A stretch of DNA of 64,000 nucleotides from Balanoglossus misakiensis. Taxonomy: Eukaryota > Animalia > Hemichordata. The first letter of the stretch is position 1, and every line of letters begins with the position of its first letter. Positions 1-64,000 of the stretch are shown in pieces. Both the position numbers and the translations under genes were made by a program. The stretch is from assembly GCA_040954595.2 (NCBI GenBank), contig CM082576.2, forward strand, positions 20,197,028 through 20,261,027, written 5' to 3'. The notes beneath the pieces are model-generated. The model had not been told where the DNA came from and ran no database searches. It worked only from the letters and a program-made list of their open reading frames with translations.

Positions 1-10
1 TGGTAGGACA

Positions 11-3000
11 ATGAGCAGGATGAAGCCAGTAGCGAGAAGGGCTATTGCAACCCTACGCGCTCGTGAACAGTTCTATGGACCATACGGAAACATGGGAGTA
101 GTGCGAGCGGCAGTAAGCGAACGGGTGACACTGGAGCCACGTACTGCACATACCATTCGAGGGAGCATGAAGGCTGGTCCCAAAGGAGAGAAACATGAAG
201 TGCTGTTAGGTGATGACTGTGACTGGAATGAACACAAAGGATGGACTCTGAACCCTATGGTGACGATCGCTGAGTGTGGGAAACGCTCGTCAGCCGTGCC
301 TGTGGTAATAAAAAATGAAACTGACAAACCCATCGTCATCAAGCCGAGACAGGTTGTTGCTACAGTGAAGGCGGTACGAGGAATAGAAGTGCAGCCGCGA
401 AGGGACACCAAGGATAATGGAATTCACGACAAACCTTTGGAAGCGAGAGAGGTGACGGTTGGAGGATTGTCCTTTGATGTGACCGGTTCACCGGTTGACC
501 AGGATCAGATGATAAAGATACAGGATGTTCTGGAACGTAACATTGGATCATTTTCGACCAGTGACGGCGACCTAGGAAGATGTACGATCCACAAACATCA
601 GATCAACTTGAAAGATGAACGTCCAGTCAAACAACCGTATCGTCGGATTCCTCCAGCTTTATATGACGAGATCCGAGTGCAGATAGGAGGAATGTTGGAC
701 AATGGGGTGATACGACCATCAAAAAGTCCTTGGTCTTCTCCTCTCGTCCTTGTGGCAAAGAAAGACGGAACCACTCGTATATGTGTAGATTATAGACGTC
801 TGAATGCGCAGACGACTCCTGACGCGTATGCTCTACCTCGTATTGAGGAGGGACTGGATGTTTTGAGTGGCGCGAAATGGTTTACATCGATCGACTTAAA
901 AAGTGGATTTTGGCAAATAGCTATGTCGGAGAAGGACATCCCAAAGACAGCGTTTGCCACCCCATTCGGTTTCTACGAATTTGTTGTAATGCCCTTCGGA
1001 CTCATGAACGCCGGAGCTACATGTCAACGCGTCGTGGAACAATGTATAGGAGATTACAACATGAGGATTTGCATGGTCTACATGGATGATGTGATTATCT
1101 TTTCTGAAACATTCGAGGAACATGTGGACCGAGTTGACAAGGTTCTCAAGCGACTACGAGAATGTGACTTGAAGATAAAACATACCAAGTGTCAGCTTTT
1201 TCGCGAAAAGATAAAGTACTTGGGACATGTAGTGTCGTCAAATGGAGTTGAGACCGACCCCGACAAGACGGAGGCATTGAGGACATGGCCAGTACCCACC
1301 AACGTGAAAGAGCTGAGGACATTCTTAGGATTTACGGGGTATTACCGTAGATTCGTACAGGGATACTCATCGATTGCCCGACCATTGCACGCTTTGACCG
1401 TAGGTTACCCAACGAAGAGGAAAAATGGGGGAGAAAGGAAACGACCACCCCCATACCAGTGGACAGATGCGTGCCAGGAAGCCTTCGAGCTGATCATTGA
1501 CAAGCTGACTTCAGCTCCGGTTTTGGCCTACGCCGACTATACGCGACCGTTTGAGCTTCACACAGACGCGAGCTTGACAGGACTAGGAGCTGCCTTATAC
1601 CAGTCAATCGAAGAGGCAGATGGACGAGAAAGACTGCGACCAGTTGCGTATGCCAGCCGGAGCCTCACTGCCAGTGAGAAGAACTACCCGGCCCACAAGC
1701 TGGAATTTCTGGCTTTGAAATGGTCTGTTACGGAAAAGTTTCGTGATTACTGCTTTGGCAATGATGTCACGGTATTGACCGACAATAATCCACTGACATA
1801 CGTAGCAAGTACAGCGAAACTTGATGCGACAGGACAGAGGTGGTGGAATGCTTTATCTCAGTATAAATTGAAGATTCACTACCGACCCGGCCTAAGGAAT
1901 GGTGATGCGGACGGGCTCTCGCGACGACCCGATGGCAGAGCTCAAGGATTTGATGAGTCTGAGAGACGTTTCCAGGAAACTGTAGCGATGACTCCTGATG
2001 AGGTGCAGGCAGTGGGGGAGCCATGTTTGTCTGATGGAGATGAAGATACACCATGGATTGAAGCCTTAGCTGCCTCAGCACGAGCGATACCAAAGGACAT
2101 GGATGAACCGCCGGGGATGCCAGGAGAAGCAACATTACCTACGATTGCGATGGACCAATGGGCGAAGTTACAGGACAGGGATGTGACCGTACGGCGCATA
2201 CGAGCCTTGGTTCACGCGAAGACTGGGGGTAAAGGTAAACTGACAAGGACACAGCGAGCACAGGAACCGCGAGAAGTCAGAATGGCACTGAGAGATTGGA
2301 GTAAGTTCTGTTTCCGTGATGATGTTTTGTATAGAGCGAGGACATCATCTAGTGGAGAGGTCTACTACCAATTGGTGCTACCACACGAGTTTCGCCAGGA
2401 GGCAATGAAAGGGGTGCACGACGACTGTGGACACCTGGGACAGGATCGAGCGATTGATTTATTGAGGGCTAGGTTTTATTGGCCTCTTATGTCAGCTGAT
2501 ATGAAGAAATACATTCGTACATGCAGGAGATGTACTCGAAGGAAGGACGAGGCGGGATTAAAGACACGTGCTCCGATGGTGAGTATTGAAACTTCACAGC
2601 CCCTCGAACTTCTATGCATGGATTTCTTGAGCCTTGAAGAGAGTAAAGGAGGGACCAAAGACCTGTTGGTAATTACTGATCACTTCTCGAAGTTTGCTGT
2701 AGCCATACCTACACCGAACCAGACCACGAAAACGACAGCCAAGAACCTATGGGAACACTTCATGCTACCATATGGATGTCCGGAACGAATCCTGTCTGAT
2801 CGTGGTCGGAATTTTGAGTCGCGAGTGATACAGGAATTGTGCCAGTTACTAGACATCAAAAAGTCACGTACCACGCCATACCATCCCCAAGGAAACGCTC
2901 AGACTGAAAGATTCAACTGTACTCTCCTTAATATGTTGGGTACGCTCGAGAACGAGCAGAAGGCTAGATGGAAGGATTATGTGAAGCCGTTGGTACATGC

Positions 3001-4291
3001 GTACAACTGCACTGTTCATGACACGACGGGTTTTACACCTTACCACTTGTTGTTCGGAAGACATGCGAAGATAGCACTGGATGTGCGATTCGGAACGTCA
3101 CCAGAAAGCAGGGATCCTACGACGCCGACAAAGTATATCGCCGACTTGAGATCCAGGATGGACAAAGTATTTCAGATTGCGAAACGAGCTGCAGAGAAGT
3201 CAGCCCAAGTGAGTAAAGAGCGCTATGACCAGAAAGTTAGAGAGGTGGTGCTTAAAGAAGGTGATCGAGTGTTACGCAGGAACGTGAGTATACGAGGTCA
3301 ACACAAGATCGCCGATCGGTGGGAGGAAAGTCCATATGTTGTGGTGAGAAGGCTGAGTCCTGATTTGCCAGTATATGTTATACGTTCAACGAAAACCTCG
3401 AAGACACAGACGGTCCACAGAAATTTGCTGAAACCTTGCTGTGATCGACCGCTGTTGAGTTATACAGAAGACGAAATGAGTGAACGCTCTCAGGATAGGG
3501 CCATTCCTGAGAGTACGGAGTCGGAACGAAGTTCATCCTCACAGAGTGAACGAGGCTATGTGCTCAATCCTGAATCGCGACCCTTTAGGCCTGGGAGAGT
3601 TAGACTTGTGCGCTTAGAAGGTACAACTGAAGTTACCCTTAATTCTATGGACAGAAGCGACAACGATGCATGTGTGAGCGTGGAGCAAGATTCTCCTGAA
3701 CCGAGCATGATGGATATGAGCGATTCTTCAGGGCAGGTGCAAAGCCCTGATGATCCTGTAACAGGCTTGCGTGCAGATAGTATAGACGTATCGTCTGCTG
3801 GGAAGTCCGATGGAATTGCTGACAGAGCAGAAGTGACACATCAAAATATTCCTCTGAGTGATGTAGGTGTGAATATCACTGATGCGTCGATTAGTAGTGG
3901 AAATGTAGGAACTAGGAAAGAGACTATGGGGAAGGAGCAACCATCGATTGTGGGAAGTGACTTAGCTGATACCCATGGTGATTGTTCTGACGCTGACGAG
4001 GAGTCGTCGATTGCCGAGGAAGGAGGAAGTGTGGTCCGACCTATGCGTCGATCAACGAGAACTCGAAGACCACCCAAGTACTATGGATGGTGCTCACGAT
4101 TGGTCAAACGTGACAAAGGTGGTAGAAGCACTTTGAGGAATTCTAGTATTGGGAAGAGGCCATCTTTTGATTTACCGAGGATTGATCATGAGGATGAAGT
4201 TTCTCATGGAAGACTGACCTCGTCGAATAGCAGAAACCACGACATAACCATGAAAATACTCGAAATGATGGCCAGTGGAATATACATGTAA
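11..4291 (+). CDS. pol: Gypsy Pol polyprotein (RT, RNase H, integrase); the frame is open upstream, so the N-terminus is probably outside the window
   Basis: 1426 aa without stops. RT motifs SPWSSP, CVDYRRLN, MPFGLMNA, YMDD; RNase H TDAS...ELEFLA-like and TDNNPL; integrase HHCC (HDDCGH...CRRC) and D,D(35)E (MDF...SDRG...QTERFN); GPY/F-like ESPY; acidic low-complexity tail with RRSTRTRRPP. Confidence 0.95.
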   Translation: MSRMKPVARRAIATLRAREQFYGPYGNMGVVRAAVSERVTLEPRTAHTIRGSMKAGPKGEKHEVLLGDDCDWNEHKGWTLNPMVTIAECGKRSSAVPVVIKNETDKPIVIKPRQVVATVKAVRGIEVQPRRDTKDNGIHDKPLEAREVTVGGLSFDVTGSPVDQDQMIKIQDVLERNIGSFSTSDGDLGRCTIHKHQINLKDERPVKQPYRRIPPALYDEIRVQIGGMLDNGVIRPSKSPWSSPLVLVAKKDGTTRICVDYRRLNAQTTPDAYALPRIEEGLDVLSGAKWFTSIDLKSGFWQIAMSEKDIPKTAFATPFGFYEFVVMPFGLMNAGATCQRVVEQCIGDYNMRICMVYMDDVIIFSETFEEHVDRVDKVLKRLRECDLKIKHTKCQLFREKIKYLGHVVSSNGVETDPDKTEALRTWPVPTNVKELRTFLGFTGYYRRFVQGYSSIARPLHALTVGYPTKRKNGGERKRPPPYQWTDACQEAFELIIDKLTSAPVLAYADYTRPFELHTDASLTGLGAALYQSIEEADGRERLRPVAYASRSLTASEKNYPAHKLEFLALKWSVTEKFRDYCFGNDVTVLTDNNPLTYVASTAKLDATGQRWWNALSQYKLKIHYRPGLRNGDADGLSRRPDGRAQGFDESERRFQETVAMTPDEVQAVGEPCLSDGDEDTPWIEALAASARAIPKDMDEPPGMPGEATLPTIAMDQWAKLQDRDVTVRRIRALVHAKTGGKGKLTRTQRAQEPREVRMALRDWSKFCFRDDVLYRARTSSSGEVYYQLVLPHEFRQEAMKGVHDDCGHLGQDRAIDLLRARFYWPLMSADMKKYIRTCRRCTRRKDEAGLKTRAPMVSIETSQPLELLCMDFLSLEESKGGTKDLLVITDHFSKFAVAIPTPNQTTKTTAKNLWEHFMLPYGCPERILSDRGRNFESRVIQELCQLLDIKKSRTTPYHPQGNAQTERFNCTLLNMLGTLENEQKARWKDYVKPLVHAYNCTVHDTTGFTPYHLLFGRHAKIALDVRFGTSPESRDPTTPTKYIADLRSRMDKVFQIAKRAAEKSAQVSKERYDQKVREVVLKEGDRVLRRNVSIRGQHKIADRWEESPYVVVRRLSPDLPVYVIRSTKTSKTQTVHRNLLKPCCDRPLLSYTEDEMSERSQDRAIPESTESERSSSSQSERGYVLNPESRPFRPGRVRLVRLEGTTEVTLNSMDRSDNDACVSVEQDSPEPSMMDMSDSSGQVQSPDDPVTGLRADSIDVSSAGKSDGIADRAEVTHQNIPLSDVGVNITDASISSGNVGTRKETMGKEQPSIVGSDLADTHGDCSDADEESSIAEEGGSVVRPMRRSTRTRRPPKYYGWCSRLVKRDKGGRSTLRNSSIGKRPSFDLPRIDHEDEVSHGRLTSSNSRNHDITMKILEMMASGIYM

Positions 4292-4775
4292 GTATAGGGA
4301 ATGTGGATGTAGGGGTGTACGCTGGATTCACATTAGCTATTCTTGACTGTATCTGATACGTGCTTAATGCCAGGTAAGTAAGGGTGCGGTTCGAAGGTTG
4401 CTTTGTGTACCTTTGCAGATTTGCTATTTAGATTAGCCGCGTCATAGGGTCCTGCGCCTCCTGCGTTGCCCAGCGAACTCTGCGCGCTTACCTTTTTCTG
4501 ATTACTCTTTCAGGTTCACTGATCGAGACTCTGCCTACCCTACTGCAACAGGATTGTGTAGCTTGTTTCATCGAAAGTGCATCTGAGGATGACTCGAGTC
4601 ACTCGTTTTACAGGCACGATGCCTATGCCGACGAGAATGTTTCGATATTGAGTCTCGTTGATGTAGTGTTTGTATTTACGCTCATGTTCTGTGTTTCATT
4701 GTCGAACGAAGGCAAACTTATTGAGCTTGTTTTTTGTCGGGAAGTAAGCATAGTAAATCGTCCCTATGCTGACTT

Positions 4776-4784
4776 GGGGCAGTG
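4776..4784 (+). other. Putative polypurine tract of the Gypsy element
   Basis: GGGGCAGTG immediately before the inferred LTR start TGATACC. Confidence 0.5.
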
Positions 4785-6160
4785 TGATACCATTGAATTT
4801 GCACCCCTCAGAGCATAGTGGAATGACCCCGCCTATATCGTATATTTGATACATTTTTGATTACTGACTTTACCTGTTTATTGTGATTACGCAATTGAAG
4901 TAGTCCGCAGGTGTTGACTGTATTTCTTGTGAGGTATTCGATTTCGAGTTATGATGTTTCTGTATGAAAGCTCTTTTATTGTTATTGATCGAATATTTGC
5001 TACTGTAAAGTTGAATTTGTTCCGTCCAGGCAGTACCGCGTGTATTCAGTCAAAGGTTTGGCGGGTGTAATACGGCGATGAACTAGTGAGTAAAAAGGGA
5101 ACTTTTTAATATGGCCGTTGTCCGATTGTATTGACGAGAGTGGAATCTCCACAAAAATCCGAACCATCGGCAGAATCGTACGGCGAAATTGCATCTTGAA
5201 TGGGAATCGAGGAGAGCCGGATGTTAACTAACATTATTTGAGCTAGTCTTCGTGAGATCCCTACGTAAGAAGCATTTCATCGACTATTTCGAACGACAGG
5301 TCTGCTGTACCTGAACGAACCATTGTTATTGTCACGCTGATTACTGAGACACCGATCGCCGAGATCCAACGATTACGGGTACTCGCGCAGGTTTCTCAAC
5401 GTCGATGCTTCACGAACTGAAAGCTGATGTAAGTACGATCTCATTAACGCTAATCATGTAAAATCGGACTGGATTTGATAAACTTACGGCCTTTCTAGGT
5501 TCTTCGAACCACGGCGTGTGGGGAATGCAATGAGCCGCATTGTTTGACCCCCAACGTCTACAAACTTTGAACGAATCATATACGAGCAGGAACACTCGAC
5601 CCTACGATCGATTTGCCGATCACGGAACTGATCAGCGCTTCGTCATCAAGCTCCGCTTTACGCCTGGATACACTCGGAGCGTTTGCGACGAGCGAACTTT
5701 GAGATATTTGCATTGATTGTTAGAGGATTCTCTTCGTTGGATTTTGGAAGCGGATCGACGCGACTGTTGAGTGCGGGACAGCGCCCTCATCGCCAGAACT
5801 CGATTGTGCGTCACGTTCGTTTATAAACTGTTGAACTTTGACCGGACTCGCGGCAGGTTGTGCCACGCCAGTTTTCTTCAGGAAGGTGTTACTTGTTAAT
5901 GAAACAGGTTTTGATAGAGCTCTTGTTACATCTCTGATGTTGATAGACTTACTATTAATTATACTTCTTTCATTGGATATAAAGTGTCTTTGTGTCATTT
6001 TGTCCACACCCCCTTCACTCGCCCTGTGTTCCCAAAGCTACCGCAATCACCACGAATCCTACGACCCAACTCACATGAACGAAACTTGTTGATTACCCTT
6101 GTCGAGTTTGCTCACGCCCAGCTAGCCCATCGTTTTTATTGGAATTTTGCAAGGGTAACA
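4785..6160 (+). repeat. Gypsy 3' LTR (~1376 bp)
   Basis: Starts TGATACC and ends GGTAACA (6/7 inverted match). The right end is fixed by the satellite junction; the left end is inferred because no second LTR is in the window. Confidence 0.7.
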
Positions 6161-6439
6161 CTAACATACGCTAGTATCTGTCATATTGTGACGGAGATTT
6201 AGCCGAGCCAGGCCGTAGAAAAATCGACTTGTTCAACGTTACCAGTGTGCAACTGTTTCTGCTCTAGAGTGTCAGGGTTTTAGCCGACTTATGCTGTAGG
6301 AAATCTGAGTTGATGAACGGGAATTCAATGTTAGAAAACCCGTGTGGAAAGTATCTCTACCCGTTTGAATCTAAGAAAAGAATTTATTCTTATTTAATTT
6401 GTAAAAAAGACAATTTTTCGAAAAAAAGTCGAAAATGGA

Positions 6440-7215
6440 AATTTTGTCTTGGGTGATTCAAATTATACCGCCTTTTCTGGAATTTGCAGCACTTTTTACA
6501 AGAGAACGACACTTCATGCTCCATAATATTTCCGAAAATGAAGAAAAGAGTTAATTTTTTATGATTTTTTAAAAATTTACCATTTTTGTCAAAATATGGC
6601 CAAAATGGCTATTTTTTATTGAATTCCATCAATATCTCTGCATTTTTGGAGTGGTCGAAAGTTTTAACATACAATCAACATGTCATATATGATCAGGGCA
6701 CCAAATTCGAAGAACAAAGGTTTTTTTGTTTTTTTTTTCTAAAAATGACATTTTCAAGGAAAATTTGGTAAAACGCAATTTTGTCTGTAGTGAGCAACAT
6801 TAGACGATCTTCTGTGGAATTTGTATCGATATATACATACGAAGAGCATTCTATACTCCATCAGATTTCCGAAAATATAGAAAACAGGTATTTTTTGTAA
6901 TTTTCAAAAATTTACCATTTTGACCAAATTATGGCTAAAATTGTTATTTTCGTGTTGAATGCCGCCAGTGTCACTGCTTTTAAAAGTCATAAAAACTTTT
7001 AACATACAAGCAATTGTTTATATATGATCAGGTCACCGAATTAAAAAAAATAAAGAATGTTTTGCCTAAAAATGACCTTTTTGGTGCAAAAACGAATAAA
7101 ACGCAATTTTGTATTAAATCAGCTCATTCAGAGTGCATTTTTTATAATCAGCACCATTTTTACATATAATGGAAATTTCATACATCATCAGATATCCAAA
7201 TATGAAAAAATGATT
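6440..7215. repeat. Diverged ~330-bp internal repeats (about 2.4 copies) in the AT-rich part of each satellite unit (first unit shown)
   Basis: aattttgt recurs at ~6440, ~6777 and ~7104. Paralogous blocks recur between copies: atttccgaaaat, aaaaatttaccatttt, ttttaacatacaa, tatatgatcagg, ctaaaaatgac. Confidence 0.8.
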
Positions 7216-7528
7216 TAGATTTTAGATGATTGTCCAAAATTAGCTGATATCTAATAAATGTAGTATTGAAGCGGTCTGTTCCCCCCCCTACATTATATGC
7301 GGTACGCCGATGTCAGCTTACCCGGCAGTACTGCAGGCCGGGCCCCCAACTAACGTCGGTGTTTGAAACGCCCTGGTTAAATTCGGGCTTTCTCTATAAA
7401 TTGACAGGCAATAATGCAGTCCTACCCGAACAAATGTCGAGTGTTGACCCGCTGTGACTTTCCCTCTTCGGTTTGCCAGACTTAGCCAACGTCTTTGTAC
7501 TAGAGTGTCGGGTCTTTTGCAGAGCCAG

Positions 7529-9010
7529 GCCGAAGGAAATCCGACTTGATCACCGTTGATAACGAACGCTAGTGTCTGTCATGGTGTGCCGGGGTTTTAG
7601 TCGAGCCAGGCCGTAGGAGATCTGACTTGATCATCGTGGTCAATGTACGCGTGTTTCCGCTCTAAAGTGCCGGGGCTTCAGCTAAACCAGGCCGTAGGAA
7701 ATCCGACGTAATCACCGTTGATAACTTACGCCAGTCTGTGTCATATAGAGCCGGTTCACCAGCCGAGCCAGGCCGAAGGAAATGTGAGTAGATCAATGTG
7801 GTCTCTGTACGCGTGTTTCTGCTCTAGAGTGCCAGGGATTTAGCCAAGCCATACCGTAGGAAATCTGACTTGATCAACGTTGCTAACGAACGCTAGTGTA
7901 TGTCATAGTGTGCCGGGGTTTTAGTCGAGCCAAGCCGTAGGAGATCAGACTTGATCAACGTGGTCAATGTACGCCTGTTTCTGCTCTAGAGTGCCGGGGC
8001 TTCAGCTGAGCCAGGCCGTAGGAAACCCGACGTGATTACCGTTGTTAACTTACGCCAGTCTGTGTCCTTTATATAGTGCCGGGGCATCAGCCGTGCCAGG
8101 CCGAAGGAAATGTGAGTAGATCAACGTGGTCTCTGTACGCGTGTTTCTGCTCTAGAGTGCCAGGGCTTTAGCCAAGCCATGCCGTAGGAAATCTGACTTG
8201 ATCAACGTTGCTAACGAACGCTAGTGTCTGTCATAGTGTGCCGGGGTTTTAGTCGAGCCAAGCCGTAGGAGATCAGACTTGATCAACGTGGTCTCTGTAC
8301 GCGTGTTTCCGCTCTAAATTGCCGGGGCTTCAGCTAAACCAGGCCGTAGGAAATCCGACGGAATAACCGTTGATAACTTACGCCAGTCTGTGTCATATAG
8401 AGCCGGTGCACCAGCCGAGTCACGCCATAGGAAATCTGACTTGATCAACGTGGTCAATGTACGCTTGTTTCTGCTCTAGAGTGCCGGGGCGTCAGCTGAG
8501 CCAGGCCGTAGGAAACCCGACGTGATTACCGTTGTTAACTTACGCCAGTCTGTGTCCTATATATAGTGCCGGGGCATCAGCCGTGCCAGGCCGAAGGAAA
8601 TGTGAGTAGATCAACGTGGTCTCTGTACGCGTGTTTCTGCTCTAGAGTGCCAGGGCTTTAGCCAAGCCATGCCGTAGGAAATCTGACTTGATCAACGTTG
8701 CTAACGAACGCTAGTGTCTGTCATAGTGTGCCGGGGTTTTAGTCGAGCCAAGCCGTAGGAGATCAGACTTGATCAACGTGGTCTCTGTACGCGTGTTTCC
8801 GCTCTAAATTGCCGGGGCTTCAGCTAAACCAGGCCGTAGGAAATCTGACTTGATCACCGTTGCTAACGTACGCTAGTGTCTGTCATATTGTGACGGAGAT
8901 TTAGCCGAGCAAGGCCGTAGAAAAATCGACTTGTTCAACGTTACCAGTGTGCAACTGTTTCTGCTCTTGAGTGTCAGGGTTTTAGCCGACTTATGCTGTA
9001 GGAAATCTGA
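7529..9010. repeat. 81-bp minisatellite array of alternating A/B monomers (162-bp dimer); a similar array sits in every unit
   Basis: gccg(t/a)agga recurs at 7529, 7610, 7691 and onward (period 81). Type A (cgttgctaacgaacgctagtgtctgtcat) alternates with type B (cgtggtc..tgtacgcgtgtttctgctctagagtg). Confidence 0.93.
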
Positions 9011-12000
9011 GTTGATGAACGCGAATTCAATGTTAGAAAACCGTGTGGAAAGTATCTCTACCCGTTTGAAACTAAGAAAAGAATTTATTCTTATTTATTT
9101 TGTAAAAAAGACAATTTTTCGAAAAAAAGTCGAAAATGCTTATTTTGTCTTGGGTGATTCAAATTATACCGCCTTTTCTGGAATTTGCAGCACTTTTTAC
9201 AAGAGAACGACACTTCATGCTCCATAATATTTCCGAAAATGAAGAAAAGAGTTAATTGTTTATGATTTTTTAAAAATTTACCATTTTTGTCAAAATATGG
9301 CCAAAATGGCCATTTTTTCTTGAATTCCGTCAATATCTCTGCATTTTGGAGTGGTCGAAAGTTTTAACATACAATCAACATGTCATATATGATCAGGGCA
9401 CCAAATTCGAAGAACAACGGTTTTTTTATTTTATTTTCTAAAAATGACATTTTCAAAGAAAATTTTGTAAAACGCAATTTTGTCTGCAGTGAGCCAAATT
9501 GGACGGTCTTTTGTGGAATTTGTATCGATATATACATACGAAGAGCATTCTATACTCCATCAGATTTCCGAAAATGTAGAAAACATGTATTTTTCGTAAT
9601 TTTCTAAAATTTACCATTTTGACCAAATTGTGGCTAAAATTGTTATTTTCGTGTTGAATGCCGCCAGTGTCACTTCTTTTAAAAGTCATAAAAACTTTTA
9701 ACATACAAGCAATTGTTTATATATGATCAGGTCACCGAATTAAATAAATAAAGAATGTTTTGCCTAAAAATGACCTTTTTGGTGCAAAAACGAATAAAAC
9801 GCAATTTTGTATTAAATCAGCTCATTCAGAGTGCATTTTTTATAATCAGCACCATTTTTACATATAATGGAAATTTCATACATCATCAGATATCCAAATA
9901 CGAAAAAATGATTTAGATTTTGATGATTGTCCAAAATTAGCTGATATCTAATAAATGTAGTATTGAACCGTTCTGTTTCCCCCCCCCCCTACATTATATG
10001 CGGTACGCCGATATCACCTTACCCGGCAGTACTGCAGGCCGTGCCCTCAACTAACGTCGGTGTTTGAAGCGCCCTGGTTAAATTCGCGCTTTCTCTATAA
10101 ATTGACAGGCAATAATGCAGTCCTACCCGAACAAATGTCGAGTGTTGACCCGCTGTGACTTTCCCTCTTCGGTTTGCCAGACTTAGCCAACGTCTTTGTA
10201 CTAGAGTGTCGGGTCTTTTGCAGAGCCAGGCCGAAGATAATCCGACTTGATCACCGTTGCTAACGAACGCTAGTGTCTGTCATGGTGTGCCGGAGTTTTA
10301 GTCGAGCCAGGCCGTAGGAGATCTGACTTGATCATCGTGGTCAATGTACACGTGTTTCCGCTCTAAAGCGCCGGGGCTTCAGCTAAACCAGGCCGTAGGA
10401 AATCCGACGTAATCACCGTTCATAACTTACGCCAGTCTGTGTCATATAGAGCCGGTGCACCAGCCGAGTCACGCCGTAGGAAATCTGACTTGATCAACGT
10501 GGTCAATGTACGCCTGTTTCTGCTCAAGAGTGCCGGGGCTTTATCCAAGCCCTGCCGTAGAAAATCTGACTTGATCACCGTTGCTAACGTACGCTAGTGT
10601 CTGTCATATTGTGAGTCAGACGGAGATTTAGCCGAGCCAGGCCGTAGAAAAATCGACTTGTTCAACGTTACCAGTGTGCAACTGTTTCTTCTCTAGAGTG
10701 TCAGGGTTTTAGCCGACTTATGCTGTAGGAAATCTGAGTTGATGAACGGGAATTCAATGTTAGAAAACCCGTGTGGAAAGTATCTCTACCCGTTTGAAAC
10801 TAAGAAAAGAATTTATTCTTATTTATTTTGTAAAAAAAACAATTTTTCGAAAAAAAGTCGAAAATGGTAATTTTGTCTTGGGTGATTCACATTATACTGC
10901 CTTTTCTGGAATTTGCAGCACTTTTTACAAGAGAACGACACTTCATGCTCCATAATATTTCCGAAAATGAAGAACAGAATTAATTTTTCATGATTTTTTA
11001 AAAATTCACCATGTTTGTCAAAATATGGCCAAAATGGCTATTTTTTCTTGAATTCCGTCAATATCTCTGCATATTTGGAGTGGTCGAAAGTTTTAACATA
11101 CAATCAACATGTCATATATGATCAGGGCACCAAATTCGAAGAACAAAGGTTTTTTTATTTATTTTTTTCTAAAAATGACATTTTCAAGGAAAATTTGGTA
11201 AAACGCAATTTTGTCTGCAGTGAGCCAAATTAGAATTTGTATCGATATATACATACGAAGAGCATTATATACTCCATCAGATTTCCGAAAATGTAGAAAA
11301 CAGGTATTTTTTGTAATTTTCAAAAATTTACCATTTTGACCAAATTGTGGATAAAATTGTTATTTTCGTATTGAATGCCGCCAGTGTCACTGCTTTTAAA
11401 AGTCATAAAAACTTTTAACAGACAAGCAATTGTTTATATATGATCAGGTCACCGAATTAAAAAAATAAAGACTGTTTTGCCTAAAAATAACCTTTTTGGT
11501 GCAAAAACGAATAAAACGCAATTTTGTATTAAATCAGAGTGTATATTTTATAATCAGCACCATTTTTACATATAATGGAAATTTCATACATCATCAGATA
11601 TCCAAATAATTTAGATTTTAGATGATTGTCCAAAATTAGCTGATATCTAATAAATGTAGTATTGAACCGTTCCACCCCCCCCCCCCTACATTATATGCGG
11701 TACGCCGATGTCAGCTTACCCGGCAGTACTGCAGGCCGTGCCCCCAACTAACGTCGGTGTTTGAAACGCCCTGGTTTAATTCGGGCTTTCTCTATAAATT
11801 GACAAGCAATAATGCAGTCCTAACCGAACAAATGTCGAGTGTTGACCCGCTGTGACTTTCCCTCTTCGGTTTGCCCGACTTAGCCAACGTCTTTGTACTA
11901 GAGTGTCGGGTCTTTTGCAGAGCCAGGCCGAAGGAAATCCGACTTGATCACCGTTGCTAACGAACGCTAGTGTCTGTCATGGTGTGCCGGGGTTTTAGTC

Positions 12001-13486
12001 GATCCAGGCCGTAGGAGATCTGACTTGATCATCGTGGTCAATGTACGCGTGTTTCCGATCTAAAGTGCCGGGGCTTCAGCTAAACCAGGCCGTAGGAAAT
12101 CCGACGTAATCACCGTTGATAACTTACGCCAGTCTGTGTCATATAGAGCCGGTGCACCAGCCGAGTCACGCCGTAGGAAATCTGACTTGATCAACGTGGT
12201 CAATGTACGCCTGTTTCTGCTCTAGAGTGACGAGGCTTTATCCAAGCCCTGCCGTAGAAAATCTGACTTGATCACCGTTGCTAACGTACGCTAGTGTCTG
12301 TCATATTGTGACGGAGATTTAGCCGAGCCAGGCCGTAGAAAAATCGACTTGTTCAACGTTACCAGTGTGCAACTGTTTCTGCTCTAGAGTGTCAGGGTTT
12401 TAGCCGACTTATGCTGTAGGAAATCTGAGTTGATGAACGGGAATTCAATGTTAGAAAACCCGTGTGGAAAGTATCTCTACCCGTTTAAAACTAAGAAAAG
12501 AATTTATTCTTATTTATTTTGTAAAAAAAGACAATTTTTCGAGAAAAAAAAGTCGAAAATGGTAATTTTGTCTTGGGTGATACAAATTATACCGCCTTTT
12601 CTGGAATTTGCAGCACTTTTTACAAGAGAACGACACTTCATGCTCCATAATATTTCCGAAAATGTAGAAAAGAGTTAATTTTTTATGATTTTTTAAAAAT
12701 TTACCATTTTTGACAAAATATGGCCAAAATGGCTATTTTTTCTTGAATTTCGTCACTATCTCTACATTTTTGGAGTGGTCGAAAGTTTTAACATACAATC
12801 AACATGTCATATATGATCAGGGCACCAAATTCGAAGAACAAAGGTTTTTTTATTTTTTTTTTCTAAAAATGACATTTTCAAGCAAAATTTGATAACATGC
12901 AATTTTGTCTGCAGTGAGACTGTCTTTTGTGGAATTTGTATCGATATTTGCATACGAAGAGCATTCTATACTCCATCAGATTTCCGAAAATGTAGAAAAA
13001 GGTATTTTTTGTAATTTTCAAAAATTTACCATTTTGACCAAATTGTGGCTAAAATTGTTATTTTCGTGTTGAATGCCGCCAGTGTCACTGCTTTTAAAAG
13101 TCATAAACACTTTTAACATACAAGCAATTGTTTATATATGATCAGGTCACCGAATTAATAAAATAAAGAATGTTTTGCCTAAAAATGACCTTTTTGGTGC
13201 AAAAACGAATAAAACGAAATTTTGTATTAAATCAGAGTGCATTTTTTATAATCAGCACCATTTTTACATATAATGGAAATTTCATACATCATCAGATATC
13301 CAAATATGAAAAAATGATTTAGATGATTGTCCAAAATTAGCTGATATCTAATAAATGTAGTATTGAACCGTTCTGTTTCCCCCCCCCCCCCTCATACATT
13401 ATATGCGGTACGCCGATGTCAGCTTACCCGGCAGTACTGCAGGCCGTGCCCCCAACTAACGTCGGTGTTTGAAACGCCCTGGTTAA

Positions 13487-14283
13487 GATGGGTCCCTGGG
13501 ATCTTTTTGCCCGTTGCTATGGGCCTTTATAGGACACTACACTCAATTTTGATCGAAACCGTTATGAACGTCCGACAAGGGGCTTGTATCTAGTTAAAAA
13601 TACACACGATTGTGTGCACACCCCCTGTCCAAGTATGTTTACGGCAGCTACCGCCCGGCCATAGGCCGCCACGCTAATACGGCAAAGCAGCGGTCAGCGA
13701 TAGCGTGCGCGTCCTGTAACCACAGTAACTGGATCGAACGTTTAAAATCCAATGTTTTGTACACAGAGATTTTGTACCGTTCACGAAAATCCCTAAGGCT
13801 TTTTTCATAGGCCACGTACGCCATTCAAATTTGACCTGCTTGTTGAGAACGCACTTCCGCACAGTGTGACGGATCGTTTTTTTTTGGTTTTCGTCGTGCT
13901 AAGAAGCGATACCGGTGGAAGAGTGCGTCCAAAAACACCCAAAATCGATGACTTTTTCAGGTGTGGTACGGGTATGCTGAAATCGTAGGATACAACGATA
14001 ATATTCGAAAACAAAATCCGTCACGATCTTCCCTGGTTCAAGCAACTAATGAATACGTCTCAAGTTCGTTTTTGAGGTCACGGAATAAAAAGCCTTAGGC
14101 TTTTGAAATTTGACCTAGCTAATTTGCATATCAATGGCGTCAGGGGGCGCGCGCTCACAATCGTGCAGATTTTCAACTAGTTACCAGCCCCTTGTTAGAC
14201 TCTGAAAACGGCTTAGTCCAAATCGGGGTGTAATGTCCTGCAAAGGCCCATAGCAACGAGCAAAAAGATCCCAGGGACCCATC
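13487..14283. mobile_element. Non-autonomous TIR DNA transposon (MITE), 797 bp, TTAA target duplication; Kolobok-like termini
   Basis: TTAA at 13483-13486 and 14284-14287; the empty site ccctggTTAAattcggg is seen in other units. TIR GATGGGTCCCTGGGATCTTTTTGC(C/T)CGTTGCTATGGGCCTTT is 42 bp with 1 mismatch and continues degenerately to ~140 bp. GA...TC ends fit Kolobok (RR..YY) better than piggyBac (CC..GG). Confidence 0.9.
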
Positions 14284-15913
14284 TTAAATTCGGGCTTTCT
14301 CTATAAATTGACAGGCAATAATGCAGTCCTACCCGAACAAATGTCGAGTGTTGACCCGCTGTGACTTTCCCTCTTCGGTTTGCCCGACTTAGCCAACGTC
14401 TTTGTACTAGGGTGTCGGGTCTTTTGCAGAGCCAGGCCGAAGGAAATCCGACTTGATCACCGTTGCTAACGAACGCTAGTGTCTGTCATGGTGTGCCGGG
14501 GTTTTAGTCGAGCCAGGCCGTAGGAGATCTGACTTGATCATCGTGGTCAATGTACGCGTGTTTCCGCTCTAAAGTGCCGGGGCTTCAGCTAAACCAGGCC
14601 GTAGGAAATCTGACTTGATCAACGTTGCTAACGAACGCTAGTGTCTGTCATAGTGTGCCGGGATTTTAGTCGAGCCAAGCCGTAGGAGATCAGACTTGAT
14701 CAACGTGGTCTCTGTACGCGTGTTTCTGCTCTAGACTGCCAGGGCTTTAGCCAAGCCATGCCGTAGAAAATCTGACTTGATCACCGTTGCTAACGTACGC
14801 TAGTGTCTGTCATATTGTGACGGAGATTTAGCCGAGCCAGGCCGTAGAAAAATCGACTTGTTCAACGTTACCAGTGTGCAACTGTTTCTGCTCTAGAGTG
14901 TCAGGGTTTTAGCCCACTTATGCTGTAGGAAATCTGAGTTGATGAACGCGAATTCAATGTTAGAAAACCCGTGTGGAAAGTATCTCTACCCGTTTGAAAC
15001 TAAGAAAAGAATTTATTCTTATTTATTTTGTAAAAAAGACAATTTTTCGAAAAAAAGTCGAAAATGGTAATTTTGTCTTGGGTGATTCAAATTATACCGC
15101 CTTTTCTGGAATTTGCAGCACTTTTTACAAGAGAACGACACTTCATGCTCCATAATATTTCCGAAAATGAAGAAAAGAGTTTATTTTTTATGATTTTTTA
15201 CAAATGTACCATTTTGTCAAAATATGGCCAAAATGGCTATTTTTTCTTGAATTCCGTCAATATCTCTGCATTTTTGGACTGGTCGAAAGTTTTAACATAC
15301 AATCAACATGTCATATATGATCAGGACACCAAATTCGAAGAACAAAGGTTTTTTTATTTTTTTTTCTAAAAATGACATTTTCAAGGAAAATTTGGTAAAA
15401 CGCAATTTTGTCTGCAGTGAGCCAAATTAGACGGTCTTTTGTGGAATTTGTATCGATATATACATACGAAGAGCATTCTATACTCCATCAGATTTCCGAA
15501 AATGTAGAAAACAGGTATTTTTTGTAATTTTCAAAAATTTACCATTTTGACCAAAGTGTGGCTAAAATTGTTATTTTCGTGTTGAATGCCGCCAGTGTCA
15601 CTGCTTTTAAAAGTCATAAAAACTTTTAACATACAAGCAATTGTTTATATATGATCAGGTCACCGAATTAAAAAAATAAAGAATGTTTTGCCTAAAAATG
15701 ACCTTTTTGGTGCAAAAACGAATAAAACGCAATTTTGTATTAAATCAGAGTGCATTTTTTATAATCAGCACCATTTTTACATATAATGGAAATTTCATAC
15801 ATCATCAGATATCCAAATATGAAAAAATGATTTAGATTTTAGATGATTGTCGAAAATTAGCTGATATATAATACATGTAGTATTGAACCACTCTGTTTCC
15901 CCCCCCCCCTACA

Positions 15914-18900
15914 CACATGCGATTCCCCGTGTTAGACTAATGGGATTTGGTTTGAGGAAAGAAATAACAAACAACAAACAGAACGAGAATTACAATAGAG
16001 CGAGAATTTGTGGTAATTTACGAGACTTCGTTCGGCATGCCTCAGAATCGGTACAATTTCCTTGGATTGGTGAAGAATCGCTTGAACTTGCGGGAAAAAT
16101 GAACGTATCCACAGGATTCACTAACCATCTATCCTTCCCAGGAGGCAGTGGCATGAAAAACTGTGCGACCGTTTGTGAGTAGCGAGCGATTAATGGTCGC
16201 AATGCGTGGCCGCGCAGTTCTAATATGGCGGCGATCATATTTTGGTGAGATTCGAACTGTAATGTATTTTTCGATGCAGATTTTGAAATAATAATCGCAT
16301 TGCAACTGCAACAGACAAGTTTTTTCATGATTGTTGTCTATTTATTAATCGTTTTATGTGAGTTTTGTGTCGTCGGATTTTGTATTATTCTGGCGTATTT
16401 TCTCGAAGTACGCGGAAGTGAGAAGCCCTACTCTATGTGTGGTATGCGTGTGACGAATACATGTGTTGTGTTCTATTATGTCCCTGTCGCTATGGACACG
16501 GCGTCTACCGGTGTAAACAGAAAAAAGTGCGCCACTTTTGAAGTTTGACGTCTGTGCGGTCGGCTCGCGTCACCATGTACAGAAATATAGAGTTTCATCG
16601 AAATTTAGTTTCAAAACGATGCCGAATTTGTGCAGAGAAGCTATCGAACAACACCAGGTATGAGAAAACACCAGAAATTGTCGAGGGCTTTGGTGTCAAC
16701 CTCGATGATGATTGTGAAACCATTCACCCTAATTTCATATGTAAGGATTGTAAGCGAGTGTCTGAACAACACAAGAAGGCAAAGATTGTTGGTAGATCAT
16801 ATGCCACCAAGATAAAAGTATTTGACTGGACAAAACACACCAGGATTCTGGATAGGAGGGTGTACTGTGTGTTCTGTGTTGTGTAAGGGTGGCAGGAAAA
16901 GGCAATTGAAAGGACGGTCAAAATATGTAAACGTGCCAAAGGGCTTACAGGATGGAGAAACCAGCAAGACCGTTGAATTAGAAGACGAAAGGAAGCGACA
17001 AGACACATAGGCGTTGTGTAACAGTGCACGCTTAAGAGCAAGCAAACGGTTTCGCCATGAACTGGAACTGAGCCATGAGAGGTTCAAGAGCCCTGTATCA
17101 AAAGACTTTGAATGTCCGATTTGTAAAAGTGTCACAGATAGCTGTTTACAGGTTTTATGTGAGGGGCCCCATACTTTCTGTTGTGAATGTCTATGTGAGT
17201 GGCGTGTACAGTCTCCGTCTCATACATGTCCAGTTTGTCGTGTTCCTATATCTGTGTCATCAATTGTTAGTGTTCCAATTGTAGTTACAAATGTCTTGTC
17301 ATCCCTTGTTGTATCTTGTGACAATGTCATGTATGGGTGCACCTCTCATATGCCCCTGGAAGAGTTATCTGTACATATGCAGCAATGCAAATTTTCATTG
17401 CCATTATATCGCGACCACGACTATTGTAAAATAGTCAAAGATCATGAAGCAACAGAGCAAACTTCGCCACTACAGTCAACTACCACAGCTACTTCTACAA
17501 TTCTGGATAGAATGCATCAGTTCAGAGAATACAGAGAGTTTGAAGTCCTGGCTACCAGAATTCTGAAAGAAAAGATGAGCATGGCAGAGGACAACACCGT
17601 TAGATTTAAGACAGGGGGACAAGTGAGTATGAGATCCGTTTAAAAAGCTGTTTCAAGATTTACCTTTGAAATCATGTCACTGTGTGTATGTCAAAATTAT
17701 ATTGCTAGTCAAACCCAATCATTGATACATAAAGGATAGCAAAACTATATCATGTTTAAAAACACTGTAAAGAAGGAAATTCTATCATTTACTTTGCAGC
17801 CTTTAATCATGGCAAAAATAACCAAACCGCGTATAACAAGCCAGGACTGTAGTAAATATACATTAATAGAGAGGTCGAAGAGTTTGAAAGAAGTAAGAGA
17901 GACAGTCAGTGGTGGAGGCGATTCCTCCACTATACAAGCTGGTGCTGACTTCAAAAGTATGGGCAAAGAAAATAAGGAATCAATTCTGGAATCACTCGGC
18001 ATAGCAGCTAACGCACCACCTGGTGCTGGGTTACTTTTGAAAACCGACCTTGATATCACTTGGTCAACATTGAGGAAATTACGAAGGTAGGCGAAATTGG
18101 TACTGTGAAGGTACATGTTATTGCATGAAGTCCATACTCATAATGCATAATGTACAATAGTTTAGTCAGCAAAACACATGTTTCATGAAAATCAATAGAC
18201 CTTAAAATATTTCACAAGTGCCCATTTTTGAACGACTCATTGAAAGCATTTTACCTACAATATAAAGTTGCTTTCAGAAAATGTGTCTCATAAATTTGTT
18301 GATTTCTTTTTATTTGACTAGTACATCAAAGCTTGTTTCACACAAGGGTATCCCTGCAAATGAGATCTGGATTAAAGTTGGTGGTGATCACGGAGGTGGC
18401 TCAATGAAATAAACCTTCCAGATCCTCAACGTTGAACAACCTAACAGTGTTGAAAACACAGTTGTTTGGAATTTGTTCCTAGCTGGTGACAGCTACAGAA
18501 ACCTCCGCAGAGCAATGACTGTGAATTCAGGCCAAATAGATCTGCTCGATGAACACAAATGGAAGTAAGTACCTTTCTGTTTTTATTTACATCTTGTTTC
18601 ACTTGCTAAGGGTAATGACTGTATTTTGTCATGAATGAATATTATCTTTGTATTTAATTCTTTTTATGTGCACTGTTTAGGGAATGGTTACTCCGCGTAC
18701 ACATTACTGGTGACTATGAGTACCTTTGTAAGAGCTACGGGTTGTCTGGAGCAAGTGGCAGGTGCTCAATTTACGTCTTGTCAAATAATGCATTTTGCAG
18801 TTGGATACTCTAACTTTCAAAATTTCATCTTTCGAAAAACAACAAATCAATTGTGTTTGACAGGAAAGTACTTCTGTCTGTGGTGCCTGATTACCAAGGA

Positions 18901-21172
18901 AACATCACTTTTGGACCCTGAGCGCAGACCACCCATTCCAGCGAGGACGCTCACCCGGATTCATCAAGACTATGCCCGGTTTACAGAGAAAGGATCAAAC
19001 CTGAAAGATGCGAAAGAATTTAACAACTGTATACGTAAACCATTGTTCAATATCCCACTTAAAAGGGTTAGTGAAATTGACATTCATCAACAATATTAAT
19101 ATTTCTTTTTTCTCAACCAGATCTTTTAGATTATTATATTAGTATTTAAAGCTTCATTTAGCAACTTTTGTCAGTATTTTTATTTTGTTAAAAAGTGTGT
19201 ACCTTGAGTCCCCCACCCCCATATGAAACGTTTATTATTAATTTGCTCAGTTAACCTCATATATGTGAGTGCGAGCATGGTTGTTTATGCTAAAAAGTGA
19301 TTTCATGTCAAGAAGATACTGACAAAAGTAGCCTAAAGTTACAGATATTGTCCCTCTAATGATCTTCTTCATATACACTTAGGTTGCTCTGCCAGTGTTA
19401 CACATTTCTCTTGGAATTTTTCACCGATGGTTTAAGATGCTGCAAGAGGCATGCAGATTGCATGATGTTGAAATCTTCCTGCGTTTAGCAAGAGAGGATG
19501 ATATTGATGAGCCCGTTCTGCCCTGTGAGTTGTTTGACGAGTATGTCAACATCATCAACAAAATCATGAAAGAAGAATCCTTACTGGCTGAGCTACAGGA
19601 TAGGGCAGAAAGTGTTAGAGGTGCCATTGACAAAGCAATGTTACTGGAAGAAAGTGGGGACGACGATGATGATGATGATGACGACAATGACGACAGTCAA
19701 CCCTCACTTGTCCAGGCCATGCAAATGGAAAAGGAGTGTTCACAATTACATGATCAGGCAAAGGAAAAGGTTAATATCTTAATGTTGTTCGACTTTCAAT
19801 TGTTTTTCATCTAATTTTACTTTTATTCACTTTACAGGAAAAGTAACAAATGGATTATCATACTTTCTTAGCTTCAGATAATTGAAGACTTGAAAGGAAA
19901 ACTCCCGCAACATGCAGGTTATACTCAGAGGGCTCTTGATAGAGCCCTTGCAAAAATTAATGTACACTTGCAGGATTACCATAGCCAGGCCTTTGTTGGC
20001 AATCATGTCAACAAATGTTGCAAGGTTTGTCATACCATGTAGGATAAATATTGTTCTGAGTTTGCATGACCACTGACACTTTGTCAATTTGTTTCAAGTT
20101 CTCTTTCAGAATGTGTTTTCTTTTTTTAAATACAAACATTTTCCTTTTCAGTTTTTGTGCATGTCCACCAATCATAAGCATGCATTAATGTGAATCAACA
20201 TTAGTTGTAATCAGGTTTTACTTTTGTGAAATGTACTATGCAGATAGTAAACATGTAGTTAGTTCATAATTTTCATTTTACATTTATTTACATAAATAAT
20301 TGATTTTATATCTTTGTGAAAGAAAATGTTAAAAGACTGCATAAATGTTCATAGTTTTCAATTGTTACAAATTTTAGGTTTAATTTTTTCTATGTTCTGA
20401 ACATGCCTTCGTGTACATGTCAGTGGAGTAACCATCTATTTTACTTTTCAGCCAAAGCATGTTACTATCCTTTGTGACAGTGTAGTAACTACAACTGAGA
20501 AATGTTGTCCTGATCTTTTCAGCAACGCTCGGCAAATTATGTCAAAGCATCAACAACTGTTTACACACTTTGCTACCTGCCATAACATATATTCTGTGAA
20601 TAGAGAACTCTGCGCAGAGGAAATTGATACATTGGGTGTGTTGAGTATACAATGTCTCATGAAAGATTTTATTTACCTTTTCATGTAATAGAGTTTCTAG
20701 TTGTACAGTATTTATTTCTCAGGTGCTGTTTGCATGCCAACATGAAGAAGATTGTATTTTGGAGATTTGATTTCCCTACTAATATTTTCTCTGTTTCTGC
20801 ATTTGTTTAGTTTAATGATTTCCATCTCAAAGTTTGGATAACATACTGTTGTATTCTACAATTTGGGATATCAATCCATGCACAGGATATAAGCTTGTTA
20901 TTTATTCAGATAAGTATTCCTGCATGCTTTTATTTCAGTATTTTTATTGTACTGTATTTTTCAGTAGTTTTTTTAATGTCACAAATAACTTCAAATATAT
21001 TACAGCTTCATTGTTTGTAAACACTTCATGTTATTGTTCTACAAATCAACTACAGTTCCTTGTGCACTTCCTACTAGCATCATTAAATATATAATACAAG
21101 TAAGCATCCCAATGCAATCTTATAGCAGTGCATGATTTTTGTTCTATATATATATAGCATATATATAGATTC
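15914..21172 (+). mobile_element. Chapaev-type / RAG1-related DNA transposon, 3'-truncated
   Basis: Satellite stops at ...ccctaca, then non-satellite sequence starts with CAC (CACATGCGATTCCCC; 15912 is an alternative start). It encodes a spliced RAG1-related transposase. Satellite resumes at 21173 without a right TIR or TSD. Confidence 0.82.
16575..20635 (+). pseudogene. Multi-exon RAG1-like (Chapaev-type) transposase pseudogene: RAG1-N zinc domain, RING, zinc finger, partial DDE core
   Basis: Inferred exons: 16575-17622, 17800-18086, 18322-18564, 18681-18757, 18864-19066, 19383-19769, ~19872-20024, 20452-20635, with phase-compatible splice sites. Motifs: HRNLVSKRCRIC...IHPNFICKDC...WTKH...CTVC; CPIC...C..PHTFCCEC...CPVC; KTGGQ|PL; IWIKVGGDHGGG; GDYEYLCKSYGLSGASG|KYFCLWC; PVLHISLG; AFVGNH. 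Lesions: frameshift near 16845, TAG at 17008-17010, TAA at 18410-18412, C-terminus missing. Confidence 0.85.
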
Positions 21173-24100
21173 AACTTACGCCAGTCTGTCTCATATAGAG
21201 CCGGTGCACCAGCCGAGTCACGCCGTAGGAAATCTGACTTGACCAACGTGGTCAATGTACGCCTGTTTCTGCTCTAGAGTGCCGGGGCTTAGGAAACCGT
21301 AGGAAACCCGACGTGATTACCGTTGTTAACTTACGCCAGTCTGTGTCCTATATATAGTGCCGGGGCATCAGCCGTGCCAGGCCGAAGGAAATGTGAGTAG
21401 ATCAACGTGGTCTCTGTAGGCGTGTTTCCGCTCTAAAGTGCCGGGGCTTCAGCTAAACCAGGCCGTAGGAAATCTGACTTGATCACCGTTGCTAACGTAC
21501 GCTAGTGTCTGTCATATTGTGACGGAGATATAGCCGAGCCAGGCCGTAGAAAAATCGACTTGTTCAACGTTACCAGTGTGCAACTGTTTCTGCTCTAGAG
21601 TGTCAGGGTTTTAGCCGACTTATGCTGTAGGAAATCTGAGTTGATGAACGGGAATTCAATGTTAGAAAACCCGTGTGGAAAGTATCTCTACCCGTTTGAA
21701 ACTAAGAAAAGAATTTATTCTTATTTATTTTGTAAAAAAGACAATTTTTCGAAAAAAAATCGATAATGGTAATTTTGTCTTGGGTGATTCAAATTATACC
21801 GCCTTTTCTGGAATTTGCAGCACTTTTTACAGGAGAAGGACACTTCATGCTCCATAATATTTCCGAAAATGAAGAAAAGAGTTAATTTTTTATGATTTTT
21901 TAAAAAATTACCATTTTTGTCAAAATATGGCCAAATGGCTATTTTTCTTGAATTCCGTCAATATCTCTGCATTTTTGGAGTGGTCGAGAGTTTTAACATA
22001 CAATCAACATGTCATATATGATCAGGGCACCAAATTCGAAGAACAAAGGTTTTTTTTATTTTTTTTTCTAAAAATGACATTTTCAAGGAAAATTTGCTAA
22101 AACGCAATTTTGTCTGCAGTGAGCCAAATTGGCCGTTTTTTTGTGGAATTTGTATCGATATATACATACGAAGAGCATTCTATACTCCATCAGATTTCCG
22201 AAAATGTAGAAAACAGGTATTTTTTGTAATTTTCAAAAATTTACCATTTTGACCAAATTATGGCTAAAATTGTTATTTTCGTGTTGAATGCCGCCAGTGT
22301 CACTGCTTTTAAAAGTCATAAAAACTTTTAACATACAAGCAATTGTTTATATATGATCAGGTCACCGAATTAATAAAATAAAGAATGTTTTGCCTAAAAA
22401 TGACCTTTTGGGTGCAAAAACGAATAAAACGCAATTTTGTATTAAATCAGCTCATTCAGAGTGCATTTTTTATAATCAGCACCATGTTTACATATAATGG
22501 AAATTTCATACATCATCAGATATCCAAATATGAAAAAATGATTTAGATTTTAGATGATTGTCCAAAATTAGCTGATATCTAATAAATGTAGTATTGAACC
22601 GTTCTGTTCCCCCCCCCCCCCCCTACATTATATGCGGTACGCCGATGTGAGCTTACCCGGCAGTACTGCAGGCCGTGCCCCCAACTAACGTCGGTGTTTG
22701 AAGCGCCCTGGTTAAATTCGGGCTTTCTCTATAAATTGACAGACAATAATGCAGTCCTACCCGAACAAATGTCGAGTGTTGACCCGCTGTGACTTTCCCT
22801 CTTCGGTTTGCCCGACTTGCCAACGTCTTTGTACTAGAGTGTCGGGTCTTTTGCAGAGCCAGGCCGAAGGAAATCCGACTTGATCACCGTTGCTAACGAA
22901 CGCTAGTGTCTGTCATGGTGTGCCGGGGTTTTAGTCGAGCCAGACCGTAGGAGATCTGACTTGATCATCGTGGTCAATGTACGCGTGTTTCCGCTCTAAA
23001 GTGCCGGGGCTTCAGCTAAACCAGGCCGTAGGAAATCCGACGTAATCACCGTTGATAACTTACGCCAGTCTGTGTCATATAGAGCCGGTGCACCAGCCGA
23101 GTCACGCCGTAGGAAATCTGACTTGATCAACGTGGTCAATGTACGCCTGTTTCTGCTCTAGAGTGCAGGGGCTTCAGCTGAGCCAGGCCGTAGGAAACCC
23201 GACGTGATTACCGTTGTTAACTTACGCCAGTCTGTGTCCTATATATAGCGCCGGGGCATCAGCCGTGCCAGGCCGAAGGAAATGTGAGTAGATCAACGTG
23301 GTTTCTGTACGCGTGTTTCTGCTCTAGAGTGCCAGGGCTTTAGCGAAGCCATGCCGTAGGAAATCTGAATTAATCAACGTTGCTAACGAACGCTAGTGTC
23401 TGTCATAGTGTGCCGGGGTTTCAGTCGAGCCAAGCCGTAGGAGATCGGACTTGATCAACGTGGTCTCTGTACGCGTGTTTCTGCTCTAGAGTGCCGGGGC
23501 TTTATTCAAGCCATGCCGTAGAAAATCTGACTTGATCACCGTTGCTAACGTACGCTAGTGTCTGTCATATTGTGACGGACATTTAGCGGAGCCAGGCCGT
23601 AGAAACATCGACTTGTTCAACGTTACAAGTATGCAACTGTTTCTGCTCTAGAGTGTCAGGGTTTTAGCCGACTTATGCTGTAGGAAATCTGAGTTGATGA
23701 ACGGGAATTCAATGTTAGAAAACCCGTGTGGAAAGTATCTCTACCCATTTGAAACTAAGAAAAGAATTTATTCTTATTTATTTTGTAAAAAAGACAATTT
23801 TCGAAAAAAAGAGTCGAAAAAGGTAATTTTGTCTTGGGTGATTTAAATTATACCGCCTTTTCTGGAATTTGCAGCACTTTTTACAAGAGAACGACACTTC
23901 ATGCTCCATAATATTTCCGAAAAAATAAGAAAAGAGTTAATTTTTTATGATTTTTTTAAAATTTACCATTTTTGTCAAAATATGGCCAAAATGGCTATTT
24001 TTTCTTGAATTCCGTCAATATCTCTGCATTTTTGGAGTGGTCGAAAGTCTTAACATACAATCAACATGTCATATATGATCAGGGCACCAAATTCGAAGAA

Positions 24101-27100
24101 CAAAGGTTTTTTTTATTTTTTTTTCTAAAAATGACATTTTCAAGGAAAATTTGCTAAAACGCAATTTTGTCTGCAGTGAGCCAAATTGGCCGTTTTTTTG
24201 TGGAATTTGTATCGATATATACATACGAAGAGCATTCTATACTCCATCAGATTTCCGAAAATGTAGAAAACAGGTATTTTTTGTAATTTTCAAAAATTTA
24301 CCATTTTGACCAAATTATGGCTAAAATTGTTATTTTCGTGTTGAATGCCGCCAGTGTCACTGCTTTTAAAAGTCATAAAAACTTTTAACATACAAGCAAT
24401 TGTTTATATATGATCAGGTCACCGAATTAATAAAATAAAGAATGTTTTGCCTAAAAATGACCTTTTGGGTGCAAAAACGAATAAAACGCAATTTTGTATT
24501 AAATCAGCTCATTCAGAGTGCATTTTTTATAATCAGCACCATGTTTACATATAATGGAAATTTCATACATCATCAGATATCCAAATATGAAAAAATGATT
24601 TAGATTTTAGATGATTGTCCAAAATTAGCTGATATCTAATAAATGTAGTATTGAACCGTTCTGTTCCCCCCCCCCCCCTACATTATATGCGGTACGCCGA
24701 TGTGAGCTTACCCGGCAGTACTGCAGGCCGTGCCCCCAACTAACGTCGGTGTTTGAAGCGCCCTGGTTAAATTCGGGCTTTCTCTATAAATTGACAGACA
24801 ATAATGCAGTCCTACCCGAACAAATGTCGAGTGTTGACCCGCTGTGACTTTCCCTCTTCGGTTTGCCCGACTTGCCAACGTCTTTGTACTAGAGTGTCGG
24901 GTCTTTTGCAGAGCCAGGCCGAAGGAAATCCGACTTGATCACCGTTGCTAACGAACGCTAGTGTCTGTCATGGTGTGCCGGGGTTTTAGTCGAGCCAGAC
25001 CGTAGGAGATCTGACTTGATCATCGTGGTCAATGTACGCGTGTTTCCGCTCTAAAGTGCCGGGGCTTCAGCTAAACCAGGCCGTAGGAAATCCGACGTAA
25101 TCACCGTTGATAACTTACGCCAGTCTGTGTCATATAGAGCCGGTGCACCAGCCGAGTCACGCCGTAGGAAATCTGACTTGATCAACGTGGTCAATGTACG
25201 CCTGTTTCTGCTCTAGAGTGCAGGGGCTTCAGCTGAGCCAGGCCGTAGGAAACCCGACGTGATTACCGTTGTTAACTTACGCCAGTCTGTGTCCTATATA
25301 TAGCGCCGGGGCATCAGCCGTGCCAGGCCGAAGGAAATGTGAGTAGATCAACGTGGTTTCTGTACGCGTGTTTCTGCTCTAGAGTGCCAGGGCTTTAGCG
25401 AAGCCATGCCGTAGGAAATCTGAATTAATCAACGTTGCTAACGAACGCTAGTGTCTGTCATAGTGTGCCGGGGTTTCAGTCGAGCCAAGCCGTAGGAGAT
25501 CGGACTTGATCAACGTGGTCTCTGTACGCGTGTTTCTGCTCTAGAGTGCCGGGGCTTTATTCAAGCCATGCCGTAGAAAATCTGACTTGATCACCGTTGC
25601 TAACGTACGCTAGTGTCTGTCATATTGTGACGGACATTTAGCGGAGCCAGGCCGAAGAAACATCGACTTGTTCAACTTTACAAGTATGCAACTGTTTCTG
25701 CTCTAGAGTGTCAGGGTTTTAGCCGACTTATGCTGTAGGAAATCTGAGTTGATGAACGGGAATTCAATGTTAGAAAACCCGTGTGGAAAGTATCTCTACC
25801 CATTTGAAACTAAGAAAAGAATTTATTCTTATTTATTTTGTAAAAAAGACAATTTTCGAAAAAAAGAGTCGAAAAAGGTAATTTTGTCTTGGGTGATTTA
25901 AATTATACCGCCTTTTCTGGAATTTGCAGCACTTTTTACAAGAGAACGACACTTCATGCTCCATAATATTTCCGAAAAAATAAGAAAAGAGTTAATTTTT
26001 TATGATTTTTTTAAAATTTACCATTTTTGTCAAAATATGGCCAAAATGGCTATTTTTTCTTGAATTCCGTCAATATCTCTGCATTTTTGGAGTGGTCGAA
26101 AGTCTTAACATACAATCAACATGTCATATATGATCAGGGCACCAAATTCGAAGAACAAAGGTTTTTTTATTTGTTTTTCTAAAAATGACATTTTCAAGTA
26201 AAATTTGGTAAAAAGCAATTTTGTCTGCAGTGAGACAAATTAGACGGTCATTTGTGGAATTTGTATCGATATATACATACGACGAGCATTCTATACTCCA
26301 TCAGATTTCCGAAAATGTAGAAAACAGGTATTTTTGTAATTTTCAAAAATTTACCATTTTGACCAAATTGTGGCTAAAATTGTTATTTTCGTGTTGAATG
26401 CCGCCAGTGTCACTGCTTTTAAAAGTCTTAAAAACTTTTAACATACAAGCAATTGTTTATATATGATCAGGTCACCGAATTAAAAAAATAAAGAATGTTT
26501 TGCCTAAAAATGACCTTTTTGGTGCAAAAACGAATAAAACGCAATTTTGTATTAAATCAGCTCATTCAGAGTGCATTTTTATAATAAGCACCATTTTTAC
26601 ATATAATGGAAATTTCATACATCATCAGATATCCAAATATGAAAAAATGATTTAGATTTTAGATGATTGTCCAAAATTAGCTGATATCTAATAAATGTAG
26701 TGTTGAACCGTTCTGTTCCCCCCCCCCCCTTACATTATATGCGGTACGCCGATGTCAGCTTACCCGGCAGTACTGCAGGCCGTGCCTCCAACTAACGTCG
26801 GTGTTTGAAACGCCCTGGTTAAATTCGGGCTCTCTCTATAAATTGACAGGCAATAATGCAGTCCTACCGGAACAAATGTCGAGTGTTGACCGCTGTGACT
26901 TTCCCTCTTCGGTTTGCCCGACTTAGCCAACGTCTTTGTACTAGAGTGTCGGGTCTTTTGCAGAGCCAGGCCGAAGGAAATCCGACTTGATCACCGTTGC
27001 TAACGAACGCTAGTGTCTGTCATGGTGTGCCGGGGTTTTAGTCGAGCCAGGCCGTAGGAGATCTGACTTGATCATCGTGGTCAATGTACGCGTGTTTCCG

Positions 27101-28420
27101 CTCTAAAGTGCCGGGGCTTCAGCTAAACCAGGCCGGAGGAAATCCGACGTAATCACCGTTGATAACTTACGCCAGTCTGTGTCATATAGAGCCGGTGTAC
27201 CAGCCGAGTCACGCCGTAGGAAATCTAACTTGATCAACGTGGTCAATGTACGCCTGTTTCTGCTCTAGAGTGCCGGGGCTTCAGCTGAGCCAGGCCGTAG
27301 GAAACCCGACGTGATTACCGTTGTTAACTTACGCCAGTCTGTGTCCTATATATAGTGCCGGGGCATCAGCCGTGCCTGGCCGAAGGAAATGTGAGTAGAT
27401 CAACGTGGTCTCTGTACGCGTGTTTCTGCTCTAGAGTGCCAGGGCTTTAGCCAAGCCATGCCGTAGGAAATCTGAATTAATCAACGTTGCTAACGAACGC
27501 TAGTGTCTGTCATAGTGTGCCTGGGTTTTAGTCGAGCCAAGCCGTAGGAGAGAGACTTGATCAACGTGGTCTCTGTACGCGTGTTTCTGCTCTAGAGTGC
27601 CTGGGCTTTATCCAAGCCATGCCGTAGAAAATCTGACTTGATCACCATTCCTAACGTACGCTAGTGTCTGTCATGTTGTGACGGAGATTTAGCCGAGCCA
27701 GGCCGTATAAAAATCGACTTGTTCAAAGTTACCAGTGTGCAACTGTTTCTGCTCTAGAGTGTCAGGGTTTTAGCCGACTTATGCTGTAGGAAATCTGAGT
27801 TGATGAACGGGAATTCAATGTTAGAAAACCCGAGTGGAAAGTATCTCTACCCGTTTGAAACTAAGAAAAGAATGTATTCTTATTTATTTTGTAAAAAAGA
27901 CAATTTTCGAAAAAAAAAGTCGAAAATGGTAATTTTGTCTTGGGTGATTTAAATTATACCGCCTTTTCTGGAATTTGCAGCACTTTTTACTAGAGAACGA
28001 CACTTCATGCTCCATAATATTTCCGAAAAAATAAGAAAAGAGTCAATGTTTTATGATTTTTTAAAAATTTACCATTTTTGTCAAAATATGGCCAAAATGG
28101 CTATTTTTTCTTGAATTCTGTCAATATCTCTGCATTTTTGGAGTGGTCGAATGTTTTAACATACAATCAACATGTCATATATGATCAGGGCACCAAATTC
28201 GAAGAACAAAGGTTTTTTTATTTTTATTTCTAAAAATGACATTTTCAAGGAAAATTTGGTAAAACACAATTTTGTCTGCAGTGAGCCATATTAGACTGTC
28301 TTTTTTGGAATTTGTATCGATATATACATACGAAGAGCATTTTATACTCCATCAGATTTTCGAAAATGTAGAAAACGGGTATTTTTTGTAATTTTCAAAA
28401 ATTTACCATTTTGACCAAAT

Positions 28421-28756
28421 TGTGGGGAAGTATCGTGGCAGTGATCAATACTCCCGGGAGGGGGTTCGAGTATACTGACGTCGGAAAAGAAGCGAACGAT
28501 TCAGTGCTAGGTAAAACACTGGTTTATTACCATCTGAATCCACAAACAAAGTAACACCACAGAGCTCCTTACAAAATGCTGCCCGAAAGCGCCAAAACTG
28601 GGTTATATATAAGTCCCACGAACGCCGGAGCAAACACTCAACAATTACAATAAATCTGCTACAAGTATAAAGTTTGGCGGTAAACAAAGTCAACTCTGAT
28701 AGGGTAAGAGTTTCCGTCACGTGATCCTTCTGGAGTAAATCTCTCACTTCTCCATA
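28421..28756 (-). repeat. BEL copy 1, 3' LTR
   Basis: Direct repeat of 35971-36306; flanked internally by the PPT (minus strand CGCGGGGGAGAA, 28757-28768). Confidence 0.93.
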
Positions 28757-31734
28757 TTCTCCCCCGCGCAAAGGAAAGTCTCGAAAATCATCAGAAAAAA
28801 AACATTAAATAACATGAAATATGATTAAAGTCACCTAAAGTGTTCAAGGATAATAAACTAATGTTCATTGTGTCAGTAAACATGATAACAGTCACAATGC
28901 GATCGAAATTGTTTTCCAATTTCAAAGTCAAATAGAGAGATCCGCTATTCGTACTCGAGCGGCAACTGCAGAGTCTCTGACAGGTCGTCTCGGGGGTACA
29001 ACATCCGCCTTCACCGAGGAATCTTCAGAGGCTCCAGCTGTGTCGACTGTTTCAGTATTCGTGTTGGAATCTGCTCCAATACCTGTATTATCTCCAGACA
29101 CAGTTGACAGCTCCTTGGAGACAACTTCCAATGGGTACAATTTATGGATAGGTCGGTTTGTAGGACCACCTGCGGTGTTCAACTCCGCAGATCGTACCAG
29201 TTTATCATTACCGAAGATCAACCTTGTTACAGTTCCTAAATGCCATTTCGGACGTTTGTCAGTGTCACTGTGTATTATCACGACATCTCCGACCTTGATG
29301 ACATTATCACGAGTTCCTTTGGTGGGATGTCGTTCACGTAGGGCAGTCAGATACTCGGACGACCATCTTCGCCAAAATTGATCGTGAAATCTTGATAGAT
29401 GTTCATATCTTTTGTTGATTTCACGATTATCACAGTAAGATGGGTCAATCACCTCTTCGTCGGTGATCTCGATGTACGGCAATGAGGTCAGTGTCCTGCC
29501 ATGTAGCAAGTGATTTGGGGTCAATCCAATGTTGTCGTTTATACTGGATGACACGTACGTTAACGGCCTGTCGTTTAAAACGGCTTCAATTTCAGTCACA
29601 ACTGTTGCGAGTTCATCAAAGGTTAGGTAAGCTCGACCGAGAGTTTTCCTAATAGCGTTCTTTGTCAAAGCAATCAGCCTCTCCCAGAAGCCACCAAACC
29701 AGGGCGCGCGCTTCGGTATAAACGTCCATTGTACACGGTGTGCGGCGAGAAAGTCATTTACTTCTGGCGTATCAAACAGTGTTTTGATTTCATTGGCAGC
29801 CGATAAATAAGTCGATGCGTTGTCTGACAGCATCCTACTCGGCAAAGAACGTCTCGCGGCGAATCTTCTGAACGCGTGCATGAACGTCTGGGTTGACATA
29901 TCAGGAACCAGTTCTAGGTGAATGGCACGCGTCACCGCACAGGTGAATAAACAGATATAGGCTTTGGCACGTGTCCCATCTTTGGCCTTGGTATAAAGAT
30001 GACCCGTGAAATCCACGCCTGTTACAGTAAATGCTGGGACAATGTTCACTCGATAACTTGGTAGCGGCGCTTGCACTGGATTCGCGTAAGGTTTCCCGGT
30101 AACTTTGTTGCAAATGACACAACCACGTAAGACACCGCGTACAATAATCTGAATTTTGGGGATCCAATATCTTTGCCTTATCTGTGTCACTGTAGATTGG
30201 ACTCCCTGGTGAAGCGTCAGTTCGTGTCATTTCCGTATTATCAAATTTGTCAATTTATGATGCGAGGGTATCAAGGCGGGAAATCTTGTGACGAAATCGA
30301 TCGGCGCGTTATGGATTCTACTCCCACAGCGAAGTACGTCTTCTTCGTCAACAAATAAGTTCAGTTGTCGAACAATGGGCGCACATTTACTCAAGTTCAA
30401 TTTCACAGACTGGATTTCGGCGTCATAGAACTGCCGTTGAATATGTTTAACCCACATATTTTCCGCTCGGTGCAGCTCATCAGGGGTAATTCTCCCGTGT
30501 TTCACCTCGGTAGATTTTTTCATCCGTGCGATGAATCTGAGGACATAACTTGTCACTCGTAATAGCCTATCCAAGTTGTTGAATCTGGAAATGTCAACAA
30601 CGTGTTGAATTCCGTAGTCATTGGGACTGGTAATTTCCAGATTTTCGCGATCTGTACATCGTCTGGCTTTGGGGGGAGCGAGTATTTCTGCCTTCTCGGT
30701 AGACTGATCGTTGATTCCGTTGCCGAAACGCGGCGGCAATCTGTCCGTCTCATCTGGTTCGATTGCGGTATGCATCACATTAACATCAAACGCTGGGCAA
30801 CTAGGCCAATCGCTTGTCTTTAGCCATGTTGGTCCATTACGCCATAGTTCAGAGCGTTCCATCATTTCGTAGGTTACCCCTCTGGTTAAAGGATCAGCTG
30901 GGTTGTGTTCTGATGGGCAGTATTTCTTTGTGGACTGAAATTCGCGAATTTCATCTACTCGATTCTTCACAAACACCGGAAGTCTCTTCTCACTGTTCAG
31001 CCAGTGAAAGACAATTTGGCTGTCACTCCATAAATAACAACGAACTATGTCATATTTGGAGGACAGGGCTTCTTTAGCGTACTTGCTGAGACGTGTGGCT
31101 ATTAACGCAGCCATCAATTCCAGTCGCGGGAGTGTAGTTTCAGCCACTGGTGCGGTTCTAGTCTTCGCCATCACAAAAGACGTTTGCTGTCCTCTTTTCA
31201 AATACACTACTGCCCCATACGCTCTCTGGCTTGCGTCTGCAAAGGCGTGTAGCTCGCATTCATTGTCGCCTTCAAGTTCATCAAAATATTGTCGTTCGAT
31301 CTTCGTGTTTCGCGAGTCTTTGAGATCTTCTGCGATGTGCATCCATTGAGTGTAGAGATCTGCGTTGATAGGTTCATCCCTGTCTAATTCCAGTTTCCAT
31401 AGTAACTGAATGAACAATTTGGCTTTGATCATTACAGGGGCGAGAAATCCAAACGGATCAAATAGCATCGCCACATAGCTGACAATGTCACGTTTGGTCA
31501 CGAGTTCGGCACGCGACGACATATTAACCACTTTGGAGTAAGTCAATTCGTCAGATTTTGTTGACCACTGCATTCCCAAAACGGATACATCTTCGGTGGG
31601 TTCGTTCAGATTGTCACATGTAGCGAGTTCGTTTATTTGTTGACAGTTGGAAGACCATGCTCTGAGTTTGAATCCGCCTGATGTCATCAACTCATTGGCT
31701 TCATGGTAGTATTTCATGGAGTTTTCTGCAGTAT

Positions 31735-33131
31735 TTATTTATTTTTATTTATTTATTACACAGATCAACGGGCAAACCCACTTACAGATCTGGGAAACAA
31801 TAAAAACAATTAAGTCACAAAACAAAAATTAACTGAAAAACAAGACACCAAAAAAGTAACACATGTCACGTAAAATATAAATACAAATCAAGGAACAGTA
31901 CCATTAAAATGACTGGATAAAATAGATTTAAAACTGTGGAGCGTAGAAAAAATATCAATATTACATTTAGAAGAAATCTCATTAAAAGCAGACATGCATC
32001 TGAGCATTGTCGAGAATTTTCTACAATTAACGGAGCGCAAGTCGGGTTTAAAAAGGGGTTTCTTGCGTAAATTTCTACTAGGGGCGTAAAAACATATTTG
32101 ATTTAAAATACCAGGTGAATCATACTGTGAGTGGATACTTTTGTATAAAAAAACATGTCAAGGGTGAGTCTTCTGTTATATAACATTGGGATATTCAGTA
32201 ATCTACAATAAATAGGGTAGCTGGACCTGCTGCAGTGAATATTGAGTTTGCAACAAATGTACTTCACAAACTTAATTTGTACCCGCTCAATCTTGTCTGA
32301 CAGGCCCTTTTGGTGGGGTGACCACACAACAGAGCCATACTCTAGAATAGATGTTACATAAACAAAATATAGAGAAATAATAGCGGATATGTCATTAAAA
32401 GGCTGGCAGAGGCGCTTAATAAAACCCAGAGATTTGAAGGCTCTGGAAACTGTGTTATTTACAAGTCCTTGATTACAGAAACACGTTGAAGGGGAGTGCC
32501 ATTGATAGAGTAGTCAGTAGATGAAATAACCCTTTTCTTTATGGTGAAACTGATGAGTTTGCATTTATTGATATTAGGTGACAACTTCCAGTTGTCACAC
32601 CAGAGAGCAAATTTATCAAGGTCTTTCTGTAACAAGTCACAATCAGCGGAGGAGGTGATGGTACGGTAAATCTTAGCATCGTCGGCATACATGCTGAGCT
32701 TTGCAGAAATATCTAACAGTGATATATCATTTATATACATTACAAAAAGTAGTGGCCCCAAGAGTGAACCTTGTGGGACCCCCGATGTAGCAGTGAAGCT
32801 GTTTGACGAGTGACTGCCAAACACCACCCTCTGTTGTCTGAGATGGAGATACGACGCTAGCCAGCTGTGCAAATTGCCACATATACCAAATTTGGCGGCT
32901 TTGTACAGCAGTAGTGTGTGACAGACACTGTCAAACGCCTTGCTAAAATCAGTGTAGATTGAATCTACCTGTTCTTTGTTGTTCAATGAAGCTGAAATGA
33001 AATCAGTGTAAGCCACTAAGTTGGTTGTGGTAGATCTATTTTTAACAAATCCATGCTGATCAATGGATATATTTGGTTGAACATGCTGGTAGATATGAGG
33101 GACAATGACAGCTTCGAAAATCTTAGCAAAA
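31735..33131 (-). mobile_element. 5'-truncated CR1/L2-type non-LTR retrotransposon (LINE) nested in the BEL RT region
   Basis: Absent at the homologous site of copy 2 (ctgcagtatcaactcc, ~56666-56681). (TAAA)n-type tail at 31735-31757. RT motifs QHGF, DFSKAFD, SGVPQGSLLGPLLF, YADD, and further downstream VWSPH...IERVQ. Confidence 0.92.
32103..33130 (-). pseudogene. LINE ORF2 reverse transcriptase fragment
   Basis: Reads FAKIFEAVIVPHIYQHVQPNISIDQHGFVKNRSTTTNLVAYTDF...IKDL, then a stop/deletion near 32460, then continues ...LEYGSVVWSPHQ. Confidence 0.88.
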
Positions 33132-35951
33132 TATCAACTCCATCGATCACATTATCCACATAGATATTATTTCCCAATCTGTCAGCGGTGGGAAGTTGAC
33201 TATTGTTCTCTAAATGCGTCTTGATAACCGCATTGAGGATGAATGGGGAACAGACTGCTCCAAACAAGACAGACTTAAACTGCAAAGTTATGAAGTCACT
33301 TTCTGGGTCGTTAATGTCCGACAGCCACAGAAATTTCGTGAATTTCCTCTCATCTTCTTCCAACCGAATGTTTAGGAATGCTTTCTCAATGTCAGCTGTG
33401 AAAGCAATGTTATTGGCGCGGAATCTCAGCAGAATCGCTGGCAGGTCATTTATTAATGACGGTCCAGTTTGCAAGCAATCATTCAAACTTGGATAATTAG
33501 AATCCTTCTTACAAGAGCAATCATAAACGATGCGAATGGGTGTTGTGGTCGAATTCTTAACCACCGGACGATGTGGCAAATAGTGTCCGATATTCACGTC
33601 ATCTTCGTCAACCTCTCCGATGAAGTCGCGACGTCTCTGTTCATTGATTATGTCGTCATATTTCTTGATGAGTTCAGAGGGTAACCTGCGTATCATATTA
33701 CGCGTGCGTTTCATGGCGACATCGTGGTTGGTGGGTAGTGGAGGGTGATCTTCCTTCCACAGTAGTTTAGCTACGTATTTTCCTCGGTCAACTCTCAAGT
33801 GCGTGTCTCTGTAAGACTCGTACGTCAACTGTTCATCAACTGTTGGATTGTCCTGAATACCGATCAATTCAAGGTCCCACATATTTTGGACCTGTGGTTC
33901 TCGGCCGATCGCAGTACTATCCATCGGTGTATACATGTCCGTTGCGCGATCTCCATGCAGTCCGTTGATAGAGTTCTCTGAAACTACGTTACTGGTATCA
34001 GCAGTAGAAATCACATGTAAGATATGCGCATTAGAATCCACTTTGGGAGTTCCGAGGGGTCCGGAGAGTAAGTATCCAAATTTGGATGACACAGCAGTGG
34101 GGCCGGACGCGCCAGAAATAACGTGTGAGCCCACGAAATTCCAATATTGGTCGGCTCCGATTAGAACATCTATTGGCCACGACTGATCACTCGAAACTGG
34201 ATGTGCGAATGGTAGCCCTTTCAGGTGGCTCATATTGTGGACTTCCTGAGAAATGTGATTTGTTAAGTCCGACGATATCTCTGGAATTATCATCGCGTGA
34301 ATAGTTGAAGTATTCCCGTTCAGTTCATGAGCAGTTAGTTCGGTGAATCCCATGGTGCGTACTTTGGAATCCTTGCCACGGAAGGTCGATAACTTTATGT
34401 GTTCGTGCCGCGTAGCTTTCGCGGACAGCTGACGGGCGAATCTCTCAGTGACGAATGTCTTATTTGCTCCTTCATCAAACAGGATGATGGCATGTATGGG
34501 GGTTCCCCGTCCGACAGACAGTGGTACAAACGCAGTTTTCAGCAGCACTGGCCCAGTGTTTATCTTCTTATCCGTAAATGTATCGGTATTAGTCAATGTT
34601 ACTTTGACATCAGAAGTACTTGATGATGGCGATGGCGAGGACGACGCTCCGGTTGGCGTAGTTGTAGCGGTGGGAACGTCGTAGTGTAGCGCAGAGTGAT
34701 GACGTTTCCTACACTTTCTGCAGGAGTATTTTGATTTACACTCCGCAACTCTATGTTTTCCAAAGCAATTAAAACATAGTCTGTCCTTCTTCACAATGTC
34801 CAGTCTCTCGCGCGTATCAGTTACCACAGTGCAATTTGACGCGAAGTGTGACCCTTTGCAGAACGGGCACGTTTTGACAGGGGCGCGAAAATTCTGTTTA
34901 CCTGTCATCTGCGTTTTCGTGTGAAACGCGGTTATTTCCGGTTCTCTGGTAGTGGCCATTGTTATCTCGTCGACCCGGTTGCCGGCTTGAAGGGCGTTTA
35001 TCTCGTGTTGAATGGCTTTTCGTAGATCTGGTAATGTCCACGCAGCATTACCATGTTTTCTTGCTATCTGCTCTCGAATGTTAGGAGGTAATTTCTCCCG
35101 TATTATTGGAACCAAAAGTTCGCCGTATGTGGTTTCCTCCTTACCCAGCGACTGAAGACCTCGAACGTGATTTTCAATCGAGTCGTAGAAATGCCTTAAA
35201 CTTTGTACGTCGGCGGTTGGGCTTTGTAGATTCCACAACGCGGTCATATGAGCATCTACTATGAGATGGGTTTGTCCGTATCTTTCGGTCAATAAGTCAA
35301 TCGCGTGCGTGAGTGGCAATCCGTTGATTGTTCTCGCTGCGTCATCTTTGAGTACACTCCGCAAATACGTAAACTTCTGAATGTTGTCCAAATTAGTGTC
35401 CGAAGGTATCGAAGACTTGAATACATCGAAGAAACTCGACCATTCTATTACATTGCCTGAGAAAGTTTGCAGCTGGAGTTTCGGTAGAGTTACTGTTTTA
35501 CGAGGCGTCGCGTTGCCGAGGCTGCTTCCCGTTACATTACCAGTACTAGTAGTAGTTGTCCGCATCTCCGATTTGTTTTTCTTGATGAAAGATGCGATGC
35601 GATGATTGTGTTCGAAGATTTCGGCGTGGTAGTCGCCTGAAGTTTCATTTTCTTCGTCAAAGTGTTCATCGTCAATTAGATCGAGGATTCTCACCTCGAG
35701 GTCGGCGAGTAGACGGATCTTGTTCGAAAGTTGTTCGTTCAGCCCTTCCAGCGTGTCGAGTGTAGTCGGCTTGTCTGTACCGACGTCTACGAAATTGTTC
35801 ATGAGGGTGTCGGCCCGGTTGAACAGTCGGGTCACTTGTGCGCGTTGACCACGACGCGATCTCTTCAGTTTTGTCAACGCTGTTGGCTGATCCTCTTGTT
35901 GTCCATCTTGTGGCGCGATGTGTTCTTGTTCCGACATCTTGCTCTGTTATA

Positions 35952-35966
35952 CTGGTCTCGGCACCA
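35952..35966 (-). other. Primer-binding site of BEL copy 1 (tRNA-His-like)
   Basis: Minus strand TGGTGCCGAGACCAG, 4 nt from the 5' LTR; resembles the complement of a tRNA-His 3' end (TGGTGCCGTGACC). tRNA identity is from memory. Confidence 0.7.
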
Positions 35967-35970
35967 AAAA

Positions 35971-36306
35971 TGTGGGGAAGTATCGTGGCAGTGATCAATA
36001 CTCCCGGGAGGGGGTTCGAGTATACTGACGTCGGAAAAGAAGCGAACGATTCAGTGCTAGGTAAAACACTGGTTGATTACCATCTGAATCCAACAACAAA
36101 GTAACACCACAGAGCTCCTTACAAAAAGCTGCCCGAAAGCGCCAAAACTGGGTTATATATAAGTCCCACGAACGCCGGAGCAAACACTAAAAAATTACAA
36201 TAAATCTGCTACAAGTATAAAGTTTGGAGGGAAACAAAGTCAACTCTGATAGGGTAAGAGTTTCCGTCACGTGATCCTTCTGGAGTAAATCTCTCACTTC
36301 TCCATA
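35971..36306 (-). repeat. BEL copy 1, 5' LTR
   Basis: Direct repeat of 28421-28756, adjacent to the PBS and to the CAAAT TSD. Confidence 0.93.
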
Positions 36307-39300
36307 CAAATTGTGGCTAAAATTGTTATTTTCGTGTTGAATACCGCCAGTGTCACTGCTTTTAAAAGTCATAAAAACTTTTAGCATACAAGCAATTGTT
36401 TATATATGATCAGGTCACCGAATTAAAAAAATAAAGAATGTTTTGCCTAAAAATGACCTTTTTGGTGCAAAAACGAATAAAACGCAATTTTGTATTAAAT
36501 CAGCTCATTCAGAGTGCATTTTTATAATCAGCACCATTTTTACGTATAATGGAAATTTCATACATCATCAGATATCCAAATATGAAAAAATGAATTAGAT
36601 ATATTTAAGATGATTGTCCAAAATTAGCTGATATCTGATAAATGTAGTATTGAACCGTTCTGTTTCCCCCCCCCCCCCTACATTACATGAGGTACGCCGA
36701 TGTCAGCTTACCCGGCATTACTGCAGGCCGTGCTCCCAACTAACGTCGGTGTTTGAAACGCCCTGGTTAAATTCGAGCTTTCTCTATAAATTGACAGGCA
36801 ATAATGCAGTCCTACCCGAACAAATGTCGAGTGTTGACCCGCTGTGACTTTCCCTCTTCGGTTTGCCCGACTTAGCCAACGTCTTTGTACTAATGTGTCG
36901 GGTCTTTTGCAGAGCCAGGCCGAAGGAAATCCAACTTGATCAACGTTGCTAACGAACGCTAGTGTCTGTCATGGTGTGCCGGGGTTTAAGTCGAGCCAGG
37001 CCGTAGGAGATCAAACTTGATCATCGTGGTCAATGTACGCGTGTTTCCGCTCTAAAGTGCCGGGGCTTCAGCTAAACCAGGCCGTAGGAAATCCGACGTA
37101 ATCACCGTTGTTAACTTACGCCAGTCTGTGTCATATAGAGCCGGGGCATCAGCCGTGCCAGGCCGAAGGAAATGTGAGTAGATCAACGTGGTCTCTGTAC
37201 GCGTGTTTCTGCTCTAGAGTGCCAGGGCTTTAGCCAAGCCATGCCGTAGGAAATCTGACTTGATCAACGTTGCTAACGAACGCTAGTGTCTGTCATAGTG
37301 TGCCGGGGTTTCAGTCGAGCCAAGCCGTAGGAGATCAGACTTGATCAACGTGGTCTCTGTACGCGTGTTTCTGCTCTAGAGTGCCGGGGCTTTATCCAAG
37401 TCATGCCGTAGGAAATCTGACTTGATCACCGTTGCTAACGAACGCTAGTGTCTGTCATGGTGTGCCGGGGTTTTAGTCGAGCCAGGCCGTAGGAAATCTG
37501 ACTTGATCAACGTTGCTAATGAACGCTAGTGTCTGTTATAGTGTGCCGGGGTTTTAGTCGAGCCAAGCCGTAGGAGATCAGACTTGATCAACGTGGTCTC
37601 TGTACGCGTGTTTCTGCTCTAGAGTGCCGGGGCTTTATCCAAGCCATGCCGTAGAAAATCTGACTTGATCACCGTTGCTAACCTACGCTAGTGTCTGTCA
37701 TATTGTGACGGAGATTTAGCCGAGCCAGGCCGTAGAAAAATCGACTTGTTCAACGTTACCATTTGTGCAACTGTTTCTGCTCTAGAGTGTCAGGGTTTTA
37801 GCCGACTTATGCTGTAGGAAATCTGAGTTGATGAACGGGAATTCATTGTTAGAAAACCCGTGGAAAGTATCTCTACCCGTTTGAAACTAAGAAAAGAATG
37901 TATTCTTATTTATTTTGTAAAAAAGACAATTTTTCGAAAAAAAGTCGAAAATGGTAATTTTGTCTTGGGTGATTCAAATTATACCGCCTTTTCTGGAATT
38001 TGCAGCACTTTTTACAAGAGAACGACACTTCATGCTCCATTATATTTCCGAAAAAGAAGAAAAGAGTTAATTTTTTATGATTTTTTAAAAATTTACCATT
38101 TTTGTCAAAATATGGCCAAAATGGCTATTTTTTCTTGAATTCCGTCAATATCTCTGCATTTTTGGAGTGGTCGAAAGTTTTAACATACAATCAACATGTC
38201 ATATATGATCAGGGCACCAAATTCGATGAACAAAGGTTTTTTATTTTTTTTTCTAAAAATGACATTTTCAAGGAAAATTTGGTAAAACGCAATTTTGTCT
38301 GCAGTGAGCCAAATTAGACGGTCTTTTGTGGAATTTGTATCGATATATACATACGAAGAGCATTCTATACTCCATCAGATTTCCGAAAATGTAGAAAACA
38401 TGTATTTTTTGTAATTTTCAAAAATTTACCATTTTGACCAAATTGTGGCTAAAATTGTTATTTTCGTGTTGAATGCCGCCAGTGTCACTGCTTTTAAAAG
38501 TCATAAAAACTTTCAACATACAAGCAATTGTTTATATATGATCAGGTCACCGAATTAAAAAAATGAAGAATGTTTGCCTAAAAATGACCTTTTTGGTGCA
38601 AAAACGAATAAAACGCAATTTTGTATTAAATCAGCTCATTCAGAGTGCATTTTTTATAATCAGCACCATTTTTACATATAATGGAAATTTCATACATCAT
38701 CAGATATCCAAATATGAAAAAATGATTTAGATTTTAGATGATTGTCCAAAATTAGCTGATATCTAATAAATGTAGTATTGAACCGTTCTGTTCCCCCCCC
38801 CCCTACATTATATGCGGTACGCCGATGTCAGCTTACCCGGCAGTACTGCAGGCCGTGCCCCCAACTAACGTCGGTGTTTGAAACGCCCTGGTTAAATTCG
38901 GGCTTTCTCTATAAATTGACAGGCAATAATGCAGTCCTACCCGAACAAATGTCGAGTGTTGACCCGCTGTGACTTTCCCTCTTCGGTTTGCCCGACTTAG
39001 CCAACGTCTTTGTACTAGAGTGTCGGGTCTTTTGCAGAGCCAGGCCGATGGAAATCCGACTTGATCACCGTTGCTAACGAACGCTAGTGTCTGTCATGGT
39101 GTGCCGGGGTTTTAGTCGAGCCAGGCCGTACAAGATCTGACTTGATCATCGTGGTCTATGTAAGCGTGTTTCCGCTCTAAAGTGCCGGGGTTTCAGCTAA
39201 ACCAGGCCGTAGGAAATCCGACGTAATCACCGTTGATAACTTACGACAGTCTGTGTCATATAGAGCCGGTGCACCAGCCGAGTCACGCCGTAGGAAATCT

Positions 39301-42300
39301 GACTTGATCAACGTGGTCAATGTACGCCTGTTTCTGCTCTAGAGTGCCGGGGCTTCAGCTGAGCCAGGCCGTAGGAAACCCGACGTGATTACCGTTGTTA
39401 ACTTACGCCAGTCTGTGTCCTATATATAGTGCCGGGGCATCAGCCGTGCCAGGCCGAAGGAAATGTGAGTAGATCAACGTGGTCTCTGTACTCGTGTTTC
39501 TGCTCTAGAGTGTCAGGGCTTTAGCAAAGCCATGCCGTAGGAAATCTGTCTTGATCAACGTTGCTAACGAACGCTAGTGTCTGTCATAGTGTGCCGGGGT
39601 TTTTAGTCGAGCCAAGCCGTAGGAGATCAGACTTGATCAACGTGGTCTCTGTACGCGTGTTTCTGCTCTAGAGTGCCGGGGCTTTATCTAAGCCATGCCG
39701 TAGAAAATCTGACTTGATCACCGTTGCTAACGTACGCTAGTGTCTGTCATATTGTGACGGAGATTTAGCCGAGCCAGGCTGTAAAAAAATCGACTTGTTC
39801 AACGTTACCAGTGTGCAACTGTTTCTGCTCTAGAGTGTCAGGGTTTTAGCCGATTTATGCTGTAGGAAATCAGAGCTGATGAACGGGAATTCAATGTTAG
39901 AAAACCCGTGTGGAAAGTATCTCTACCCGTTTGGAACTAAGAAAAGAATTTATTCTTATTTATTTTGTAAAAAAGACAATATTTCGAAAAAAAGTCGAAA
40001 ATGGTAATTTTGTCTTGGGTGATTCAAATTATACCGCCTTTTCTGGAATTTGCAGCACTTTTTACAAGAGAACGACACTTCATGCTCCATAATATTTCCG
40101 AAAATGAAGAAAAGAGTTAATTTTTTATGATTTTTAAAAATTTACCATTTTTGTCAAAATATGGCCAAAATGGCTATTTTTTCTTGAATTCCGTCAATAT
40201 CTCAGCATTTTTGGAGTGGTCGAAAGTTTTAACATACAATCAACATGTTATATATGATCAGGCACCAAATTCGAAGAACAAAGGTTTTTTATTTTTTTTT
40301 CTAAAATGACATTTTCAAGGAAAATTTGGTAAAACGCAATTTTGTCTGCAGTGAGCCAAATTAGACGGTCTTTTGTGGAATTTGTATCGATATATACATA
40401 CGAAGAGCATTCTATACTCCATCAGATTTCCGAAAATGTAGAAAACAGGTATTTTTTGTAATTTTCAAAAATTTACCATTTTGACCAAATTGTGGCTAAA
40501 ATTGTTATTTTCGTGTTGAATGCCGCCAGTGTCACTGCTTTTAAAAGTCATAAAAACTTTTAACATACAAGCAATTGTTTATATATGATCAGGTCACCGA
40601 ATTAAAAAAATAAAGAATGTTTTGACTAAAAATGACCTTTTTGGTGCAAAAACGAATAAAACGCAATTTTGTATTAAATCAGCTCATTCAGACTGCATTT
40701 TTATAATCAGCACCATTTTTACATATAATGGAAATTTCATACATCATCAGATATCCAAATATAAAAAAAAAGATGATTTACATTTTAGATGATTGTCCAA
40801 AATTAGCTGATATCTGATAAATGTAGTATTGAACCGTTCTGTTCCCCCCCCCCTACATTATATGCGGTACGCTGATGTCAGCTTACCCGGCAGTACTGCA
40901 GGCCGTGCCCCCAACTAACGGCGGTGTTTGAAACGCCCTGGTTAAATTCGGGCTTTCTCTATAAATTGACAGGCAATAATGCAGTCCTACCGGAACAAAT
41001 GTCGAGTGTTGACCCGCTGTGACTTTCCCTGTTCGGTTTGCCCGACTTAGCCAACGTCTTTGTACTAGAGTGTCGGGTCTTTTGCAGAGCCAGGCCGAAG
41101 GAAATCCGACTTGATCACCGTTGCTAACGAACGCTAGTGTCTGTCATGGTGTGCCGGGGTTTTAGTCGAGCCAGGCTGTAGGAGATCTGACTTGATCATC
41201 GTGGTCAATGTACGCGTGTTTCCGCTCTAAAGTGCCGGGGCTTCAGCTAAACCAGGCCGTAGGAAATCCGACGTAATCACCGTTGATAACTTACGCCAGT
41301 CTGTGTCATATAGAGCCGGTGCACCAGCCGAGTCACGCCGTAGGAAATCTTACTTGATCAACGTGGTCAATGTACGCCTGTTTCTGCTCTAGAGTGCTGG
41401 GGCTTCAGCTGAGCCAGGCCGTAGGAAATCCGACGTGATTACCGTTGTTAACTTACGCCAGTTTGTGTCCTATATATAGTGCCGGGGGCATCAGCCGTGC
41501 CAGGCCGAAGGAAATGTGAGAAGATCAACGTGGTCTCTGTACGCGTGTTTCTGCTCTAGAGTGCCAGGGTTTTAGCTAAGCCATGCCGTAGGAAATCTGA
41601 CTTGATCAACGTTGCTAACGAACGCTAGTGTCTGTCATAGTGTGCCGGGGTTTTAGTCGAGCCAAGCCGTAGGAGATCAGACTTGATCAACGTGGTCTCT
41701 GTACGCGTGTTTCTTCTCTAGAGTGCCGGGGCTTCAGCTCAGCCAGGCCGTAGGAAACCCATGCCGTAGAAAATCTGACTTGATCACCGTTGCTAACGTA
41801 CGCTTGTGTCTGTCATATTGTGACGGAGATTTAGTCGAGCCAGGCCGTAGAAAAATCGACTTGTTCAACGTTACCAGTGTGCAACTGTTTCTGCTCTAGA
41901 GTGTAAGGGTTTTAGCCGACTTATGCTGTAGGAAATCTGAGTTGATGAACGGGAATTCAATGTTAGGAAACCCGTGTGGAAAGTATCTCTACCCGTTTGA
42001 AACTAAGAAAAGAATTTATTCTTATTTATTTTGTAAAAAAACAATTTTTCGAAAAAAAGTCGAAAATGGTAATTTTGTCTTGGGTGATTCAAATTATACC
42101 ACCTTTTCTGGAATTTGCAGCACTTTTTACAAGAGAACGACACTTCATGCTCCATAATATTTCCGAAAATGAAGAAAAGAGTTTATTTTTTATGCTTTTT
42201 AAAAATTTACCATTTTTGTCAAAATATGGCCAAAATGGCTATTTTTTCTTGAATTCCGTCAATATCTCTGCATTTTTGGAGTGGTCGAAACTTTTAACAT

Positions 42301-45300
42301 ACAATCAACATGTCGTTATGATCCGAGCACCAAATTCGAAGAACAAAGGTTTTTTTATTTTTTTTTCTAAAAATGACATTTTCAAGGAAAATTTGGTAAA
42401 ACGCAATTGTGTCTGCAGTGAGCCAAATTAGACGGTCTTTTGTGGAATTTGTATCGATATATACATACGAAGAGCATTCTATACTCCATCAGATTTCCGA
42501 AAATGTAGAAAACAGGTATTTTTTGTAATTTTCAAAATTTTTCCATTTTGACCAAATTGTGCTTAAATTGTTATTTTCGTGTTGAATGCCGCCAGTGTCA
42601 CTGATTTTAAAAGTCATAAAAACTTTTAACATACAAGCAATTCTTTATATATGATCAGGTCACCGAATTAAAAAAATAAAGAATGTTTTGCCTAAAAATG
42701 ACCTTTTACGTGCAAAAACGAATAAAACGTAATTTTGTATTAAATCAGCTCATTCAGAGTGCATTTTTTATAATCAGCAATATTTTTACATATAATGGAA
42801 ATTTCATACATCATCAGATATCCAAATATGAAAAAATGATTTAGATTTTAGATGATTGTCCAAAATTAGCTGATATCTAATAAATGTATTATTGAACCGT
42901 TCTGTTTGCCCCCCCCCCCCCCTACATTATATGCGGTACGCCGATGTCAGCTTACCCGGCAGTACTGCAGGCCGTGCCCCCAACTAACGTCGGTGTTTGA
43001 AACGCCCTGGTTAAATTCGGGCTTTCTCTATAAATTGACAGGCAATAATGCAGTCCTACCCGAACAAATGTCGAGTGTTGACCAGCTGTGACTTTCCCTC
43101 TTCGGTTTGCCCGACTTAGCCAACGTCTTTGTACTAGAGTGTCGGGTCTTTTGCAGAGCCAGGCCGAAGGAAATCCGACTTGATCAACGTGGTCAATGTA
43201 CGCCTGTTTCTGCTCTAGAGTGCCGGGGCTTCAGCTGAGCCAGGCCGTAGGAAACCCGACGTGATTACCGTTGTTAACTTACGCCAGTCTGTGTCCTATA
43301 TATAGTGCCGGGGCATCAGCCGTGCCAGGCCGAAGGAAATGTGAGTAGATCAACGTGGTCTCTGTACGCGTGTTTCTGCTCTAGAGTGCCGGGGCTTTAT
43401 CCAAGCCATGCCGTAGAAAATCTGACTTGATCACCGTTGCTAACGTACGCTAGTGTCTGTCATATTGTGACGGAGATTTAGCCGAGCCAGGCCGTAGAAA
43501 AATCGACTTGTTCAACGTTACCAGTGTGCAACTGTTTCTGCTCTAGAGTGTCAGGGTTTTAGCCGACTTATGCTGTAGGAAATCTGAGTTGATGAACGGG
43601 AATTCAATGTTAGAAAACCCGTGTGGAAAGTATCACTACCCGTTTGAAACTAAGAAAATAATTTATTCTTATTTATTTTGTAATAAAGACAATTTTTCGA
43701 AAAAAAGTCGAAAATGGTAATTTTGTCTTGGGTGATTCAAATTATACCGCCTTTTCTGGAATTTGCAGCACTTTTTACAAGAGAACGACACTTCATGCTC
43801 CATAATATTTCCGAAAATGAAGAAAAGAGTTTAATTTTTATAATTTTTTAAAAATGTACTATTTTGTCAAAATATGGCCAAAATGGCTATTTTTTCTTGA
43901 ATTCCGTCAATATCTCTGCATTTTTGGAGTGGTCGAAAGTTTTAACATACAATCAACATGTCATATATGATCAGGGCACCTAATTCGAAGAACAAAGGTT
44001 TTTTTATTTTATTTTTTCTAAAAATGACATTTTCAAGGAAAATTTGGTAAAACGCAATTTTGTCTGCAGTGAGCCAAATTAGACGGTCTTTTGTGGAATT
44101 TGTATCGATATATACATACGAAGAGCATTCTATACTCCATCAGATTTCCGAAAATGTAGAAAACAGGTATTTTTTGTAATTTTAAAAAAATTTACAATTT
44201 TTACCAAATTGTGGCTAAAATTGCTATTTTCGCGTTGAATGCCGCCAGTGTTACTGCTTTTAAAAGTCATGAAAACTTTTAACATACAAGCAATTGTTTA
44301 TATATGATCAGGTCACCGAATTAAAAAAATAAAGAACGTTTTGACTAAAAATGACATTTTTGGTGCAAAAACGAAGAAAACGCAATTTTGTATTAAATCA
44401 GCTCATTCAGAGTGCATTTTTTATAATCAGCACCATTTTTACATATAATGGAAATTTCATACATCATCAGATATCCAAATATGAAAACATGATTTAGATT
44501 TTAGATGATTGTCCAAAATTAGCTGATATCTAATAAATGTAGTATTGAACCGTTCTGTTCCCCCCCCCCTACATTACATGCGGTACGCCGATGTCAGCTT
44601 ACCCGGCAGGACTGCAGGCCGTGCCCCCAACTAACGTCGGTGTTTGAAACGCCCTGGTTAAATTCGGGCTTTCTCTATAAATTGACAGGCAATAATGCAG
44701 TCCTACCCGAACAAATGTCGAGTGTTGACCCGCTGTGACTTTCCCTCTTCGGTTTGCCCGACTTAGCCAACGTCTTTGTACTAGAGTGTCGGTTCTTTTG
44801 CAGAGCCAGGCCGAAGGAAATCCGACTTGATCACCTTTGCTAACGAACGCTAGTGTCTGTCATGGTGTGCCGGGGTTTTAGTCGAGCCAGGCTGTAGGAG
44901 ATCTGACTTGATCATCGTGGTCAATGTACGCGTGTTTCCGCTCTAAAGTGCCGGGGCTTCAGCTAAACCAGGCCGTAGGAAATCCGACGTAATCACCATT
45001 GATAACTTACGCCAGTCAGTGTCATATAGAGCCGGTGCACCAGCCGAGTCACGCCGTAGGAAATCTGACTTGATCAACGTGGTCAATGTACGCCTGTTTC
45101 TGCTCTAGAGTGCCGGGGCTTCAGCTGAGCCAGGCCGTAGGAAACCCGACGTGATTACCGTTGTTAACTTACGCCAGTCTGTGTCCTATATATAGTGCCG
45201 GGGCATCAGCCGTGCCAGGCCGAAGGAAATGTGAGTAGATCAACGTGGTCTCTGTACGCGTGTTTCTGCTCTAGAGTGCTGGGGCTTTATCCAAGCCATG

Positions 45301-48300
45301 CCGTAGAAAATCTGACTTGATCACCGTTGCTAACGTTTGCTAGTGTCTGTCATATTGTGACGGAGATTTAGCCGAGCCAGGCCATAGAAAAATCGACTTG
45401 TTCAACGTTACCAGTGTGCAACTGTTTCTGCTCTAGAGTGTCAGGGTTTTAGCCGACTTATGCTGTAGGAAATCTGAGTTGATGAACGGGAATTCAATGT
45501 TAGAAAACCCGTGTGGAAAGTATCTCTACCCGTTTGAAACTAAGAAAAGAATTTATTCTTATTTATTTTGTAAAAAAGACAATTTTTCGAAAAAAAGTCG
45601 AAAATGGTAATTTTGTCTTGGGTGATTCAAATTATACCGCCTTTTCTGGAATTTGCAGCACTTTTTACAAGAGAACGACACTTCATGCTCCATAATATTT
45701 CCGAAAATGAAGAAAAGAGTTAATTTTTTATGATTATTTAAAAATTTACCATTTTTGTCAAAATATGGCCAAAATGGCTATTTTTTCTTGAATTCCGTCA
45801 ATATCTCTGCATTTTTGGAGTGGTCGAAAGTTTTAACATACAATCAACATATCATATATGATCAGGGCACCAAATTCGAAGAACAAAGGTTTTTTTCTTT
45901 CTTTTTTCTTCTAAAAATGACATATTCAAGGAAAATTTGGTAAAACGCAATTTTGTCTGCAGTGAGCCAAATTAGACGGTCTTTTGACCAAATTGTGGCT
46001 AAAATTGTTATTTTCGTGTTGAATGCCGCCAGTGTCACTGCTTTTAAAAGTCATAAAAACTTTTAACATACAAGCAATTGTTTATATATGATCAGGTCAC
46101 CGAATTAAAAAAATAAAGAATGTTTTGCCTAAAAATGACCTTTTTGGTGCAAAAATGAATAAAACGCAATTTTGTATTAAATCAGAATGCATTTTGTATA
46201 ATCAGCACCATTTTTACATATAATGGAAATTTCATACATCATCAGATATCCAAATATGAAAAAAATGATTTAGATTTTAAATGATCGTCCAAAATTAGCT
46301 GATATCTAATAAATGTAGTATTGAACCGTTCTGTCCCCCCCCCCTACATTATATGCGGTACGCCGATGTCAGCTTACCCGGCAGTACTGCAGGCCGTGCC
46401 CCCAACTAACGTCGGTGTTTGAAACGCCCTGGTTAAATTTGGGCTTTCTCTATAAATTGACAGGCAATAATGCAGTCCTACCCGAACAAATGTCAAGCGT
46501 TGAACCGCTGTGACTTTCCCTCTTCGGTTTGCCTGACTTAGCCAACGTCTTTGTACTAGAGTGTCGGGTCTTTTGCAGAGCCAGGCCGACGGAAATCCGA
46601 CTTGATCACCGTTGCTAACGAACGCTAGTGTCTGTCATGGTGTGCCGGGATTTTAGTCGAGCCAGGCCGTAGGAGATCTGACTTGATCATCGTGGTCAAT
46701 GTACGCGTGTTTCCGCTCTAAAGTGCCGGGGATTCAGCTAAACCAGGCCGTAGGAAATCCTACGTAATCACCGTTGATAACTTACGCCAGTCTGTGTCAT
46801 ATAGTGCCGGTGCACCAGCCGAGTCACGCCGTAGAAAATCTGACTTGATCAACGTGGTCAATGTACGCCTGTTTCTGCTCTAGAGTGCCGGGGCTTCAGC
46901 TGAGCCAGGCCGTAGGAAACCCGACGTGATTACCGTTGTTAACTTACGCCAGTCTGTGTCCTATATATAGTGCCGGGGCATCAGTCGTGCCAGGCCGAAG
47001 GAAATGTGAGGAGATCAACGTGGTCTCTGTACGCGTGTTTCTGCTCTAGAGCGCCAGGGTTTTAGCTAAGCCATGCCGTAGGAAATCTGACTTGATCAAC
47101 GTTGCTAACGAACGCTAGTGTCTGTCATAGTGTGCCGGGGTTTTAGTCGAGCCAAGCCGTAGGAGATCAGACTTGATCAACGTTACCAGTGTGCAACTGT
47201 TTTTGCTCTAGAGTGTCAGGGTTTTAGCCGACTTATGCAGTAGGAAATCTGAGTTCATGAACGGGAATTTAATGTTAGAAAACCCGTGTGGAAAGTATCT
47301 CTACCCGTTTGAAACTAAGAAAAGAATTTATTCTTATTTATTTTGTAAAAAAGACAATTTTTCGAAAAAAGTCGAAAATGGTAATTTTGTCTTGGGTGAT
47401 TCAAATTATACCGCCTTTTCTGGAATTTGCCGCACTTTTTACAAGAGAACGACACTTCATGCTCCATAATATTTCTGAAAATGAAGAAAAGAGTGAATTT
47501 TTTATGATTATTTAAAAATTTACCATTTTTGTCAAAATATGGCCAAAATGGCTATTTTTTCTTGAATTCCGTCAATATCTCTGCATTTTTGGAGTGGTCG
47601 AAAGTTTTAACATACAATCAACATATCATATATGATCAGGGCACCAAATTCGAAGAACAAAGGTTTTTTTCTTTCTTTTTTCTTCTAAAAATGACATTTT
47701 CAAGGAAAATTTGGTAAAACGCAATTTTGTCTGCAGTGAGCCAAATTAGACGGTCTTTTGTGGAATTTGTATCGATATATACATACGAGGAGCATTCTAT
47801 ACTCCATCAGATTTCCGAAAATGTAGAAAACAGGTATTTTTTGTAATTTTCAAAAATTTACCATTTTGACCAAATTGTGGCTAAAATTGTTATTTTCGTG
47901 TTGAATGCCGCCAGTGTCACTGCTTTTAAAAGTCATAAAAACTTTTAACATACAAGCAATTGTTTATATATGATCAGGTCACCGAATTAAAAAAATAACG
48001 AATGTTTTGCCTAAAAATGACCTTTTTGGTGCAAAAATGAATAAAACGCAATTTTGTATTAAATCAGAATGCATTTTTTATAATAAGCACCATTTTTACA
48101 TATAATGGAAATTTCATACATCATCAGATATCCAAATATGAAAAAATGATTTAGATTTTAAATGATCGTCCAAAATTAGCTGATATCTAATAAATGTAGT
48201 ATTGAACCGTTCTGTTCCCCCCCCCCCCTACATTATATGCGGTACGCCGATGTCAGCTTACCCGGCAGTACTGCAGGCCGTGCCCACAACTAACGTCGGT

Positions 48301-51300
48301 GTTTGAAACGCCCTGGTTAAATTCGGGCTTTCTCTATAAATTGACAGGCAATAATGCAGTCCTACCCGAACAAATGTCAAGTGTTGAACCGCTGTGACTT
48401 TCCCTTTTCGGTTTGCCCGACTTAGCCAACGTCTTTGTACTAGAGTGTCGGGTCTTTTGCAGAGCCAGGCCGAAGGAAATCCGACTAGATCACCGTTGCT
48501 AACGAACGCTAGTGTCTGTCATGGTGTGCCGGGGTTTTAGTCGAGCCAGGCCGTAGGAGATCTGACTTGATCATCGTGGTCAATGTACGCGTGTTTCCGC
48601 TCTAAAGTGCCGGGGCTTCAGCTAAACCAGGCCGTAGAAAATCCGACGTAATCACCGTTGATAACTTACGCCAGTCTGTGTCATATAGAGCCGGTGCACC
48701 AGCCGAGTCACGCCGTAGGAAATCTGACTTGATCAACGTGGTCAATGTACGCCTGTTTCTGCTCTAGAGTGCCGGGGCTTCAGCTGAGCCAGGCCGTAGG
48801 AAACCCGACGTGATTACCGTTGTTAACTTACGCCAGTCTGTGTCCTATATATAGTGCCGGGGCATCAGCCGTGCCAGGCCGAAGGAAATGTGAGTACATC
48901 AACGTGGTCTCTGTACGCGTGTTTCTGCTCTAGAATGCCAGGGCTTTAGCCAAGCCATGCCGTAGGAAATCTGACTTGATCAACGTTGCTAACGAACGCC
49001 AGTGTCTGTCATAGTGTGCCGGGGTTTTAGTCGAGCCAAGCCGTAGGAGATCAGACTTGATCAACGTGGTCTCTGTACGCGTGTTTCTGCTCTAGAGTGC
49101 CGGGGCTTTATCCAAGCCATGCCGTAGAAAATCTGACTTGATCACCGTTGCTAACGTACGCTAGTGTCTGTCATATTTTGACGGAGATTTAGCCGAGCAT
49201 GGCCGTAGAAAAATCGACTTGTTCAACGTTACCAGTGTGCAACTGTTTCTGCTCTAGAGTGTCAGGGTTTTAGCCGACTTATGCTGTAGGAAATCTGAGT
49301 TTATGAACGGGAATTCAATGTTAGAAAACCCGTGTGGAAAGTATCTCTACCCGTTTGAAACTAAGTAAAGAATTTATTCTTATTTATTTTGTAAAATTTT
49401 CTAAAATTTACCATTTTTGTCAAAATATGGCCAAAATAGCTATTTTTTCTTGAATTCCGTCAATATCTCTGCATTTTTGGAGTGGTCGAAAGTTTTAACA
49501 TACAATCAACATGTCATATATGATCAGGGCACCAAATTCGAAGAACAAAGGTTTTTTTATTTTTTTTCTAAAAATGACATTTTCAAGGAAAATTTGGTAA
49601 AACGCAATTTTGTCTGCAGTGAGCCAAATTAGACGGTCTTTTGTGGAATTTGTATCGATATATACATACGAAGAGCATTCTATACTCCATCAGATTTCCG
49701 AAAATGTAGAACACAGGTATTTTTTGTAATTTTCAAAAATTTACCATTTAGACCAAATTGTGGCTAAAATTGTTATTTTCGTGTTGAATGCCGCCAGTGT
49801 CATTGCTTTTAAAAGTCATAAAAACTTTTAACATACAAGCAATTGTTTATATATGATCAGGTCACCGAATTAATAAAATAAAGAATGTTTTGCCTAAAAA
49901 TGACCTTTTTGGTGCAGAAACGAATAAAACGCAATTTTGTATTAAATCAGCTCATTCAGAGTGCATTTTTTATAATCAGCACCATGTTTACATATAAAGG
50001 AAATTTCATAAATCATCAGATATCCAAATATGAAAAAATGATTTAGATTTTAGATGATTGTCCAAAATTAGCTGATATCTAATAAATGTAGTATTGAACC
50101 GTTCTGTTCCCCCCCCCCCCACTACATTATATGCGGTACGCCGATGTGAGCTTACACGGCAGTACTGCAGACCGTGCCCCCAACTAACGTCGGTGTTTGA
50201 AGCGCCCTGGTTAAATTCGGGCTTTCTCTATAAATTGACAGGCAATAATGCAGTCCTACCCGAACAAATGTCGAGTGTTGACCCGCTGTGACTTTCCCTC
50301 TTCGGTTTGCCCGACTTAGCCAACGTCTTTGTACTAGAGTGTCGGGTCTTTTGCAGAGCCAGGCCGAAGGAAATCCGACTTGATCACCGTTGCTAACGAA
50401 CGCTAGTGTCTGTCATGGTGTGCCGGGGTTTTAGTCGAGCCAGGCCGTAGGAGATCTGACTTGATCATCGTGGTCAATGTACGCGTGTTTCCGCTCTAAA
50501 GTGCCGGGGCTTCAGCTAAACCAGGCCGTAGGAAATCCGACGTAATCACCGTTGATAACTTACGCCAGTCTGTGTCATATAGAGCTGGTGCACCAGCCGA
50601 GTCACGCCGTAGGAAATCTGACTAGATCAACGTGGTCAATGTACGCCTGTTTCTGCTCTAGAGTGCCGGGGCTTCAGCTGAGCCAGGCCGTAGGAAACCC
50701 GACGTGATTACCGTTGTTAACTTACGCCAGTCTGTGTCCTATATATAGTGCCGGGGCATCAGCCGTGCCAGGCCGAAGGAAATGTGAGTAGATCAACGTG
50801 GTCTCTGTACGCGTGTTTCTGCTCTAGAGTGCCAGGGCTTTAGCCAAGCCATGCCGTAGGAAATATGACTTAATCAACGTTGCTAACGAACGCTAGTGTC
50901 TGTCATAGTGTGCCGGGGTTTCAGTCGAGCCAAGCCGTAGGAGATCAGACTTGATCAACGTGGTCTCTGTACGCGTGTTTCTGCTCTAGAGTGCCGGGGC
51001 TTTATCCAAGCCATGCCGTAGAAAATCTGACTTAATCAACGTTGCTAACGAACGCTAGTGTCTGTCATAGTGTGCCGGGGTTTCAGTCGAGCCAAGCCGT
51101 AGGAGATCAGACTTGATCAACGTGGTCTCTGTACGCGTGTTTCTGCTCTAGAGTGCCGGGGCTTTATCCAAGCCATGCCGTAGAAAATCTGACTTGATCA
51201 CCGTTGCTAACGTACGCTAGTGTCTGTCATATTGTGACGGACATTTAGCGGAGCCAGGCCGTAGAAAAATCGACTTGTTCAACGTTACCAGTGTGCAACT

Positions 51301-53384
51301 GTTTCTGCTCTAGAGTGTCAGGGTTTTAGCCGACTTATGCTGTAGGAAATCTGAGTTGATGAACGGGAATTCAATTTTAGAAAACCCGTGTGAAAAGTAT
51401 CTCTACCCGTTTGAAACTAAGAAAAGAATTTATTCTTATTTATTTTGTAAAAAAGACAATTTTATCGAAAAAAGTCGAAAATGGTAATTTTGTCTTGGGT
51501 GATTCAAATTATACTGCCTTTTCTGGAATTTGCAGCACTTTTTACAAGAGAACAACACTTCATGCTCCATAATATTTCCGAAAAAAATAAGAAAAGGGTT
51601 AATTTTTTATGATTTTTTAAAAATTTACCATTTTCGTCAAAATATGGCCAAAATGGCTATTTTTTCTTGAATTCCGTCAATATCTCTGCATTTTTGGAGT
51701 GGTCGAAAGTCTTAACATACAATCAACATGTCATATATGATCAGGGCACCAAATTCGAAGAACAAAGGTTTTTTTTTTTTTTCTAAAAATGACATTTTCA
51801 AGGAAAATTTGGTAAAACGCAATTTTGTCTGCAGTGAGCCAAATTAGACGGTCTTTTGTGGAATTTGTATCGATATATACATACGAAGAGCATTCTATAC
51901 TCCATCAGATTTCCGAAAATGTAGAAAACAGGTATTTTTTGTAATTTTCAAAAATTTACTATTTTGACCAAATTGTGGCTAAAATTGTTATTTTCGTGTT
52001 GAATGCCGCCAGTGTCACTGCTTTTAAAAGTCATAAAAACTTTTAACATACAAGCAATTGTTTATATATGATCAGGTCACCGAATTAATAAAATAAAGAA
52101 TGTTTTGCCTAAAAATGACCTTTTTGGTGCAAAAACGAATAAAACGCAATTTTGTATTAAATCAGCTCATTCAGAGTGCATTTTTTATAATCAGCACTAT
52201 TTTAACGTATAATGGAAATTTCATACATCATCTAATATCCAAATATGAAAAAATGATTTAGATTTTAGATGATTGTCCAAAATTAGCTGATATCTAATAA
52301 ATGTAGTATTGAACCGTTCTGTCCCCCCCCCCCCCTACATTATATGCGGTACGCCGATGTCAGCTTACCCGGCAGTACTGCAGGCCGTGCCCCCAACTAA
52401 CGTCGGTGTTTGAAACGCCCTGGTTAAATTCGGGCTTTCTCTATAAATTGACAGGCAATAATGCAGTCCTACCCGAACAAATGTCGAGTGTTGACCCGCT
52501 GTGACTTTCCCTCTTCGGTTTGCCCGACTTAGCCAACGTCTTTGTACTAGAGTGACGGGTCTTTTGCAGAGCCAGGCCGAAGGAAATCCGAGTAGATCAA
52601 CGTGGTCTCTGTACGCGTGTTTCTGCTCTAGAGTGCCAGGGCTTTAGCCAAGCCATGCCGTAGGAAATCTGACTTGATCAACGTTGCTAACGAACGCTAG
52701 TGTCTGTCATAGTGTGCCGGGGTTTTAGTCGAGCCAAGCCGTAGGATATCAGACTTGATCAACGTGGTCTCTGTACGCTTGTTTCTGCTCTAGAGTGCCG
52801 GGGCTTTATCCAAGCCATGCCGTAGAAAATCTGACTTGATCACCGTTGCTAACGTACGCTAGTGTCTGTCATATTGTGACGGAGATTTAGCCGAGCCAGG
52901 CCGTAGAAAAATCGACTTGTTCAACTTTACCAGTGTGCAACTGTTTCTGCTCTAGAGTGTCAGGGTTTCAGCCGACTTATGCTGTAGGAAATCTGAGTTG
53001 ATGAACGGGAATTCATTGTTAGAAAACCCGTGTGGAAAGTATCTCTACCCGTTTCAAACTAAGAAAAGAATTTATTCTTATTTATTTTGTAAAAAAGACA
53101 ATATTTCGAAAAAAAGTCGAAAATGGTAATTTTGTCTTGGGTGATTCAAATTATACCGCCTTTTCTGGAATTTGCAGCACTTTTTACAAGAGAACGACAC
53201 TTCATGATCCATAATATTTCCAAAAATGAAGAAAGGAGTTAATTTTTTATGATTTTTTAAAAATTTACCATTTTTGTCAAAATATGGCCAAAATGGCTAT
53301 TTTTTCTTGAATTCCGTCAATATCTCTGCATTTTTGGAGTGGTCGAAAGTTTTAACATACAATCAACATGTCATATATGATCAG

Positions 53385-53704
53385 GGCAGTGATCAATACT
53401 CCCGGGAGGGGGTTCGAGTATACTGACGTTGGAAAAGAAGCGAACGATTCAGTGCTAGGTAAAACACTGGTTTATTACCATCTGAATCGAACAACAAAGT
53501 AACACCACAGAGCTCCTTACAAAATGCTGCCCGAAAGCGCCAAAACTGGGTTATATATAAGTCCCACGAACTCCGGAGCAAACACTCAAAAATTACAATA
53601 AATCTGCTACAAGTATAAAGTTTGGCGGGAAACAAAGTCAACTCTGATAGGGTAAGAGTTTCCGTCACGTGATCCTTCTGGAGTAAATCTCTCACTTCTC
53701 CATA
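53385..53704 (-). repeat. BEL copy 2, 3' LTR (lacks about 16 outer bases)
   Basis: Matches 28437-28756 and is followed by the same PPT. Confidence 0.9.
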
Positions 53705-53875
53705 TTCTCCCCCGCGCAAAGGAAAGTCTCGAAAATCGTCAGAAAAAAAACATCAAATAACATGAAATATGATTAAAGTCACCTAAAGTGTTCAAGGATA
53801 ATAAACTAATGTTCATTGTGTCAGTAAACATGATAACAGTCACAATGCGATCGAAATTGTTTTCCAATTTCAAAG

Positions 53876-56800
53876 TCAAACAGAGAGATCCGCTATTCGT
53901 ACTCGAGCGGCAACTGCAGAGTCTCTGAGAGGTCGTCTCGGGGGTACAACATCCGCCTTCACCGAGGAATCTTCAGAGGCGCCAGCTGTGTCGACTGTTT
54001 CAGTATTCGTGTTGGAATCTGCTCCAATACCTGTATTATCTCCAGACACAGTTGACAGCTCCTTGGAGACAACTTCCAATGGGTACAATTTATGGATAGG
54101 TCGGTTTGTAGGACCACCTGCGGTGTTCAACTCCGCAGATCGTACCAGTTTATCATTACCGAAGATCAACCTTGTTACAGTTCCTAAATGCCATTTCGGA
54201 CGTTTGTCAGTGTCACTGTGTATTATCACGACATCTCCGACCTTGATGACATTATCACGAGTTCCTTTGGTGGGATGTCGTTCACGTAGGGCAGTCAGAT
54301 ACTCGGACGACCATCTTCGCCAAAATTGATCGTGTAATCTTGATAGATGTTCATATCTTTTGTTGATTTCACGATTATCACAGTAAGATGGGTCAATCAC
54401 CTCTTCGTCGGTGATCTCGATGTACGGCAATGAGGTCAGTGTCCTGCCATGTAGCAAGTGATTTGGGGTCAATCCAATATTGTCGTTTATACTGGATGAC
54501 ACGTACGTTAACGGCCTGTCGTTTAAAACGGCTTCAATTTCAGTCACAACTGTTGCGAGTTCATCAAAGGTTAGGTAAGCTCGACCGAGAGTTTTCCTAA
54601 TAGCGTTCTTTGTCAAAGCAATCAGCCTCTCCCAGAAGCCACCAAACCAGGGCGCGCGCTTCGGTATAAACGTCCATTGTACACGATGTGCGGCGAGAAA
54701 GTCATTTACTTCTGGCGTATCAAACAGTGTTTTCATTTCATTGGCAGCCGATAAATAAGTCGATGCGTTGTCTGACAGCATCCTACTCGGCAAAGAACGT
54801 CTCGCGGCGAATCTTCTGAACGCGTGCATGAACGTCTGGGTTGACATATCAGGAACCAGTTCTAGGTAAATTGCACGCGTCACCGCACAGGTGAATAAAC
54901 AGATATAGGCTTTGGCACGTGTCCCATCTTTGGCCTTGGTATAAAGATGACCCGTGAAATCCACGCCTGTTACAGTAAATGCTGGGACAATGTTCACTCG
55001 ATAACTTGGTAGCGGCGCTTGCACTGGATTCGCGTAAGGTTTCCCGGTAACTTTGTTGCAAATGACACAACCACGTAAGACACCGCGTACAATAATCCGA
55101 ATTTTGGGGATCCAATATCTTTGCCTTATCTGTGTCACTGTAGATTGGACTCCCTGGTGAAGCGTCAGTTCGTGTGATTTCCGTATTATCAAATTTGTCA
55201 ATTTATGATGCGAGGGTATCAAGGCGGGAAATCTTGTGACGAAATCGATCGGCGCGTTATGGATTCTACTCCCACAGCGAAGTACGTCTTCTTCGTCAAC
55301 AAATAAGTTCAGTTGTCGAACAATGGGCGCACATGTACTCAAGTTCAATTTCACAGACTGGATTTCGGCGTCATAGAACTGCCGTTGAATATGTTTAACC
55401 CACATATTTTCCGCTCGGTGCAGCTCATCAGAGGTAATTCTCCCGTGTTTCACCTCGGTAGATTTTTTCATCCGTGCGATGAATCTGAGGACATAACTTG
55501 TCACTCGTAATAGCCTATCCAAGTTGTTGAATCTGGAAATGTCAACAATGTGTTGAATTCCGTAGTCATTGGGACTGGTAATTTCCAGATTTTCGCGATC
55601 TGTACATCGTCTGGCTTTGGGGGGAGCGAGTATTTCTGCGTTCTCGGTAGACTGATCGTTGATTCCGTTGCCGAAACGCAGCGGCAATCTGTCCGTCTCA
55701 TCTGGTTCGATTGCGGTATGCATCACATTAACATCAAACGCTGGGCAACTAGGCCAATCGCTTGTCTTTAGCCATGTTGGTCCATTACGCCATAGTTCAG
55801 AGCGTTCCATCATTTCGTAGGTTACCCCTCTGGTTAAAAGATCAGCTGGGTTGTGTTCTGATGGGCAGTATTTCTTTGTGGACTGAAATTCGCGAATTTC
55901 ATCTACTCGATTCTTCACAAACACCGGAAGTCTCTTCTCACTGTTCAGCCAGTGAAGGACAATTTGGCTGTCACTCCATAAATAACAACGAACTATGTCA
56001 TATTTGGAGGACAGGGCTTCTTTAGCGTACTTGCTGAGACGTGTGGCTATTAACGCAGCCATCAATTCCAGTCGTGGGAGTGTAGTTTCAGCCACTGGTG
56101 CGGTTCTAGTCTTCGCCATCACAAACGACGTTTGCTGTCCTCTTTTCAAATACACTACTGCCCCATACGCTCTCTGGCTTGCGTCTGCAAAGGCGTGTAG
56201 CTCGCATTCATTGTCGCCTTCAAGTTCATCAAAATATTGTCGTTCGATCTTCGTGTTTTGCGAGTCTTTGAGATCTTCTGCGATGTGCATCCATTGAGTG
56301 TAGAGATCTGCGTTGATAGGTTCATCCCAGTCTAATTCCAGTTTCCATAGTAACTGAATGAACAATTTGGCTTTGATCATTACAGGGACGAGAAATCCAA
56401 ACGGATCAAATAGCATCGCCACATAGCTGACAATGTCACGTTTGGTCACGAGTTCGGCACGCGACGACATATTAACCACTTTAGAGTAAGTCAGATTTTG
56501 TTGACCACTGCATTCCCAAAACGGATACATCTTCGGTGGGTTCGTTCAGATTGTCACATGTAGCGAGTTCGTTTATTTGTTGACAGTTGGAAGACCATGC
56601 TCTGAGTTTGAATCCGCCTGATGTCATCAACTCATTGGCTTCATGGTAGTATTTCATGGCATTTTCTGCAGTATCAACTCCATCGATCACATTATCCACA
56701 TAAATATTATTTCCCAATCTGTCAGCGGTGGGAAGTTGACTATTGTTCTCTAAATGCGTCTTGATAACCGCATTGAGGATGAATGGGGAACAGACTGCTC

Positions 56801-59433
56801 CAAACACGACAGACGTAAACTGCAAAGTTATGAAGTCACTTTCTGGGTCGTTAATGTCCGACAGCCACAGAAATTTCGTGAATTTCCTCTCATCTTCTTC
56901 CAACCGAATGTTCAGGAATGCTTTCTCAATGTCAGCTGTGAAAGCAATGTTATTGGCGCGGAATCACAGCAGAATCGCTGGCAGGTCATTTATTAATGAC
57001 GGTCCAGTTTGCAAGCAATCATTCAAACTTGGATAATTAGAATCCTTCTTACAAGAGCAATCATAAACGATGCGAATGGGTGTTGTGGTCGAATTCTTAA
57101 CCACCGGACGATGTGGCAAATAGTGTCCGATATTCACGTCATCTTCGTCAACCTCTCCGATGAAGTCGCGACGTCTCTGTTCATTGATTATGTCGTCATA
57201 TTTCTTGATGAGTTCAGAGGGTAACCTGCGTATCGTATTACGCGTGCGTTTCATGGCGACATCGTAGTTGGTGGGTAGTGGAGGGTGATCTTCCTTCCAC
57301 GGTAGTTTAGCTACGTATTTTCCTCGGTCAACTCTCAAGTGCGTGTCTCTGTAAGACTCGTACGTCAACTGTTCATCAACTGTTGGATTGTCCTGAATAC
57401 CGATCAATTCAAGGTCCCACATATTTTGGACCTGTGGTTCTCGGCCGATCGCAGTACTATCCATCGGTGTATACATGTCCGTTGCGCGATCTCCATGCAG
57501 TCCGTTGATAGAGTTCTCTGAAACTACGTTACTGGTATCAGCAGTAGAAATCACGTGTAAGATATGCGCATTAGAATCCACTTTGGGAGTTCCGAGGGGT
57601 CCGGAGAGTAAGTATCCAAATTTGGATGACACAGCAGTGGGGCCGGACGCGCCAGAAATAACGTGTGAGCCCACGAAATTCCAATATTGGTCGGCTCCGA
57701 TTAGAACATCAATTGGCCACGACTGATCACTCGAAACTGGATGTGCGAATGGTAGCCCTTTCAGGTGGCTCATATTGTGGACTTCCTGAGAAATGTGATT
57801 TGTTAAGTCCGACGATATCTCTGGAATTATCATCGCGTGAATAGCATGAGCAGTTAGTTCGGTGAATCCCATGGTGCGTACTTTGGAGTCCTTGCCACCG
57901 AAGGTCGATAACTTTATGTGTTCGTGCCGCGTAGCTTTCGCGGACAGCTGACGGGCGAATCTCTCAGTGACGAATGTCTTATTTGCTCCTTCATCAAACA
58001 GGATGACGGCATGTATGGGGGCTCCCCGTCCGACAGACAGTGGTACAAACGCAGTTTTCAGCAGCACTGGCCCAGTGTTTATCTTCTTATCCGTAAATGT
58101 ATCGGTATTAGTCAATGTTACTTTGACATCAGAAGTACTTGATGATGGCGATGGCGAGGACGACGCTCCGGTTGGCGTCGTTGTAGCGGTGGGAACGTCG
58201 TAGTGTAGCGCAGAGTGCAGGAGTATTTTGATTTACACTCCGCAACTCTATGTTTTCCAAAGCAATTAAAACATAGTCTGTCCTTCTTCACAATGTCCAG
58301 TCTCTCGCGCGTATCAGTTACCACAGTGCAATTTGACGCGAAGTGTGACCCTTTGCAGAACGGGCACGTTTTGACAGGGGCGCGAAACTTCTGTTTACCT
58401 GTCATCTGCGTTTTCGTGTGAAACGCGGTTATTTCCGGTTCTCTGGTAGTGGCCATTGTTATCTCGTCGACCCGGTTGCCGGCTTGAAGGGTGTTTATCT
58501 CGTGTTGAATGGCTTTTCGTAGATCTGCTAATGTCCACGCAGCATTACCATGTTTTCTTGCTATCTGCTCTCGAATGTTAGGAGGTAATTTCTCCCGTAT
58601 TATTGGAACCAAAGTTCGCCGTATGTGGTTTCCTCCTTACCCAGCGATTGAAGACCTCGAACGTGATTTTCAATCGAGTCGTAGAAATGCCTTAAACTTT
58701 GTACGTCGGCGGTTGGGCTTTGTAGATTCCACAACGCGGTCATATGAGCATCTACTATGAGATGGGTTTGTCCGTATCTTTCGGTCAATAAGTCAATCGC
58801 GTGCGTGAGTGGCAATCCGTTGATTGTTCTCGCTGCTTCATCTTTGAGTACACTCCGCAAATACGTAAACTTCTGAATGTTGTCCAAATTAGTGTCCGAA
58901 GGTATCGAAGACTTGAATACATCGAAGAAACTCGACCATTCTATTACATTGCCTGAGAAAGTTTGCAGCTGGAGTTTCGGTAGAGTTACTGTTTTACGAG
59001 GCGTCGCGTTGCCGAGGCTGCTTCCCGTTACATTACCAGTACTAGTAGTAGTTGTCCGCATCTCCGATTTGTTTTTCTTGATGAAAGATGCGATGCGATG
59101 ATTGTGTTCGAAGATTTCGGCCTGGTAGTCGCCTGAAGTTTCATTTTCTTCGTCAAAGTGTTCATCGTCAATTAGATCGAGGATTCTCACCTCGAGGTAG
59201 GCGAGTAGACGGATCTTGTTCTAAAGTTGTTCGTTCAGCCCTTCCAGCGTGTCGAGTGTAGTCGGCTTGTCTGTACCGACGTCTACGAAATTGTTCATGA
59301 GGGTGTCGGCCTTGTTGAACAGTCGGGTCACTTGTGCGCGTTGACCACGACGCGATCTCTTCAGTTTTGTCAACGCTGTTGGCTGATCCTCTTGTTGTCC
59401 ATCTTGTGGCGCGATGTGTTCTTGTTCCGACAT
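53876..59433 (-). pseudogene. BEL/Pao gag-pol polyprotein, disrupted (copy 2)
   Basis: Same domains as copy 1. Stops at 59221 and 56964; frameshifts near 58612, 58216 and 56490; in-frame 21-bp deletion near 57843. The RNase H-integrase part is open (53876-56490). Confidence 0.93.
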
Positions 59434-59447
59434 CTTGCTCTGTTATA

Positions 59448-59462
59448 CTGGTCTCGGCACCA
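59448..59462 (-). other. Primer-binding site of BEL copy 2
   Basis: Same TGGTGCCGAGACCAG as copy 1. Confidence 0.7.
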
Positions 59463-59466
59463 AAAA

Positions 59467-59815
59467 TGTGGGGAAGTATCGTGGCAGTGATCAATACTCC
59501 CGGGAGGGGGTTCGAGTATACTGACGTCGGAAAAGAAGCGAACGATTCAGTGCTAGGTAAAACACTGGTTGATTACCATCTGAATCCAACAACAAAGTAA
59601 CACCACAGAGCTCCTTACAAAAAGCTGCCCGAAAGCGCCAAAACTGGGTTATATATAAGTCCCACGAACGCCGGAGCAAACACTCAAAAATTACAATAAA
59701 TCTGCTACAAGTATAAAGTTTGGAGGGAAACTCTGATATCAACTGATATCAACTCTGATAGGGTAAGAGTTTCCGTCACGTGATCCTTCTGGAGTAAATC
59801 TCTCACTTCTCCATA
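59467..59815 (-). repeat. BEL copy 2, 5' LTR
   Basis: Matches 35971-36306, with a local aact(ct)gatatc expansion at ~59729-59760. Confidence 0.92.
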
Positions 59816-62800
59816 CAAATTGTGGCTTAAATTGTTATTTTCGTGTTGAATGCCGCCAGTGTCACTGCTTTTAAAAGTCATAAAAACTTTTAACATACAA
59901 GCAATTGTTTATATATGATCAGGTCACCGAATTAAAAAATAAAGAATGTTTTGCCTAAAATGACCTTTTTGGTGCAATAACGAATAAAACGCAATTTTGT
60001 ATTTAATCAGCTCATTCACAGTGCATTTTTTATAATCAGCACCATTTTTACATATAATGGAAATTTCATACATCATCAGATATCCAAATATGAAAAAATG
60101 ATTTAGATTTTAGATGATTGTCCAAAATTAGCTGATATCTAATAAATGTAGTATTGAACCGTTCTGTTTCCCCCCCCCCCCCTACATTATATGCGGTACG
60201 CCGATGTCAGCTTACCCGGCAGTACTGCAGGCTGTGCCCCCAACTAACGTCAGTGTTTGAAACGCCGTGGTTAAATTCGGGCTTTCTCTATAAATTGACA
60301 GGCAATAATGCGGTCCTACCCGAACAAATGTCAAGTGTTGAACCGCTGTGACTTTCCCTCTTCGGTTTGCCCGACTTAGCCAACGTCTTTGTACTAGAGT
60401 GTCGGGTCTTTTGCAGAGCCAGGCCGAAGGAAATCCGACTTGATCACCGTTGCTAACGAACGCTAGTGTCTGTCATGGAGTGCCGGGGTTTTAGTCGAGC
60501 CAGGCCGTAGGAGATCTGACTTGATCATCGTGGTCAATGTACGCGTGTTTCCGCTCTAAAGTGCCGGGGCTTCAGCTAAACCAGGCCGTAGGAAATCCGA
60601 CGTAATCACCGTTGATAACTTACGCCAGTCAGTGTCATATAGAGCCGGTGCACCAGCCGAGTCACGCCGTAGGAAATCTGACTTGATCAACGTGGTCAAT
60701 GTACGCCTGTTTCTGCTCTAGAGTGCCGGGGCTTCAGCTGAGCCAGGCCGTAGGAAACCCGACGTGGTTACCGTTGTTAACTTACGCCAGTCTGTGTCCT
60801 ATATATAGTGCCGGGGCATCAGCCGTGCCAGGCCGAAGGAAATGTGAGTAGATCAACGTGGTCTCTGTACGCATGTTTCTGCTCTAGAGTGCCAGGGCTT
60901 TAGCCAAGGCATGCCGTAGGAAATCTGACTTGATCAACGTTGCTAACGAACGCTAGTGTCTGTCATAGTAAGCCTGTGTTTTAGTCGAGCCAAGCCGTAG
61001 GAGATCAGACTTGATCAACGTGGTCTCTGTACGCGTGTTTCTGCTCTAGAGTGCCGGGGCTTTATCCAAGCCATGCCGTAGAAAATCTGACTTGATCACC
61101 GTTGCTAACGTACGCTAGTGTCTGTCATATTGTGACGGAGATTTAGCCGAGCCAGGCCGTAGAAAAATCGATTTGTTGAACGTTACCAGTGTGCAACTGT
61201 TTCTGCTCTAGAGTGTCAGGGTTTTAGCCGACTTATGCTGTAGGAAATCTGAGTTGATGAATGGGAATTCAATGTTAGAAAACCCGTGTGGAAAGTATCT
61301 CTACCCGTTTGAAACTAAGAAAAGAATTTATTCTTATTTATTTTGTAAAAAAGACAATTTTTCGAAAAACAGTCGAAAATGGTAATTTTGTCTTGGGTGA
61401 TTCAAATTATTCCGCCTTTTCTGGAATTTGCAGCACTTTTTACAAGAGAACGACACTTCATGCTCCATAATATTTCCGAAAATGAAGAAAAGAGTTAATT
61501 TTTTATGATTTTTTAAAAAAATTTACCATTTTTGTCAAAATATGGCCAAAATGGCTATTTTTTCTTCAATTCCGTCAATATCTCAGCATTTTTGGTGTGG
61601 TCGAAACTTTTAACATACAATCAACATGTCATATATAATCAGGGCACCGAATTCGAAGAACAAATACAGCTTTTATTAATTGTTTTTCTAAAAATGACAT
61701 TTTCAAGCAAAATTTGATAACATGCAATTTTGTCTGCAGTGAGCCAAATTAGACTGTCTTTTGTGGAAATTGTATCGATATATACATACGAATGGCATTC
61801 TATACTCCATCAGATTACCGAAAATGTAGGAAACAGTTATTTTTCGTAATTTTGAAAAATTTACCATTTTGACCAAATTGTGGCTAAAATTTTTATTTTC
61901 GTGTTGAATGCCGCCAGTGTCACTGCTTTTAAAAGTCATAAAAACTTTTAACATACAAGCAATTGTTTATATATGATCAGGTCACCGAATTAAAAAATAA
62001 AGAATGTTTTGCCTAAAAATGACCTTTTTGGTGCAATAACGAATAAAACGCAATTTTGTATTTAATCAGCTCATTCACAGTGCATATTTTATTATCAGCA
62101 CCATTTTTACATATAATGGAAATTTCATACATCATCAGATATCCAAATATGAAAAAATGATTTAGATTTTAGATGATTGTCCAAAATTAGCTGATATCTA
62201 ATAAATGTAGTATTGAACCGTTCTGTTCCCCCCCCCCCCTACATTATATGCGGTACGCCGATGTCAGCTTACCCGGCAGTACTGCAGGCCGTGCCCCCAA
62301 CTAACGTCGGTGTTTGAAACGCCGTGGTTAAATTCGGGCTTTCTCTATAAATTGACAGGCAATAATGCAGTCCTACCCGAACAAATGTCAAGTGTTGAAC
62401 CGCTGTGACTTTCCCTCTTCGGTTTGCCCGATTAGCCAACGTCTTTGTACTAGAGTGTCGGGTCTTTTGCAGAGCCAGGCCGAAGGAAATCCGACTTGAT
62501 CACCGTTGCTAACGAACGCTAGTGTCTGTCATGGTGTGCCGGGGTTTTAGTCGAGCCAGGCCGTAGGAGATCTGACTTGATCATCGTGGTCAATGTACGC
62601 GTGTTTCCGCTCTAAAGTGCCGGGGCTTCAGCTAAACCAGGCCGTAGGAAATCCGACGTAATCACCGTTGATAACTTACGCCAGTCTGTGTCATATAGTG
62701 CCGGTGCACCAGCCGAGTCACGCCGTAGGAAATCTGACTTGATCAACGTGGTCAATGAACGCCTGTTTCTGCTCTAGAGTGCAGGGGCTTCAGCTGAGCC

Positions 62801-63245
62801 AGGCCGTAGGAAACCCGACGTGATTACCATTGTTAACTTACGCCAGTCTGTGTCCTATATATAGTGCCGGGGCATCAGCCGTGCCAGGCCGAAGGAAATG
62901 TGAGTAGATCAACGTGGTCTCTGTACGCGTGTTTCTGCTCTAGAGTGCCAGGGCTTTAGCCAAGCCATGCCGTAGGAAATCTGACTTGATCAACGTTGCT
63001 AACGAATGCTAGTGTCTGTCATAGTGTGCCGGGGTTTCAGTCGAGCCAAGCCGTAGGAGATCAGACTTGATCAACGTGGTCTCTGTACGCGTGTTTCTGC
63101 TCTAGAGTGCCGGGGCTTTATCCAAGCCATGCCGTAGAAAATCTGACTTGATCACCGTTGCTAACGTACGCTAGTGTCTGTCATATTGTGACGGAGATTT
63201 AGCCAAGCCAGGCCCTAGAAAAATCGACTTGTTCAACGTTACCAG

Positions 63246-64000
63246 TGTAGTAACCTCGATGTGCCGTCTCAAATGGTGCCCTAATTCACATCAAAGGCCA
63301 CAGGGTTCTATAGTATTTGCCGTTAACTAACTGGAGCTCACCATCGCCGACGAACATTCCTTGTCAGATGTCACAGAAAACGCTGCTCGGAACTTTACAC
63401 GAACATTTAATGACTGAACACACAACACTGGCACTGGATGATGCGTCGCGGTGGTTGAAGTTTCCGTAGAAAACTGGCAAAAATCCCCAGGCTAACTGTG
63501 CAAAAGTCCTCACATGTGCGCCATGGAATTTTCCAGATATTTTCTAAACAAAAGCGCATGCGCTAATGTACTCACAGCGCGAGGGCGCTAGACTAAATAT
63601 TTCAGTTTCTCTAAGAACTGGGCGTCCTTACACCAGCCCCCAAATTGTTCATCAAAAAACATTAACACTTTCCATCCTAGCAAATTCAAAACGCCAACAT
63701 CCATATGTGCCGAAATTACATATCAAATAGAAATTACAAAACAATATCTATAAATATCTCGAAACGCGAAGTCGAAAGTTTTTCAGGAAACGCGAATACA
63801 AGAATCCTTTTCTTCATGAATGTGATGATACATCCTAGACCATGCCCAGACCTCGTCCGGTCAATCATGCTGCCAAGCATGATATCCAACACATCTGTAC
63901 TTCAAAGATGAGATCAAACGCTGGACGTAGTGGATAGACTGGCCACTACTTGAGATCGTTGTTATTACAGCTGCTGGTAACTGCAACCATACCAATACCA
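63246..64000 (-). mobile_element. 3' end of another LTR retrotransposon: LTR 63246-63632 plus internal non-coding sequence running out of the window
   Basis: Satellite breaks at ttaccag|TGTAG. A 387-bp segment ends TTACA and is followed by ccagccccc, which reads GGGGGCTGG (PPT-like) on the minus strand. No coding sequence is in view. Confidence 0.65.

What the first reader, a model, noticed from the sequence alone, without database searches (positions are those of the whole stretch)
15914..21172. Intron-containing RAG1-related transposon with the complete RAG1-type N-terminus and a CAC terminus
Seen: splicing 8 exons by hand gives a protein with H-x7-CRIC...D-x4-HP..CxxC...W..H...CxxC...GRKR, a C3HC4 RING and a following zinc finger. 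It then has a DDE-type core: GGDHGGG, GDYE...GLSGASG..CLWC, LHISLG, FVGNH. Established: this N-terminal order matches vertebrate RAG1, and the core motifs parallel RAG1 YDEK...GLEASGS..CTLC, LHCDIG and MNGNF. The first two catalytic Asp residues are 69 aa apart, which fits Chapaev transposases better than RAG1 (D600-D708). Inference: a probably unannotated Chapaev/N-RAG-type family that bears on how RAG1 acquired its non-core domains. It is hard to see in the ORF track because introns and three lesions fragment it.
Basis: partly seen in the sequence, partly recalled or inferred. Interest (0 to 1): 0.85.

Follow-up and report, generated by a model that had tools for sequence, protein, structure and literature searches.

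The report
Dead Chapaev transposon in satellite DNA
This is a broken copy of a known kind of jumping gene (Chapaev) whose front end resembles the antibody-gene recombinase RAG1, a likeness already in print; it has lost part of its cutting domain and its right end, and was likely copied passively along with the repeat array it sits in.

Summary
Eight exons (six GT-AG introns, one GC-AG) encode a Chapa/NZD zinc domain, RING, zinc finger and a core with D-x69-D, broken by a frameshift and two stops.

A deletion took the right end along with about 430 bp of the flanking 2-kb satellite.

It is a RING-bearing Chapaev, not RAG1L. Its core is 42% identical to a protein matching published Chapaev-1_NV (E 1e-24) but gives E 0.02 to a RAG1L and nothing to RAG1. 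The Asp-Asp step is 70, against 108 in RAG1. Relatives have CAC..GTG ends, 4-bp duplications (7 of 11 bounded loci) and no room for RAG2. Chapa+RING+core on Chapaevs was published in 2015.

Contig depths hint at about seven near-identical dead copies sharing the same junctions, so likely passive amplification.

Three of five related families carry CACTTAG 12-13 versus 23 bases inside their two tips. The scan noted such Chapaevs and such ends before on other DNA; this copy cannot test them. Low interest.

The parts
15914..21172 (+). Remnant of a RING-bearing Chapaev DNA transposon, left end to deletion breakpoint
   Evidence: Non-satellite insert in the array; satellite identity resumes at 21173
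15910..15913 (+). TACA, end of the satellite flank; candidate left copy of a 4-bp target duplication (right copy lost)
   Evidence: Intact units read CCCTACA|TTATATGCGG; relatives give 4-bp duplications. Inference for this copy
15914..15924 (+). Likely left terminus CACATGCGATT
   Evidence: At the break with the satellite; resembles relatives' tips, rank 112 of 1804 CAC sites; no matching right end within 2 mismatches in the window
16575..17622 (+). Exon 1: ATG, Chapa/NZD zinc domain (type I ligand order), GGRKR, RING, C2HC finger, TGGQ. Frameshift near 16840-16850 and TAG at 17008-17010
17800..18086 (+). Exon 2: start of the core, ends W..LRKLR
   Evidence: 85%-identical relative with third-position bias
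18216..18218 (.). Likely internal deletion point in intron 2, where the exon for ~60-70 residues is missing
   Evidence: Contigs of both runs break here; X1 61-bp bridge depth 188 against 304-317 beside it; X2 has a loose end behind 18216. Gap in the protein shown. Linking the two is inference
18322..18564 (+). Exon 3: GGDHGGG with first catalytic Asp (18386-18388); TAA at 18410-18412
   Evidence: DUF1280 E 0.014 and 0.0027, below cut-off
18681..18757 (+). Exon 4: GDYE with second catalytic Asp (18712-18714), GLSGAS; followed by a GC donor
18864..19066 (+). Exon 5: CLWC (C2C motif)
   Evidence: 386 relatives at E<=0.001
19383..19769 (+). Exon 6: LHISLG (LH motif) and helical acidic insert
19872..20024 (+). 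Exon 7: FVGNH (acceptor at 19872 or 19878, same frame)
20452..20635 (+). Exon 8, last one kept; followed by a GT donor with no downstream exon
20636..21172 (+). Intron 8 remnant running into the deletion breakpoint; catalytic-Glu exon(s), right TIR and ~430 bp of satellite are gone
   Evidence: No hit of a 14-sequence C-terminal profile in six frames of the window; junction mapped
14284..15913 (.). Left flank: unit of a ~2.05-kb macrosatellite with 81-bp subrepeats
21173..22627 (.). Right flank: remainder of the same satellite unit, entered ~430 bp past the insertion site

Best explanation
This is a dead, internally deleted and 3'-truncated copy of a RING-bearing Chapaev DNA transposon sitting in a 2-kb satellite array, where it was likely copied passively after it died. 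An intact member would splice a single gene into a transposase with a Chapa zinc domain, RING and finger in front of a core predicted to share the RAG1/Transib fold (D-x69-D...E). By analogy with its relatives and with RAG1/Transib it would bind CAC...GTG ends, cut the element out and paste it with a 4-bp duplication, with no RAG2 partner. Shown here: exon structure, motifs, lesions, losses, Chapaev-type core, and relatives' ends and duplications. Inferred: insertion after TACA by transposition; loss of one internal exon; a one-sided deletion of the right end; amplification with the array (about 0.65 on its own). This copy cannot make an active enzyme (frameshift in exon 1, no catalytic Glu) and cannot be mobilised normally (no right end).
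For: P0253 (Nematostella) matches the Chapaev-1_NV rows of supplement 5 of PMC4411706 by eye. The window's core aligns to it at 42% over 112 aa (E 1.3e-24) and 32% over 100 aa, against E 0.023 for the RAG1L-type P0250 and E>=1.7 for frog RAG1 P0258. The Asp-Asp step is 70 in the window and P0253, and 108 in P0250 and P0258. Core tree of 18 rows: the RAG1/RAG1L pair lies on its own branch (100/100); the window groups with two hemichordate proteins and P0155 (98/98). A model of the relative P0053 (pLDDT 87) matches RAG1 at Z 29.6, rmsd 3.6, 462 residues, but only 16% identity (one search agrees). Of 11 related loci with both ends, all have CAC..GTG. Seven (6 distinct insertions) show an exact 4-bp duplication and none a 5-bp one; L013, L014, L027 and L036 show none. 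All 7 bounded loci scanned carry Chapa and RING; 4 of them were not in the profiles. In 4 of these elements only ~500-600 bp follow the last transposase exon. PMC4079192 (passages read) gives 3-4 bp duplications, CAC..GTG and C(2)C, LH, H(4)H as hallmarks. For amplification: in X1 the element contigs have depth 290-317 with 0-2 differences across all lesions, the left junction has depth 233, and one contig runs on past the right junction, while diverged relatives sit at 40-43; in X2, about 1000-1760 against 106-134.
Against: The duplication, the right TIR and the third catalytic residue cannot be seen in this copy, so those hallmarks rest on relatives that are only 25-53% identical in protein segments. 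The left tip is partly ambiguous with the satellite. The constrained-tree test did not reject joining the window to the RAG pair (p-AU 0.335); the long RAG branch has no fixed attachment. The N-terminus scores about equally against Chapaev-1_NV, RAG1L and RAG1 (E 5e-10, 3e-12, 2e-10). Contig depth is not a copy number; both runs come from one sample that may be the source of the window. A single copy at ~300x with a heterozygous deletion, and relatives from another organism, would also fit.
Confidence: 0.92

Rival explanations
1. It is a RAG1L/ProtoRAG (TransibSU-type) transposon close to the RAG ancestor, with its RAG2L gene removed by the right-end deletion.
For: The N-terminal profiles hit RAG1 first among solved structures (E 1.3e-16 and 3.9e-18). 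A relative's core folds like RAG1. The tip CACATGC resembles the RSS heptamer (heptamer recalled). The constrained-tree test did not reject window+RAG.
Against: Asp-Asp step 70 against 108; core E 0.023 to RAG1L against 1e-24 to Chapaev-1_NV. No Pfam RAG1 core match for the window's exons or ten long relatives, while P0250 gives E 2.6e-130. Relatives have 4-bp duplications and no room for RAG2L.
Confidence: 0.03
2. It is a domesticated host gene, or a pseudogene of one, with no transposon ends.
For: Intron-rich structure, and no TIR pair or duplication in the window. Third-position bias against a relative shows past purifying selection.
Against: It interrupts a satellite unit at a sharp point and begins with CAC. 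It carries three lesions and two losses. Relatives are bounded, multi-copy elements with duplications. Selection on a transposase during activity explains the bias equally well.
Confidence: 0.02
3. It belongs to a distinct sub-lineage of the Chapaev/Transib group that shares the Chapaev core but differs in ends or target duplication, and whose short spacer before the first Asp is native and not a deletion.
For: Exon 2 splices in frame to exon 3. The window's left end lacks the CACTTAG word of three related families. Its closest core relatives (P0036, P0004, P0155) were not seen with ends.
Against: The W..LR.LR-to-Asp distance is 30 here and 89-103 in the four relatives where it could be measured, including P0155 from its own clade. 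Contigs branch inside this intron.
Confidence: 0.04

Closest known systems
RING-bearing Chapaev transposons (Chapaev-1/2_BF, -1/2_NV, -4/6/7_HM; Kapitonov and Koonin 2015, PMC4411706; original Repbase report not seen)
   Same: Chapa + GGR[PK]K-type basic motif + RING + finger + core; Asp-Asp step 70; GGD[HK]G and GDY motifs (Pfam DUF1280 in relatives); CAC start; 42% core identity to the Chapaev-1_NV-matching protein; relatives with 4-bp duplications.
   Different: A new family at sequence level (best named relatives 35-37% over the core, from hemichordates). This copy is broken, lacks an internal exon, the Glu exon and the right end, and has one GC donor.
Vertebrate RAG1 and invertebrate RAG1L/ProtoRAG/TransibSU (PDB 21WB, 1RMD, 6OEP, 6B40)
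   Same: Same order of N-terminal zinc modules; predicted same core fold (Z up to 29.6 for a relative's model); C2C and LH motifs; CAC tip.
   Different: 12-16% core identity in structural alignment; Asp-Asp step 70 against 108; no counterpart of RAG1 1-88 or the vertebrate H2 insert; finger ends H-x3-C (as in RAG1L P0250) against H-x3-H in frog RAG1; no RAG2L; 4-bp, not 5-bp, duplications in relatives.
Transib (HzTransib, PDB 6PQX)
   Same: Core fold (Z 25.2, rmsd 3.3, 407 residues, for the relative's model); single gene; CAC ends. Some Transib families have 12/23-like ends (PMC1131882, passages read).
   Different: Transib lacks Chapa and RING (PMC4411706); canonical 5-bp duplication; 14% identity.
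N-RAG-TP of Aplysia (seen only through the review PMC8355894, one passage; original paper not seen)
   Same: A transposon carrying RAG1 N-terminal-like sequence.
   Different: The review describes it as N-terminal-like sequence only, whereas this element has a full Chapaev-type core; no sequence comparison was made.

Membership tests
Chapaev (RING-bearing) | N-terminal Chapa zinc domain | tested here: met
   All ligands align with relatives; profile hits RAG1 NZD at E 1.3e-16; the last CxxC lies past a frameshift
Chapaev (RING-bearing) | RING plus following finger after Chapa | tested here: met
Chapaev (RING-bearing) | Core similar to a known Chapaev, with the same Asp-Asp spacing | tested here: met
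   42% over 112 aa, E 1.3e-24, and step 70, against P0253, which matches Chapaev-1_NV by eye
Chapaev (RING-bearing) | C(2)C and LH motifs between the second Asp and Glu | tested here: met
   CLWC and LHISLG in exons 5 and 6; motifs named in PMC4079192
Chapaev (RING-bearing) | H(4)H motif and catalytic Glu | tested here: inconclusive
   Absent from this copy because the last exon(s) are deleted; present in full-length relatives
Chapaev (RING-bearing) | TIRs with CAC...GTG | tested here: inconclusive
   Left CAC at the satellite break; right end deleted; 11 of 11 two-ended related loci have CAC..GTG, though loci's second search were found by that pattern
Chapaev (RING-bearing) | 4-bp target-site duplication | tested here: inconclusive
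   Not visible in this copy; 7 of 11 two-ended related loci (6 insertions) show exact 4 bp
RAG1L / ProtoRAG / TransibSU | Core >30% identical to RAG1, Pfam RAG1 match, Asp-Asp step 108 | tested here: not met
   Step 70; E 0.023 to P0250, none to P0258; no Pfam RAG1 core match
RAG1L / ProtoRAG / TransibSU | Convergent RAG2-like gene | tested here: inconclusive
   The right part of this copy is deleted; four bounded relatives have only ~500-600 bp after the transposase
RAG1L / ProtoRAG / TransibSU | 5-bp target-site duplication | tested here: inconclusive
   Not visible in this copy; 0 of 11 two-ended relatives show 5 bp
Transib (canonical) | Core only, without Chapa or RING | tested here: not met
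   Chapa and RING present
Chapaev3 | 3-bp TWA duplication, no RING | tested here: not met
   RING present; relatives duplicate 4 bp; Chapaev3 features from PMC3014272 and PMC4079192 passages and supplement 5 of PMC4411706
Active transposon | Intact frame, spliced transcript, transposition | tested here: not met
   Frameshift, two stops, no Glu exon and no right end; transcription itself could not be tested

The most novel reading that the evidence does not exclude
RING-bearing Chapaevs, the group this copy belongs to, have one short and one long end like the 12/23 signals of antibody-gene assembly. In three of five related families the word CACTTAG occurs once at each end, 12 or 13 bases after a 7-base tip on the left and 23 on the right. 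If the transposase needs one end of each kind, the 12/23 design and the full Chapa-RING-core plan both predate the split of Chapaev from Transib/RAG. This copy has lost its right end and its left end lacks the word, so the case rests on relatives, and where the tip and word are cut is my choice.
Probability: 0.3. Interest if true: 0.6.

Novelty: new member of a known kind. Interest (0 to 1): 0.17.

Why it matters
As found, little: one more decayed RING-bearing Chapaev, whose RAG1-like domain order has been in print since 2015. It is useful as an annotation (dead, not a gene, not RAG1L) and as a likely case of a dead element spreading with a satellite array. The relatives' short/long ends are the one lead that touches an open question, the age of the 12/23 design. 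An intact Chapaev could test it; this copy cannot.

Tried and rejected
No whole genome was held, so other copies, the right TIR and the duplication could not be searched directly. No second copy or TIR-like match lies in the window. The run search listed no RNA holder, so splicing was not tested with RNA; this says nothing about expression. A word-indexed search with the RING exon found nothing (0 of 723 candidates), and with exon 5 one protein. A sequence profile of 16 core relatives found no RAG1 or Transib among 21 PDB hits at E<=10, mostly helical or coiled-coil chains; the link came only from the fold search. Viral contigs: 63 pattern matches, none confirmed. Profiles for the missing linker (9 sequences) and the C-terminus (14 sequences) found nothing better than iE 6.7 in six frames of the window. 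The N-terminal tree (23 rows; only the proteins whose RING and Chapa fitted my patterns, plus the window) was unresolved, with long branches. The first core tree finished only as a quick tree and was redone with a simpler model; its one-clade test was inconclusive. The finger's last ligand was considered as a Chapaev-versus-RAG marker and rejected, because RAG1L P0250 also ends in Cys (only 6 of 23 rows fitted the pattern). No CACTTAG-like word in the window's left end (best 3 mismatches). No two-ended element was found in 13 further loci with an 8-base seed plus 4-bp duplication. Rfam gave nothing over 13000-27000. Paper searches on Chapaev end asymmetry: 'chapaev+asymmetric+protorag' gave 0 papers; 'chapaev+heptamer' gave 1, whose passages do not describe it. 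Subscription papers, Repbase Reports and bioRxiv supplements were not visible, so absence from print is not shown. One search returned nothing relevant; one search was seen as a listing only. Published Chapaev sequences were compared by eye only, so trees hold a single named Chapaev and no Transib.
Full report
Setting. Most of the window is a ~2.05-kb macrosatellite built of 81-bp subrepeats and an AT-rich part, interrupted by several mobile elements. The finding is one such interruption. Intact units read C-run-TACA|TTATATGCGG; here the C-run-TACA (ending 15913) is followed by CACATGCGATT. Satellite identity resumes at 21173, about 430 bp further along the unit than the insertion point. No second copy and no inverted match to the left tip within 2 mismatches lies in the window. 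No whole genome was held.

The gene. Eight exons splice in frame with six GT-AG introns and one GC-AG intron, and protein relatives match them in order. Exon 1 reaches Pfam RAG1_imp_bd (E 4.3e-6, above cut-off); RING and DUF1280 matches are below cut-off. Profiles of the window's Chapa and RING segments with 7 and 6 relatives hit RAG1 first among solved structures, at E 1.3e-16 and 3.9e-18. The three lesions are confirmed. An 85%-identical relative in the same sample's contigs aligns over exon 2, with 21 of the 36 listed differences in third codon positions, p=0.002.

The distance from W..LR.LR to the first Asp is 30 residues here, 89, 96 and 103 in three relatives, and 103 in a fourth. So about 60-70 residues are missing. 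Contigs of both runs break at 18216-18218 inside that intron; the bridge with the window's sequence has depth 188 against 304-317 beside it, and X2 shows a loose end there. I infer a deletion carried by some copies only. After exon 8, relatives continue for about 100 residues with PKxHxLExH and GEQGxE. A profile of that part finds nothing in the window. The copy thus has D and D but no E.

What it is. Exon 5 finds 386 relatives. Of ten long ones looked up, four carry a source name: Ptychodera flava, Glandiceps talaboti, Ephydatia and Branchiostoma. A search with the Chapa alignment returned 102 proteins, among them frog RAG1 (P0258), a RAG1L-type protein (P0250) and a Nematostella protein (P0253). 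P0253 matches by eye the Chapaev-1_NV rows of supplement 5 of Kapitonov and Koonin 2015. The window's core aligns to P0253 at 42% over 112 aa (E 1.3e-24), to P0250 at E 0.023 and to P0258 not at all; Asp-Asp steps are 70, 70, 108 and 108. In an 18-row core tree the RAG pair is separated at 100/100 and the window groups with the two hemichordate proteins and P0155 at 98/98; a test forcing the window onto the RAG branch was not rejected (p-AU 0.335), so the tree alone does not fix where RAG attaches. The N-terminal tree was unresolved. A model of the relative P0053, not of the window's own protein (pLDDT 87), matches RAG1, BbRAG1L and HzTransib in Foldseek (E 6e-15, 1.5e-9, 2e-8; 12-14% identity) and in VIA-align (best Z 29.6, rmsd 3.6, 462 residues). 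So the core works like RAG1 in fold but is a Chapaev in sequence.

Ends in relatives. A metagenome scan gave 51 related loci. Ten of them share one 4.9-kb family at 96-99.8% identity. Eleven loci show both ends, all CAC..GTG. Seven have an exact 4-bp duplication (L021 and L032 are one insertion; L033, L039, L040, L015, L026), four have none (L013, L014, L027, L036), and none has 5 bp. All 7 bounded loci scanned carry Chapa and RING, 4 of them outside the profiles. In L033, L014, L015 and L026 only ~500-600 bp follow the last exon, too little for RAG2L. These are the Chapaev hallmarks given in PMC4079192. The window's tip ranks 112 of 1804 CAC sites on a matrix from ten such ends: supportive with its position, not decisive.

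History of this copy. In run X1 the insert is covered by three long contigs with 0-2 differences at depth 290-317. The left junction has depth 233, and one contig extends past the right junction. Diverged relatives have depth 40-43; X2 shows about 1000-1760 against 106-134. If ~40 is single-copy, about seven near-identical copies share the lesions and both junctions, which points to copying with the array after death. Depth is no copy number, both runs are one sample, and a single copy at high depth is not excluded; I put this step at about 0.65.

What is known. Kapitonov and Koonin 2015 (PMC4411706; passages, section 5, supplement 5) state that in two Chapaev subgroups Chapa is followed by a RING as in RAG1, and infer that both were on the common ancestor. 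The 2026 NZD preprint (passages, section 9; supplements closed) links Chapa type I to the RAG1 NZD. PMC1131882 (passages) reported RAG1 N-terminal-like proteins in invertebrates and 12/23-like ends in some Transibs. PMC12730594, PMC3014272, PMC8355894 and 10.64898/2026.08.26.747230 were seen as passages. The scan has reported several such Chapaevs on other genomes; I had stated the Chapaev reading before that look-up. The notes shown for this genome concern other families, and none lies near this place or resembles the left end.

The remaining lead. Two earlier notes mentioned 12/23-like ends, so I checked my loci. Exact CACTTAG occurs once at left position 20 or 21 and once at right position 31 in the L033, L014 and L015 families, and not at the ends of L026 or L036. 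For L033 a shared 10-base word was reached by 1 of 500 shuffles; for L014 and L015 an 8-base word was reached by 27 and 22 of 500. L014 and L015 are 66% identical over 0.9 kb, so they are not fully independent, and these public loci may be the ones the earlier notes used. The window's left end lacks the word and its right end is gone. Two paper searches found no description of this for Chapaev, within the limits of the library.

Verdict. Real, correctly spotted, more broken than reported, and a new member of a known kind. Interest 0.17.

Noticed in passing
L033 family (L021, L027, L032, L033, L039, L040), L013/L014, L015: first and last 40 bases of the elements: Related Chapaev elements have asymmetric two-part ends: CACTTAG at position 20-21 from the left tip and 31 from the right tip, about one helical turn apart; not seen in L026 or L036.
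   Followed up: partly
window 6161-63246: A ~2.05-kb macrosatellite with 81-bp subrepeats (162-bp dimers) and an AT-rich part with an internal ~340-bp duplication; units 85-99% alike; no Rfam match in 13000-27000.
   Followed up: partly
window 13488-14283: A ~0.8-kb non-coding insert in the satellite, flanked by TTAA on both sides, with GATGGG...CCCATC tips and ~143-bp inverted repeats at 80%. It looks like a non-autonomous Kolobok-type element (family label recalled, not tested).
   Followed up: partly
window 28417-36306 and 53385-59815, minus strand: Two ~98% identical BEL/Pao-type LTR retrotransposons with ~340-bp LTRs in the satellite. Both end at the same satellite position (CCATACA|AATTGTGGCT). 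The first holds an extra ~1.4-kb LINE-like reverse-transcriptase piece near 31735-33131; the second has a shortened LTR at 53385. Family labels are from reading the ORFs, not from a search.
   Followed up: partly
window 1-6160: 3' part of a Gypsy-like LTR retrotransposon (RT, RNase H and integrase motifs read by eye), ending at the start of the satellite array.
   Followed up: no
window 63247-64000: Another non-satellite insert begins at the window's end; not identified.
   Followed up: no
runs X1/X2 laid on window 17762-18123: A second family member, ~85% identical over exon 2, lies on a 1464-bp contig at depth 43; shorter diverged matches occur near 17340-17383 and 17507-17573. The host holds more than one subfamily.
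   Followed up: partly
P0255: A 1060-aa protein with a Chapa-like N-terminus joined to a different body (weak DUF6589), not a Chapaev or RAG1 core; the Chapa domain also rides on other elements.
   Followed up: no
P0160: A 913-aa protein made of tandem repeats of a Chapa-like module with no transposase core.
   Followed up: no
L003:541-3966, L007:181-3471: Intronless, open Chapaev-type transposase frames of 1097-1142 aa (L007 with a RING): natural candidates for a biochemical test.
   Followed up: partly
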